41,626 bases of DNA from Candidatus Acidiferrum sp. (GCA_035500035.1 DATJXP010000294.1:1-41626); one strand, 5' to 3'. Numbered from the stretch's first letter, positions 1 to 41,626 are shown. The notes: a model not told the origin generated them from the letters alone. Numbers and translations are program-made.

Positions 1-1062
1 GTCCACGGTCGTGATTGGCACCTGACCATGATCGGGAGTGAAATGCACCTTGTAACCGCCGGCACCCGCGACAGCAGTCCATGACAACGTGATGCTGGCG
101 TTATTGCCGTACTGCACGCGCGGCTTGGGCACAGCCGGGCAAGTAGTGTCGAAGTCGTACTGCGCCAACGTCCTCGTAATGAACTTTTGTATTGCCGTGC
201 TCGATGCGAACACATTGGCCAGCGACATGCCGCAGATCGGCAGCCCGGCGGCCATGCCGACCCGCGACACCACGCCGACGATTTCGTAGCTACCATTGAA
301 CGTCTCCAGTACCGGCGAACCAATGTCTTCCAGGCACGGATAGCTCTGCTGATTGCGGAAATCGAGATACAGCTGGTTGCCGGTGGTATCGATAGTCGCC
401 AGCTTGTCGAGTGCGGTCGCCGGTGCGTTGGCGGCAGTCGGATCGATGACTGTGCCAACGGTCTGGAACAGCGTGGCACCGGCCGTTGGCTGCGTCATCA
501 CGTAGCAGAACGCGCCGGTGACGGAAAAAACCGAGCTGCCGATGCTGCACGTGGCGGCGGTGGCGGTGACACCAGGATTGTAGAAACCGTCGTACACCGG
601 CAACGACTGCTGTTTGCCGAGGATGACGGCGAGGCTGCCCTGCAACTGGGTCGCCGTGCGGGTGGAAACCGGCAACGTCGTCGCGGGGCTGGGCAACGAA
701 ATATGGAACAACGCCAGCGAGTAGTCGTCGGTTACGTAGTACTTGTCCACATCCGAGCCATCGATGAACGGCCCGAGCTTGACATAGAACTGGGGATCGC
801 TGCCGGGTGCGACACTGTCGAGATAATGATTGGGATCGGCCAGACAAGTGCCGGCGCTGAGTATCCACTGCGGCGCGATCAATGCCCCCTTGCACAGCTC
901 GTGATAACCGGTGCTGGTCCATACATTGATAAACGCCATCCAACCAGGAATCGTCTGAACAGTGGTAGTCGGGTTCACCAATGCCAACACCGGCAACGCG
1001 ATGAGCGACAACAACGACAGCAAGAGTTTGCGCAGGCCCAGTCTGTTCACAGCGTCGTTCAT
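1..1062 (-). CDS. Trypsin-fold (S1-like) secreted protein with all three catalytic positions substituted (predicted pseudoprotease) plus a C-terminal FN3-like domain. The 3' end runs off the window.
   Basis: Absent from the supplied ORF track because it is open to the window edge. My translation of the minus strand from the ATG at 1062-1060 gives MNDAVNRLGLRKLLLSLLSLIALPVLA (signal peptide). It continues with QWILSAGTCL (vs LTAAHC), YSLALF (vs DVALV), EDIGSPV (vs GDSGGP) and ITLSWTAVAGAGGYKVHF. The ATG overlaps the TGA of the upstream protease gene (ATGA). Confidence 0.7.
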   Translation of the reverse strand, partial: MNDAVNRLGLRKLLLSLLSLIALPVLALVNPTTTVQTIPGWMAFINVWTSTGYHELCKGALIAPQWILSAGTCLADPNHYLDSVAPGSDPQFYVKLGPFIDGSDVDKYYVTDDYSLALFHISLPSPATTLPVSTRTATQLQGSLAVILGKQQSLPVYDGFYNPGVTATAATCSIGSSVFSVTGAFCYVMTQPTAGATLFQTVGTVIDPTAANAPATALDKLATIDTTGNQLYLDFRNQQSYPCLEDIGSPVLETFNGSYEIVGVVSRVGMAAGLPICGMSLANVFASSTAIQKFITRTLAQYDFDTTCPAVPKPRVQYGNNASITLSWTAVAGAGGYKVHFTPDHGQVPITTVD

Positions 1063-2327
1063 GGCACTGTCACCTCGAGCGGTTTCGGGATGCTGCCGTC
1101 GCAGTCGCTGCCCTTGGCCATGATCCCCACCTCATAATGCGCGCCGCTCGGCAGATTGATATTCAATACCGTGGTGGAAGCCGGCAACGTCAACCGGTTC
1201 AACGCGCCGTCCTTATGCGGCACCGGCTCATACAGCAGCAGGTATCCGGTCGCGCCAGTGACTGCCTTCCACGACAGCGAGACTTGCGCGGTGCCGGCCG
1301 TCACCGGGCCGACATCCAGCGCCGGCGTCACGGCCGCCGGGCACAACTGACTGAAATCCAGTTGCTGATTGCTGGCGACAGTTTGATCGATGAAGTCGAG
1401 GAACTGCGCCACTTCGGTGTAGAACTGCAAACCATTCGGGACCAGGCAGCGAGCGTCCAGCACGAAGCTGGCGATGCCGGCGATCACTTGCTTGCCGTTC
1501 ACCGTCGCCAGCATGGGGCCGCCGCTGTCGCCGAAGCAGGCGCTGACTTTGCCGGACTGGTCGAGAATGCAAAGATCGCCGGTTTGCACCGGATGGGTCG
1601 GATCGAGACCACTGGGCACGCCGTAGTTGTTATCGCTCAGATAAGCCCTGTAGCTGTTGTAGCACTCTCTATTGGACAACACACTGAGCTGACCGCTCTG
1701 TAATTGCCGGACCGGATCAAGTTTGCTGAAAACGATCGAATTGCACGAGAACACCGTTTGATCGGCAGGTTGGGTGACGAAGTTCAGTGTGCAGGCCGGC
1801 GTCCTTACACCGATGGTGCTGCCCCAGCCGAGCAAGGTGACGGTGACATCCGCCAACGTGCCGGCATCCAGTGCCGACGGCAAAGCGATCGGCGTGGCAG
1901 TAGCTGCTGCCGCCAGGCGCACCAGGGCGACATCGTTGACGAACGAGATGTTGTCGTAACGAGGATTGCTGATGATTTCGCTGACATCGAACAATTGACC
2001 ACCCGTGCCGTCGAGATCGTCGCGCCCCACCAGCACCTGAAAACTGCCGGGCTGTTGCGAAACCACGCAGTGCGCCGCCGTCAGTATCCATGTCGGCGCG
2101 ATCAGGCTGCCGCCGCAGAATTGCTTCTGGCTGTTGGCTTTATTGCCGGAGGATTTGGACAGCAGCGCCGCCATCCATGGATAGGCACCGGACGGTGCCG
2201 CGCTGCCGCCGATGATGGGATCGGCACTGCTGCTGGTCCCGTTGCCAGTACCGCTGCCTGGCTCCACCGCGGCGACGTTGGCGGCGACTGCGCACCACAA
2301 AGCCAGCAGCGCCAAAATCCGTCCCAT
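1059..2327 (-). CDS. Secreted S1 family trypsin-like serine protease with a C-terminal FN3-like domain
   Basis: IIGG mature N-terminus and the catalytic triad motifs WILTAAHCV, NDVALVRL and CFGDSGGPM. Signal peptide MGRILALLALWCAVAANVAA. I trimmed the start to the ATG at 2327 because the longer ORF would overlap the GH3 gene and encodes an Arg-rich extension. C-terminal SLSWKAVTGATGYLLLYEP is FN3-like. Confidence 0.9.
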   Translation of the reverse strand: MGRILALLALWCAVAANVAAVEPGSGTGNGTSSSADPIIGGSAAPSGAYPWMAALLSKSSGNKANSQKQFCGGSLIAPTWILTAAHCVVSQQPGSFQVLVGRDDLDGTGGQLFDVSEIISNPRYDNISFVNDVALVRLAAAATATPIALPSALDAGTLADVTVTLLGWGSTIGVRTPACTLNFVTQPADQTVFSCNSIVFSKLDPVRQLQSGQLSVLSNRECYNSYRAYLSDNNYGVPSGLDPTHPVQTGDLCILDQSGKVSACFGDSGGPMLATVNGKQVIAGIASFVLDARCLVPNGLQFYTEVAQFLDFIDQTVASNQQLDFSQLCPAAVTPALDVGPVTAGTAQVSLSWKAVTGATGYLLLYEPVPHKDGALNRLTLPASTTVLNINLPSGAHYEVGIMAKGSDCDGSIPKPLEVTVP

Positions 2328-2391
2328 GATCACAAAAGTCCCGTTCACAACCGTTGCTTGCCCTGCTTGTCGCGTCGCGGCACGCGACACG

Positions 2392-4251
2392 TTACGCCGG
2401 GTAACCCAGCCCATGCCCGAACGGATAGAGCGGATCGTAATTGGCATCGCCCACATTGATCGGTTCCTGCGCCGTGCTGCGCGGCCACGTGAACGACAGC
2501 TTGCCGCTCGGTGCATGATCGCCGAACAACACATCGGCCACTCCTTCTCCTTCGGTACCCGGCAACCATGCTGCCACGACCGCGGCGCACTTGTCGTGGG
2601 CGTCGCCCAAGACTTGCGGTCGGCCCGACAGCACGATCAACACCAGCGGCACGCCACTCTGTTGCAGCTTCGCTACCAGCGCCTGGTCTTCCTTCGTCAA
2701 CGACAGATCGGCGCGATCGCCGACGCCTTCGGCATACGGCTGTTCGCCGACGACTACCACGCACGCATCGGCGCCTTCGACACCGCTGCCATCGGCGGCG
2801 TAGGTAAACTTCGTTTTCGGTGAAGCGTAGTGCAGTGCCTGCAGGATCGTGGTGCCGCCCGGCGTCACCGCGCCCATCTGGCCTTGCCACTCCACCGTCC
2901 AGCCGCCGCACTGCATGCCGATGTCGTCGGCACCGATGCCGGCGACATGAATGCGTTTCGCCGTGCGCTTGAGCGGCAGCGTCTGCTTGTCGTTCTTCAG
3001 CAACACCAGCGATTCGCGCACGGCCTGACGGGCAAGCGCACGATGGGCGGCACCGCCGAAGGTGGCGTGCAGTTTGCGGTCGGCCAGTTGATTGCGTTTG
3101 GCATCGAGCAGGCCCATCTGCGATTTGACCCGCAGGATGCGCGTCACCGCATCGTCGATGCGCGCCATGCTGACCTTGCCTTCGTTGACGAGCTCCTTCA
3201 ACGTGGTGATGAAACGCACGTACTGCGCCGGCTCCATCGCCATGTCCATGCCGGCATTGATCGAGGCTTCGAGCGCCTTCTTGTAGTCGCGATCGATCTG
3301 GCCGATGGCGTAGTAATCGGAAACCAGGAAACCTTCAAAGCCGAGTTCATTCTTCAATACGTCGGTCAGCAGATGTTTGATGCCGGAGGCCTTGACGCCA
3401 TTCCAACTGCTGTACGACACCATGATCGAACCGACGCCGGCGGCGACTGCAGCCTGATAACCCGGCAGATGAATGCGGCGCAGCGTCGCTTCATCGACCT
3501 CGGTGTTGCCCTGATCCATGCCGGGCGAGCCGTCGCGGCGCTTGGTCGAGCCCCACGTGGTGCCGCCGTCGCCGACGAAATGCTTGGCGCAGGCCAGCAC
3601 CGCTTGCGGATTCTGCAGCCCGCCGTGCTGCATGCCGCGCACGGCGGCGGCGCCGAGTTCGGCCACGACAGCGGGATCTTCCGAATAACCTTCGTAGGTG
3701 CGGCCCCAGCGATCATCGCGCGGCACCGCTACGCACGGCGCGAACGTCCAATGAATCCCGGTAGCGCGCACTTCTTCGGCGGTGACCTGGCCCAGCGCTT
3801 CCACCAGTTTCGCGTTGCGCGTGCAACCGAGCCCGACGTTGTGCGGATACACGGTGGCACCGAGCACGTTGTTGTGGCCATGCACTGCATCGACACCGTA
3901 CAGAATGGGAATGCCGAGCCGCGTCTTGCGGCTGATGCCGATCAAGCGATCGACCGTATTGGTCCATGCCTCCAGCGAATTGCCTTCGACCGGATCGGCA
4001 CCGCCGCCGCTGAGCACGGAGCCGACGAAGTAAGTGGCGATGTCGGCCTCGTCCTTCATGTTGCCGAGTTCGGGCTGCACCATCTGGCCGATTTTTTCGT
4101 CGAGCGTCATCTTCGCCAGCAGCGGCTTGATCTTCGCGTCTTCGGCGGCGAGCGATTTCTGCGTGGTTTGTGCACGCACCGGCAGTCCATGCAGCAGCAT
4201 CGGCGTTGCGGTGAGCACGAGGGCGGATTGACAGAACAAGCGGCGGCGCAT
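2392..4251 (-). CDS. bglX: Glycoside hydrolase family 3 beta-glucosidase (periplasmic, BglX-like)
   Basis: 619 aa with GH3 hallmarks KHFVGDGGT and [14 protein letters not shown] (nucleophile Asp). N-terminal [29 protein letters not shown] is a signal peptide with an RR motif. Confidence 0.9.
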
Positions 4252-4349
4252 GACAAACTCCTGTTATTGTTTTACGGGCCGGCGGATGATCCATCAGCTG
4301 CGACGACAAGTACAAGCTAGAATCGGCGCATTACCAAGGGGAACCACGC

Positions 4350-5330
4350 ATGACCACCGTGATCGCCAGCGAGCGTTCAGCCGCCGCCGTGCCGGACGAC
4401 TTCGGCCCGGGCTGGTACGCGATCGCTTCCACCCGCGAACTCAGGCGCGACCGGCCGCTGGCGTTGACCCGCTTCGGCCACAAGCTGGTGGCGTTCCGCG
4501 CCAATGGCGAAATCGGCGTGCTGTTCGACCGCTGCCCGCATCGCGGCGTGCAGTTGAGCGCCGGCAGCGTGCAGGACGGCCAGCTGGCCTGCCCTTTCCA
4601 TGGCTTCCGCTTCGATCACACCGGCGCTTGCGTGCAGATTCCGGTACAACCGGCCGCTGCCGTGATTCCCAAGGCCCTGCGTTGCCGCAGCCTGCCGGCA
4701 CGCGAACAACACGGATTCATTTTTGCGTGGTGGGGCGCAGTGCCGGACTCACTACCCGCCATCGATTGGTTCGATGACGAACTGCGCGACTGCGACGGCC
4801 CTTACGAGCATAGTGTCGACAGTGACGTGGGCCTGTCGCGCAACATCGAGAATCAGCTCGACATGGCGCACCTGCCGTTCGTGCATGGCAAGAGCCTCGG
4901 CCGCCTCGTCAAATCGCCCATCGTCGAAGTGGACTGTACGGTGAACGGCCAGCGTCTGCGCATGACCAAGCGTGGCAGCACCTCGGGGTTTTTCATCGAG
5001 CTACGCCTGCCCGGTTTATGGATCAACCGTATCGGTGCCAACAGCTGGGTATTTCTCGCCTTCGCGCCGATCACGCCGACGCGCACGCGGCTCTACACCC
5101 GCTACTACCAGGGTTCGTTCAAGGTGCCGGTGCTGAAAAAAGTGCTGGGCTGGTTCATGGGCTGGTCCAACCTGTGGATCCTGCGCGAGGATCTGCGCGT
5201 CGTGCACACGCACGACACGCCAGTGAGTCCGCGACTCGACGGCAGCGAACTGTTGCTGCCGTTCGACATCGCGGCCATCGAATACCGCCGGCTGCGCGAA
5301 CAATGGCTGCGCGGCGGCAAGGCCGATTGA
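4350..5330 (+). CDS. Rieske [2Fe-2S] non-heme iron oxygenase (PaO/KshA-like alpha subunit)
   Basis: Rieske motif CPHRGVQLSAGSVQDGQLACPFHGFRF (CxH...CxxH). Mononuclear iron motif ENQLDMAHLPFVH (E-x3-D-x2-H-x4-H). AAGGGGA RBS upstream of the ATG at 4350. Confidence 0.85.
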   Translation: MTTVIASERSAAAVPDDFGPGWYAIASTRELRRDRPLALTRFGHKLVAFRANGEIGVLFDRCPHRGVQLSAGSVQDGQLACPFHGFRFDHTGACVQIPVQPAAAVIPKALRCRSLPAREQHGFIFAWWGAVPDSLPAIDWFDDELRDCDGPYEHSVDSDVGLSRNIENQLDMAHLPFVHGKSLGRLVKSPIVEVDCTVNGQRLRMTKRGSTSGFFIELRLPGLWINRIGANSWVFLAFAPITPTRTRLYTRYYQGSFKVPVLKKVLGWFMGWSNLWILREDLRVVHTHDTPVSPRLDGSELLLPFDIAAIEYRRLREQWLRGGKAD

Positions 5331-6551
5331 TCAACGCTCGGCCAGCGTATCCGGATTGCGACGACCGGTATCGATGACGAAGTTGCCGGTGATCGACTTC
5401 AGCGTCGGCGTGCCGCTGCCGCGCATGCAGATGGCGAATTCGCGGTTCAGGATATCGATCACGCGTTCGACGCCGGCCTGACCGAAGGCACCGAGGCCCC
5501 AGCAGTACGGGCGACCGATGCCGACGGCGGAAGCGCCGAGCGCAATCGCCTTGAACACGTCGGTGCCGCGGCGGATGCCGCCATCGACCATCACCGGCAC
5601 CTTGCCGTTCACTGCCTTCACCACTTCCGGCAGATCTTCGATGGTGCCGCGGCCGGTGTCGGTGGCGCGGCCGCCGTGATTGGAAACGATGATGCCATCG
5701 ACGCCGGCTTTCAGCGCCAGTTCGGCGTCTTCCGCCACTTCGAGGCCTTTGACCATCACGTGCATCTTGGTGACGTCCTTCATGCGCTTGATGACGTCCC
5801 ACGTCAGTTTGGGATCGACCAGTCCACTACGGGCGAGGCCTTCGAACATCGGCTTGGTCTTGCCTTCGTAGTGGCAGTCCTCGCAGATGCGGGTGTCCTT
5901 GCGGGTGAACAGCTCCTGCGTCTCGGTGTTGCGGCCGCCGGGCAGGTCGATGGTGAAGCACACAGTGGTGCAACCGGCCGCTTCGGCACGCTTCAGCATC
6001 TTGACGGTGTTGTCCCATACATTGGTGGAATACAGCTGGAACCACAGGCTCTTGCCGTTGCGCGCCTTGATCACGTCTTCGACCGAATGCGAGGCCTGGG
6101 TCGAGATGATCATGTGCGAATCTTTAGCCGCCGACGCCTTCGCAACGCCGGTTTCGCCGTCATGATGGAACGCGGCGCAGCTGCCGACCGGGCTCATGAC
6201 GATAGGCGAGTTGGCTACCGCGCCGAGAAAATTGATCTTGGTGTCGATCTGCGACACGTCGGTCAGCAACCGGCGCGGGCGAATCTGGAACCGCGTGTAA
6301 CCGAGCTGGTTGAAGTGCAGCGTGCCGTCGCTGTCGACGCCGGAATTCAGGTAGCCCCAGTGCGACGGCGGAATCTTTTCGCTCGCCAGTTGGCGCATCT
6401 CGAACACGTTAAGAACTTCCTTCGGGTCTTTCAGCGTTTCGCCGAGCGCGTGCTCCACTTCGGCGGCAAAGGCCTCGTACGTGGTCAGCAACGGGCTGGC
6501 GGCGAGAAACTGCAGGAAACGGCGGCGGGCACTGGCATTGGACGGCGTCAT
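5331..6551 (-). CDS. FMN-dependent alpha-hydroxy-acid oxidase/dehydrogenase (LldD/glycolate oxidase family) with a twin-arginine signal
   Basis: IIVSNHGGRATD motif and a TIM-barrel FMN family-like sequence. N-terminal SARRRFLQFLAASPLLTTYEAFA is Tat-type. I chose the ATG at 6551, which is preceded by GAGGGGA; the track ORF extends to 6590. Confidence 0.8.
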   Translation of the reverse strand: MTPSNASARRRFLQFLAASPLLTTYEAFAAEVEHALGETLKDPKEVLNVFEMRQLASEKIPPSHWGYLNSGVDSDGTLHFNQLGYTRFQIRPRRLLTDVSQIDTKINFLGAVANSPIVMSPVGSCAAFHHDGETGVAKASAAKDSHMIISTQASHSVEDVIKARNGKSLWFQLYSTNVWDNTVKMLKRAEAAGCTTVCFTIDLPGGRNTETQELFTRKDTRICEDCHYEGKTKPMFEGLARSGLVDPKLTWDVIKRMKDVTKMHVMVKGLEVAEDAELALKAGVDGIIVSNHGGRATDTGRGTIEDLPEVVKAVNGKVPVMVDGGIRRGTDVFKAIALGASAVGIGRPYCWGLGAFGQAGVERVIDILNREFAICMRGSGTPTLKSITGNFVIDTGRRNPDTLAER

Positions 6552-6654
6552 GGAATCCCCTCGGTGTACGCGGAACGCAGGCGCCGTCAAGGTGAATGTG
6601 GCACCTGCTCCTTTGCGTACGTGTTGATGTGTGGTGATGCGTGGTGTTGTCGAA

Positions 6655-7260
6655 TCAGTAGGAGCGATTCGACTTTAGCCAAAACTCCAAAGGCTTGGAA
6701 GTCTCCGCGACCTGATCGATGTCTTTCCACACATAGTTTGCACAAAGTCCCGGCTGCTTGCGGTAGCCGCGCTTGAGCCAGAACGGATCGAGCGGATGGT
6801 AGCCGGCCGGACGCAGCGGGTGATCGATGGGACGCACGACCGAACAGAACGCGTAATAAGCAAAATCGCCCAGCTCCCTGGCGTGTGCTTCGCGTTCGTC
6901 AAAAAAGTTCTTGCCGAGGCCGTGCCCGCGGTACTCCTTGCGCAGCACCGACTCGGCGCAATAGAACACGTCCTTCGGGTTGTAGCCCTTGTCGATGAAC
7001 GGTTGCTTGAAGTTGTCTTCCTCGAATTGCAGCGGAATCCCGGTCGAGGCGCCGACTACGGCATCGTCGTCGAACGCGACCACGACCACCGCCTGCGGAC
7101 ACTGCACATAGGTCTGCAAGTATTTGCGCTCGTATTCCATCGTGCCGTCGTACAGGTACGGAAAATCGCGGAACACCTCGATGCGCAAGCGCGCGACCTC
7201 GTCGAGATAATCGTTGAGGGCGGTGCCGGTGAAGCGGCGTATGATCAAGGCAGCGGACAA
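6655..7260 (-). CDS. GNAT family N-acetyltransferase
   Basis: 201 aa with acetyl-CoA motif A, EYRGHGLGKNFF. TTG start at 7260 is preceded by GGGAGA 7 nt upstream. Confidence 0.75.
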   Translation of the reverse strand: MSAALIIRRFTGTALNDYLDEVARLRIEVFRDFPYLYDGTMEYERKYLQTYVQCPQAVVVVAFDDDAVVGASTGIPLQFEEDNFKQPFIDKGYNPKDVFYCAESVLRKEYRGHGLGKNFFDEREAHARELGDFAYYAFCSVVRPIDHPLRPAGYHPLDPFWLKRGYRKQPGLCANYVWKDIDQVAETSKPLEFWLKSNRSY

Positions 7261-7390
7261 GGTCTTGTCTCCCGTCGAGTGCGGCGATTCTACGCCCGTC
7301 GCCCCGCTTCAAGTCTGTTGCAGCTCACAATTACCGGCGGCACGGTTACGAGAGAAATTTGGAACCTTTGTGACAAGTGCGCGGGTTGCC

Positions 7391-7420
7391 TTGACTCGCT
7401 CGCGGCAGGGGTTCTATATG
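7391..7420 (+). promoter_or_regulatory. Candidate sigma70 promoter for the ankyrin/DUF1592/DUF1552 operon
   Basis: -35 TTGACT (7391-7396), 18-nt spacer, -10 TATATG (7415-7420), about 48 nt upstream of the ATG at 7468. By-eye match only. Confidence 0.35.
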
Positions 7421-7467
7421 GCTGATTACGCTTTTGCCGAAGGCTGATTCGCTTTCCTTTTCAGGCC

Positions 7468-9027
7468 ATGCCCAAACTCCGACATCAATTGCTCATGCTG
7501 CTGGTCGCCGCCGGTGCCGCCACCCAGGTCGCCGCCGCCGAACCCGATCATCGCCTGCCCGACGCGGCGATGAACCGCGACTTCGCCACCGTCGGCGCGT
7601 TGCTCGGCAAGGGCATCGACCCCAACACGCGCGGCGAGTACGAAACGCCCGCGCTGTTGTGGCTGGTCGAAGTCGATGAAGTCGCCACCGCCGCCAAATT
7701 GCTGAAGGCCGGCGCCGACGTGAACATTTCGACCCCGCTCGGCGTCACCGCGCTGAAGCTCGCCATCGGCAACGGCAGCGAGGCGATGACGAAACTGCTG
7801 CTGGACGCCGGCGCCCGCGCCAATACGCTGGAGCCGAGCGGCGAGAGCCTGCTGATGACCGCCGCCGCCGTCGGCGTGCCCGGCGTCGTGAAGACCATGC
7901 TCGCGCACGGCGCCGACGTCAACTTCCGCGACGCCACCTACGCCCAGAGTGCGCTGATGATCGCCGCGCGCGAAGGCCACACCGACATCGCCGACCTGCT
8001 GCTGAAAGCCGGTGCCGACGTCAATGCGAAAACCACCGTGTTTCCCGCACCCGCCTTCATCAAACCCAACTCGGTGCCCGGCTTCGGTTTCGGCGTCGGC
8101 ATATTGCGCGGCGGCCCGCCGGCCGATCGTGGCCGGCGCGAACCGCAAGCCGGCGGCATGACGCCGCTGCTGTACGCCGCGCGTCAAGGCCATGTCGATG
8201 TGGCGAAACTGCTGCTCGCGCATGGCGCCGAACTGAACGCACGCGAAGCCAACGACATCTGGCCGCTGCTGATGGCGATTTCCAACGACAACATGACCAT
8301 GGCGGAATTCCTGCTGCAACAGAAAGGCGTGCTGATCAACGGCCAGGACTGGTACGGCCGCAGCCCGATCTGGGAAGCCGTCAACGTGCGCAACCTTTAT
8401 GTGCACAACGCCACGTTCGTCAACGGCATCGACCGCGCGCCGGTGCTGGAACTGATCAAGCATCTGCTGGACGCCGGCGCCGATCCCAATGTGCGCACGA
8501 AGGAAGCGCCGCCGGTGCGCCAGCATCTGTTGCCGATCACCGGCACGCTGGAGTGGGTCGATTTCACCGGGCAGACGCCGTTTCTCGCCGCCGCCTATGC
8601 CGGCGACGTCACCGTGATGAAGCTGCTGCTGCAATACAAAGCCGACCCGAAGATCGAAACTTTCCGCGGCACTTCGGCCTTGATGGCAGCCGCCGGCGTC
8701 AACTGGGTTTACGCGCAAACGTGGACCGAAGGCGAGCCGCAATTGCTGGAAGCGGTGAAGCTGTGCAAATCGCTCGGCATGGATGTGAACCAGAAGAATT
8801 CGATGGGCGTCACCGCCTTGATGGGCGCCGCCAACCGCGGCAGCGACAGCATCATCAAGTACCTGGTCGATCAGGGCGCCGACGTCACCACGCAGGATAA
8901 CGAACACCGCACCGCGCTCGATTGGGCCAAGGGCGTGTTCCTCGCCACCCATCCGGCCGAACAGAAACCGAAGTCGATGGCGCTGCTGACATCGATGCTG
9001 CAAACCCAGGGCAAGGAGGTACGCTGA
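7468..9027 (+). CDS. Secreted (periplasmic) ankyrin-repeat protein
   Basis: Signal peptide MPKLRHQLLMLLVAAGAATQVAAA. Multiple ANK repeats, e.g. GMTPLLYAARQGHVDVAKLLLAHGAELNA and GVTALMGAANRGSDSIIKYLVDQGADV. Confidence 0.85.
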   Translation: MPKLRHQLLMLLVAAGAATQVAAAEPDHRLPDAAMNRDFATVGALLGKGIDPNTRGEYETPALLWLVEVDEVATAAKLLKAGADVNISTPLGVTALKLAIGNGSEAMTKLLLDAGARANTLEPSGESLLMTAAAVGVPGVVKTMLAHGADVNFRDATYAQSALMIAAREGHTDIADLLLKAGADVNAKTTVFPAPAFIKPNSVPGFGFGVGILRGGPPADRGRREPQAGGMTPLLYAARQGHVDVAKLLLAHGAELNAREANDIWPLLMAISNDNMTMAEFLLQQKGVLINGQDWYGRSPIWEAVNVRNLYVHNATFVNGIDRAPVLELIKHLLDAGADPNVRTKEAPPVRQHLLPITGTLEWVDFTGQTPFLAAAYAGDVTVMKLLLQYKADPKIETFRGTSALMAAAGVNWVYAQTWTEGEPQLLEAVKLCKSLGMDVNQKNSMGVTALMGAANRGSDSIIKYLVDQGADVTTQDNEHRTALDWAKGVFLATHPAEQKPKSMALLTSMLQTQGKEVR

Positions 9028-11312
9028 TGCGTCTTGCCGCGACGATTTCCGCCCTTTCCACCCTGATGCTGCTGACGGCACCGGCCGCGCACGCGCAGAA
9101 AACGCCGTCGTTGCTGACACAGTACTGCACCAAGTGCCACAACAGCGAAGACTGGGCCGGCAAGCTCGACATGGACACGCTCGACTACGATCACGTCGAT
9201 GCCAACGCCGAAACCTGGGAGCTGATGATCCGCAAGCTGAACGCCGGCATGATGCCGCCGAAACGGGAAACGCAGCCGTCGGCCGCCGAAGTGAAAAGTT
9301 TCGTCGCCCAGTTGGAAACCCAACTCGACAGCCACGTCAAAAGCATTGCCGCCGCGCCGGCGCTGCATCGTCTCAACCGCACCGAATACCACAACGCCAT
9401 CCGCGATCTGCTGGCGCTCGACATCGACGTCGCCGCGCTGCTGCCGCAGGACGATGCCATCGAAGGCTTCGACAACGTTGCTTCCGGCCTCGCCATTTCG
9501 CCGGCATTGATCCAGGGCTATACCGCGGCAGCGATGAAGATCAGCCGCGCTGCCGTAGGCGATCGCACGGAAACGCCGGGCGCCAGCGTTTATCGCACTG
9601 CTGGCAACTTGTCGCAGACGCAGCACCTCGAAGGTTTGCCGCTCGGCACTCGCGGCGGTTTGAAGGCGACCCACAATTTCCCGCTTGACGCCGACTACGA
9701 GATCTCGGTGAAGGGCGGTGGCGGTTTCGGCGGCTTCGGCCGCGATCCGTCCACTACCGTGGTGGTGACGCTCGATGGCAAGGAACTGAAGCTCGACAGC
9801 ACGCGCAGCTTCAAGCTGACGCTGACGGCCGGCGAGCACACGCTGACGGCATCGCTGCGCGACGTGAAGCGCCCCACCGGCGTCAACGACATATATTCCG
9901 TCTATTCCGCCAACGGTGGCATCACCAGCATCGAGATCAACGGCCCGCTGAATCCCACCGGCACCGGCCATACCGCGAGCCGCGAGCGCGTGTTCACCTG
10001 TTATCCGAAGAGCAACGACGAAGAACGCGGTTGCGCCGAAAAAATCCTGGTGTCGCTCGGCACCGCCGGTTTCCGCACGCCGGTGACGGCAAAGGACGTG
10101 CAGCCGCTGATGGCGTTCTACGACCAAGGCCGCAAGGAAGGCGATTTCGAAACCGGCGTGCAGCAGTCGGTGTCGCGTTTGCTGGTGGATCCGCGCTTCC
10201 TGTTCCGCTTCGAAGAAGAACCCGCCAACGTGGCGCCGGGCACCGAATACACGATCTCCGATATCGAACTGGCGTCGCGGCTGTCGTTCTTCCTGTGGAG
10301 CAGCATCCCCGATCCCGAACTGCTGGCATTGGCGCAAGCCAACAAATTGCACGAACCCGCCACGCTGAAAGCGCAGATCGCGCGCATGCTGGCCGACCGC
10401 AAGGCGCAGGCGCTGGTCGATAATTTCGCCGGCCAGTGGCTGTACCTGCGCCAGCTTGCCGGTGCCACGCCGGAGTCCGCCGTGTTCGACGAAAACCTGC
10501 GCGATGCCTTCGCCGAAGAAACCAAGCTGCTGATCGGCGCGGTGATCGGCGGCAACCGGCCGGTCACCGAACTGCTCGACGCCGACTACACCTTCGTCAA
10601 CGAACGGCTGGCGACGCATTACGGCATCGATGGCGTACACGGTTCGTATTTCCGCCGCATCGCGCTGCCGGCCGACAGCCCGCGCCGCGGCCTGCTTGGC
10701 CAGGGCAGCATCCTGACGGTGACGTCGACCGCGTCGCGCACGTCGCCGGTGGTGCGCGGCAGCTGGATCCTGCAGAACCTGCTGAACGCGCCGGTGCCGA
10801 GCCCGCCGGCCGGCGTCGAACGCAATCTCGACGGCGACGGCACCACCAAGCTGACCACGTCGGTGCGCGAACGGCTCGAACAGCATCGCAAGGATCCGGT
10901 GTGCGGTTCCTGCCATGCGGTGATCGACCCGGTCGGCTTCTCGCTGGAAAATTTCGACAACATCGGCGGCTGGCGCGTGAAGGACGGCGATTCGCCGGTG
11001 GATCCGCGCGGCGTGCTGGCCGACGGCACGCCGGTGCAGAGCCCGACCGATCTGCGCAAGGCTCTGCTGCGCCACTCCGACCAGTTCGTGCAGACGCTGA
11101 CGCAGAAACTGATGATCTACGCGTTGGGGCGGCCGCTGAATTATCATGACATGCCGTCGGTGCGAGCGATCCTGCGCAACGCGGCACGCGACGACAACCG
11201 TTTCGCCAGCGTGGTGAATGCCATCGTGCAGAGTCCGCAGTTCACCAGGCGGGTCAAACAAGATCCTGTTAAAGACGCCGCCGCAGGCAAGGCCAACACG
11301 GCTCAACGCTGA
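9027..11312 (+). CDS. Cytochrome-c-motif DUF1592/DUF1588/DUF1585-type protein (planctomycete PSCyt/PSD family)
   Basis: Signal peptide MRLAATISALSTLMLLTAPAAHA and heme motif CTKCH. Family blocks RLSFFLWSSIPDPELL, FAGQWLYLR and CGSCHAVIDPVGFSLENFDNIGGWR. The ATG at 9027 overlaps the ankyrin stop (TGATG), and AAGGAGG sits at 9013-9019. Confidence 0.85.
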   Translation: MRLAATISALSTLMLLTAPAAHAQKTPSLLTQYCTKCHNSEDWAGKLDMDTLDYDHVDANAETWELMIRKLNAGMMPPKRETQPSAAEVKSFVAQLETQLDSHVKSIAAAPALHRLNRTEYHNAIRDLLALDIDVAALLPQDDAIEGFDNVASGLAISPALIQGYTAAAMKISRAAVGDRTETPGASVYRTAGNLSQTQHLEGLPLGTRGGLKATHNFPLDADYEISVKGGGGFGGFGRDPSTTVVVTLDGKELKLDSTRSFKLTLTAGEHTLTASLRDVKRPTGVNDIYSVYSANGGITSIEINGPLNPTGTGHTASRERVFTCYPKSNDEERGCAEKILVSLGTAGFRTPVTAKDVQPLMAFYDQGRKEGDFETGVQQSVSRLLVDPRFLFRFEEEPANVAPGTEYTISDIELASRLSFFLWSSIPDPELLALAQANKLHEPATLKAQIARMLADRKAQALVDNFAGQWLYLRQLAGATPESAVFDENLRDAFAEETKLLIGAVIGGNRPVTELLDADYTFVNERLATHYGIDGVHGSYFRRIALPADSPRRGLLGQGSILTVTSTASRTSPVVRGSWILQNLLNAPVPSPPAGVERNLDGDGTTKLTTSVRERLEQHRKDPVCGSCHAVIDPVGFSLENFDNIGGWRVKDGDSPVDPRGVLADGTPVQSPTDLRKALLRHSDQFVQTLTQKLMIYALGRPLNYHDMPSVRAILRNAARDDNRFASVVNAIVQSPQFTRRVKQDPVKDAAAGKANTAQR

Positions 11313-11330
11313 CCCCGGCAGGAGATTCCT

Positions 11331-12656
11331 ATGCATCTGCTAGGCAAGAAATTCATTCACCGCCGCACCTTGTTGCGCGGCATGGGCACCGCACTGGCGT
11401 TACCGCTGCTCGAGGCGATGCTGCCGGCCGGCATTGCGATGGCGCAAAGCGGCGCGTTGCCGAAGACACGGTTCGGCTGCATCTATTTTCCGCACGGCGC
11501 GACGATGTCGCGCTGGACACCGAAGCAGGAAGGCAAGGACTTCGAGTTCAGCGAAATCCTCAAGCCGCTGGAAGCGCATCGCAATTCGTTGACCGTCGTC
11601 AGCGGTCTCGGTCACGCGCTGGCTTACGGCCCGGGCGGCGCCACCGGCAACCACAATCGTTCGTCCGCCACCTACCTGAGCGGCGCCAAGGCCGAGTTCG
11701 GCGCGCAGCCGTTCCTCGGCGTGACGGTGGACCAGATCGTCGCCAAGCAATTGGGTCAGGACACGCCGCTGCCGTCGCTGGAATTGTCGATCGAAGAAGC
11801 CAGCGTCAACTGCGGTGACGGTCTGAGCTGCGCCTATCGCAACACCATCTCCTGGCAGGGCGACACCGCGCCGCTGCCGATGCAGAACAATCCGCAAGTG
11901 GTGTTCGAACACCTGTTCGGTGATGGCGCCAATACCGCCGAACGCGATGCCCGCCGCGCGCAGTCGCTGAGTCTGCTCGATTCGGTTTCGCACCAGATCA
12001 CTACGCTCGACAAGAAACTGTCGAACGCCGACAAGAGCCGGCTCGACCAGTACCTGACCGACATCCGCGAGATCGAACGCCGCATCCAGCAGGCCGCCGC
12101 GCATCTGACCGCCGACATCGCCGTGCCGAACAAACCGGCCGGCATCCCCGACGACGTCGATGCCCACATCAAGCTGATGTACGACCTGATGGCGCTGGCG
12201 TGGCAGGCGGACATCACTCGCGTCTCGACCTTCATGATCGCCGCCGAGCTGTCGGGCGCGGTGTATCCGAAGAGCGGCGTGCGCGACGGTTTCCACACGT
12301 TGTCGCACCACAGCAACAACGAGGACAACAAGGCCCGCTTCGCGCTGATCAACCGCTACCATGTCACGCTGTTCCAGCATTTCCTCGACAAGCTGGCGTC
12401 GGTGAAGGAAGCCGACGGTACGCTGCTCGACCATTCGATGGTGCTGTACGGCAGCGGCATGAGCGACGGCAATTCGCACAACCACGATCCGCTGCCGGTG
12501 GTACTGGCCGGACGTGCCGGCGGCAGGCTGGCCGGCAACCGCCACCTGGCGTTTCCGGACAAGACACCGATGTCGAACCTGCTGCTCTCCATGTTGAACA
12601 CGCTCGGCGTGCAACAGCAGCATTTCGGCGACAGCACGGGCCTGTTGCCGGTCTGA
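11331..12656 (+). CDS. DUF1552 (HxxSHH) family protein with a Tat signal
   Basis: RRTLLRGMGTALALPLLEAM twin-arginine leader and the GFHTLSHHSN signature. AGGAGA RBS. This family is the canonical downstream partner of DUF1592 proteins. Confidence 0.85.
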   Translation: MHLLGKKFIHRRTLLRGMGTALALPLLEAMLPAGIAMAQSGALPKTRFGCIYFPHGATMSRWTPKQEGKDFEFSEILKPLEAHRNSLTVVSGLGHALAYGPGGATGNHNRSSATYLSGAKAEFGAQPFLGVTVDQIVAKQLGQDTPLPSLELSIEEASVNCGDGLSCAYRNTISWQGDTAPLPMQNNPQVVFEHLFGDGANTAERDARRAQSLSLLDSVSHQITTLDKKLSNADKSRLDQYLTDIREIERRIQQAAAHLTADIAVPNKPAGIPDDVDAHIKLMYDLMALAWQADITRVSTFMIAAELSGAVYPKSGVRDGFHTLSHHSNNEDNKARFALINRYHVTLFQHFLDKLASVKEADGTLLDHSMVLYGSGMSDGNSHNHDPLPVVLAGRAGGRLAGNRHLAFPDKTPMSNLLLSMLNTLGVQQQHFGDSTGLLPV

Positions 12657-12680
12657 TCCGGCAGATCTCAGGACTGTGAT

Positions 12681-12701
12681 GCGGGTCTAGCCCAGACCCG
12701 C
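12681..12701 (+). terminator. GC-rich hairpin after the DUF1552 gene (no U-tract)
   Basis: GCGGGTCT-agccc-AGACCCGC, an 8-bp perfect stem, 25 nt after the stop. It lacks a T-run, so it may be an attenuator or RNA stabiliser rather than an intrinsic terminator. Confidence 0.3.
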
Positions 12702-12786
12702 TGTCCATGCCGTACATGCGCTAACACATGCCGAAAGCAACGTGTTACCATCCGGCGCATTGTTCCGACCCAGAGGATGTCCGCGA

Positions 12787-14598
12787 ATGCACGCGCCGCG
12801 CACCTGTTTTGCTGCCGGATCGGGCAGCACCGCTCTCTCCCGCTGGCTCTCCTTCTCACGCACCGCAGCCCTCACCAGCGCCCTTGCCTTGCTGCTGACT
12901 GCCTGTGGCGGTGGTGGCGGTGGCGGATTCAACCCTGCCGCGGCCGGCTCGGTGACGCCCGGCTCCAGTAGCACCGGCAACAGTTCAGGCAACAACACCG
13001 CGCCGCCGACGCCGGTCTACAGCATCGGCAACGGCTCCGGCACCGGTTACACGGACGGCGTCATCGATGCCAGCAAGACCACGCTGCAAGCGGCGGAAAC
13101 CGCGACGCTGCGCGTCAACATCGTCGATCAATTCAACAATCCGCCGGCAACGGACCTGGTTGTTACCTTCTCGTCCACCTGCACCTCCGACGGTTTGGCC
13201 AGTTTCGGCGACGTGACCCAGGTCGCCCGCGGCCTGTTCTCGGTAACGTACACCAACAAGGGCTGCGACAAGGCCGCCGACGTGGTGACGGCATTGCTGG
13301 TGACCAACAACAAACAGGCCACCGTGACGCTGAAGATGGTGGGGCCGGACGTGATTTCGGTCAGCTTCGTATCCGCCACCTTCACCCAGTTGGCGTTGGC
13401 TGGCATCGGCGGCAACGAAACCTCCGAACTGATATTCCAGGTGTCCGGTCCGCAAGCGGTGCCGGTGGTCGGCAAAACCGTGAATTTCTCGGTCAACACC
13501 CAGGTCGGCGGCGCCAGCATCCTCAGCGGCCGTCAATCGGCCGTGACCGATCAGGCCGGGCAGGTGCATACCATCATCACCAGCGGCACCATCGCCGGCC
13601 CCGTCAACGTACGCGCAGTGGAGCAATCCACCGGCAAGCAAGGCATCTCGCCCGACATCGTGATTTCCACCGGCATCGCCGATGCCGACCGCTTTTCGAT
13701 GACGCTGGGGCCGCACAACCCCGGGCTGGCGTGGAACACCGATGCGGTCACCGTCAACATCAACATCATTGCCAGCGACATCTTCGGCAACAACCCCACC
13801 GACGGTACTCGCGTCAGCTTCGTGTCGTCGGAGAGCGGCAACATCACCAACTCCTGCCTGTTGACGGACGGCGCCTGTTCCGCGACATGGCGCAGTTCGG
13901 CCAGCCGCCCGCTCGACATGCGCGCCACCGTCATGGCCTATACCTCGGGCGCCGAGCACTTCACCGACAATAACGGCAACGGCGTCTATGACAGCACCGA
14001 TACTACCTTCAAGGATCTCGGCGAGGCCTACGCCGATGAAAACGAGAATGGCCAATATGACGTCGGCGAATATTTCGTCGATACCAACAAGAACGGCGTG
14101 CGCGACCCGGGCAACAATCTGTGGGACGGCCCCTGCCTGAGCAAGGTCGATTCGCGCGCCGTATGTACCGGCAACTCGACCGTGACCATTTCGGGTTCGC
14201 AAGTGATCGTGATGTCGAGATCGGATGTGCGCATCAAGACGTTGGGAACCTTCCCCGATCCAGCGCTGGGAACCATCATCAGCGTCACCAAGGGTGGCTA
14301 TGCCGATCTTGGCGGCATGTACCTGGAAGACGGCAATACCAACGCCGACATACTCGGCGGCAACCCCTTGCCCAACCAAAGCACGGTAGTGTTTTCGATC
14401 GAAGGCGACAGTCTTTCGCTGAAAGGGATCAGCAGCTATACCATTTCGGACGGCATCAGTCCGGAGAGTTCGCCACCGCTCGGCGTGTCTATCTTTGCCG
14501 ATTCCGGTGCGGTATCAGGCACCACGGGAGTTTTGCGCATGACGGTGACCGCTCCCGGACTGACCACGCAATTCACCTGGAGCGTGAAGATACCGTGA
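12787..14598 (+). CDS. Lipoprotein with tandem bacterial Ig-like (invasin/Big-type) domains and DxNxNGxxD calcium-loop repeats
   Basis: Lipobox LLLTAC followed by GGGGGGG and a Ser/Gly/Pro linker. Repeated beta-rich modules (TLRVNIVDQFNNP, VNVRAVEQSTG, VNINIIASDIFGNNP). DNNGNGVYD / DENENGQYD / DTNKNGVRD repeats. ATG at 12787 has GAGGA 9 nt upstream; the track ORF starts at GTG 12742. Confidence 0.75.
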   Translation: MHAPRTCFAAGSGSTALSRWLSFSRTAALTSALALLLTACGGGGGGGFNPAAAGSVTPGSSSTGNSSGNNTAPPTPVYSIGNGSGTGYTDGVIDASKTTLQAAETATLRVNIVDQFNNPPATDLVVTFSSTCTSDGLASFGDVTQVARGLFSVTYTNKGCDKAADVVTALLVTNNKQATVTLKMVGPDVISVSFVSATFTQLALAGIGGNETSELIFQVSGPQAVPVVGKTVNFSVNTQVGGASILSGRQSAVTDQAGQVHTIITSGTIAGPVNVRAVEQSTGKQGISPDIVISTGIADADRFSMTLGPHNPGLAWNTDAVTVNINIIASDIFGNNPTDGTRVSFVSSESGNITNSCLLTDGACSATWRSSASRPLDMRATVMAYTSGAEHFTDNNGNGVYDSTDTTFKDLGEAYADENENGQYDVGEYFVDTNKNGVRDPGNNLWDGPCLSKVDSRAVCTGNSTVTISGSQVIVMSRSDVRIKTLGTFPDPALGTIISVTKGGYADLGGMYLEDGNTNADILGGNPLPNQSTVVFSIEGDSLSLKGISSYTISDGISPESSPPLGVSIFADSGAVSGTTGVLRMTVTAPGLTTQFTWSVKIP

Positions 14599-14615
14599 CG
14601 AGCAATCAGCTCTAT

Positions 14616-14643
14616 AAAAAACCGGCCTCGCGCCGGTTTTTTA
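14616..14643. terminator. Bidirectional rho-independent terminator between the convergent lipoprotein gene and gspM
   Basis: AAAAA-ACCGGC-ctcgc-GCCGGT-TTTTTT. The stem is flanked by an A-run and a T-run, so it can act on both strands. Confidence 0.7.
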
Positions 14644-14652
14644 TTGGCAGCG

Positions 14653-15132
14653 TCATTGGCGTTTGCGCAAACTCAGACTGACGCCGGCGGTGCCGTTCGC
14701 CCCTTGCGTCAACGTTACGCGTACCAGCGCAATGGAAGCGTTCCGCTCGATTTGCCCGAGCCAACCGATGATGTCGGCATAGGGCACGGCATCGAATCGC
14801 AATTGCAGCTCGTCGGCGGAATTCTGCAGCAGGCGCGTCGGTTGCAAACCGGCGTCCTGCAAACTGCGGCTCACCAGTGCGGACAGATCGGCATCATCGG
14901 CGGCAGATCTGTCGGCATGCGAAGCATCGTATTGCCGCACCAAGGTCTGCACTTGCGCCAGCTCGAGCATCTGCACACTCAACCGCTGCTGCTCGCGCCG
15001 CTGTTGCGCATGCCAATGCCATAGCAGCGTCGCCACGACCGCCAGCGCCACCAAGGTGGTGACGGTGACGGCGGCGATCTGCTGACGCGGCTCCATCGAC
15101 CGCCACTGCCGTTGCAATTGCAGCTTCATCAT
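14653..15132 (-). CDS. gspM: Type II secretion system protein M
   Basis: Last gene of the gsp cluster, about 159 aa, with a single N-terminal TM (IAAVTVTTLVALAVVATLLW). ATGATGA overlap with the gspL stop. I rejected the Arg-rich 5' extension of the track ORF (to 15597). Confidence 0.75.
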   Translation of the reverse strand: MMKLQLQRQWRSMEPRQQIAAVTVTTLVALAVVATLLWHWHAQQRREQQRLSVQMLELAQVQTLVRQYDASHADRSAADDADLSALVSRSLQDAGLQPTRLLQNSADELQLRFDAVPYADIIGWLGQIERNASIALVRVTLTQGANGTAGVSLSLRKRQ

Positions 15133-16298
15133 GGCGCCACCACCCGCAACCGTGCGCGGCTGTTGCCGCCTTCGCTGCTGCTGCCGACCAGATCGACGCC
15201 GAGACCGGCGCGTTGCAACTTGCCGCGCAGGCTGTCGATGGCGGCCAGGCTCTGGCTGTGCACGTCGAGCTGCAACGCTCCGCTGATTGCATCGAAATCG
15301 AGCAGATCGACATTCACGCCCTGCTCGCCTGCCAATGCCGGTGCCATCTGCGTCAACAGCGGCAGCAAGGCATGCTGACCGCCACTCTGAGCCAACGCCT
15401 GCCGCACTTGCGCCAACGGATCCACCATCGCCCCTTGCGGCTGCACGTGACGGAATTGTTCGACCAGTTGTCGCTGCACCACGGCCTGCTGCGACTGCAA
15501 CCGCCAGATGTTTGCCAACGTGATGCCGGCATCGGCAAGCACCAGTGTTGCCGCCAACGCAGCTACCAGACGCCATTGCCGCCACCAGCGTTGCCACGGC
15601 AGCGGCGGTGCATAAGCGCCCTGCAACACGTTGCAGGCCATCGGCGCCGCTGCCGCCAATTCATCCCACGCTGGCGCGCGCCGCAACAGCAACAACGGTT
15701 GCAACGACGAGGGCAGCAGTTGCCTGATTTCGTTGTATTGCTGCTGGGTGCCGTACAGCACGATCTGCGCCGGCCATGCCTGCTGTTCGTTGTGCAGCAA
15801 GGTCAACGCCTGCGCGAGATTGCCGGTGTCGCAGGCGAAACCACGATGCCAGCCGTGACGCACCAGCACGCGCGCCGGCGACTGCTGCGACAACCACAAG
15901 GTCCACTGGCCTTGCTGCCACGGAATCAACGACAGTTCGGCTTGGGCGGTTTGCGGCTGCACGCCGTGCGTAGCGGTAACAGTGCGTAACAGATCGAGCG
16001 CATGCCTGTCGGTCACTACGACGGCGACGCGGCCTGCGTCCATCGCGCCATGCGCGAAATGCACGGTTTCCACCGGCGCCAGCAAGGTATCTTCGAGCCG
16101 CCACGGCAAGGTCTTGCGCAACAACCGCGCTTCGCCGGCCCCGACTTCCAGTTCGGTGATCGAACTCAACGATGGTGGCAACAACACCGTGACGGGCTGA
16201 CCCGCCATCGACACCGGCAATGACGTCGGCAACGACGCCAATAACGACAGCCCATCGCCCGTCAGCAGATCGCCGCGGTCACTGATACGGAGCAGCAC
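15129..16298 (-). CDS. gspL: Type II secretion system protein L
   Basis: 389 aa, positioned between gspK and gspM, with a central TM (WRLVAALAATLVLADAGITLA). GTG start overlaps the gspK 3' end. Confidence 0.75.
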   Translation of the reverse strand: MLLRISDRGDLLTGDGLSLLASLPTSLPVSMAGQPVTVLLPPSLSSITELEVGAGEARLLRKTLPWRLEDTLLAPVETVHFAHGAMDAGRVAVVVTDRHALDLLRTVTATHGVQPQTAQAELSLIPWQQGQWTLWLSQQSPARVLVRHGWHRGFACDTGNLAQALTLLHNEQQAWPAQIVLYGTQQQYNEIRQLLPSSLQPLLLLRRAPAWDELAAAAPMACNVLQGAYAPPLPWQRWWRQWRLVAALAATLVLADAGITLANIWRLQSQQAVVQRQLVEQFRHVQPQGAMVDPLAQVRQALAQSGGQHALLPLLTQMAPALAGEQGVNVDLLDFDAISGALQLDVHSQSLAAIDSLRGKLQRAGLGVDLVGSSSEGGNSRARLRVVAP

Positions 16299-17379
16299 AG
16301 TCGATGCCTCCGCTGGTGGTTCCCGTCAGCCAGGTACGACTCTTCACCGTCACCTGCGGCCGATTGGCGGCATCGCGCGTGCGGGCCAGCACGCTCAGCA
16401 GGCGATAGTGATGGGGTCCTGTCTGCATGTCCGCACTCATCTGGAAATAGTCGCTGGCCACATCGAGCCCGTCGAGGTCCCACGGCACCTGCGCCAGCGG
16501 CAGTTGCCGGAACGCCGACAACGATTTGAAAACGGCGCCGCTGTGGGTGCGCACATCGGCGATCAGGTGCGCGGCTTCCGGTGTCAGCGGCCGCAACGTA
16601 TCGCTGCTGCCCAGCGTGCGCAACATTACCGGTTCGTTGTCGTTGCTTTTGTCGTCGTCGTTCATACCGGCCTGGGCCGACCACAACAATTTACTGTCGG
16701 CGGTGTTCACGTTCAGTGTGCCATTACCCCACACGGTTACAAAAGGAGTCAATGCGGCGGCCAGATCGGCATCGATGCCGGCCACCAATGCCAGTTCGCT
16801 GACGCTGGTGAAGCCCTGGTTGGCGGGGCGGTAGTCGCGCCCCATTTCCAGATAGTCGATGGCTTCGGCACCGCCGGGATTGCGGGATTCGTTGTCGGCA
16901 TCGACCCAGTCGAACACGGCATTGGCGATTGCAGTGGCGCTGGCGGCATCGAGCGGATGTTCCGGTTGCACCACTTGCAACAAACGGATGAAACGCTTCT
17001 GCGCGGCGCTGTAACCATTGGCAGCCGGTGCGCCGAGATCGTTGAGATTGAGCCGGCTCTGCAAGTCGAGCAGGCATACCGTCAGCAGGCCTTCCGTCAG
17101 CGGCACCTTCTGTACTTTTGCCCACGGTTCCACCGCACTGTCGGTGGTGCTGCCGCTTTGCAGATCCAGCAACAGCGCTTGCTTGGCCACGCCTTCGGCG
17201 CCGCGCAGATAGGCGCGCGCCTGATCCTGTTCGTTCTGGTATTCCAGCGTACGTTGCAACACGAAGTAATCCTTGCCGATACGCGTAGCCAGCGCCACCA
17301 CGATCAGCACGACGATCAGCGCCAGCACCAGCGTGGCACCGCGCTGGCCATGCAAGACGCTATTGCAGTTCGAATACAC
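16279..17379 (-). CDS. gspK: Type II secretion minor pseudopilin K
   Basis: N-terminal QRGATLVLALIVVLIVVALA, typical of GspK (no Glu5), about 366 aa. Alternative TTG start at 17355. Confidence 0.8.
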   Translation of the reverse strand: MYSNCNSVLHGQRGATLVLALIVVLIVVALATRIGKDYFVLQRTLEYQNEQDQARAYLRGAEGVAKQALLLDLQSGSTTDSAVEPWAKVQKVPLTEGLLTVCLLDLQSRLNLNDLGAPAANGYSAAQKRFIRLLQVVQPEHPLDAASATAIANAVFDWVDADNESRNPGGAEAIDYLEMGRDYRPANQGFTSVSELALVAGIDADLAAALTPFVTVWGNGTLNVNTADSKLLWSAQAGMNDDDKSNDNEPVMLRTLGSSDTLRPLTPEAAHLIADVRTHSGAVFKSLSAFRQLPLAQVPWDLDGLDVASDYFQMSADMQTGPHHYRLLSVLARTRDAANRPQVTVKSRTWLTGTTSGGIDCAAPYQ

Positions 17380-18022
17380 GCTGCACCTGCCCGAAACGCG
17401 CCGTCGTCAATGTCACCCGCACTGCCAGTGGCAACGGCGACGTCAATGCCCGCGCCGGCGCTTCGCTGTCCCACTGCGTTTGCCAGGGTCCGCCGCCTGC
17501 TTGCAATACCGTCAGCGACAACGGCGCGGTCGCCGACGGCGGCTCGAGAAATTCGACGCGCACTTCGTCGACGGACGCCAACAGCATGGTTTCATGCGGT
17601 CGCTGCTGGACTTCGCTGCGGTCGAGTTGTGGCCAATGCTGGCGCCAGAGCGCACCGTCGCGCGCGACGTAACGTACCCGCAGCAACTCACTGCGCAACG
17701 CCTGCGGCGCCGGCATTGCGCCGCCGCGCGTGAACGTCAGCAACACTCCACTGTCGACGCCACTGGCAAAGGCCGGTTCGCGATAACCGAGCCCGAGCAG
17801 CAGGGGCCGCTGCCGGGCCTGCGTGAGATCGGTTTCCATCACGTCGAATGCGCGCTGCAGTTCGGTCAGCGCGGCCACTTCGGTCTCCAGTGCCGTTGAC
17901 GCCTGCACGCCGCGACTGACGCCGGCATAGGCCAGCGCCGCCACCACAGCGGTCAGCCCCACCGCCAACAGCAGTTCCACCAGCGTGAAACCGCCGCAAC
18001 TTTTACGGCGCCGGTTTTGCAT
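17360..18022 (-). CDS. gspJ: Type II secretion minor pseudopilin J
   Basis: Prepilin motif GGFTLVELLLAVGLTAVV. Start trimmed to the ATG at 18022 (MQNRRRKSCG|GFTLVE). Confidence 0.8.
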   Translation of the reverse strand: MQNRRRKSCGGFTLVELLLAVGLTAVVAALAYAGVSRGVQASTALETEVAALTELQRAFDVMETDLTQARQRPLLLGLGYREPAFASGVDSGVLLTFTRGGAMPAPQALRSELLRVRYVARDGALWRQHWPQLDRSEVQQRPHETMLLASVDEVRVEFLEPPSATAPLSLTVLQAGGGPWQTQWDSEAPARALTSPLPLAVRVTLTTARFGQVQRVFELQ

Positions 18023-18443
18023 CGAGCACCCCGGTGAGCGTGGCAACCGGATGCTGGTGCGCAGCATCGGCGGTTTCATCGCCGACGGCGATGATGATGG
18101 GCATCGGCCCTTGTTCTAGCGTATTGGTGCCGATGCTGTCGGCATCGAGTACCAGCGCCGGCTTGCTCGCCTGCCAGTACCAGCGACGACCGGCCAGCGT
18201 GATGCTGCCGTGCTGATCCAGCAACGGCGTCGATGGCGCCAGCCGCGCCGCCAATTGCAGGTAGTGCAATTGATTGTCGGCCACCCACAGCGCCAGCGTC
18301 TTGTCGCGCAGGTAGCCGGCGCTGTCGAGCTGGGCACTGATGCGCCACTGCCAGGCCGTCATCGCCAGCGCCAGTACCAGCAGCGCCACCAGCACCTCCA
18401 CCAACGTGAACCCTGTTTGCCGGTCAGCGTTGCGCATCGCCAT
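18003..18443 (-). CDS. gspI: Type II secretion minor pseudopilin I
   Basis: TGFTLVEVLVALLVLALAM prepilin N-terminus, about 146 aa. Confidence 0.85.
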   Translation of the reverse strand: MAMRNADRQTGFTLVEVLVALLVLALAMTAWQWRISAQLDSAGYLRDKTLALWVADNQLHYLQLAARLAPSTPLLDQHGSITLAGRRWYWQASKPALVLDADSIGTNTLEQGPMPIIIAVGDETADAAHQHPVATLTGVLDAKPAP

Positions 18444-19023
18444 CCCTCACGGTGACGCGGCCCAGCTCATCGACATCGATCGCGGTGGTGCAGGATTGAT
18501 GGCCGCGCGCGCACAACTGCAAACTGAACGGTGTGCCTTCCCGCTGCGGACTCAACAGGATTTCCGGGCGAAAGCGTGGATTGGCCGCACCGTTCGTCGT
18601 CGCCAGCGCCTGTTGCGGCTCCGGTTGCAGCGTCGAACCGTCAACCGTCAGTTGCCATTCGAGTTCCGCCGGCAGCAGGTAGTCGGCGGCACTGGCATGC
18701 AGCAACGCGGGATCGGCGTTCTGCCAGCGTTTGCCATCGTGCCACAGCCAGCGATAACCGCTGGCATTGTTACCGTCGGCCGTCGTCCGCATGAAGAAGT
18801 CGAGGCCCCACTCGTTGCCGCTTTGCACCGCTTCCAGCGCCGCCAGTTGCAATTGCCCGGCAAGCTGCGTCGCTACCTGCCGCTGCGAGGACGGGCTGCC
18901 GGAGAAATCCAGCGTCAAGCCGGCGCCGACCAGCAAACCCAGCAGCAACAGCACCATCATCAGTTCGAGCAGCGTGAAGCCGCGCTGCGGCGCGGGCTCA
19001 GAATTCGACGTCGGCGTCTTCAC
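18424..19023 (-). CDS. gspH: Type II secretion minor pseudopilin H
   Basis: RGFTLLELMMVLLLLGLLVG prepilin N-terminus. I assigned the GTG at 19023 as the start because the track ORF extends, Arg-rich, across gspG. The start is uncertain. Confidence 0.7.
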   Translation of the reverse strand: MKTPTSNSEPAPQRGFTLLELMMVLLLLGLLVGAGLTLDFSGSPSSQRQVATQLAGQLQLAALEAVQSGNEWGLDFFMRTTADGNNASGYRWLWHDGKRWQNADPALLHASAADYLLPAELEWQLTVDGSTLQPEPQQALATTNGAANPRFRPEILLSPQREGTPFSLQLCARGHQSCTTAIDVDELGRVTVRDGDAQR

Positions 19024-19465
19024 CGTCGCCTCCGCGCTTGCCGTCGGCGCCCAGGCTCCACAACGAGTACTCCTTGCTGCCATCGGTGGAAGGCGCCAGG
19101 TACAGGTAGTCATTGCCCCACGGATCGCGCGGCAGTTCGCGCACGTAACCGCCTTGCTTGTAGTGCGGCGGCAGCGGCGCCTGCGACGGTGACTGCACCA
19201 GCGCCTGCAAACCCTGGGCAGTGGTCGGCACGCTGCGATTGTCGAGCTTGTACACGCCGAGCGCAGTGGCGAGCAGCGCGAAATCGGCCTGGATCTTCTG
19301 CTGGCGCGCAGTCGCCGCCCGCGAGAAATACACCGGCACCGCAATCCCCGCCAACAAGCCGATGATCACCAAGACGACTAGCAGCTCCAGCAAGGTAAAC
19401 CCCGTAGGGGCACGCCATGGCGTGCCCAAACAACAACGGCGCCACTCGACGCGATATCTCGACAT
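18998..19465 (-). CDS. gspG: Type II secretion major pseudopilin G
   Basis: GFTLLELLVVLVIIGLLAGIAVP followed by the conserved GspG core (QQKIQADFALLATALGVYKLDN...WGNDYLY). Unusually long 22-aa leader if the ATG at 19465 is used; an alternative TTG at 19429 gives a 10-aa leader. Confidence 0.9.
   Translation of the reverse strand: MSRYRVEWRRCCLGTPWRAPTGFTLLELLVVLVIIGLLAGIAVPVYFSRAATARQQKIQADFALLATALGVYKLDNRSVPTTAQGLQALVQSPSQAPLPPHYKQGGYVRELPRDPWGNDYLYLAPSTDGSKEYSLWSLGADGKRGGDGEDADVEF
19407..19426. repeat. 20-bp perfect palindrome inside the gspG leader-peptide coding region
   Basis: GGGCACGCCATGGCGTGCCC is its own reverse complement and centres on CCATGG. Confidence 0.9.
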
Positions 19466-19469
19466 GCCT

Positions 19470-20684
19470 TCACCCCACCAGCGTGTTCATCTGCATGATA
19501 GGCAGCAGCACCGCCAGCACGATGGTGCCGATGATCACCGCCATCAACACCAGCAACAGCGGCTCCAGCACCTTCAACAGTCCATTGAGCGTTTGTTCGA
19601 GCTCCTGTTCCTGCATCGCCGCCGCGCGGCCCAGCATCTGCTCCAGCGTGCCGCTGCTTTCGCCGCTTTGCACCAGTTGGATAAGAAGTGGCGGGAACCT
19701 GCCGCTGGCGTCGAGCGCGCGCGCCAGCGAACCGCCTTCTTCGACCGTTTGCGCGGCACCGGCGGCAGCCGCGCGCAGCACCAGGTTGTTCATCACGCCG
19801 GCTGCGATACCGAGCGCTTCCACCAGCGTGACGCCGCTTTGCACCAGCAACCCCAGCGTCGAGGCAAAGCGTGCGGTGTCGGCGGCTTGCAGCAACGGGC
19901 CGAGCAAGGGCCAGCGCAAGCACCAGCGATGCCAGCGCAACTGCCAGTTCGGCTGCTGCAACAACATCCGCAGCCACAGCGGAACCGCCAGCAACAACAA
20001 CAGCAACAACGGCCACCAGTGCGCGACGACGCTGCTGAGCGCCATCAACACGCGCGTGAGCAGCGGCAACTGGGCGCCCTGGCGACTGAACAAGTCTTCC
20101 AGCGACGGCAATACCTTGACCATCAACACCGTCACCACCAGCACCGCGACGCTGACCAGCGCGCAGGGATAGATCAGCGCCATCTGCAGTTTGTGCTGCA
20201 ACAGCCGGCGCAGTTCGAGATAGTCGGCGACTTTCTCCAGCACTTCGCCGAGCAGGCCGGCCTGTTCGCCGGCACGCACCAGCGATTGATAGAGCGAAGG
20301 AAACGTCGCCGGATAGGCGGCGAGCGCCAGCGCGAAACTCTGGCCCGCCACCACCTTGCCGCGCAATTGTAGCAATACGGTCTTGGCATCGGCGTGCTGC
20401 GTCTGCCGCGCGGTCGCGGCCAGCGCTTCGTCGAGCGGCACGCCGGCCTTCACCAGCGTCGCCAGTTGCCGCGTCAACAGCACCAGTTGTGTTGCCGGCA
20501 GCCCGCGCGGCGCGCGCAGCAACAGCGTCGTCAGCTGCGGCCTGCCTTGCGAGGGTTCCACCGAAATCGGTTTGAGCTGGCGCGAACGCAGCAGCGTACG
20601 CACCTGGCGTTCGGACTCGCCTTCGATGATGCCGCGGCTGATGTTGCCGTCCGCATCGAGCGCCTGATAGGAAAAGGCAGCCAC
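19470..20684 (-). CDS. gspF: Type II secretion inner-membrane platform protein F
   Basis: The N-terminus (V)AAFSYQALDADGN matches the usual GspF start. GTG at 20684 has GAGGA 8 nt upstream and lies just after the gspE stop. Polytopic membrane protein of about 404 aa. Confidence 0.9.
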   Translation of the reverse strand: MAAFSYQALDADGNISRGIIEGESERQVRTLLRSRQLKPISVEPSQGRPQLTTLLLRAPRGLPATQLVLLTRQLATLVKAGVPLDEALAATARQTQHADAKTVLLQLRGKVVAGQSFALALAAYPATFPSLYQSLVRAGEQAGLLGEVLEKVADYLELRRLLQHKLQMALIYPCALVSVAVLVVTVLMVKVLPSLEDLFSRQGAQLPLLTRVLMALSSVVAHWWPLLLLLLLAVPLWLRMLLQQPNWQLRWHRWCLRWPLLGPLLQAADTARFASTLGLLVQSGVTLVEALGIAAGVMNNLVLRAAAAGAAQTVEEGGSLARALDASGRFPPLLIQLVQSGESSGTLEQMLGRAAAMQEQELEQTLNGLLKVLEPLLLVLMAVIIGTIVLAVLLPIMQMNTLVG

Positions 20685-20694
20685 AGTCCGGTCC

Positions 20695-22191
20695 TCAGCT
20701 GGTGGTGACGCGCAGTACTTCGGCCAGTGCGGTATCGCCGGCCAACACCATCGCCAGCCCATCCTGCAACAAGCTGGCGCTTTGTTTGCGCGCGGCTTGC
20801 GTCAGCGCCGCTTCGCCGGCTCCGCCGTGAATCAGCGCGCGCAATTCGTCGTCGATGCGCACCGCTTCGAAAATGCCGCGCCGATGTTGATAGCCGGTGT
20901 GGCGGCACTCGTGGCAACCCACGGGACGGTGCAACATAGGAGCTGCTGCCGTTTCCAGGTCCAGTACACGGCATTCGCCTTCATCTGCGCGGTAAGCCTG
21001 TTTGCAATGCGGGCACAGCAGCCGCACCAGTCGTTGCGACAGCACTGCCACCAGGCTCGACGCCAGCAGGAACGGCTCTATCCCCATGTCCTGCAAACGC
21101 GTGATGGCGCCGATCGCGGTATTGGTGTGCAACGTGGTCAACACGAGATGCCCGGTCAGGCTGGCCTGCACCGCGATGCGCGCGGTTTCGCCGTCGCGGA
21201 TCTCGCCGAGCATCACCACGTCCGGGTCCTGTCGCAAAATCGAACGCAATCCGTGCGCGAACGTGAGACCCACCTTGGTGTTGACCTGGGTCTGGCCGAC
21301 GCCGGGCAACGTGTACTCGACCGGATCCTCGATGGTGAGGATATTCTTGCGGCCGTCGTTGATGTGCATGAGACCGGCGTACAACGTGGTGGTCTTGCCG
21401 GAACCGGTGGGGCCGGTGACGAGGATGATGCCGTGCGGAATCTGTAATGCGTCGCGATAGCAGTGCTGCGCCGGCGGCGGCATTTTCAGATCCTGCAACT
21501 GGATGCGGCCGCTCTGCTTGTCGAGCAAACGCAGCACCACGCGTTCGCCGTAAGCGGACGGCAGCGTCGACACGCGGATGTCGAGCGCGTGGCCGGCAAG
21601 GCGCACGCTGATGCGGCCGTCCTGCGGCAACCGTTTTTCGGCAATGTCGAGCCGCGCCATCACCTTGATGCGCGACACCAGCAACGGCGCCAGCAAGCGC
21701 TTCGGCGCCAGCACTTCGTTCAACACGCCGTCGGTGCGAAAACGCACGCTGAGGCGGTCTTCGTAGGTTTCGATGTGGATGTCGGACGCTCGTTCACGCA
21801 GGGCCTGCGCGATCAGCGCATTGATCAGCCGGATCACCGGCGCGCTGTCCTCGCCTTCCATCAGATCGCCGGTGGTGGGAATGTCGTCGGCCAGCCGCGC
21901 CAGATTGGTGTCGGCGCCGAGATCTTCCGCCACCTGCAACGCTTCGCTGTCGTCCTTGGCGAACGCCAGTGCGAGCTGACGCTGGAATTCGGCCGCACTG
22001 AGCGCTTGCAAGCGATAGTTGCCGTTCAACACACGCCCCAATTCGGCCAGTACCGCACTCGACAGGCCCGGGCGATGCAGCACCAGCGGCGGCGTTACGC
22101 CGGTGTCGAGCAGCACGCCGTGTTGCTGGGCAAACTGGAACGGTACCTGCGCGGGAAGAGAATTGTCGGTGAACGAAGGAGCGGCTGTCAT
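20695..22191 (-). CDS. gspE: Type II secretion ATPase E
   Basis: Walker A GPTGSGKTTT and tetracysteine motif CPHCK...CHECRHTGY. Start is either the ATG at 22191 (GGGGG upstream) or the ATG at 22206, which overlaps the gspD stop (ATGA). Confidence 0.9.
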   Translation of the reverse strand: MTAAPSFTDNSLPAQVPFQFAQQHGVLLDTGVTPPLVLHRPGLSSAVLAELGRVLNGNYRLQALSAAEFQRQLALAFAKDDSEALQVAEDLGADTNLARLADDIPTTGDLMEGEDSAPVIRLINALIAQALRERASDIHIETYEDRLSVRFRTDGVLNEVLAPKRLLAPLLVSRIKVMARLDIAEKRLPQDGRISVRLAGHALDIRVSTLPSAYGERVVLRLLDKQSGRIQLQDLKMPPPAQHCYRDALQIPHGIILVTGPTGSGKTTTLYAGLMHINDGRKNILTIEDPVEYTLPGVGQTQVNTKVGLTFAHGLRSILRQDPDVVMLGEIRDGETARIAVQASLTGHLVLTTLHTNTAIGAITRLQDMGIEPFLLASSLVAVLSQRLVRLLCPHCKQAYRADEGECRVLDLETAAAPMLHRPVGCHECRHTGYQHRRGIFEAVRIDDELRALIHGGAGEAALTQAARKQSASLLQDGLAMVLAGDTALAEVLRVTTS

Positions 22192-22202
22192 GTCGCCCCC
22201 TG

Positions 22203-24272
22203 TCATTTTGCCGGAGCGGGCGTGGAGCCGCCGCCCTGCTGCAGCTGCTGCAACTTCAGCTGCCATTCGGGCAACAGCGGCAACGGCTGCGAGGTGCTGC
22301 CGGCTTTTTCCAGTTGTTCGGCGCGGATCGCACTGTATTTGAGCGCGGTGGCCGCTTCCATCTGCCGGTTCTCGCGCATGATCGACGCGCGCAGGAACAC
22401 CATCAGATGCGTCTTGCTGCCGGCATCCGACGTGCTGCGGAACAGGCGACCGATGCCGGGAATGTCGCCGAGCAGCGGCACCTTCTGGTTGTTCTGGTTA
22501 AGCGAGTCTTCGATCAAGCCGCCGAGCACGACGGTCTGGCCATCATTGGCCAGCACGGTAGTGTCGATCTTGCGCTCGTTGGTGATCGGGTTGTTGTTCA
22601 GCAGCGTGCTGCCATCCAGCAAGCTCGACACTTCCTGCGACAGTTGCAATACCAGCGAATCGCCTTCGTTGACGTGCGGCGTCACCTTCAGCGTGATACC
22701 GACGTTGACGCGCTCGACAGTCTGGAACGGGTTGCCGGGATTCGACGACGTATTGCCGGTGCTGGTATAGGAACCGGTGACGAACGGCACCTTGCGGCCG
22801 ACAGTGATGACCGCCTGTTCGTTGTCGAGCGTCAGCAGCGATGGCGTCGACAGGATATTGGCGGTCTTTTCCGTCTCCAGCGAAGTCAACAGCACGTTGA
22901 AACTCAAATCGCTGCCCAGGCGGCCAACACCGAGCACCTGACCCGGCACGCTCGCCAGTGCCTGCGCCAACGGAGCGCGGATATCGACCGGATTGCCGCT
23001 GGCATCACGCTGCGCACCCGCCAATGCAGCACCGGCAATCGCGGATGAGGTGGCGGAGCCGGTGCTGGAACTGCCGTAGAAACCCTTGTCGTTCTCGAAC
23101 AGCCACTGCACCCCGATGTCCTTGCCGCGATCGCCGCTCAATTCGACGATGATGGCTTCCACCAATACCTGTGCCTTGCGGATGTCGAGCCGCGCGATGA
23201 CGTTCTTCAGCGTCTGCAGCGTTTCGGCATCGGCGGTGATGATCAGCGAGTTGGTCGCGGTGTCGGCGACGACGCTGCCCGCATTGCCGCCGGCAGGCGC
23301 TGCGCCTTCCTTGCCGGCCGGGGCCGGGGCGGCGGCACCGCTGCCGATCAGCCCGCTCAACAGCGGCGCCAGCACTTCGGCGCGCGCGTACTGCAGATTG
23401 ACCACGTTGACCTTGCCGTCCTGCGTCAGCGGACTGTCGAGCTGGTTGATCAACGGCAGGTACTTGGCGATCTGCACCTGTTCACCGCTGACGATGATGC
23501 TGTTGGTACGCTCATCCGCCACCAGTTGCACCGGCGCATTCGCCGCGGTTTCGCCCGCGCCGCGCAATTTGACCAGCAATCCCACCACGTCGGCAGCAGC
23601 GGCATTTTTCAACGTGACGATCTGCGTCTGCTTCACCGACGAGCGATCGATGAATTGCACCATGGTGCGGATGCGCTCGATGTTGGCGGCACTGTCGGTG
23701 ATGACGATGGAGTTGCTCGGGGTATAGGCCGTCATCTGCGCTTCGGCTGCGGCGAGCGGGCGCAGGATGGGCACCAGTTGTTCGGCTGCCACGTTGGCGA
23801 CCTGGATCACCTGCGTGACGACGCCGCCGCCATTGCCGGGCGACTTGTCGAGACTGAGCGGCACCGCCTGTTCGCGCGCCATCGCCGCCGGCAGGATGCG
23901 CACGACGTCGCCGGCTTCGACCGCGGCATAGCCGTGCACCTTCAATATGGAAAGAAACAACTGGTACAGCTCGGCGCGATTGACGGCCTTGGACGAAATC
24001 ACCTGCACGCTGCCCTTGACCGCCGGATCGACGATCAGCGTCTTGCCGGTGGCATCGGCAACGAAAGTGATCAGCTCGCGGATGTCGCCGTCGCGGTAGT
24101 TGACGGTCCAGGTCGGCTCCGCGCCGCTCTGTTGTTGCTGGTTCTGTTGCTGCTGACCCTGCTGTTGCGGACCCTGTGCCAGCACGGCTGTGCCAACCAG
24201 GACCAGCGCCACCGCCAGTACCACCCGGTGCAGGCTGTTGCGCAATCGATGTGGGGAAAACGAGAAAGCCAC
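22203..24272 (-). CDS. gspD: Type II secretion outer-membrane secretin D
   Basis: 689 aa with a signal peptide, N-domains and secretin C-domain (VPLLGDIPGIGRLFR). GTG start. Gln-rich tract GPQQQGQQQQNQQQQSG follows the signal peptide. Confidence 0.9.
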   Translation of the reverse strand: MAFSFSPHRLRNSLHRVVLAVALVLVGTAVLAQGPQQQGQQQQNQQQQSGAEPTWTVNYRDGDIRELITFVADATGKTLIVDPAVKGSVQVISSKAVNRAELYQLFLSILKVHGYAAVEAGDVVRILPAAMAREQAVPLSLDKSPGNGGGVVTQVIQVANVAAEQLVPILRPLAAAEAQMTAYTPSNSIVITDSAANIERIRTMVQFIDRSSVKQTQIVTLKNAAAADVVGLLVKLRGAGETAANAPVQLVADERTNSIIVSGEQVQIAKYLPLINQLDSPLTQDGKVNVVNLQYARAEVLAPLLSGLIGSGAAAPAPAGKEGAAPAGGNAGSVVADTATNSLIITADAETLQTLKNVIARLDIRKAQVLVEAIIVELSGDRGKDIGVQWLFENDKGFYGSSSTGSATSSAIAGAALAGAQRDASGNPVDIRAPLAQALASVPGQVLGVGRLGSDLSFNVLLTSLETEKTANILSTPSLLTLDNEQAVITVGRKVPFVTGSYTSTGNTSSNPGNPFQTVERVNVGITLKVTPHVNEGDSLVLQLSQEVSSLLDGSTLLNNNPITNERKIDTTVLANDGQTVVLGGLIEDSLNQNNQKVPLLGDIPGIGRLFRSTSDAGSKTHLMVFLRASIMRENRQMEAATALKYSAIRAEQLEKAGSTSQPLPLLPEWQLKLQQLQQGGGSTPAPAK

Positions 24273-24287
24273 GCGCGGGTCCGTTGG

Positions 24288-25163
24288 TCAGGGAGTCATC
24301 GTCATCTGCAGGGTCAGCGGCTGGCCGTCCCGCAACAGCGAAAATGATACGTCAGTGGGGCGGTTCATCAAATTGTAGAGTTCCGGCAGGTTGGCCATGT
24401 CGGTGAGCGATATGCCGTTGACGGAAGTGAGGATGTCGTTCTGCTTGAAGCCGAGCTGCACGAATTCCTTCAGGCGCGGACCGGGCGACACGCGATAACC
24501 CAGCAGATGCGCGTTGCCGACAGCCGGCTCCACCGCGATGATCTCGGCCAAACGCGCGGCTGCCTTGCGGATCTGTTGCGGTGCCGCCTGCAGCAACGCG
24601 GCGGCTTGCGCCGCGGTCGGCGTTACGACGGCGGCGGCACGGTTGCCGGCTGCCGCTTTGTCCGTTGGTTGCGTTCTGTTCTTGTCCTTGTTGTACAGCC
24701 ACAGTACCTGCTCGATACCGTTGTTGCGGATCACGACATGATCGGCAGCCACGTCGCCCAACGTGACGTTGCCGCCGCCGGGCAGGCTGTCGCCGATGCG
24801 GTAACTGTGCTGACGGCCGCCACTAACGATCAGCGCGCGGCTGTTGCTCTTGGGCAACGCCAGCACCACTCCTTCAAGACCGAGATCGAGTTCGGTGGTG
24901 GCGAGATTGGCGAGCGCGGCGGCGCCGTTATCGTTGTGGTGGGCTCCGAACAACGCCAGTGTCTGTACCGCGGCCACGTCGACTGTGCGAGATGTGACCG
25001 GCGTCACATTGGCGCCGGCATCGGGTAGAGTGGCCAGCGTCGACCACTGATCCGCCGCCCACCACAGCCGCAACACCAGCGCTACCATCAGTACTGCCGC
25101 TGCCAATACCGGCAAATTGACGCTACCGGCAATGACCCGGCGCTGGCTGGTTTGAGCGTGCAT
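24288..25163 (-). CDS. gspC: Type II secretion protein C (PDZ domain)
   Basis: N-terminal TM (LPVLAAAVLMVALVLRLWW) and a C-terminal PDZ-like domain (GYRVSPGPRLKEFVQLGFKQNDILTSVNGISL). First gene of the cluster. Start is either the ATG at 25163 or the TTG at 25187. Confidence 0.8.
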   Translation of the reverse strand: MHAQTSQRRVIAGSVNLPVLAAAVLMVALVLRLWWAADQWSTLATLPDAGANVTPVTSRTVDVAAVQTLALFGAHHNDNGAAALANLATTELDLGLEGVVLALPKSNSRALIVSGGRQHSYRIGDSLPGGGNVTLGDVAADHVVIRNNGIEQVLWLYNKDKNRTQPTDKAAAGNRAAAVVTPTAAQAAALLQAAPQQIRKAAARLAEIIAVEPAVGNAHLLGYRVSPGPRLKEFVQLGFKQNDILTSVNGISLTDMANLPELYNLMNRPTDVSFSLLRDGQPLTLQMTMTP

Positions 25164-25284
25164 CAGGCTCGGCACGGATTTTTGCAATGACGATTACAAG
25201 GGTGCCGGCAGCTTACCACAGACCCGCGCCGTTACGGGCCGCGTTGGCAATGCCCGCGCCATTCAGGCTGCGTCCAGTTAAACG

Positions 25285-25314
25285 CTGACAGTGCAAGCGA
25301 CGTGTTTGTATAAT
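25285..25314 (+). promoter_or_regulatory. Strong sigma70-like promoter facing the kinase/STAS/mla genes
   Basis: -35 CTGACA (25285-25290), 18-nt spacer, perfect -10 TATAAT (25309-25314). This implies a leader of about 245 nt before the ATG at 25565. Confidence 0.5.
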
Positions 25315-25413
25315 CCCGCCCTGAACGTACGACTTGCCGGAATACGGCCAGCACCGCTCGCTTGCGGTTCAGCGCGGCATCTGATCACCAACGAGAGTTC
25401 GACTGTGATCGTG

Positions 25414-25482
25414 TGATTGATTAATTGATCGATTGTCTGATTGGTTAATTGGTTAATTGGTTAATTGACTGATTGATCGATG
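25414..25482. repeat. AT-rich repeat tract: TTGGTTAA x3 in tandem, flanked by TGATTGAT-type motifs
   Basis: tgattgattaattgatcgattgtctga-TTGGTTAA-TTGGTTAA-TTGGTTAA-ttgactgattgatcgatg. The tandem copies lie at 25441-25464. Composition contrasts sharply with the GC-rich surroundings. Confidence 0.9.
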
Positions 25483-25564
25483 CAACCGAACGACGCTGAG
25501 CATCAAGGTACCAATGACAGTTGCCTGTTCGTCACGCCACGAAGACCAGGAGCCCCTAGGGCTT

Positions 25565-26056
25565 ATGACAGGGGTTATGACAGCCACCCAGCAATTACTG
25601 GCCTGCCAGTTTCCAGCCTGCGCCGAAGAGATGGGCAGCGTGCGGCTGAAACTGCGCAAGGCGCTGGAACAACGCGGATTGGCGGAACCGGCTGTGAACG
25701 ATCTGGTGCTGGCGGTGGGCGAGGCCTGCATGAACATCATGCAACATGCCTATGGCCAGCAGGACAAGGGCGACATCGTGCTGGAGGTGGAAATGAAGGA
25801 AGAAATGAAGCAGGTGGAAACGACGAACGCAATGCGTCTCGCCGGCAACGGCAAGCCGTCGCGCCAGTTGGTGTTCCGGCTGACGGACTTCGCCCGGCAC
25901 AAGTCCAGCGCAGCGGAAATGAAGCCGCGTCCACTCGACGAGATTCGTCCCGGCGGCCTCGGCTGCCACATCATCAACCAGGTGATGGATGAAGTGGTGT
26001 TGCTGGACCGCGGCGGACAGAGCGGCAATGTGCTGGAACTGCGCAAGCGGGTGTAG
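25565..26056 (+). CDS. RsbW/SpoIIAB-like anti-sigma-factor-type serine kinase (GHKL ATPase)
   Basis: N-box GEACMNIMQHAY. The C-terminal block RPGGLGCHIINQVMDEV parallels the SpoIIAB G2/lid region. Size about 163 aa. Start is uncertain (ATG at 25514, 25565 or 25577). Confidence 0.75.
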   Translation: MTGVMTATQQLLACQFPACAEEMGSVRLKLRKALEQRGLAEPAVNDLVLAVGEACMNIMQHAYGQQDKGDIVLEVEMKEEMKQVETTNAMRLAGNGKPSRQLVFRLTDFARHKSSAAEMKPRPLDEIRPGGLGCHIINQVMDEVVLLDRGGQSGNVLELRKRV

Positions 26057-26061
26057 CGGCG

Positions 26062-26138
26062 GTTGGACGAGCAGTTGGACGAGCAGTTGGATGGACGAGC
26101 GGTTGATAGAGCAGAAAAGATGTCACACAAGTCACACA
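26062..26138. repeat. Two sets of short tandem repeats in the kinase-STAS spacer
   Basis: GTTGGACGAGCA (26062-26073), GTTGGACGAGCA (26074-26085), GTTGGAtgGACGAGCG (26086-26101) and GTTGAtAGAGCA (26102-26113). Then GTCACACA-a-GTCACACA (26122-26138). Confidence 0.9.
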
Positions 26139-26166
26139 GAACGTACAGGAGCGCCTGACGGCCTTT

Positions 26167-26496
26167 ATGGAATGCAACCTCAAATCGGAAGCGGGCTTTG
26201 ACCTGCTCGAACTTGCCGGCGAAGTCGATCTGCATTTTTCGCCCAAATTGCGCGAAACCGTGCTTGCTTCGCTCAAGAACGGCAAACCGTTGCTGATCGA
26301 CATGGGCAAGGTCAGCTACATCGACAGCTCCGGCATCGCGTCGCTGGTGGAAGGATTCCAGGCCGCGAAAACCGCCAAGCTGCAATACGGCCTGCTCGAC
26401 ATCAGCAAGACCGCGATGCAGGTGCTGACGCTGACGCGCCTCGACAAGATCTTCGAGCTGTATACCAGTCTCGACCAGTTCAAACTGAAGCTCTAA
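26167..26496 (+). CDS. STAS-domain protein (RsbV/SpoIIAA-like anti-sigma antagonist; possible MlaB equivalent)
   Basis: 109 aa with a conserved phospho-acceptor loop, VSYIDSSGIASLVEG. Its stop lies 14 nt upstream of mlaF. Confidence 0.85.
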   Translation: MECNLKSEAGFDLLELAGEVDLHFSPKLRETVLASLKNGKPLLIDMGKVSYIDSSGIASLVEGFQAAKTAKLQYGLLDISKTAMQVLTLTRLDKIFELYTSLDQFKLKL

Positions 26497-26510
26497 GGCC
26501 CGCCAACGAC

Positions 26511-27311
26511 ATGACGCCAGACAATCCCAACGCCATCACGATACGCGATCTCGTGGTGGACTACGGCCCGCGCCGCATCCTGCACAGCGTCAACCTCGAC
26601 ATCCCGCTCGGCCAGATCATGGTGATCATGGGCCAAAGCGGTGCCGGCAAAAGTACGCTGCTGCGCTGCATCCTGGGCCTGAAAAAACCGTCCAGCGGCA
26701 GCATCCACATGCTGGGCACCGACATCGCCACCGCCACCCGCAAGGAAATCTACGACGTGCGCAAGCACATCGGCGTCGCCTTCCAGGGCGGCGCATTGTT
26801 CTCGTCGATGACAGTGGCGGAGAACATCCAGTTGCCGCTGCGCGAGCACACCAACCTCGACGACAAGACCATCGAGATCATGACCCGCATCAAGCTGGAC
26901 ATGGTCGATATGCTGCCGGCCGAACACCTGATGCCGGCCGAGTTGTCTGGCGGCATGACCAAACGCGCGGCGCTGGCGCGCGCGATCATCATGGATCCGA
27001 AACTGCTGTTCTTCGACGAACCCTCGTCCGGTCTCGATCCGAGCACCGCGGCCGAACTCGACCAGTTGATCATCACGCTGAAGAACTCGATGGGCATGAC
27101 CATCGTCGTGGTGACGCACGAGCTCGACAGCATCTTCAAGATCGCCGACCACATCGCCGTGGTGCACCAGGGCAACATCCTGGAAACCGGCACGCCGCAG
27201 CAGATCACCGCCTCGACCAATCCGGAGATCCAGGGCCTGCTGAACCGCAAGCCGCGCGAAAACATCGTCGATGCCGACGCCCACCTGCGCCGCCTGACCG
27301 GAGGATTCTAG
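26511..27311 (+). CDS. mlaF: Phospholipid ABC transporter ATP-binding protein MlaF
   Basis: Walker A GQSGAGKSTLL, signature LSGGMTKRAALARA and Walker B LLFFDEPSSGLD. Context with mlaE and mlaD. Confidence 0.9.
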   Translation: MTPDNPNAITIRDLVVDYGPRRILHSVNLDIPLGQIMVIMGQSGAGKSTLLRCILGLKKPSSGSIHMLGTDIATATRKEIYDVRKHIGVAFQGGALFSSMTVAENIQLPLREHTNLDDKTIEIMTRIKLDMVDMLPAEHLMPAELSGGMTKRAALARAIIMDPKLLFFDEPSSGLDPSTAAELDQLIITLKNSMGMTIVVVTHELDSIFKIADHIAVVHQGNILETGTPQQITASTNPEIQGLLNRKPRENIVDADAHLRRLTGGF

Positions 27312-28099
27312 TGATCAAGTCCATCGAAAACCTCGGCGCCTGGGTGCTCGACGTGCTGGACCAGACCGGCCGCACGTCGTTGATGCTGCTGGAAGCGATC
27401 TGGGAAATCCTGCAGCCGCCGTACCGTTTTTATCCGATCGTGCGGCAGATGTACTTCATCGGCGCCCGCTCGCTGACGCTGATCATCTTCTCCGGTATCA
27501 CCATCGGCATGGTGCTGGGCCTGCAGTTCTACAACATCCTGCAGCGCTTCGGCTCGGTCGATCTGCTCGGCTCCGGCGTGGCGCTCGGCGTGATCCGCGA
27601 ACTCGGCCCGGTGATGACGGCATTGATGGTGGTCGGCCGCGCCGGCTCGTCGATCACCGCCGAACTCGGCATCATGCGCATCACCGAACAGGTCGATGCG
27701 CTCGAGTGCATGGCGGTGTCGCCCGACAAATTCCTGATCGCGCCCAAGGTGGTGGCCGGCATCCTGTCGGTGCCGCTGCTGACGATGGTGTTCGACTTCG
27801 TCGCGCTGTACGGCGGCTATTTCGTCGGCGTCATCATGTTCGGCGTGGCACCCGGCTCGTACATGAACGGCATGATCGACGCCATCGAGATGCCGGACGT
27901 CCGGCTCGGCCTGGTCAAATCGCTGATCTTCGGCGGCCTGGTCACCCTGATCGCCTGTTCGCGCGGTTTCTACATCCACCTGACGCGTGCCGGTTCCCAG
28001 GGTGCCGAAGGCGTCAGCTCGGCCACCACTGATGCGGTAGTGCTGTCGTCGATCGGCGTGCTGTTTGCCGACTTCCTGATCGGCGCGCTGATGAAATGA
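27311..28099 (+). CDS. mlaE: Phospholipid ABC transporter permease MlaE
   Basis: The block ELGPVMTALMVVGRAGSSITAELGIMRITEQVDALE is characteristic of MlaE. GTG start overlaps the mlaF TAG (TAGTG), and GGAGGA lies upstream. Confidence 0.9.
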   Translation: MIKSIENLGAWVLDVLDQTGRTSLMLLEAIWEILQPPYRFYPIVRQMYFIGARSLTLIIFSGITIGMVLGLQFYNILQRFGSVDLLGSGVALGVIRELGPVMTALMVVGRAGSSITAELGIMRITEQVDALECMAVSPDKFLIAPKVVAGILSVPLLTMVFDFVALYGGYFVGVIMFGVAPGSYMNGMIDAIEMPDVRLGLVKSLIFGGLVTLIACSRGFYIHLTRAGSQGAEGVSSATTDAVVLSSIGVLFADFLIGALMK

Positions 28100-28118
28100 T
28101 TTCTGCAAGGAGAACCCA

Positions 28119-28595
28119 ATGAAAAAATTCAACGTGCAACTGATCACCGGCCTGTTCGTGCTGCTGGGCATTGCCACCTTCACGTACCAGGCGGTGACGC
28201 TCGGCGGCGCCAGCATCACCGAACAGAAGGGCTACACGCTGAAGGCCAAGTTCAACTCGATCTCGGGGCTGCGCGTCGGCAGCGTGGTGGAAGCGGCCGG
28301 CGTGCGCGTCGGTACCGTCAGCGGCATCAAGTTCGATCCCGACAATTACCAGGCCATGGTCACGCTGCGCATCAACGACGGCGTGCCGGTGCAGCAGGAC
28401 GCCATCGCCTCCGTGCGCACGCAAGGCATCATCGGCGAGAAGTTCATCAAGCTGAGCGCTGGCGGGTTTCCTGAACTGCTGAAGGACGGCGACGAAATCA
28501 CGTCGACCGAATCGGCGTTGAGCCTGGAAGAACTGGTCAGCAAATACATATTCGACAGCGGCAGCAACGACAAGAAAGACAAAGAAAAGCAATAG
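28119..28595 (+). CDS. mlaD: MCE-domain protein MlaD
   Basis: N-terminal TM plus an MCE domain (ISGLRVGSVVEAAGVRVGTVSGIKFD). AAGGAGA RBS. Confidence 0.9.
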   Translation: MKKFNVQLITGLFVLLGIATFTYQAVTLGGASITEQKGYTLKAKFNSISGLRVGSVVEAAGVRVGTVSGIKFDPDNYQAMVTLRINDGVPVQQDAIASVRTQGIIGEKFIKLSAGGFPELLKDGDEITSTESALSLEELVSKYIFDSGSNDKKDKEKQ

Positions 28596-28645
28596 TACGA
28601 ACGTGTCTGCGAGGGGATTTCATCCACCGACAAAGAATCCGTGCC

Positions 28646-29404
28646 ATGAACCTGAAATCACATCTCCAAACCCTGACTCTCGTCACCCTCACCGCCGTTA
28701 CTTTGGCCTTGCCAAGCCATAGCGCCCTAGGCGCGGAGGCTGGTGGCGCCCAAGGCCAGGACGAATTCTTCGACTTCGATGCCGCCAGCAAGGATTCGGG
28801 GACGCCCACGATCTCCGACCCGCTGGAAAAGCTCAACCGCGCCACGTTCGTGTTCAACGACAAGGCCTACCGCTACGTGATGAAACCGGTGGCAAAGGGC
28901 TTGCGGGTATTTCCGGAACCGGTGCGTACCGGCTTCTCCAATTTCTTCAGCAACCTCGGTGCGCCGGTATCGGCCATCAGCGCCTTGCTGCAGGGCGATC
29001 CGCGCAACGCCGGCACCGAACTCGGCCGCTTCGTGCTCAACACCACGGTTGGCCTGCTCGGTTTTCTCGATCCCGCCACCGATGCCGGTCTGGTGCAGGA
29101 CGAAGAAGATCTGGGCCAGACGATGGCAAGGTGGGGCGTAGGCCATGGCTTCTACCTGGTGGTGCCGCTCTATGGCTCCAGCAGCTTGCGCGATTTCACC
29201 GGCACGCTGGCGACCGGCGCCATCAACCCGTTGTTCCAGAACCTCGACACCGGTGAAGTCATCGGCATCACCGCCGCGTCCGCCGAAGTGAGCCTGTCGC
29301 TCGACAAGGACACCTATGAAGCCTTCTACGATGGTGCTATCGACCCCTACGTGTTCTTCCGCAGCGCCTGGGTGCAGAACCGCGCCGGCAAGGTCAAGCA
29401 ATGA
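28646..29404 (+). CDS. mlaA: MlaA/VacJ family outer-membrane protein (no lipobox cysteine)
   Basis: DPLEKLNRATFVFNDKAYRYVMKPVAKG is the VacJ signature region. The N-terminal signal peptide ends ALPSHSALGA-EA, with no Cys. Confidence 0.85.
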   Translation: MNLKSHLQTLTLVTLTAVTLALPSHSALGAEAGGAQGQDEFFDFDAASKDSGTPTISDPLEKLNRATFVFNDKAYRYVMKPVAKGLRVFPEPVRTGFSNFFSNLGAPVSAISALLQGDPRNAGTELGRFVLNTTVGLLGFLDPATDAGLVQDEEDLGQTMARWGVGHGFYLVVPLYGSSSLRDFTGTLATGAINPLFQNLDTGEVIGITAASAEVSLSLDKDTYEAFYDGAIDPYVFFRSAWVQNRAGKVKQ

Positions 29405-29491
29405 CCGCGGTTCAGCCCTGGTTGCGGGACTGACGTTATAATCCACGCCGCCACGGCCAGTCTGCGCGTGGCTCACGCCCAAGGAGCTCCC

Positions 29492-30139
29492 ATGTCGATC
29501 CGCTTCCCGTCATTTGCCCGCACCCGCCACCTCGCGTCTGTCGGCCGCCGCCTGTTGCTCGCGTTCGCGCTGTTGCTGCCGCTGGCCGTTGCCGGTCTGG
29601 CCACTGCTGCCGATGCAGACGGCCCGGGCGCAGCCGTCAAAGTCACCGTGGAGAACATCCTCGCCATCCTGCGCAAACCCGGCTTCAAGTTCGAAACCGA
29701 CCGCCCGGCCATCAGCGCCGAAGTACGCAAGGCGTTCGATGACGTGGCGATGGCGCAGAGCGTGCTGTCCACCAACTGGAAAATGCTCAATCCCGACCAG
29801 CAGACCGAATTCAAGGGCCTGATGCTGCAGACCATCGAAAGCACCTACATCGGCCGCATCAAGGCCTACACCAACGAAACAGTGCAATACCGCAAGGAAG
29901 AGGTGAAAGGCTCGCTGGCCACCGTCGATACCGCCATCGTCACCAGCTCCAAGGAAATCCCGGTCAACTACAAGCTGCGCAAGCGCTCGGACGGCTGGTT
30001 CGTCTATGACGTCGAAGTCGAGAACGTCAGCATGGTCAGCACCTACCGCGACAGCTACCGCGATATTTTTGCCAAAGAGGGCATCGCCGGCCTGCTGAAA
30101 CAGATGAAAGCCAAGATCGCCGAGCTGGAAACCAAATAA
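29492..30139 (+). CDS. mlaC: Periplasmic phospholipid-binding protein MlaC (Ttg2D/toluene-tolerance family)
   Basis: Signal peptide LLLAFALLLPLAVAGLATAADA, size about 215 aa, and position after mlaD/mlaA. AAGGAG lies 5 nt upstream of the ATG at 29492. Confidence 0.8.
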   Translation: MSIRFPSFARTRHLASVGRRLLLAFALLLPLAVAGLATAADADGPGAAVKVTVENILAILRKPGFKFETDRPAISAEVRKAFDDVAMAQSVLSTNWKMLNPDQQTEFKGLMLQTIESTYIGRIKAYTNETVQYRKEEVKGSLATVDTAIVTSSKEIPVNYKLRKRSDGWFVYDVEVENVSMVSTYRDSYRDIFAKEGIAGLLKQMKAKIAELETK

Positions 30140-30318
30140 CGCACCAACCCCGTGCTTGCCCCTGCGGCGGCCACGGGAATTTGTGGCGGATTTCCACATT
30201 TTCACCGGTTGCCGAGCTTGCCCGGACGGCGTGTGCGCATGCTAAAATGCGCGCCGCTTTTTCCATCCCTTCCCGGTTTCACATAGCTGCAGCCCAAAGC
30301 GCACCAGACCTACCCGCC

Positions 30319-31128
30319 ATGGCCCAAGTTTTAAGCCTGAAAGAAATCCGTTCCAGCACCACCCTCAAAGGTGAAATAGCCAAACTCGAAGACGAGCGCG
30401 CCCAACTACAGGCGCAACTTGAGCGTGCGCGCCAGTTGGAAAAGAAACTGCAGGAAGACCTGCTCGAACAGAAAAAGGATTTCGAGCACCTGGAAAAACA
30501 ATTCGAGCACTTTGCCGGCATCGAAGCCGAGTACGAAGCGCTGCAGCAGGAAGTGCAGATGGAACGCCTCGAAAAACTGATCGACGGCGACAAGAAGGAC
30601 AACGTCCTCAACGGCCAGCTCAAGAAGCTGCGCGACGACCTCAAGGCCGCCACCGACGAACTGAAGGAGCTCAGGCAGATGGATCCCGAGCGCCTCAAAC
30701 GCCAGGCTGCCGACCTCAAGAAAAAAACCCAGCAGCAAGCCACCGACAACCAGGCGCTCAATACCGCGCTGGTCAAGGCGCGCAAGGATCTCAAGGACAC
30801 CACTACCGACAAGGAAAAGTTCGAAGGCGAACTGAAAGCCAGCCGCAACGGCACCGATTTCTTCTGGCAATCGGTGGATGGCGCCTGGGTGCTGTACGAG
30901 TGCAGCATCGTGCTGAAAGATCAGCAGGTTGACGATCCCGACAAATACAAACGCATCCGCTGCCTGCACACGCTGACCGGCATGAGCGCGCTGTCGAACG
31001 GCAAGGACGACAACGACAAGGCCCTCTGGCTCGGCACGTTGGAAATCCCCGACGATGTCACCGTCGAAGCCGGCAAGCGCCTGCTCAGCATCGCCGCCGA
31101 ACTGGAAGACGACGGCAGCGACAAGTAA
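30319..31128 (+). CDS. Hypothetical cytoplasmic protein: long Glu/Lys/Gln-rich coiled coil plus a small C-terminal globular domain
   Basis: About 190 aa of heptad-like sequence (KLEDERAQLQAQLERARQLEKKLQEDLLEQKKDFEHLEKQFEH...), then FFWQSVDGAWVLYECSIVLKD...IRCLHTLTG. No signal peptide or TM and no recognisable motif. I chose the ATG at 30319 because codons upstream have low GC3. Confidence 0.6.
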   Translation: MAQVLSLKEIRSSTTLKGEIAKLEDERAQLQAQLERARQLEKKLQEDLLEQKKDFEHLEKQFEHFAGIEAEYEALQQEVQMERLEKLIDGDKKDNVLNGQLKKLRDDLKAATDELKELRQMDPERLKRQAADLKKKTQQQATDNQALNTALVKARKDLKDTTTDKEKFEGELKASRNGTDFFWQSVDGAWVLYECSIVLKDQQVDDPDKYKRIRCLHTLTGMSALSNGKDDNDKALWLGTLEIPDDVTVEAGKRLLSIAAELEDDGSDK

Positions 31129-31256
31129 GCCGCTTTCCGAGCGCAGCCTTCCCTCCCACCGAACCCCGCCCGCCGTTCGCCGCGCAGGCCGGGTCAGCGC
31201 CGCATGAATGGGCTATCATTGCCCGATACCGCTGATCCTGCTGGCAATCCCCGCTC

Positions 31257-32549
31257 ATGCTCCTCGAAATGATCAGTACCGGCGAAGAAGTGTTGTCGGG
31301 ACAGATAGTCGATACCAATGCCGCCTGGTTCGCCGACAGCATGATGAATCTCGGCATCGAGCTGCAACGGCGCAGCACCGTCGGCGACCGCATGGACGAT
31401 CTGGTCGCAGTGTTTGGCGAACGCAGCCGCGCAGCCGATCTGATCCTCGTCAACGGTGGCCTCGGCCCGACCAGTGACGATCTCAGCGCCGCCGCCGCCG
31501 CGCGCGCCGCCGGCGTCGAACTGGTCGAACATCAAGGCTGGCGCACCCATCTCGATCAATGGTTCCGCAAACGCGGCCGCCCGATGGTGGCGAGCAATCT
31601 CAAGCAATGCCTGATCCCGTGCGGCGCCGTGTTGATCGACAACCCGTCCGGGTCCGCGCCGGGTTTCCGGCTCAAGCTCAACCGCGCCTGGCTGTTCTTC
31701 ACACCCGGCGTGCCGGCGGAATTCAAGCCGATGGTGAACGAGCAGTTCGTACCCTTCATGCAGCAGGAGTTCCGGCAAGACACCGCGACCCGCTTGCGCA
31801 AGCTGCTCACCTTCGGTCATGGCGAATCGCTGCTGGCGGAGCGCATCGATACGGTGCCAGTGCCTGCCGGCATCACGCTCGGTTACCGGCCGTCGCCGCC
31901 GCATGTCGAAATCAAGGTCTTCGCGCGCGGCGAAACCGCAATCGGCACGCTGGACGCTTATGTCGCCAGCCTGCAACGGCTGCTCGGCGATGCCGTCGTC
32001 TCCACCCGTTTTGCTTCGTTGACGGAGGAAGTCCATCACCTGCTGCTCGGCGGCAAGACGACGCTGGCCTTGGCCGAATCGTGCAGCGGCGGCATGCTGG
32101 CCAGCCAGCTGGTCGATTTCGCCGGTAGCTCGACCTACTTGCAGCACTCGGTGGTGGCCTATGCCAACGAAGCCAAGACGGCGTTATTGGGAGTTCCGGC
32201 TGCAACATTGCAAGCCCATGGCGCTGTCTCGCCCGAAACTGCACTGGCGATGGCAAGAGGCGCCAGAAACCGGCTCGACAGCGACTACGCGCTGGCCATC
32301 ACCGGCATCGCCGGGCCTGACGGCGGCAGCGACGACAAGCCGGTCGGCACCGTTGCCGTCGCCTTGTGCGATCGCCTGCAAAGCTGGGTACAGGTGCTGC
32401 AGTTGTCGCAACGTTCGCGCAACCTGGTCCGTACGATGAGCTGTGCCGTGGCGCTCGACATGCTGCGGCGCAGGCTGCTCGGCAGCGAACCGGTGGTGAC
32501 CTACTCGTTCCTGCCGGCCCGGCTCTCGTATCGCGAGGCCAACGGCTGA
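31257..32549 (+). CDS. cinA: CinA family protein (MoCF-binding domain fused to a PncC-type nicotinamide-nucleotide amidohydrolase)
   Basis: N-terminal [20 protein letters not shown]...[14 protein letters not shown] and C-terminal [14 protein letters not shown]. Confidence 0.85.
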
Positions 32550-32550
32550 C

Positions 32551-34509
32551 ATGACTTTTTCGATACGCTGGAAGCTGATCGTTTCCATCATCCTGCCGCT
32601 GCTGATCATTGCCGGAGTGGTGATGGGCTTCACGTTGCGCCGCGTTTACGATTCCGCCATCCGGACGATGCAGGACCAGCACCTGCGCGAGATCAGCCTG
32701 CTTGCCACCGGCATCGACAACGAACTCGACGCCGTGCGCGGCTCGGTCGAGGATTCGGCCCGTTTCCTTGCACTGCGGCCCACGCTCAACGGCGAAGCCG
32801 TGTTCAACCTGCTGAAGGACACCATGCGCCGCGACCCGGTGATCTACGGCGCCGCGTTTGCGTTCGAGCCGTTCGCGTGGCGCAACGATCTGCGTCTGTT
32901 CGCTCCCTACGTGTTCGACAAGGACATGAAACAGCTCGATCTCAGCACCGTACTCGGTGAATACCCCTCCGGCCGCGTCGATTGGTACCAACGCGTCAAG
33001 ACCGGCGGCCAACCAGTGTGGACCGAACCGTACCTCGACAGCGTCAACCGCAGCATGCCCATCGTCACCTACGCGGTGCCGATTCGCGCCGGCGGCACTT
33101 TTATCGGCGTTGCCACGCTGGACCTGCGGCTCGACCTGTTGAACCAGCGGCTCGCTGCGCGCATGACGCCGTCGCGTTACCTGTTGATGACCCCGAGCGG
33201 TCGCTTCCTCGCCCACTACGACAGCAGCATGATCCTGAATTCCGGCCTGAGCGATATGACGGCAGCGGTGGTGAATCCGCAATTCCAGCTCATCACCAAT
33301 CACATCATGGCCGGCGACACCGGCATGGGCGTCATCGACAACCTTTATCTCGACGGCGGCATCGAGCCCGGCAATTTGTGGATCAGCTACACATCCATTC
33401 TTGCGTCGAACTGGCGGCTGGCAACCATCGCCTCCGAAAGCGACCTGATCGAGCCGGTGCGCGCCCAGATCGAAATCGCGCTGCTGGGCTTGAGCCTCAC
33501 CGTGCTGGCGATCTTCATCCTGGTATGGGTGATGAGCACGCGTCTGACGCGCCCGATCAAGACACTGGAAGCCGCGGTGTCGGAAGTGGCGCAGGGCCAT
33601 CTCGACACCCACATCGAGAACATCCGCTCCACCGACGAACTGGGCCGTCTCAGTCTCGGCTTCAACCGCATGTTGAAAAACCTGAAGAAGCAGATCGAGC
33701 TGCAAAGCCAGCAGGAAACCGCGCAGAAGCTGGTCGAGCGCGAACTGCAGATGGCGCGCGAAACGCAGAAATCGTTGCTGCCCACCGACTTCCCGCCGTT
33801 TCCGACCCGCAAGGAATTCGAACTGCACGCAGTCAACCAGGCCGCCTACCACGTGGCGGGCGACTTCTTCGATTTCTTCCTGGTCAATCCGCAGACGCTG
33901 ATCTTCGTGATCGCCGACGTCAGCGGCAAGGGCATGTCGGCGGCGCTGGTGATGGCGGTGACGCGCACCATCGTGCGCGACCTGGCGCAAAGCGGTCGCC
34001 CGCCCGGCGAAATCCTGCGCGAAACCAATGACCGCCTGCGCGACGGCCAGCGCGCCGGTGCCTTCGTCACGTTGTTTCTCGGCAGTTACGACATCGCCAC
34101 CGGCAAAGTGACCTATGCCAACGGCGGCCACCTGCCGCCCTATCTGATCAGCCAGGGCGGCAAGGTTGGCAATGTCGGCGACGCCACCGGCACCATTGTC
34201 GGCATGCTCGAAGGCATGGACTACCGCACCGCCGAATTCACGCTGAATCCCGGCGACACGCTGCTGCTGTACACCGATGGTTTTCCCGAAGCGCGTTCGC
34301 CCGCCGGCGAGTTCTACGGCATTCCGCGCATCAAGGCGTTCCTGCAAAAGCATGCAAAGGACAATTGTCTCGAGTTGTGCGAGGCCGCCATTGCCGAAAT
34401 CGCCAACTATCAGAATCACAACCTGTCGGACGACATCACGCTGCTCGCGCTCAAACGCTCGGCGAACAGCGGTGGTTTTCTGGCGGGGCTGCTGCGACCC
34501 GGAACGTGA
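32551..34509 (+). CDS. Membrane sensor phosphatase: TM, periplasmic Cache-like domain, TM, HAMP, PP2C (SpoIIE/RsbU family)
   Basis: TM1 WKLIVSIILPLLIIAGVVMGF, a periplasmic region of about 270 aa, and TM2 IALLGLSLTVLAIFILVWVM. HAMP (RPIKTLEAAVSEVAQGHLD...LGRLSLGFNRMLKNL). PP2C motifs GDFFDFF, FVIADVSGKGMSAAL and LLLYTDGFPEA. The ATG lies 1 nt after the cinA TGA. Confidence 0.85.
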   Translation: MTFSIRWKLIVSIILPLLIIAGVVMGFTLRRVYDSAIRTMQDQHLREISLLATGIDNELDAVRGSVEDSARFLALRPTLNGEAVFNLLKDTMRRDPVIYGAAFAFEPFAWRNDLRLFAPYVFDKDMKQLDLSTVLGEYPSGRVDWYQRVKTGGQPVWTEPYLDSVNRSMPIVTYAVPIRAGGTFIGVATLDLRLDLLNQRLAARMTPSRYLLMTPSGRFLAHYDSSMILNSGLSDMTAAVVNPQFQLITNHIMAGDTGMGVIDNLYLDGGIEPGNLWISYTSILASNWRLATIASESDLIEPVRAQIEIALLGLSLTVLAIFILVWVMSTRLTRPIKTLEAAVSEVAQGHLDTHIENIRSTDELGRLSLGFNRMLKNLKKQIELQSQQETAQKLVERELQMARETQKSLLPTDFPPFPTRKEFELHAVNQAAYHVAGDFFDFFLVNPQTLIFVIADVSGKGMSAALVMAVTRTIVRDLAQSGRPPGEILRETNDRLRDGQRAGAFVTLFLGSYDIATGKVTYANGGHLPPYLISQGGKVGNVGDATGTIVGMLEGMDYRTAEFTLNPGDTLLLYTDGFPEARSPAGEFYGIPRIKAFLQKHAKDNCLELCEAAIAEIANYQNHNLSDDITLLALKRSANSGGFLAGLLRPGT

Positions 34510-34730
34510 GCCCGCCTGCTTACCGCGCACTGCATGTAAGGATCGCGTAATGCTCCGGGAATCCTGCCTGACTTGGCTCGCTCGAGGCCTGATTTCGCGG
34601 TGGATATTTGCACTCTCGGTCGTAGTGGCATAGGCTTCCGCCGCTGTCCGATCAGGGCGCCGTGCAACCGCGCCGGCAGCTCAGGCCCCAGGCCACGGGC
34701 GCAACAATTACAAGGCTAGCTGAGACCCCT

Positions 34731-36107
34731 ATGCTCGATGAATCCCAGTTGTTGAAGGATGAAGCACAGTACTGTTCGTTCGGCGATACCGTGCATTACG
34801 CCGATCCGCCGAAAATTTTCACCGGCTGCGAAGGCAGCTACCTGTACGACGCCCAGGGCACTCAGTTTCTCGATCTGCAGATGTGGTATTCGGCCGTCAA
34901 TTTCGGCTACCGCAACGAGCGGCTCAACAATGTGGTCAAGCAGCAACTGGACACGCTGCCGCAAGTCGCCAGCCAGTACCTGCATCCGAGCAAGATCGAA
35001 CTCGCCAAAATCATCGCGCAGGATGCCGAGCGCAAGTTCGGCATGCAGGGGCGCGTGCACTTCAACGTCGGCGGCTCGCAATCGATCGAGGATTCGCTGA
35101 AGCTGGTGCGCAATGCCTGCAACGGCAAGAGCCTGATGTTTGCCTTCGAAGGCGGCTACCACGGCCGCACGCTCGGCGCCTCGGCGATCACGTCAAGCTA
35201 TCGCTATCGCCGCCGCTACGGCCATTTCGGCGACCGCGCGCTGTTCGTGCCGTTTCCTTATCCGTTCCGCCGCCCCAAACACATGACGGCCGAAGAATAC
35301 GGCGAGTGGTGCGTCAACAATTTCGCCCGCATGTTCGAGACCGAATACAACGGCGTGTGGGATCCGAAAGCCAATCAATCCGAATACGCCGCGTTCTACA
35401 TCGAACCGATCCAGGGCACCGGCGGCTACGTGGTACCGCCGAAGAATTTCTTCCCCGGGTTGAAAAAAGTGCTGGACCAATACGGCATCCTGCTGGTGGT
35501 CGACGAAATCCAGATGGGTTTCTACCGCACCGGCAAGCTGTGGTCGATCGAACACTTCGGCATCAAACCCGACGTGCTGGTGTTCGCGAAGGCACTGACC
35601 AACGGTCTCAATCCACTGGCGGGATTGTGGGCACGCGAAGAGCTGATCAACCCGACCATTTTCCCGCCCGGCTCCACGCATTCGACGTTCGCGTCCAATC
35701 CGATCGGCACCGCGCTCGGCCTCGAAGTGATGAAGATGACGCGCGAGACAGATTACGAAACGATGGTGATGAAAAAAGGCGAACACTTCCTCGCCGGGCT
35801 CAAGGACCTGCAGAAACGCCACAAGGAAATCGGCGATGTCGATGGCTTGGGGCTGGCGTTGCGTGCCGAAATCTGCACCGACGACGGCTTCACGCCCAAC
35901 CGTGCGTTGCTGGATCGCATGATGAACCTCGGCCTGCAAGCGGCGCTCGACTGGAAAGGCAAGAAGATGGGACTCGTGCTCGATGTCGGCGGGTATTACA
36001 AAAACGTGATCACCTTCGCTCCGTCGTTGCACATCAGCGGCGAAGAGATCGATCAGGGCATCGCCCTGCTCGACCAGTTGTTGACGCTCGCCAAGTCCGG
36101 TAAATAG
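34731..36107 (+). CDS. Class-III (omega-type) PLP-dependent aminotransferase
   Basis: LVVDEIQMGFYRTGKLWSIEHFGIKPDVLVFAKALTNG (PLP-Lys in FAKAL) and FEGGYHGRTLGA. ATG at 34731 has no clear SD; the track ORF begins at 34662. Confidence 0.85.
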   Translation: MLDESQLLKDEAQYCSFGDTVHYADPPKIFTGCEGSYLYDAQGTQFLDLQMWYSAVNFGYRNERLNNVVKQQLDTLPQVASQYLHPSKIELAKIIAQDAERKFGMQGRVHFNVGGSQSIEDSLKLVRNACNGKSLMFAFEGGYHGRTLGASAITSSYRYRRRYGHFGDRALFVPFPYPFRRPKHMTAEEYGEWCVNNFARMFETEYNGVWDPKANQSEYAAFYIEPIQGTGGYVVPPKNFFPGLKKVLDQYGILLVVDEIQMGFYRTGKLWSIEHFGIKPDVLVFAKALTNGLNPLAGLWAREELINPTIFPPGSTHSTFASNPIGTALGLEVMKMTRETDYETMVMKKGEHFLAGLKDLQKRHKEIGDVDGLGLALRAEICTDDGFTPNRALLDRMMNLGLQAALDWKGKKMGLVLDVGGYYKNVITFAPSLHISGEEIDQGIALLDQLLTLAKSGK

Positions 36108-36161
36108 CGCTTGGCGACCGGCACCGACGGGGTGGTGGCGCCTGGCCGCGACCGGACCCCT

Positions 36162-37250
36162 ATGCCCCTTGCCAATCGTTTTGCGAACCAATTGGAGCCC
36201 GCTGCGCTGATCGACGCCTTCCTGGCGCATCCGCCGCAGGATTTCACGGCCTGGCAGACGCAGGGCGGCATCCTGGCCTTCGCCGCCGACTTCTACCTGC
36301 TCACCACGCTCGACGACGCACTGCGTCGCCGCATCGACGCGCTGCCGGGACGCTGGTGGCGTCGCTTGCTCAGTCCGCGTACCTGCTTCATCGGCACCAC
36401 GGTATCGGAATATTGCCTGCTACCGCCGGCCACGCCACCGGCGGGAATCATCGCGGACATCAAGCAACAGCTGGCTCCGCGTTATCCGTTCCTGATCATC
36501 AAGGATCTGCCGCAACAGTCGCCGTTGCTGACGCAGGCAGACAACGTGCGGGCTGCTGCGCTGATGGGCGCTGCCCGCGCCGCCGGCTTCGTCATCGTCG
36601 ATGGCCAGGCGCTGGCCTATGTGCCGATCGATTTCGCCAGCATCGACGACTACCTGGCACGACTGTCGAACCAGCGTCGCAAAGATCTCCGCCGCAAACT
36701 CCGGATGCAGGACCGTATCGCCGTCAGCGTGGTCCGCAGCGGCGATGCGCTGTTTGCCGACGATGCCGTCATCGACGAATACTACCGACTCTACACCGCC
36801 GTGTTCGCGCAGAGCGATACCCATTTCGACCTGCTGACCCGCCCGTTCTTCGCCTCGGTGCTGCGCGATGCGGCTGCCGGCGGCGTGGTATTTCTTTATC
36901 ATTGCGACGGCGAACTGATCGGCTTCAACCTCTGCTTCATCGAAGGCGGCAACATGATCGACAAATACGTCGGCTTTCGTTATCCGGTCGCGCGCGAGCT
37001 CAATCTGTATTTCGTCAGCTGGTTCGTCAATCTCGCCTATGCGCTCGAACATGGCCTCAAGCACTACGTGGCCGGCTGGAGCGATCCCGAAGTCAAACGT
37101 GCGCTCGGCGCCAGTTTTACCTTTACCTGTCACGCGGTGCATGTCCGCAATCCCTTGCTGCGAGCCTTGCTGAAGCCGTTCGCTTCCCTGTTCGAGCGCG
37201 ATGCCCACGTCATCGGCCACGCTGACGCCGGAGCCGGCGGCGATGATTGA
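36162..37250 (+). CDS. FemAB-like / BioF2-like GNAT-fold acyl- or aminoacyl-transferase (family assignment tentative)
   Basis: About 362 aa. The C-terminal half (VVFLYHCDGELIGFNLCFIEGGNMIDKYVGFRYPVARELNLYFVSWFVNLAYALEHGLKHY) resembles FemAB-like duplicated-GNAT proteins from memory. Not verifiable without a search. Confidence 0.5.
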   Translation: MPLANRFANQLEPAALIDAFLAHPPQDFTAWQTQGGILAFAADFYLLTTLDDALRRRIDALPGRWWRRLLSPRTCFIGTTVSEYCLLPPATPPAGIIADIKQQLAPRYPFLIIKDLPQQSPLLTQADNVRAAALMGAARAAGFVIVDGQALAYVPIDFASIDDYLARLSNQRRKDLRRKLRMQDRIAVSVVRSGDALFADDAVIDEYYRLYTAVFAQSDTHFDLLTRPFFASVLRDAAAGGVVFLYHCDGELIGFNLCFIEGGNMIDKYVGFRYPVARELNLYFVSWFVNLAYALEHGLKHYVAGWSDPEVKRALGASFTFTCHAVHVRNPLLRALLKPFASLFERDAHVIGHADAGAGGDD

Positions 37251-38145
37251 CGCGCTCCAACCGCTGGTGCTTGATTTCGACCGATCGGTCAGCAAACCGG
37301 AATCGGCCACCCGCATCGACCTGCAGCATTGGCAGGAGAGCGTGCGTTTTGGCTGCCCGCTTAAGGTCTATGAAAGATTCGTCAGGTATCTTGCCCCCCT
37401 GATGCCGGCGCGCCACGGCACCGTGTTGATGGGGAGCGGCGACTACCACCATGTCAGCCGTTTCCTGATCGAGCGCATTCGTACCGACCGACCCTTTGAC
37501 GTGATCGTGCTGGACAACCACCCGGACAACATGCGGTTTCCGTTCGGCATCCACTGCGGATCGTGGGTGCGGGGCGTTGCACTGCTACCGCAAGTGCGGC
37601 ACGTGCATGTGGTGGGCATCTGTTCGTCCGACATCGGCGCCCGCTCGGCGTGGAGCAATTACTGGTTGCCCCTGCTGCGCGGACGTTTGACTTATTGGTG
37701 TCTCGGCGTCGATGTGGGCTGGGCGCGGCGCGCAGGTCTCGGCAATGCCTTTCGTCGCTACGACGAACCCGATGCGCTGCTCCGTGAATTCATGGACGAA
37801 CGCGATGCAGTGCCGGTCTATCTGAGCATCGACAAGGACGTGTTCGCCGAAGATGTCGTCAGGACCAACTGGGATCAAGGTCGCCTTGCCGCCGGACACG
37901 CGCTGGCGGTGATCGAGTCACTGGCCGGACGCCTGATCGGCAGCGACATCACCGGCGAGGTATCGGTGTGGCGCTACCGCACCTGGTGGAAGCGTTGGCT
38001 CAGCGCACTCGACGATCAACCGGACATCGCTCCGGATCGGCTGGCGCAATGGCAAGAACCGCAGCAGCAACTCAATCTGCGCCTGCTCGACGCGCTGGCA
38101 CAGGCTACGCACAAAACCCTTGCTGCCCAAATGGAAAGACTGTAA
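37243..38145 (+). CDS. Arginase/deacetylase-fold metal-dependent hydrolase (divergent)
   Basis: Arginase-like motif series: GSGDYHHVS (cf. GGDHS), VLDNHPDN (cf. DAHxD), YLSIDKDVFAEDV (cf. SxDxDxxDP) and GSDITGEVS. The ATG overlaps the upstream stop (ATGATTGA). Confidence 0.6.
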   Translation: MIDALQPLVLDFDRSVSKPESATRIDLQHWQESVRFGCPLKVYERFVRYLAPLMPARHGTVLMGSGDYHHVSRFLIERIRTDRPFDVIVLDNHPDNMRFPFGIHCGSWVRGVALLPQVRHVHVVGICSSDIGARSAWSNYWLPLLRGRLTYWCLGVDVGWARRAGLGNAFRRYDEPDALLREFMDERDAVPVYLSIDKDVFAEDVVRTNWDQGRLAAGHALAVIESLAGRLIGSDITGEVSVWRYRTWWKRWLSALDDQPDIAPDRLAQWQEPQQQLNLRLLDALAQATHKTLAAQMERL

Positions 38146-38152
38146 ACAGAAC

Positions 38153-39382
38153 ATGATGGCTAAAGAGAGAATCGTAGTAAGCGGTCTGGCCGTACTCACG
38201 GCGCAGGGCAACAATGTCAACCAGTTCTGGGAGGCGATGCTGTCCGCGCGCTCCGGCATCGGCGCCATCAGCCGCTTCGACGCCAGCCAATATCGCACCC
38301 GCATCGCCGCCGAACTCAAAACCGATCTCAACGAACTGCTCGGTTATTCCGTCAGCAAGTATTCGATCAACACCCAGTTTGCCCTGGCCTGTGCCGAAGA
38401 GCTGGTGCGCGATGCCGGCATCGCCGACGGTGGCGGCCTCGACAAGCAACGCATCGGCATCTGTCTCGGCACCGGCCTTGGCGGCATCTATTACGCGGAA
38501 GAAGGATTGACCCGCCTGCTGGAGCAAGGCCCTGGCCGCGTCAATCCGATGTGCGTGCCCTACGTCGATCCCAACTCGATGATCAACCAGATCGCCAGCA
38601 AGTGGGGCTTTCTCGGCCAGCAGTTCACCGTCGCCAGCGCCTGCTCGTCCGCGGCCAACGCCATGGGAGTGGCACTCGACATGATACGCAGCGGCCGCGC
38701 CGATGCCGTACTGACCGGCGGCGTCGAATGCACCGTGCAACCGCTGATGCTGGCCGGCTTCGACCGCTTGCGCGCGATGTCGCCCGGCAATGACGATCCG
38801 CAGAATGCCTGCCGCCCGTTCGCCAAGGATCGCGATGGCTTCGTGCTGGGCGAGGGCGCGGCACTGCTGTTCATCGAGAAGGAGTCGAGCGCTCGCGCCC
38901 GCGGCGCCACTGTGTACGCCGAGCTGGCCGGTTTCGGCTGCACTGGCGGCGGTTATCACGCGGTGATGCCGGTGCCGGACGGCAGCGACTCGGTACGCTG
39001 CATGCAGATTGCACTGGCCGATGCCAGCGCCACCGCCGCCGAAATCGATCTCATCAATCCCCACGGCACCGGCACCCAACTCAACGACGCCGCCGAATAC
39101 AAGGCCATGCTGCAGGTATTCGGCGACCGCATCCGGGAAATTCCAATAGCCCCCACCAAGCAACTGACCGGCCATTTGCTTGGCGCCGCTGGTGCGATAG
39201 AGGCCGCTCATGTGGTTAAATCGCTGCACGAAGGGGTACTGACCCCTTTCAAGCCGATCAACTGCGAGTTTGATCTCAACATCAACTTCGGTGGACCGAT
39301 ACGGCAGGCGCCGCATTGCGCCCTGTCCAGCTCGTTTGGATTCGGCAACAACAATGCGTCGTTAGTGTTCCGGAAGCTGTAA
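38153..39382 (+). CDS. Beta-ketoacyl-ACP synthase, FabF/FabB-type elongating KS (Cys-His-His)
   Basis: Active-site Cys in ASACSSAANAM, with His residues in NPHGTGT and TGHLLGAAG. About 409 aa. Confidence 0.9.
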   Translation: MMAKERIVVSGLAVLTAQGNNVNQFWEAMLSARSGIGAISRFDASQYRTRIAAELKTDLNELLGYSVSKYSINTQFALACAEELVRDAGIADGGGLDKQRIGICLGTGLGGIYYAEEGLTRLLEQGPGRVNPMCVPYVDPNSMINQIASKWGFLGQQFTVASACSSAANAMGVALDMIRSGRADAVLTGGVECTVQPLMLAGFDRLRAMSPGNDDPQNACRPFAKDRDGFVLGEGAALLFIEKESSARARGATVYAELAGFGCTGGGYHAVMPVPDGSDSVRCMQIALADASATAAEIDLINPHGTGTQLNDAAEYKAMLQVFGDRIREIPIAPTKQLTGHLLGAAGAIEAAHVVKSLHEGVLTPFKPINCEFDLNINFGGPIRQAPHCALSSSFGFGNNNASLVFRKL

Positions 39383-39639
39383 TGAAGATCTCGAAAGCCG
39401 AATTCATCAAGATTCTGAAGGCCAATGCAGACCGTTTCGACCGCCAGGATATCGCCGAGACGGACAAGCTGGCCGACTTGGGCGTCGATTCCATCGGCTT
39501 CGTGATGACCATCTATGCCATCGAAGAAAAGCTGAAGGTGAAGATACAGGATGCTGATCTCGCCTCGCTGACCCCCGACAGCCATGTGTCGGATTTCGTC
39601 CGGGTGCTGGCCGGTCTCGGCATCGAAATCGAACTATAA
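39382..39639 (+). CDS. Acyl carrier protein (dedicated, cluster-associated)
   Basis: 85 aa with the phosphopantetheine attachment motif LGVDSIGFV. The ATG overlaps the KS stop (TAATG). Confidence 0.85.
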   Translation: MKISKAEFIKILKANADRFDRQDIAETDKLADLGVDSIGFVMTIYAIEEKLKVKIQDADLASLTPDSHVSDFVRVLAGLGIEIEL

Positions 39640-39704
39640 ATTTTCCCAATTCTGCTTCAGCGCTTCCGGCGCGGTTCTGTGCGCATTGCGAACCGGCGCT
39701 CACA

Positions 39705-40943
39705 TCAACTTGCCGCCGTCATGACCTCTCCCAGTATCTGCAATACCTTGGCAAATGCGGCGTCATCCAGCCAGAGGCTGTTACTGATGCAGAGCAGGGT
39801 ACCCGCCAATTTGCGCGCTTCGGTACAAGCGCCGACATCAGCGGGCAGCAAATCGCGCAAGTAGTCGTAATCGGGCAACGCATACACGAACAGGCGCCCT
39901 GCTCCCAGGCCGAGCGGCACCAGCCGTCGCAATGCCGCATCGCGCAGCGCCGTTGACGGCAACAACGCCATCAGCACCGGCCACGTACCGGCCGCGCCCA
40001 CGCCGGCCGCATCGTCAATGACGGTAATGCCGGCGATGTCCTGCAGCATTCTGCGGCGCGCAAGACCTTGCGTGCGCGTCTGCTCGAGAAAGGATGGCAG
40101 TCGCGGCAGTGCCCCGGCTGCGCAGTGCTGGCGCCAGCGGCCGAGCGTATGCAGCGGTATCTCGCGGCCAAAACGGTCACCCACGGCCTCGACCCAATTA
40201 CCTGCGCCGGCCGCGCGACGAAATTGCGGACCGTAGAACAGCCGCAACCCGAATGGCCGGTAGAACAAGGTTGATGCGCAGTATTGCAGGCAGCGCTTGG
40301 CTTCCATCCAGGCATCGAAGTGGATGAGTTCGTCGTGGGCGGACTGCAAGCGCTGGCGCAAATGCGGATCGTTTGCGATCAAGGCCCCGCCTTCGAACAG
40401 GTTCAGGCCCTTGCCGATCGCAAAGCTGAAGAAACCGGCGTCGCCGATCAGGCCGACGGATTTGCCGTTGACCGTCGCGCCCAGGGCCTGCGCGGCGTCT
40501 TCGATCACGCAGCTGCCGTACTTCACGGCCAATTTTTGCACGGCCGCCACATCGACGACGCGCCCGCCAAGATGAGTCGGAATGACGGCAAGGATGCGGT
40601 CGCGGTAGCGCGGCGCCTCGAACACCGCCGCCAGTTGGTCATGATCGAAATCGACCGAGCCCGGCCCGGTGTCGCACAGCGCCACTTCGAGTCCGCAATG
40701 CACGATCGCCATCACGACGAGCGGGCAGGTATAGGCCGGGATTACCACCACTCGGCGAGCACTGTGCCGCTTGAGCGCATGCAAGGTGACCACCAACGCG
40801 GCCGTACCAGAGCATTCCAGCAGCGACGATGGCAGGCCGAACGTGGCAGCCAACGCATCGGAGAAGTCCGCGTCGGCAGGCCAGAGGTCCTGCCACTGTG
40901 GCGGTAATCCGGCGGTAGGAGGAACTTCCTGTCGGCTACTCAT
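39705..40943 (-). CDS. DegT/DnrJ/EryC1/StrS family PLP-dependent (sugar) aminotransferase, ArnB-like
   Basis: FSFAIGKGLNLFEGGALI (PLP-Lys region), VVIPAYTCPLVVMAI and CVIEDAAQALGA. Confidence 0.85.
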   Translation of the reverse strand: MSSRQEVPPTAGLPPQWQDLWPADADFSDALAATFGLPSSLLECSGTAALVVTLHALKRHSARRVVVIPAYTCPLVVMAIVHCGLEVALCDTGPGSVDFDHDQLAAVFEAPRYRDRILAVIPTHLGGRVVDVAAVQKLAVKYGSCVIEDAAQALGATVNGKSVGLIGDAGFFSFAIGKGLNLFEGGALIANDPHLRQRLQSAHDELIHFDAWMEAKRCLQYCASTLFYRPFGLRLFYGPQFRRAAGAGNWVEAVGDRFGREIPLHTLGRWRQHCAAGALPRLPSFLEQTRTQGLARRRMLQDIAGITVIDDAAGVGAAGTWPVLMALLPSTALRDAALRRLVPLGLGAGRLFVYALPDYDYLRDLLPADVGACTEARKLAGTLLCISNSLWLDDAAFAKVLQILGEVMTAAS

Positions 40944-41337
40944 GTGCAGCCGGCTGCGAACCGGCAGAGAGCTGTTGTTCGGCCACGGCGAGACACACTA
41001 TGCCGCCGAGAATCAACAGGGCTCCGAGCACTTTGGCCACGGTGATGGGCTCGTTGAAAAGCCACCACGACAGCAGCATCACGCTGATGACCTCCAGGTG
41101 GGATGCAGCGAAGGCAGGCCCGACCGCGACGCGCTTGAGCAGAGTCATCCATGTGAAGAAAGCCCCGATGTAGCCGAGTATGGCGCCATACAACCAGATA
41201 TGGCTGACCACGCGCCACACCCAGTCCAGACTGAATTCCAGCGGCAGGGCCAGGGTTGCCGTGTACTTGAACGAGACCTGCGACAACGTATCGAACATCA
41301 TCAGCAGGCCGAACCCGGCGAAATGGAATTTCTTCAT
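40936..41337 (-). CDS. Small 4-TM EamA/SMR-like half-transporter (ArnF-like flippase subunit)
   Basis: 133 aa and very hydrophobic. ATGA overlap with the upstream paralogue and an 8-nt overlap with the DegT gene. Confidence 0.65.
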   Translation of the reverse strand: MKKFHFAGFGLLMMFDTLSQVSFKYTATLALPLEFSLDWVWRVVSHIWLYGAILGYIGAFFTWMTLLKRVAVGPAFAASHLEVISVMLLSWWLFNEPITVAKVLGALLILGGIVCLAVAEQQLSAGSQPAAHE

Positions 41338-41626
41338 GCGTCGGTCCCCACTACGGCGACACCCAACGCAACCAGGCCTATACCGACGATGCGCAACCGG
41401 TTCAGCCGTTCATGAAAGAACCAGCGTCCCGCCAGCATGATGGCAACGATATTGATCGAACCGAGCAACACGCCTTCGGCCAATTCGACCAGCGACAGGA
41501 AAGCAAGCCAGACGACGAACTCGACCACGAAGCAGCCGACGCCGATCAATACCCAGGGATTGCGCAACACCGCGAGCCAGTAGGCGGCACCTTCTTCGGT
41601 GCTTTCCTTGTTGGCGGCGGTCTTGA
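41334..41626 (-). CDS. Small EamA/SMR-like half-transporter (ArnE-like flippase subunit). The frame stays open to the window edge.
   Basis: Hydrophobic sequence ...NPWVLIGVGCFVVEFVVWLAFLSL...RLRIVGIGLVALGVAVVG. The frame remains open upstream of GTG 41570 (KTAANKESTEEGAAYWLA), so the true start may lie outside the window. Confidence 0.55.
   Translation of the reverse strand, partial: KTAANKESTEEGAAYWLAVLRNPWVLIGVGCFVVEFVVWLAFLSLVELAEGVLLGSINIVAIMLAGRWFFHERLNRLRIVGIGLVALGVAVVGTDA

Follow-up and report, generated by a model that had tools for sequence, protein, structure and literature searches.

Gene content of the locus

The window, that is, the whole stretch of 41,626 nucleotides that was analysed, contains genes for a serine kinase and a single-domain STAS protein placed directly in front of five mla genes, and a gene for a membrane phosphatase further downstream:

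25285–25314, + strand: sigma-70-like promoter match (CTGACA-18-TATAAT, 11/12), a consensus match only
25577–26056, + strand: RsbW/SpoIIAB-type GHKL serine kinase, 159 aa (Pfam HATPase_c_2, PF13581, E 1.6e-21)
26167–26496, + strand: single-domain STAS protein of the anti-sigma-antagonist type, 109 aa (PF01740, E 2e-15; TIGR00377)
26326–26328, + strand: codon AGC of Ser54 in the motif YIDS54SG, the predicted phospho-acceptor at the alpha2 N-terminus
26511–27311, + strand: mlaF, ABC ATPase (PF00005; best NCBIfam match MlaF, PRK11831)
27311–28099, + strand: mlaE, permease (PF02405, E 1.6e-72; TIGR00056 above cut-off)
28119–28595, + strand: mlaD, single MCE domain, 158 aa (PF02470; TIGR04430)
28646–29404, + strand: mlaA, VacJ-type outer-membrane lipoprotein (PF04333, E 3e-61)
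29468–30139, + strand: mlaC, periplasmic lipid-binding protein (PF05494, E 6.7e-38)
30233–30262, + strand: terminator-like GC hairpin with a T-run, a pattern match only
32551–34509, + strand: dCache-HAMP-PP2C (SpoIIE-type) membrane serine phosphatase, 652 aa (PF07228, E 5e-55; PF22673/PF02743; PF00672)

The longest open reading frame of the kinase extends from 25514 to the stop at 26056. In the preliminary description it was started at 25565 and taken for an RsbW-type kinase with GHKL motifs. The assignment holds (PF13581; N, G1 and G2 boxes), while the start is likely to be 25577, since the homologues and the public gene call begin at MTATQ. The frame includes GEACMNIMQHAY and RPGGLGCHIINQVMDEV; the E/N pair of the N-box, the Asp of G1 and the GGLG of G2 are conserved, and the catalytic motifs are intact. 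Profile comparison matched the kinase to RsbW (6m36_A, 2e-15), the folds nearest to its AF2 model are those of RsbW (TMt 0.80) and SpoIIAB, and its score lies under the NCBIfam equivalog cut-off for RsbW. At least 210 homologues were found.

Downstream of the kinase, after a gap of 110 nt, a 109-aa STAS protein with YIDSSG had been described, and the coordinates together with PF01740 and TIGR00377 (“anti-sigma factor antagonist”, 63.6 bits against a cut-off of 53.45) agree with it. Its AF2 model (pLDDT 95.3) is best matched by RsbV (TMq 0.85; RsbV/RsbW complex) and SpoIIAA, while the MlaB structures give TMq 0.58–0.72 and do not have the extra beta5/alpha4 of the model. No MlaB appeared among the PDB sequence matches. 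Canonical MlaB was considered as an identity for this protein and rejected, with 19 bits for NF033618 against a cut-off of 90 and a fold nearer to RsbV/SpoIIAA. By its sequence and modelled fold it is an anti-sigma antagonist and not a canonical MlaB, scoring under the NCBIfam equivalog cut-off for SpoIIAA. Ser54 aligns with Ser58 of SpoIIAA and Thr52 of E. coli MlaB. Among 62 diverse members of the family this serine is at least 90% conserved and Asp53 is invariant; the DSSG loop is nearly invariant.

The STAS stop codon lies 14 nt before mlaF, and mlaF and mlaE overlap in TAGTG; both particulars of the preliminary description are found in the sequence, and Pfam confirms mlaE, mlaD, mlaA and mlaC after mlaF. 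The signature of the mlaF product, LSGGM, is of the MlaF type, and the C-terminal extension of this protein, LLNRKPRExxVDxDAHLRRL, is conserved across loci; its best PDB matches are MlaF of A. baumannii, P. aeruginosa and E. coli. The mlaD product exceeds the cut-off of TIGR04430 “OM_asym_MlaD” (148 bits against 135), and the best NCBIfam match of the mlaC product, an HpnM-like family, is under its cut-off. The absence of a STAS gene after mlaC, already remarked upon, is borne out by Pfam, as the next gene encodes a coiled-coil protein, and a second STAS gene was found neither in the operon nor elsewhere in the 41.6-kb window. The promoter match stands about 260 nt 5' of the kinase start, with no further match between it and mlaC, in a region where such matches are no more numerous than after shuffling of the sequence. 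The terminator-like hairpin follows the mlaC stop by about 95 nt. The two elements bracket kinase-STAS-mlaFEDAC, being the candidate promoter and the candidate end of one transcription unit.

The dCache-HAMP-PP2C gene is absent from the preliminary description. It is the only PP2C gene found in the window, 2.4 kb off, past the terminator-like site and two other genes. The motifs GDFFDF, DVSGKG, TDG and DDITLL are readable in its translation, and its best NCBIfam match is SiaA (75 bits, far under the cut-off).

Recurrence of the cassette in other genomes

The cassette is widespread and not unique to the organism of the window, as the pairing occurs in well over a hundred other loci. A survey of genomes for kinase-STAS-mlaF synteny, suggested in the preliminary description, revealed the kinase-STAS-mlaF/E linkage in every one of the 32 related genome loci that have sufficient flank, at 33–67% kinase identity and with varying upstream neighbours; MlaF identity in the window's own clade is 68–88%. 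Metagenomes were scanned with the STAS motif as seed, yielding at least 587 related stretches, and among the best 80 of them, which were analysed, MlaE or MlaF follows STAS directly within 400 nt in 54 of 62 loci, a kinase domain directly precedes STAS in 58 of 60 and a PP2C is present upstream in 34 of 39. Recurrence on this scale in the genome and metagenome loci means that the linkage is not due to chance. Nor is the cassette exclusive to Mla, because some copies precede a CHASE2 adenylate/guanylate cyclase or unrelated genes (L037, L103, L116, L122, L104).

Two layouts of MCE transporter adjoin the cassette: mlaFEDAC, as in the window, and an Mpc-like mlaE-F-D-pqiC. Six of the seven distant kinases looked up belong to [GAF/HDOD-PP2C]-kinase-STAS-MlaE-ABC-MlaD-PqiC-like operons. 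The layout MlaE-MlaF-long MlaD-PqiC-like accompanies the cassette in distant Gammaproteobacteria, among them Endothiovibrio diazotrophicus and the gill symbiont of Solemya velum, and a PP2C gene frequently adjoins the kinase and STAS genes; in the symbiont the operon lies beside lptF/lptG. Fusions also occur. Sensor, PP2C and kinase may form a single polypeptide immediately upstream of STAS, one protein (P0245) joins kinase and STAS, and one 3.9-kb metagenomic contig encodes a 386-aa STAS(YIDSSG)-MlaE fusion preceded by a PP2C-kinase fusion.

Sensors of the phosphatases vary across loci (GAF, HDOD, dCache). In relatives a GAF- or HDOD-PP2C gene lies directly upstream of the kinase, and dCache-PP2C was found downstream in 18 relatives, some of which carry both GAF-PP2C and dCache-PP2C. 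In three loci (L013, L017, L023) a search of about 10 kb downstream revealed no dCache-PP2C, and in a fourth (L008) the flank is too short to show whether it is present. All loci devoid of the upstream GAF-PP2C and having enough downstream flank retain dCache-PP2C, and no locus informative on both sides is without both genes; this pattern of complementary loss, seen in loci that are related by descent, is not significant (hypergeometric p ~0.1). The dCache-HAMP-PP2C of the window may belong to the same system, as the candidate phosphatase of phosphorylated STAS.

A possible phospho-switch on the Mla transporter

Comparative evidence favours the proposal of the preliminary description that the STAS protein is the equivalent of MlaB under an RsbW-type kinase. 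On balance, we think it probable that this protein is a functional counterpart of MlaB, co-transcribed with a dedicated kinase and toggled by it, in a partner switch having an ABC lipid transporter as its output. Such a reading is supported because in all related loci examined the kinase-STAS pair is tied to mlaF/mlaE, the median distance being 11 nt; because the same STAS/kinase family precedes a second, differently ordered MCE transporter; because STAS-MlaE fusions exist, in Brucella and in the metagenomic contig; because sigma genes are absent near the cassette (see below); and because Ser54 aligns with Thr52 of MlaB, the phosphomimetic substitution of which (T52E) weakens MlaF binding in E. 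coli (PMC7367683).

Phosphorylation of Ser54 most likely gates the docking of STAS on MlaF. In the unphosphorylated state STAS would use its helical face to dock on MlaF, at the helical subdomain of the latter, and, like MlaB in E. coli, would help the ATPase to assemble and function. The kinase would bind the same face and phosphorylate Ser54 at the N-terminus of alpha2, after which STAS should no longer bind MlaF and transport would be turned down, so that the phosphorylated state is presumably the “off” one. A PP2C could then reset the switch once some signal triggers its sensor domain; in the window this role may be played by the dCache-HAMP-PP2C (32551–34509) and in relatives by the GAF- or HDOD-PP2C.

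In canonical partner switches the sigma gene shares the operon (rsbV-rsbW-sigB, spoIIAA-AB-AC). The pair might, nevertheless, be a classical anti-sigma module, in which the kinase holds a sigma factor encoded elsewhere, STAS is an antagonist only and no transporter subunit, and the neighbourhood with mla reflects a shared envelope-stress response or the inclusion of mla in the regulon. The best sequence and structure matches (RsbV/RsbW, SpoIIAA/SpoIIAB) point in this direction, public annotations read “anti-sigma-B antagonist” and “RsbW”, and some MCE transporters, namely the actinobacterial Mce systems and the chloroplast TGD system, function without MlaB. We consider it unlikely. The preliminary description had seen no sigma-factor gene in the 41.6-kb window, and Pfam (about 40 ORFs) and phmmer with SigB and RpoE likewise found none; near the cassette there was none in 123 loci, comprising 1.19 Mb, except a single marginal match in L104. 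The same explanation is opposed by the short distance from the STAS stop to mlaF, by a linkage that persists, at 33% kinase identity, in both transporter layouts, by the STAS-MlaE fusion and by an mla operon that has no other STAS gene.

It is quite improbable that the kinase is an “anti-MlaF”, a direct binder and inhibitor of MlaF or MlaFE, with unphosphorylated STAS capturing the kinase without any need to touch the transporter, although gene content and synteny fit this scheme and the preferred one equally. Its logic is identical to that of RsbW-sigma B, where the kinase inhibits sigma and unphosphorylated STAS captures the kinase, and the strong conservation of the kinase (45 invariant columns in an alignment of 25 sequences) fits more than one binding partner. 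However, the binder of MlaF in the only systems studied is a STAS protein, MlaB; the fusion partner of MlaE is STAS and not the kinase, that of the kinase is the phosphatase, and the neighbour of mlaF/mlaE is always STAS. Finally, that STAS is a constitutive MlaB-like structural subunit, with kinase and phosphatase acting elsewhere and adjacency being inherited gene order, would agree with possible vertical inheritance of synteny within the window's own clade and with a Thr at the equivalent site of E. coli MlaB, which has no known kinase, but is hardly credible given a trio that persists at far greater divergence and in a different operon order, a nearly invariant acceptor Ser and DSSG loop beside intact kinase motifs, PP2C-kinase fusions immediately upstream of STAS and the kinase-STAS fusion.

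With a serine kinase and a STAS protein where MlaB is usually found, and with recurrence in well over 100 loci, the arrangement therefore looks like an on/off switch for a lipid pump. Literature searches returned no description of a kinase-STAS switch on an Mla transporter, which fits the earlier belief that none had been published; if the phospho-switch reading is true, a membrane-lipid pump turned on and off in this way would not have been described before.

Relation to known systems

In E. coli MlaFEDB, MlaB is a STAS accessory subunit of MlaF and is required for association of MlaF with the complex (Thong 2016, PMC5016091; Kolich 2020, PMC7367683). Phosphoregulation of MlaB was posed by Kolich et al. 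as an open question, with no evidence for MlaB phosphorylation (PMC7367683). The window likewise has a single-domain STAS gene in an mla operon with MlaF, E, D, A and C, Ser54 where MlaB has Thr52 at the alpha2 N-terminus, and an MlaF with the LSGGM signature and C-terminal extension. It differs in that its STAS protein belongs to the RsbV/SpoIIAA type, full-length and including beta5/alpha4, fails the MlaB HMM, is encoded upstream of mlaF rather than after mlaC, and is accompanied by a kinase of its own and a candidate phosphatase, both lacking in E. coli.

The B. subtilis modules RsbU/RsbP-RsbV-RsbW-sigma B and SpoIIE-SpoIIAA-SpoIIAB-sigma F combine, like the cassette, a PP2C, a GHKL serine kinase and a DSSG STAS protein, and supply the best sequence and structure matches of the kinase and STAS protein of the window. 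RsbU and RsbP are two phosphatases with different sensors acting on one STAS protein, and GAF-PP2C and dCache-PP2C may similarly feed one STAS in relatives. Unlike these modules, the cassette has no associated sigma gene, what is conserved downstream of it is an ABC transporter of the MCE family, and its kinase and STAS protein in the window fall under the equivalog cut-offs of RsbW and SpoIIAA.

Gram-negative partner switches with non-sigma or unknown outputs include SypE-SypA of V. fischeri, HsbR-HsbA and SiaABCD of P. aeruginosa, BtrU/V/W of Bordetella and RsbU/V/W of Chlamydia. Sensor-linked PP2C with HAMP and periplasmic domains is common to them and the window, whereas the cassette is proposed to act on an ABC lipid transporter, through its ATPase, and action on a transporter is reported for none of them. 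Rv1364c is likewise a kinase/phosphatase fusion, whose RsbU and RsbW domains are seen in PDB entry 3ke6. In the SypE-SypA pair unphosphorylated SypA is itself the output effector, as the STAS protein of the cassette would be, and SypE resembles the kinase/phosphatase fusion proteins of cassette relatives; the review of single-domain STAS proteins covering this pair mentions neither Mla nor ABC (PMC8256260).

The Mla-Pqi chimeric system Mpc (MpcEFDA) of Brucella abortus has an N-terminal STAS domain on MpcE, homologous to MlaB, and the word “kinase” is absent from the searched text of its description (PMC12436622). The Brucella domain is fused, whereas the STAS protein of the cassette is usually separate, carries the DSSG loop and has kinase and PP2C genes before it; the genes of the window follow the order of classical Mla and not that of Mpc. 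The second architecture linked to the cassette, MlaE-ABC-long MlaD-PqiC-like lipoprotein, matches Mpc, and STAS at the N-terminus of MlaE occupies the position of the free-standing STAS gene in kinase-linked operons.

Gene content and order around the kinase and STAS genes

The preliminary description had proposed a phospho-switch on the Mla lipid transporter, formed by an RsbW-type kinase and a STAS protein encoded directly in front of mlaFEDAC. Pfam and NCBIfam matches confirmed the order kinase-STAS-mlaFEDAC in every detail except the start of the kinase gene: its end at 26056 stands, while homologues and a public gene call at MTATQ make 25577 a likelier start than the 25565 first assigned. 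Both the 14-nt gap between STAS and mlaF and the TAGTG overlap of mlaF and mlaE are present. All genes between 25.2 and 34.5 kb lie on the plus strand, and this part of the window contains the following features.

25285-25314, plus strand: sigma-70-like promoter match, CTGACA-18-TATAAT (pattern match only)
25577-26056, plus strand: GHKL serine kinase of RsbW/SpoIIAB type, in an ORF open from 25514 and likely starting at 25577 (MTATQ; PF13581, E 1.6e-21)
26167-26496, plus strand: single-domain STAS protein, 109 aa (PF01740, TIGR00377)
26511-27311, plus strand: mlaF (PF00005)
27311-28099, plus strand: mlaE (PF02405)
28119-28595, plus strand: mlaD (PF02470)
28646-29404, plus strand: mlaA (PF04333)
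29468-30139, plus strand: mlaC (PF05494)
30233-30262, plus strand: terminator-like hairpin with a T-run (pattern match only)
30319-31128, plus strand: coiled-coil protein, start probably ATG 30319
31257-32549, plus strand: CinA homologue
32551-34509, plus strand: membrane dCache-HAMP-PP2C (SpoIIE) protein, 652 aa (domain matches)
upstream of the kinase, opposite strand: type II secretion operon

The spacer between kinase and STAS genes is 110 nt. Pfam domains of MlaF, MlaE, MlaD, MlaA and MlaC are thus encoded together; in NCBIfam the window proteins exceed the cut-offs of the MlaD (TIGR04430) and MlaE (TIGR00056) equivalogs, while those of MlaF, MlaA and MlaC stay under cut-off, yet are best or near-best matches. 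As had been noticed before, neither a STAS gene behind mlaC nor a sigma factor is found: Pfam scans of about 40 window ORFs gave no second STAS gene and no sigma factor, and phmmer with SigB and RpoE gave no sigma factor either. No RNA family was registered by an Rfam search of 25000-34700. The phosphatase gene at 32551-34509 had not been listed in the first reading.

Several peculiarities of the surrounding DNA were recorded. In the leader of about 260 nt that separates the promoter-like site from the kinase start, the AT-rich sequence ATTGATTA is tandemly repeated (about 7.8 copies, also with a 24-nt period; 25416-25477), which is unusual in a region with 61% GC; as related loci do not conserve this 8-nt repeat in front of the kinase, it was rejected as a part of the system. 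Right after the kinase stop codon the kinase-STAS spacer opens with a perfect tandem repeat of 12 nt, GTTGGACGAGCA (2.5 copies, 26062-26091). At 7468-9027 a 519-aa protein is built almost wholly from ankyrin repeats, which free-living bacteria seldom have. A pair of genes of "planctomycete type" in gammaproteobacterial context (DUF1592/1588/1585/1587/1595 and then DUF1552) occupies 8922-12656; it is parted from the kinase by a 618-aa ORF and the whole type II secretion cluster, and lies directly upstream of GAF-PP2C/kinase in two related loci (L002 and L011). Directly after the PP2C gene, at 34662-40943, genes for a class-III aminotransferase, a FemAB-like/GNAT protein, a 314-aa protein, a beta-ketoacyl synthase and a small carrier protein (PP-binding), with a DegT-type aminotransferase gene on the other strand, form a cluster that resembles one for the modification of lipids or amino-lipids. 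The best NCBIfam match of MlaC (29468-30139) is the hopanoid-associated HpnM (82 bits, cut-off 160), better than E. coli MlaC (37 bits), and the lipid transported may be another than in the enterobacterial system.

The kinase and its STAS partner

HATPase_c_2 (PF13581) matches the window kinase with 77 bits against a Pfam gathering cut-off of 27.4, and its motifs GEACMN (N-box), TDFA (G1) and GGLG (G2) align with those of RsbW and SpoIIAB, the G1 box being devoid of its glycines. The N-box Glu/Asn, the G1 Asp and GGLG of G2 are conserved throughout the kinase family, whose profile detects RsbW of B. subtilis (2e-15) and SpoIIAB (about 1e-6) among PDB sequences; RsbW and SpoIIAB are also the nearest folds of the AlphaFold model (pLDDT 80.5). 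Residues of approximately 70-95 form a lineage-specific loop insertion of about 20-30 residues (EMKEEMKQVETTNAMRLAGNGKPSRQ), which only the closest relatives share and which is modelled with low pLDDT.

Kinases of the RsbW/SpoIIAB type bind and inhibit a cognate sigma factor, which usually comes from the same operon. Such a gene is absent from the window and from the vicinity of the cassette in 123 loci, and the NCBIfam scores of the kinase stay under the equivalog cut-offs both for RsbW (NF003144, 63 versus 145 bits) and for SpoIIAB (27.6 versus 135). Assignment of the two genes to a sigma-B or sigma-F module was rejected on these two grounds.

The STAS protein exceeds the cut-off of the general "anti-sigma factor antagonist" family (TIGR00377, 63.6 bits versus 53.45) and stays below that of the SpoIIAA equivalog (35 bits versus 114.75). 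Its matches among PDB sequences are TM1442, RsbV and SpoIIAA, with no MlaB chain at E ≤ 1, and the score against the MlaB family NF033618 is only 19.1 bits for a cut-off of 90. BLASTP against an E. coli MlaB sequence aligned 45 residues with 33% identity. The AF2 model (pLDDT 95.3) displays the complete topology of SpoIIAA, beta5 and alpha4 included, with strand E97-99 and helix H102-108 as C-terminal elements, and is best superimposed on RsbV from the RsbV/RsbW complex (6m36_B; TMq 0.85, TMt 0.92, rmsd 1.2 Å), while TMq for the MlaB proteins of E. coli and P. aeruginosa is 0.58-0.72. MlaB has a minimal STAS fold of four strands and three helices without beta5 and alpha4 (Kolich 2020, PMC7367683), and the window protein differs from it by having both. 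Identification of the window STAS as MlaB was thus rejected by family score and fold, and the protein is outside the MlaB family as currently defined. It resembles MlaB in being a single-domain protein and the sole STAS of its mla operon; the E. coli operon, however, carries mlaB after mlaC, whereas here the STAS gene precedes mlaF by 14 nt.

In alignments with reference sequences, which agree with tool alignments where they overlap, Ser54 of the motif YIDS54SG, the predicted phospho-acceptor, corresponds to phospho-serine 58 of SpoIIAA and to Thr52 of E. coli MlaB. The acceptor serine is conserved in at least 90% of the STAS family collected by a HMMER search independent of the DSSG-seeded metagenome scan. 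As molecules, kinase and STAS are a bona fide partner-switching pair of enzyme and substrate, with phosphorylation predicted.

Linkage to transporters, phosphatases and fusions

The synteny of kinase, STAS and mlaF noticed in the window proved to be conserved. A genome scan with the kinase alignment gave 34 genuine loci, all from uncultured Gammaproteobacteria of the Pseudomonadales/Pseudohongiellaceae kind; one further hit (L035) was discarded as a 40-residue N-box match without any other cassette gene. Wherever the contig continues, which is so in 32 loci, the kinase is followed by STAS and then by mlaF or mlaE, with a median gap of 11 nt from STAS to mlaF, and neighbours upstream of the cassette vary (type II secretion genes, the DUF1592/DUF1552 pair and others). 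In one of these operons (L008, 13873-17105) about 3.2 kb of extra sequence is placed between mlaA and mlaC inside the otherwise conserved order.

A second, Mpc-like layout, consisting of GAF- or HDOD-PP2C, kinase, STAS, MlaE, ABC ATPase, a long MlaD (300-350 aa) and a PqiC-like lipoprotein, was registered in two genome-scan loci and in six of the seven distant kinase homologues looked up, with Endothiovibrio diazotrophicus as an example. In the Solemya velum gill symbiont GAF-PP2C and kinase are one protein, followed by STAS, MlaE, ABC, MlaD and PqiC-like genes adjoining lptF/lptG. STAS proteins of both layouts belong to one family with the nearly invariant motif YIDSSGIASLVEG.

A scan of metagenomes with the STAS motif as seed yielded at least 587 related stretches, from which the best 80 were analysed with HMMs built from the genomic and distant loci; as these 80 are the most similar to the window STAS and were picked via the DSSG motif, conservation of DSSG among them is circular. 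MlaE (44) or MlaF (10) starts within 400 nt downstream of STAS in 54 of the 62 loci with enough flank, a kinase domain directly precedes STAS in 58/60, and PP2C lies further upstream in 34/39. The cassette is widespread and not a curiosity of this genome.

In four loci the PP2C/kinase/STAS cassette has behind it, in place of an MCE transporter, a gene for a CHASE2 adenylate/guanylate cyclase with a length of about 750 aa, and in one locus it is followed by unrelated genes. The cyclase genes are as follows.

L037, 8004-10202
L103, 2650-4902
L116, 6406-8655
L122, 2963-5212

The cassette is thus not exclusive to Mla, and the CHASE2 cyclase suggests a second output. Such downstream genes fit a modular regulator, with STAS acting directly on the adjacently encoded protein.

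The window encodes PP2C together with kinase and STAS, the phosphatase gene being 6 kb downstream of the STAS gene, with motifs GDFFDF, DVSGKG, TDG and DDITLL intact in the translation of 32551-34509. Immediately upstream of the kinase PP2C is encoded in 17 clade relatives and most distant loci; in these 17 relatives it is an intact GAF-PP2C, 42-44% identical to that of the Mpc-like loci. Five loci have remnants only (L002, 9334-9980; also L019, L022, L028 and L031): just upstream of the kinase, GAF-PP2C fragments appear in different frames without an intact ORF, so that within the clade the phosphatase is caught while being lost. GAF-PP2C is entirely gone from the window and its closest relatives. 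Since the gene is upstream in 17 relatives, left as remnants in five and lost in the window and its nearest kin, GAF-PP2C/kinase/STAS is the ancestral cassette.

The sole local PP2C of the window and its closest relatives is the downstream dCache-HAMP-PP2C, present at this place in 18 relatives, and for the reverse reaction the window copy is the best candidate. Among loci informative on both sides none misses both phosphatases, though with few loci, related and not independent, the hypergeometric p is about 0.1, and retention of at least one PP2C per locus is only suggestive. The coiled-coil protein, which ends in a small globular C-terminal part, and CinA stand in the same order between mlaC and PP2C in most relatives (about 20 loci); in the window the CinA stop codon abuts the PP2C start.

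Gene fusions were found at several joints of the cassette. Single polypeptides combining sensor, PP2C and kinase recur (HDOD-PP2C-HATPase_c_2 of 715 aa; GAF-PP2C-HATPase_c_2 of 563 and 592 aa) and tie phosphatase and kinase to one substrate; the protein P0245 is a kinase-STAS fusion. One metagenome contig (L123) encodes a PP2C-kinase fusion, then a 386-aa STAS-MlaE fusion (P0353) and then an ABC ATPase. The STAS part of P0353 is complete, in frame with MlaE, has an intact YIDSSG and is 41% identical to the window STAS, though loss of a stop codon by sequencing error may be the origin of this fusion, known from a single 3.9-kb contig. Another STAS-MlaE fusion suggested by Pfam (P0236) was rejected, since unrelated residues replace the STAS C-terminus, as is typical of a frameshift joining adjacent genes. 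Four proteins of about 830-845 aa (P0195, P0254, P0296 and P0299) have a C-terminal STAS 39-46% identical to that of the window; in P0195 and P0254, which were scanned, it comes after a TLC/MFS-like transporter region, and these two are a further case of window-type STAS attached to a transporter.

Predicted gating of the transporter and known systems

In E. coli MlaB binds the helical subdomain of MlaF via helices alpha1-alpha3, with Thr52 in the centre of the interface, so that T52E weakens binding, and the C-terminal extension of MlaF docks at the MlaF-MlaB groove (PMC7367683). Assembly and activity of MlaFED there require MlaB. The window MlaF keeps the unusual LSGGM signature, and the C-terminal extension LLNRKPRExxVDxDAHLRRL is conserved and found in Mpc-like loci too. 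One can assume that unphosphorylated STAS would be an MlaB-like subunit, that phosphorylation of Ser54 by the kinase would remove it from MlaF, and that the sensor-PP2C would restore it. Fusions of STAS to MlaE, in P0353 and in Brucella, lend indirect support to the predicted binding of STAS to MlaF. This three-step reading is the best supported, and we regard it as rather probable; the polarity could also be the reverse of that proposed. Generalised to all loci, sensor-PP2C, RsbW-type kinase and DSSG STAS would compose a widespread unannotated gate acting directly and post-translationally on MCE-family lipid transporters of Mla and Mpc type, operating via phosphorylation of their own MlaB-like STAS subunit and occasionally rewired to CHASE2 cyclases, and we consider the balance for and against this statement to be equal.

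That the cassette is a classical anti-sigma module whose sigma factor is encoded at a distance is unlikely: 1.19 Mb of loci contain no sigma genes, the cassette is tightly coupled to mlaF/E, and the fusions also speak against it. Slimmer still is the chance that the kinase itself directly inhibits MlaF and STAS serves as its antagonist. That STAS is a constitutive subunit with unrelated neighbours seems highly improbable.

The barrier of the outer membrane is kept up by Mla and MCE lipid transporters, which also have an effect on antibiotic tolerance. The gating by phosphorylation proposed here would, if true, be the first partner switch with an ABC transporter output and would realise in nature the phosphoregulation of MlaB hypothesised from the E. 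coli structure. If confirmed, it would carry partner switching beyond transcription to an ABC ATPase under its direct control, and envelope lipid homeostasis would be connected with sensing in the periplasm (dCache) and in the cytoplasm (GAF, HDOD). Database entries for hundreds of pairs now labelled "anti-sigma B antagonist / RsbW", yet lacking a sigma factor, would also be corrected; publicly these genes are named "STAS domain-containing protein", "ATP-binding protein", "anti-sigma B factor antagonist" or "RsbW". Component families are already known, as is MlaB in the role of the STAS partner of MlaF. According to Kolich et al. (PMC7367683) phosphoregulation of MlaB "remains to be determined", with no kinase or phosphorylation known. 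The loci described here, with kinase, sensor-phosphatase and acceptor serine encoded beside the transporter, offer natural systems for this question, and their carriers include such named hosts as Endothiovibrio diazotrophicus and the Solemya velum gill symbiont.

The belief expressed at the outset that such a switch is undescribed fits the literature searched, outside of which most subscription journals remained: it contained no kinase and no phosphatase of an MlaB-like protein, nor any partner switch directed at an ABC or MCE transporter, and Mla goes unmentioned in a review of single-domain STAS proteins. Non-sigma outputs of partner switches are known from HsbR-HsbA, SiaABCD and BtrUVW; SypE-SypA is another example (PMC8256260). 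What would be new is the class of output of the partner-switching cassette. An independent parallel on the transporter side is Mpc of Brucella, where a STAS domain "homologous to the MlaB protein" forms the N-terminus of the MlaE homologue (PMC12436622); this fused domain holds the same place as the free STAS gene in the Mpc-like operons found here.
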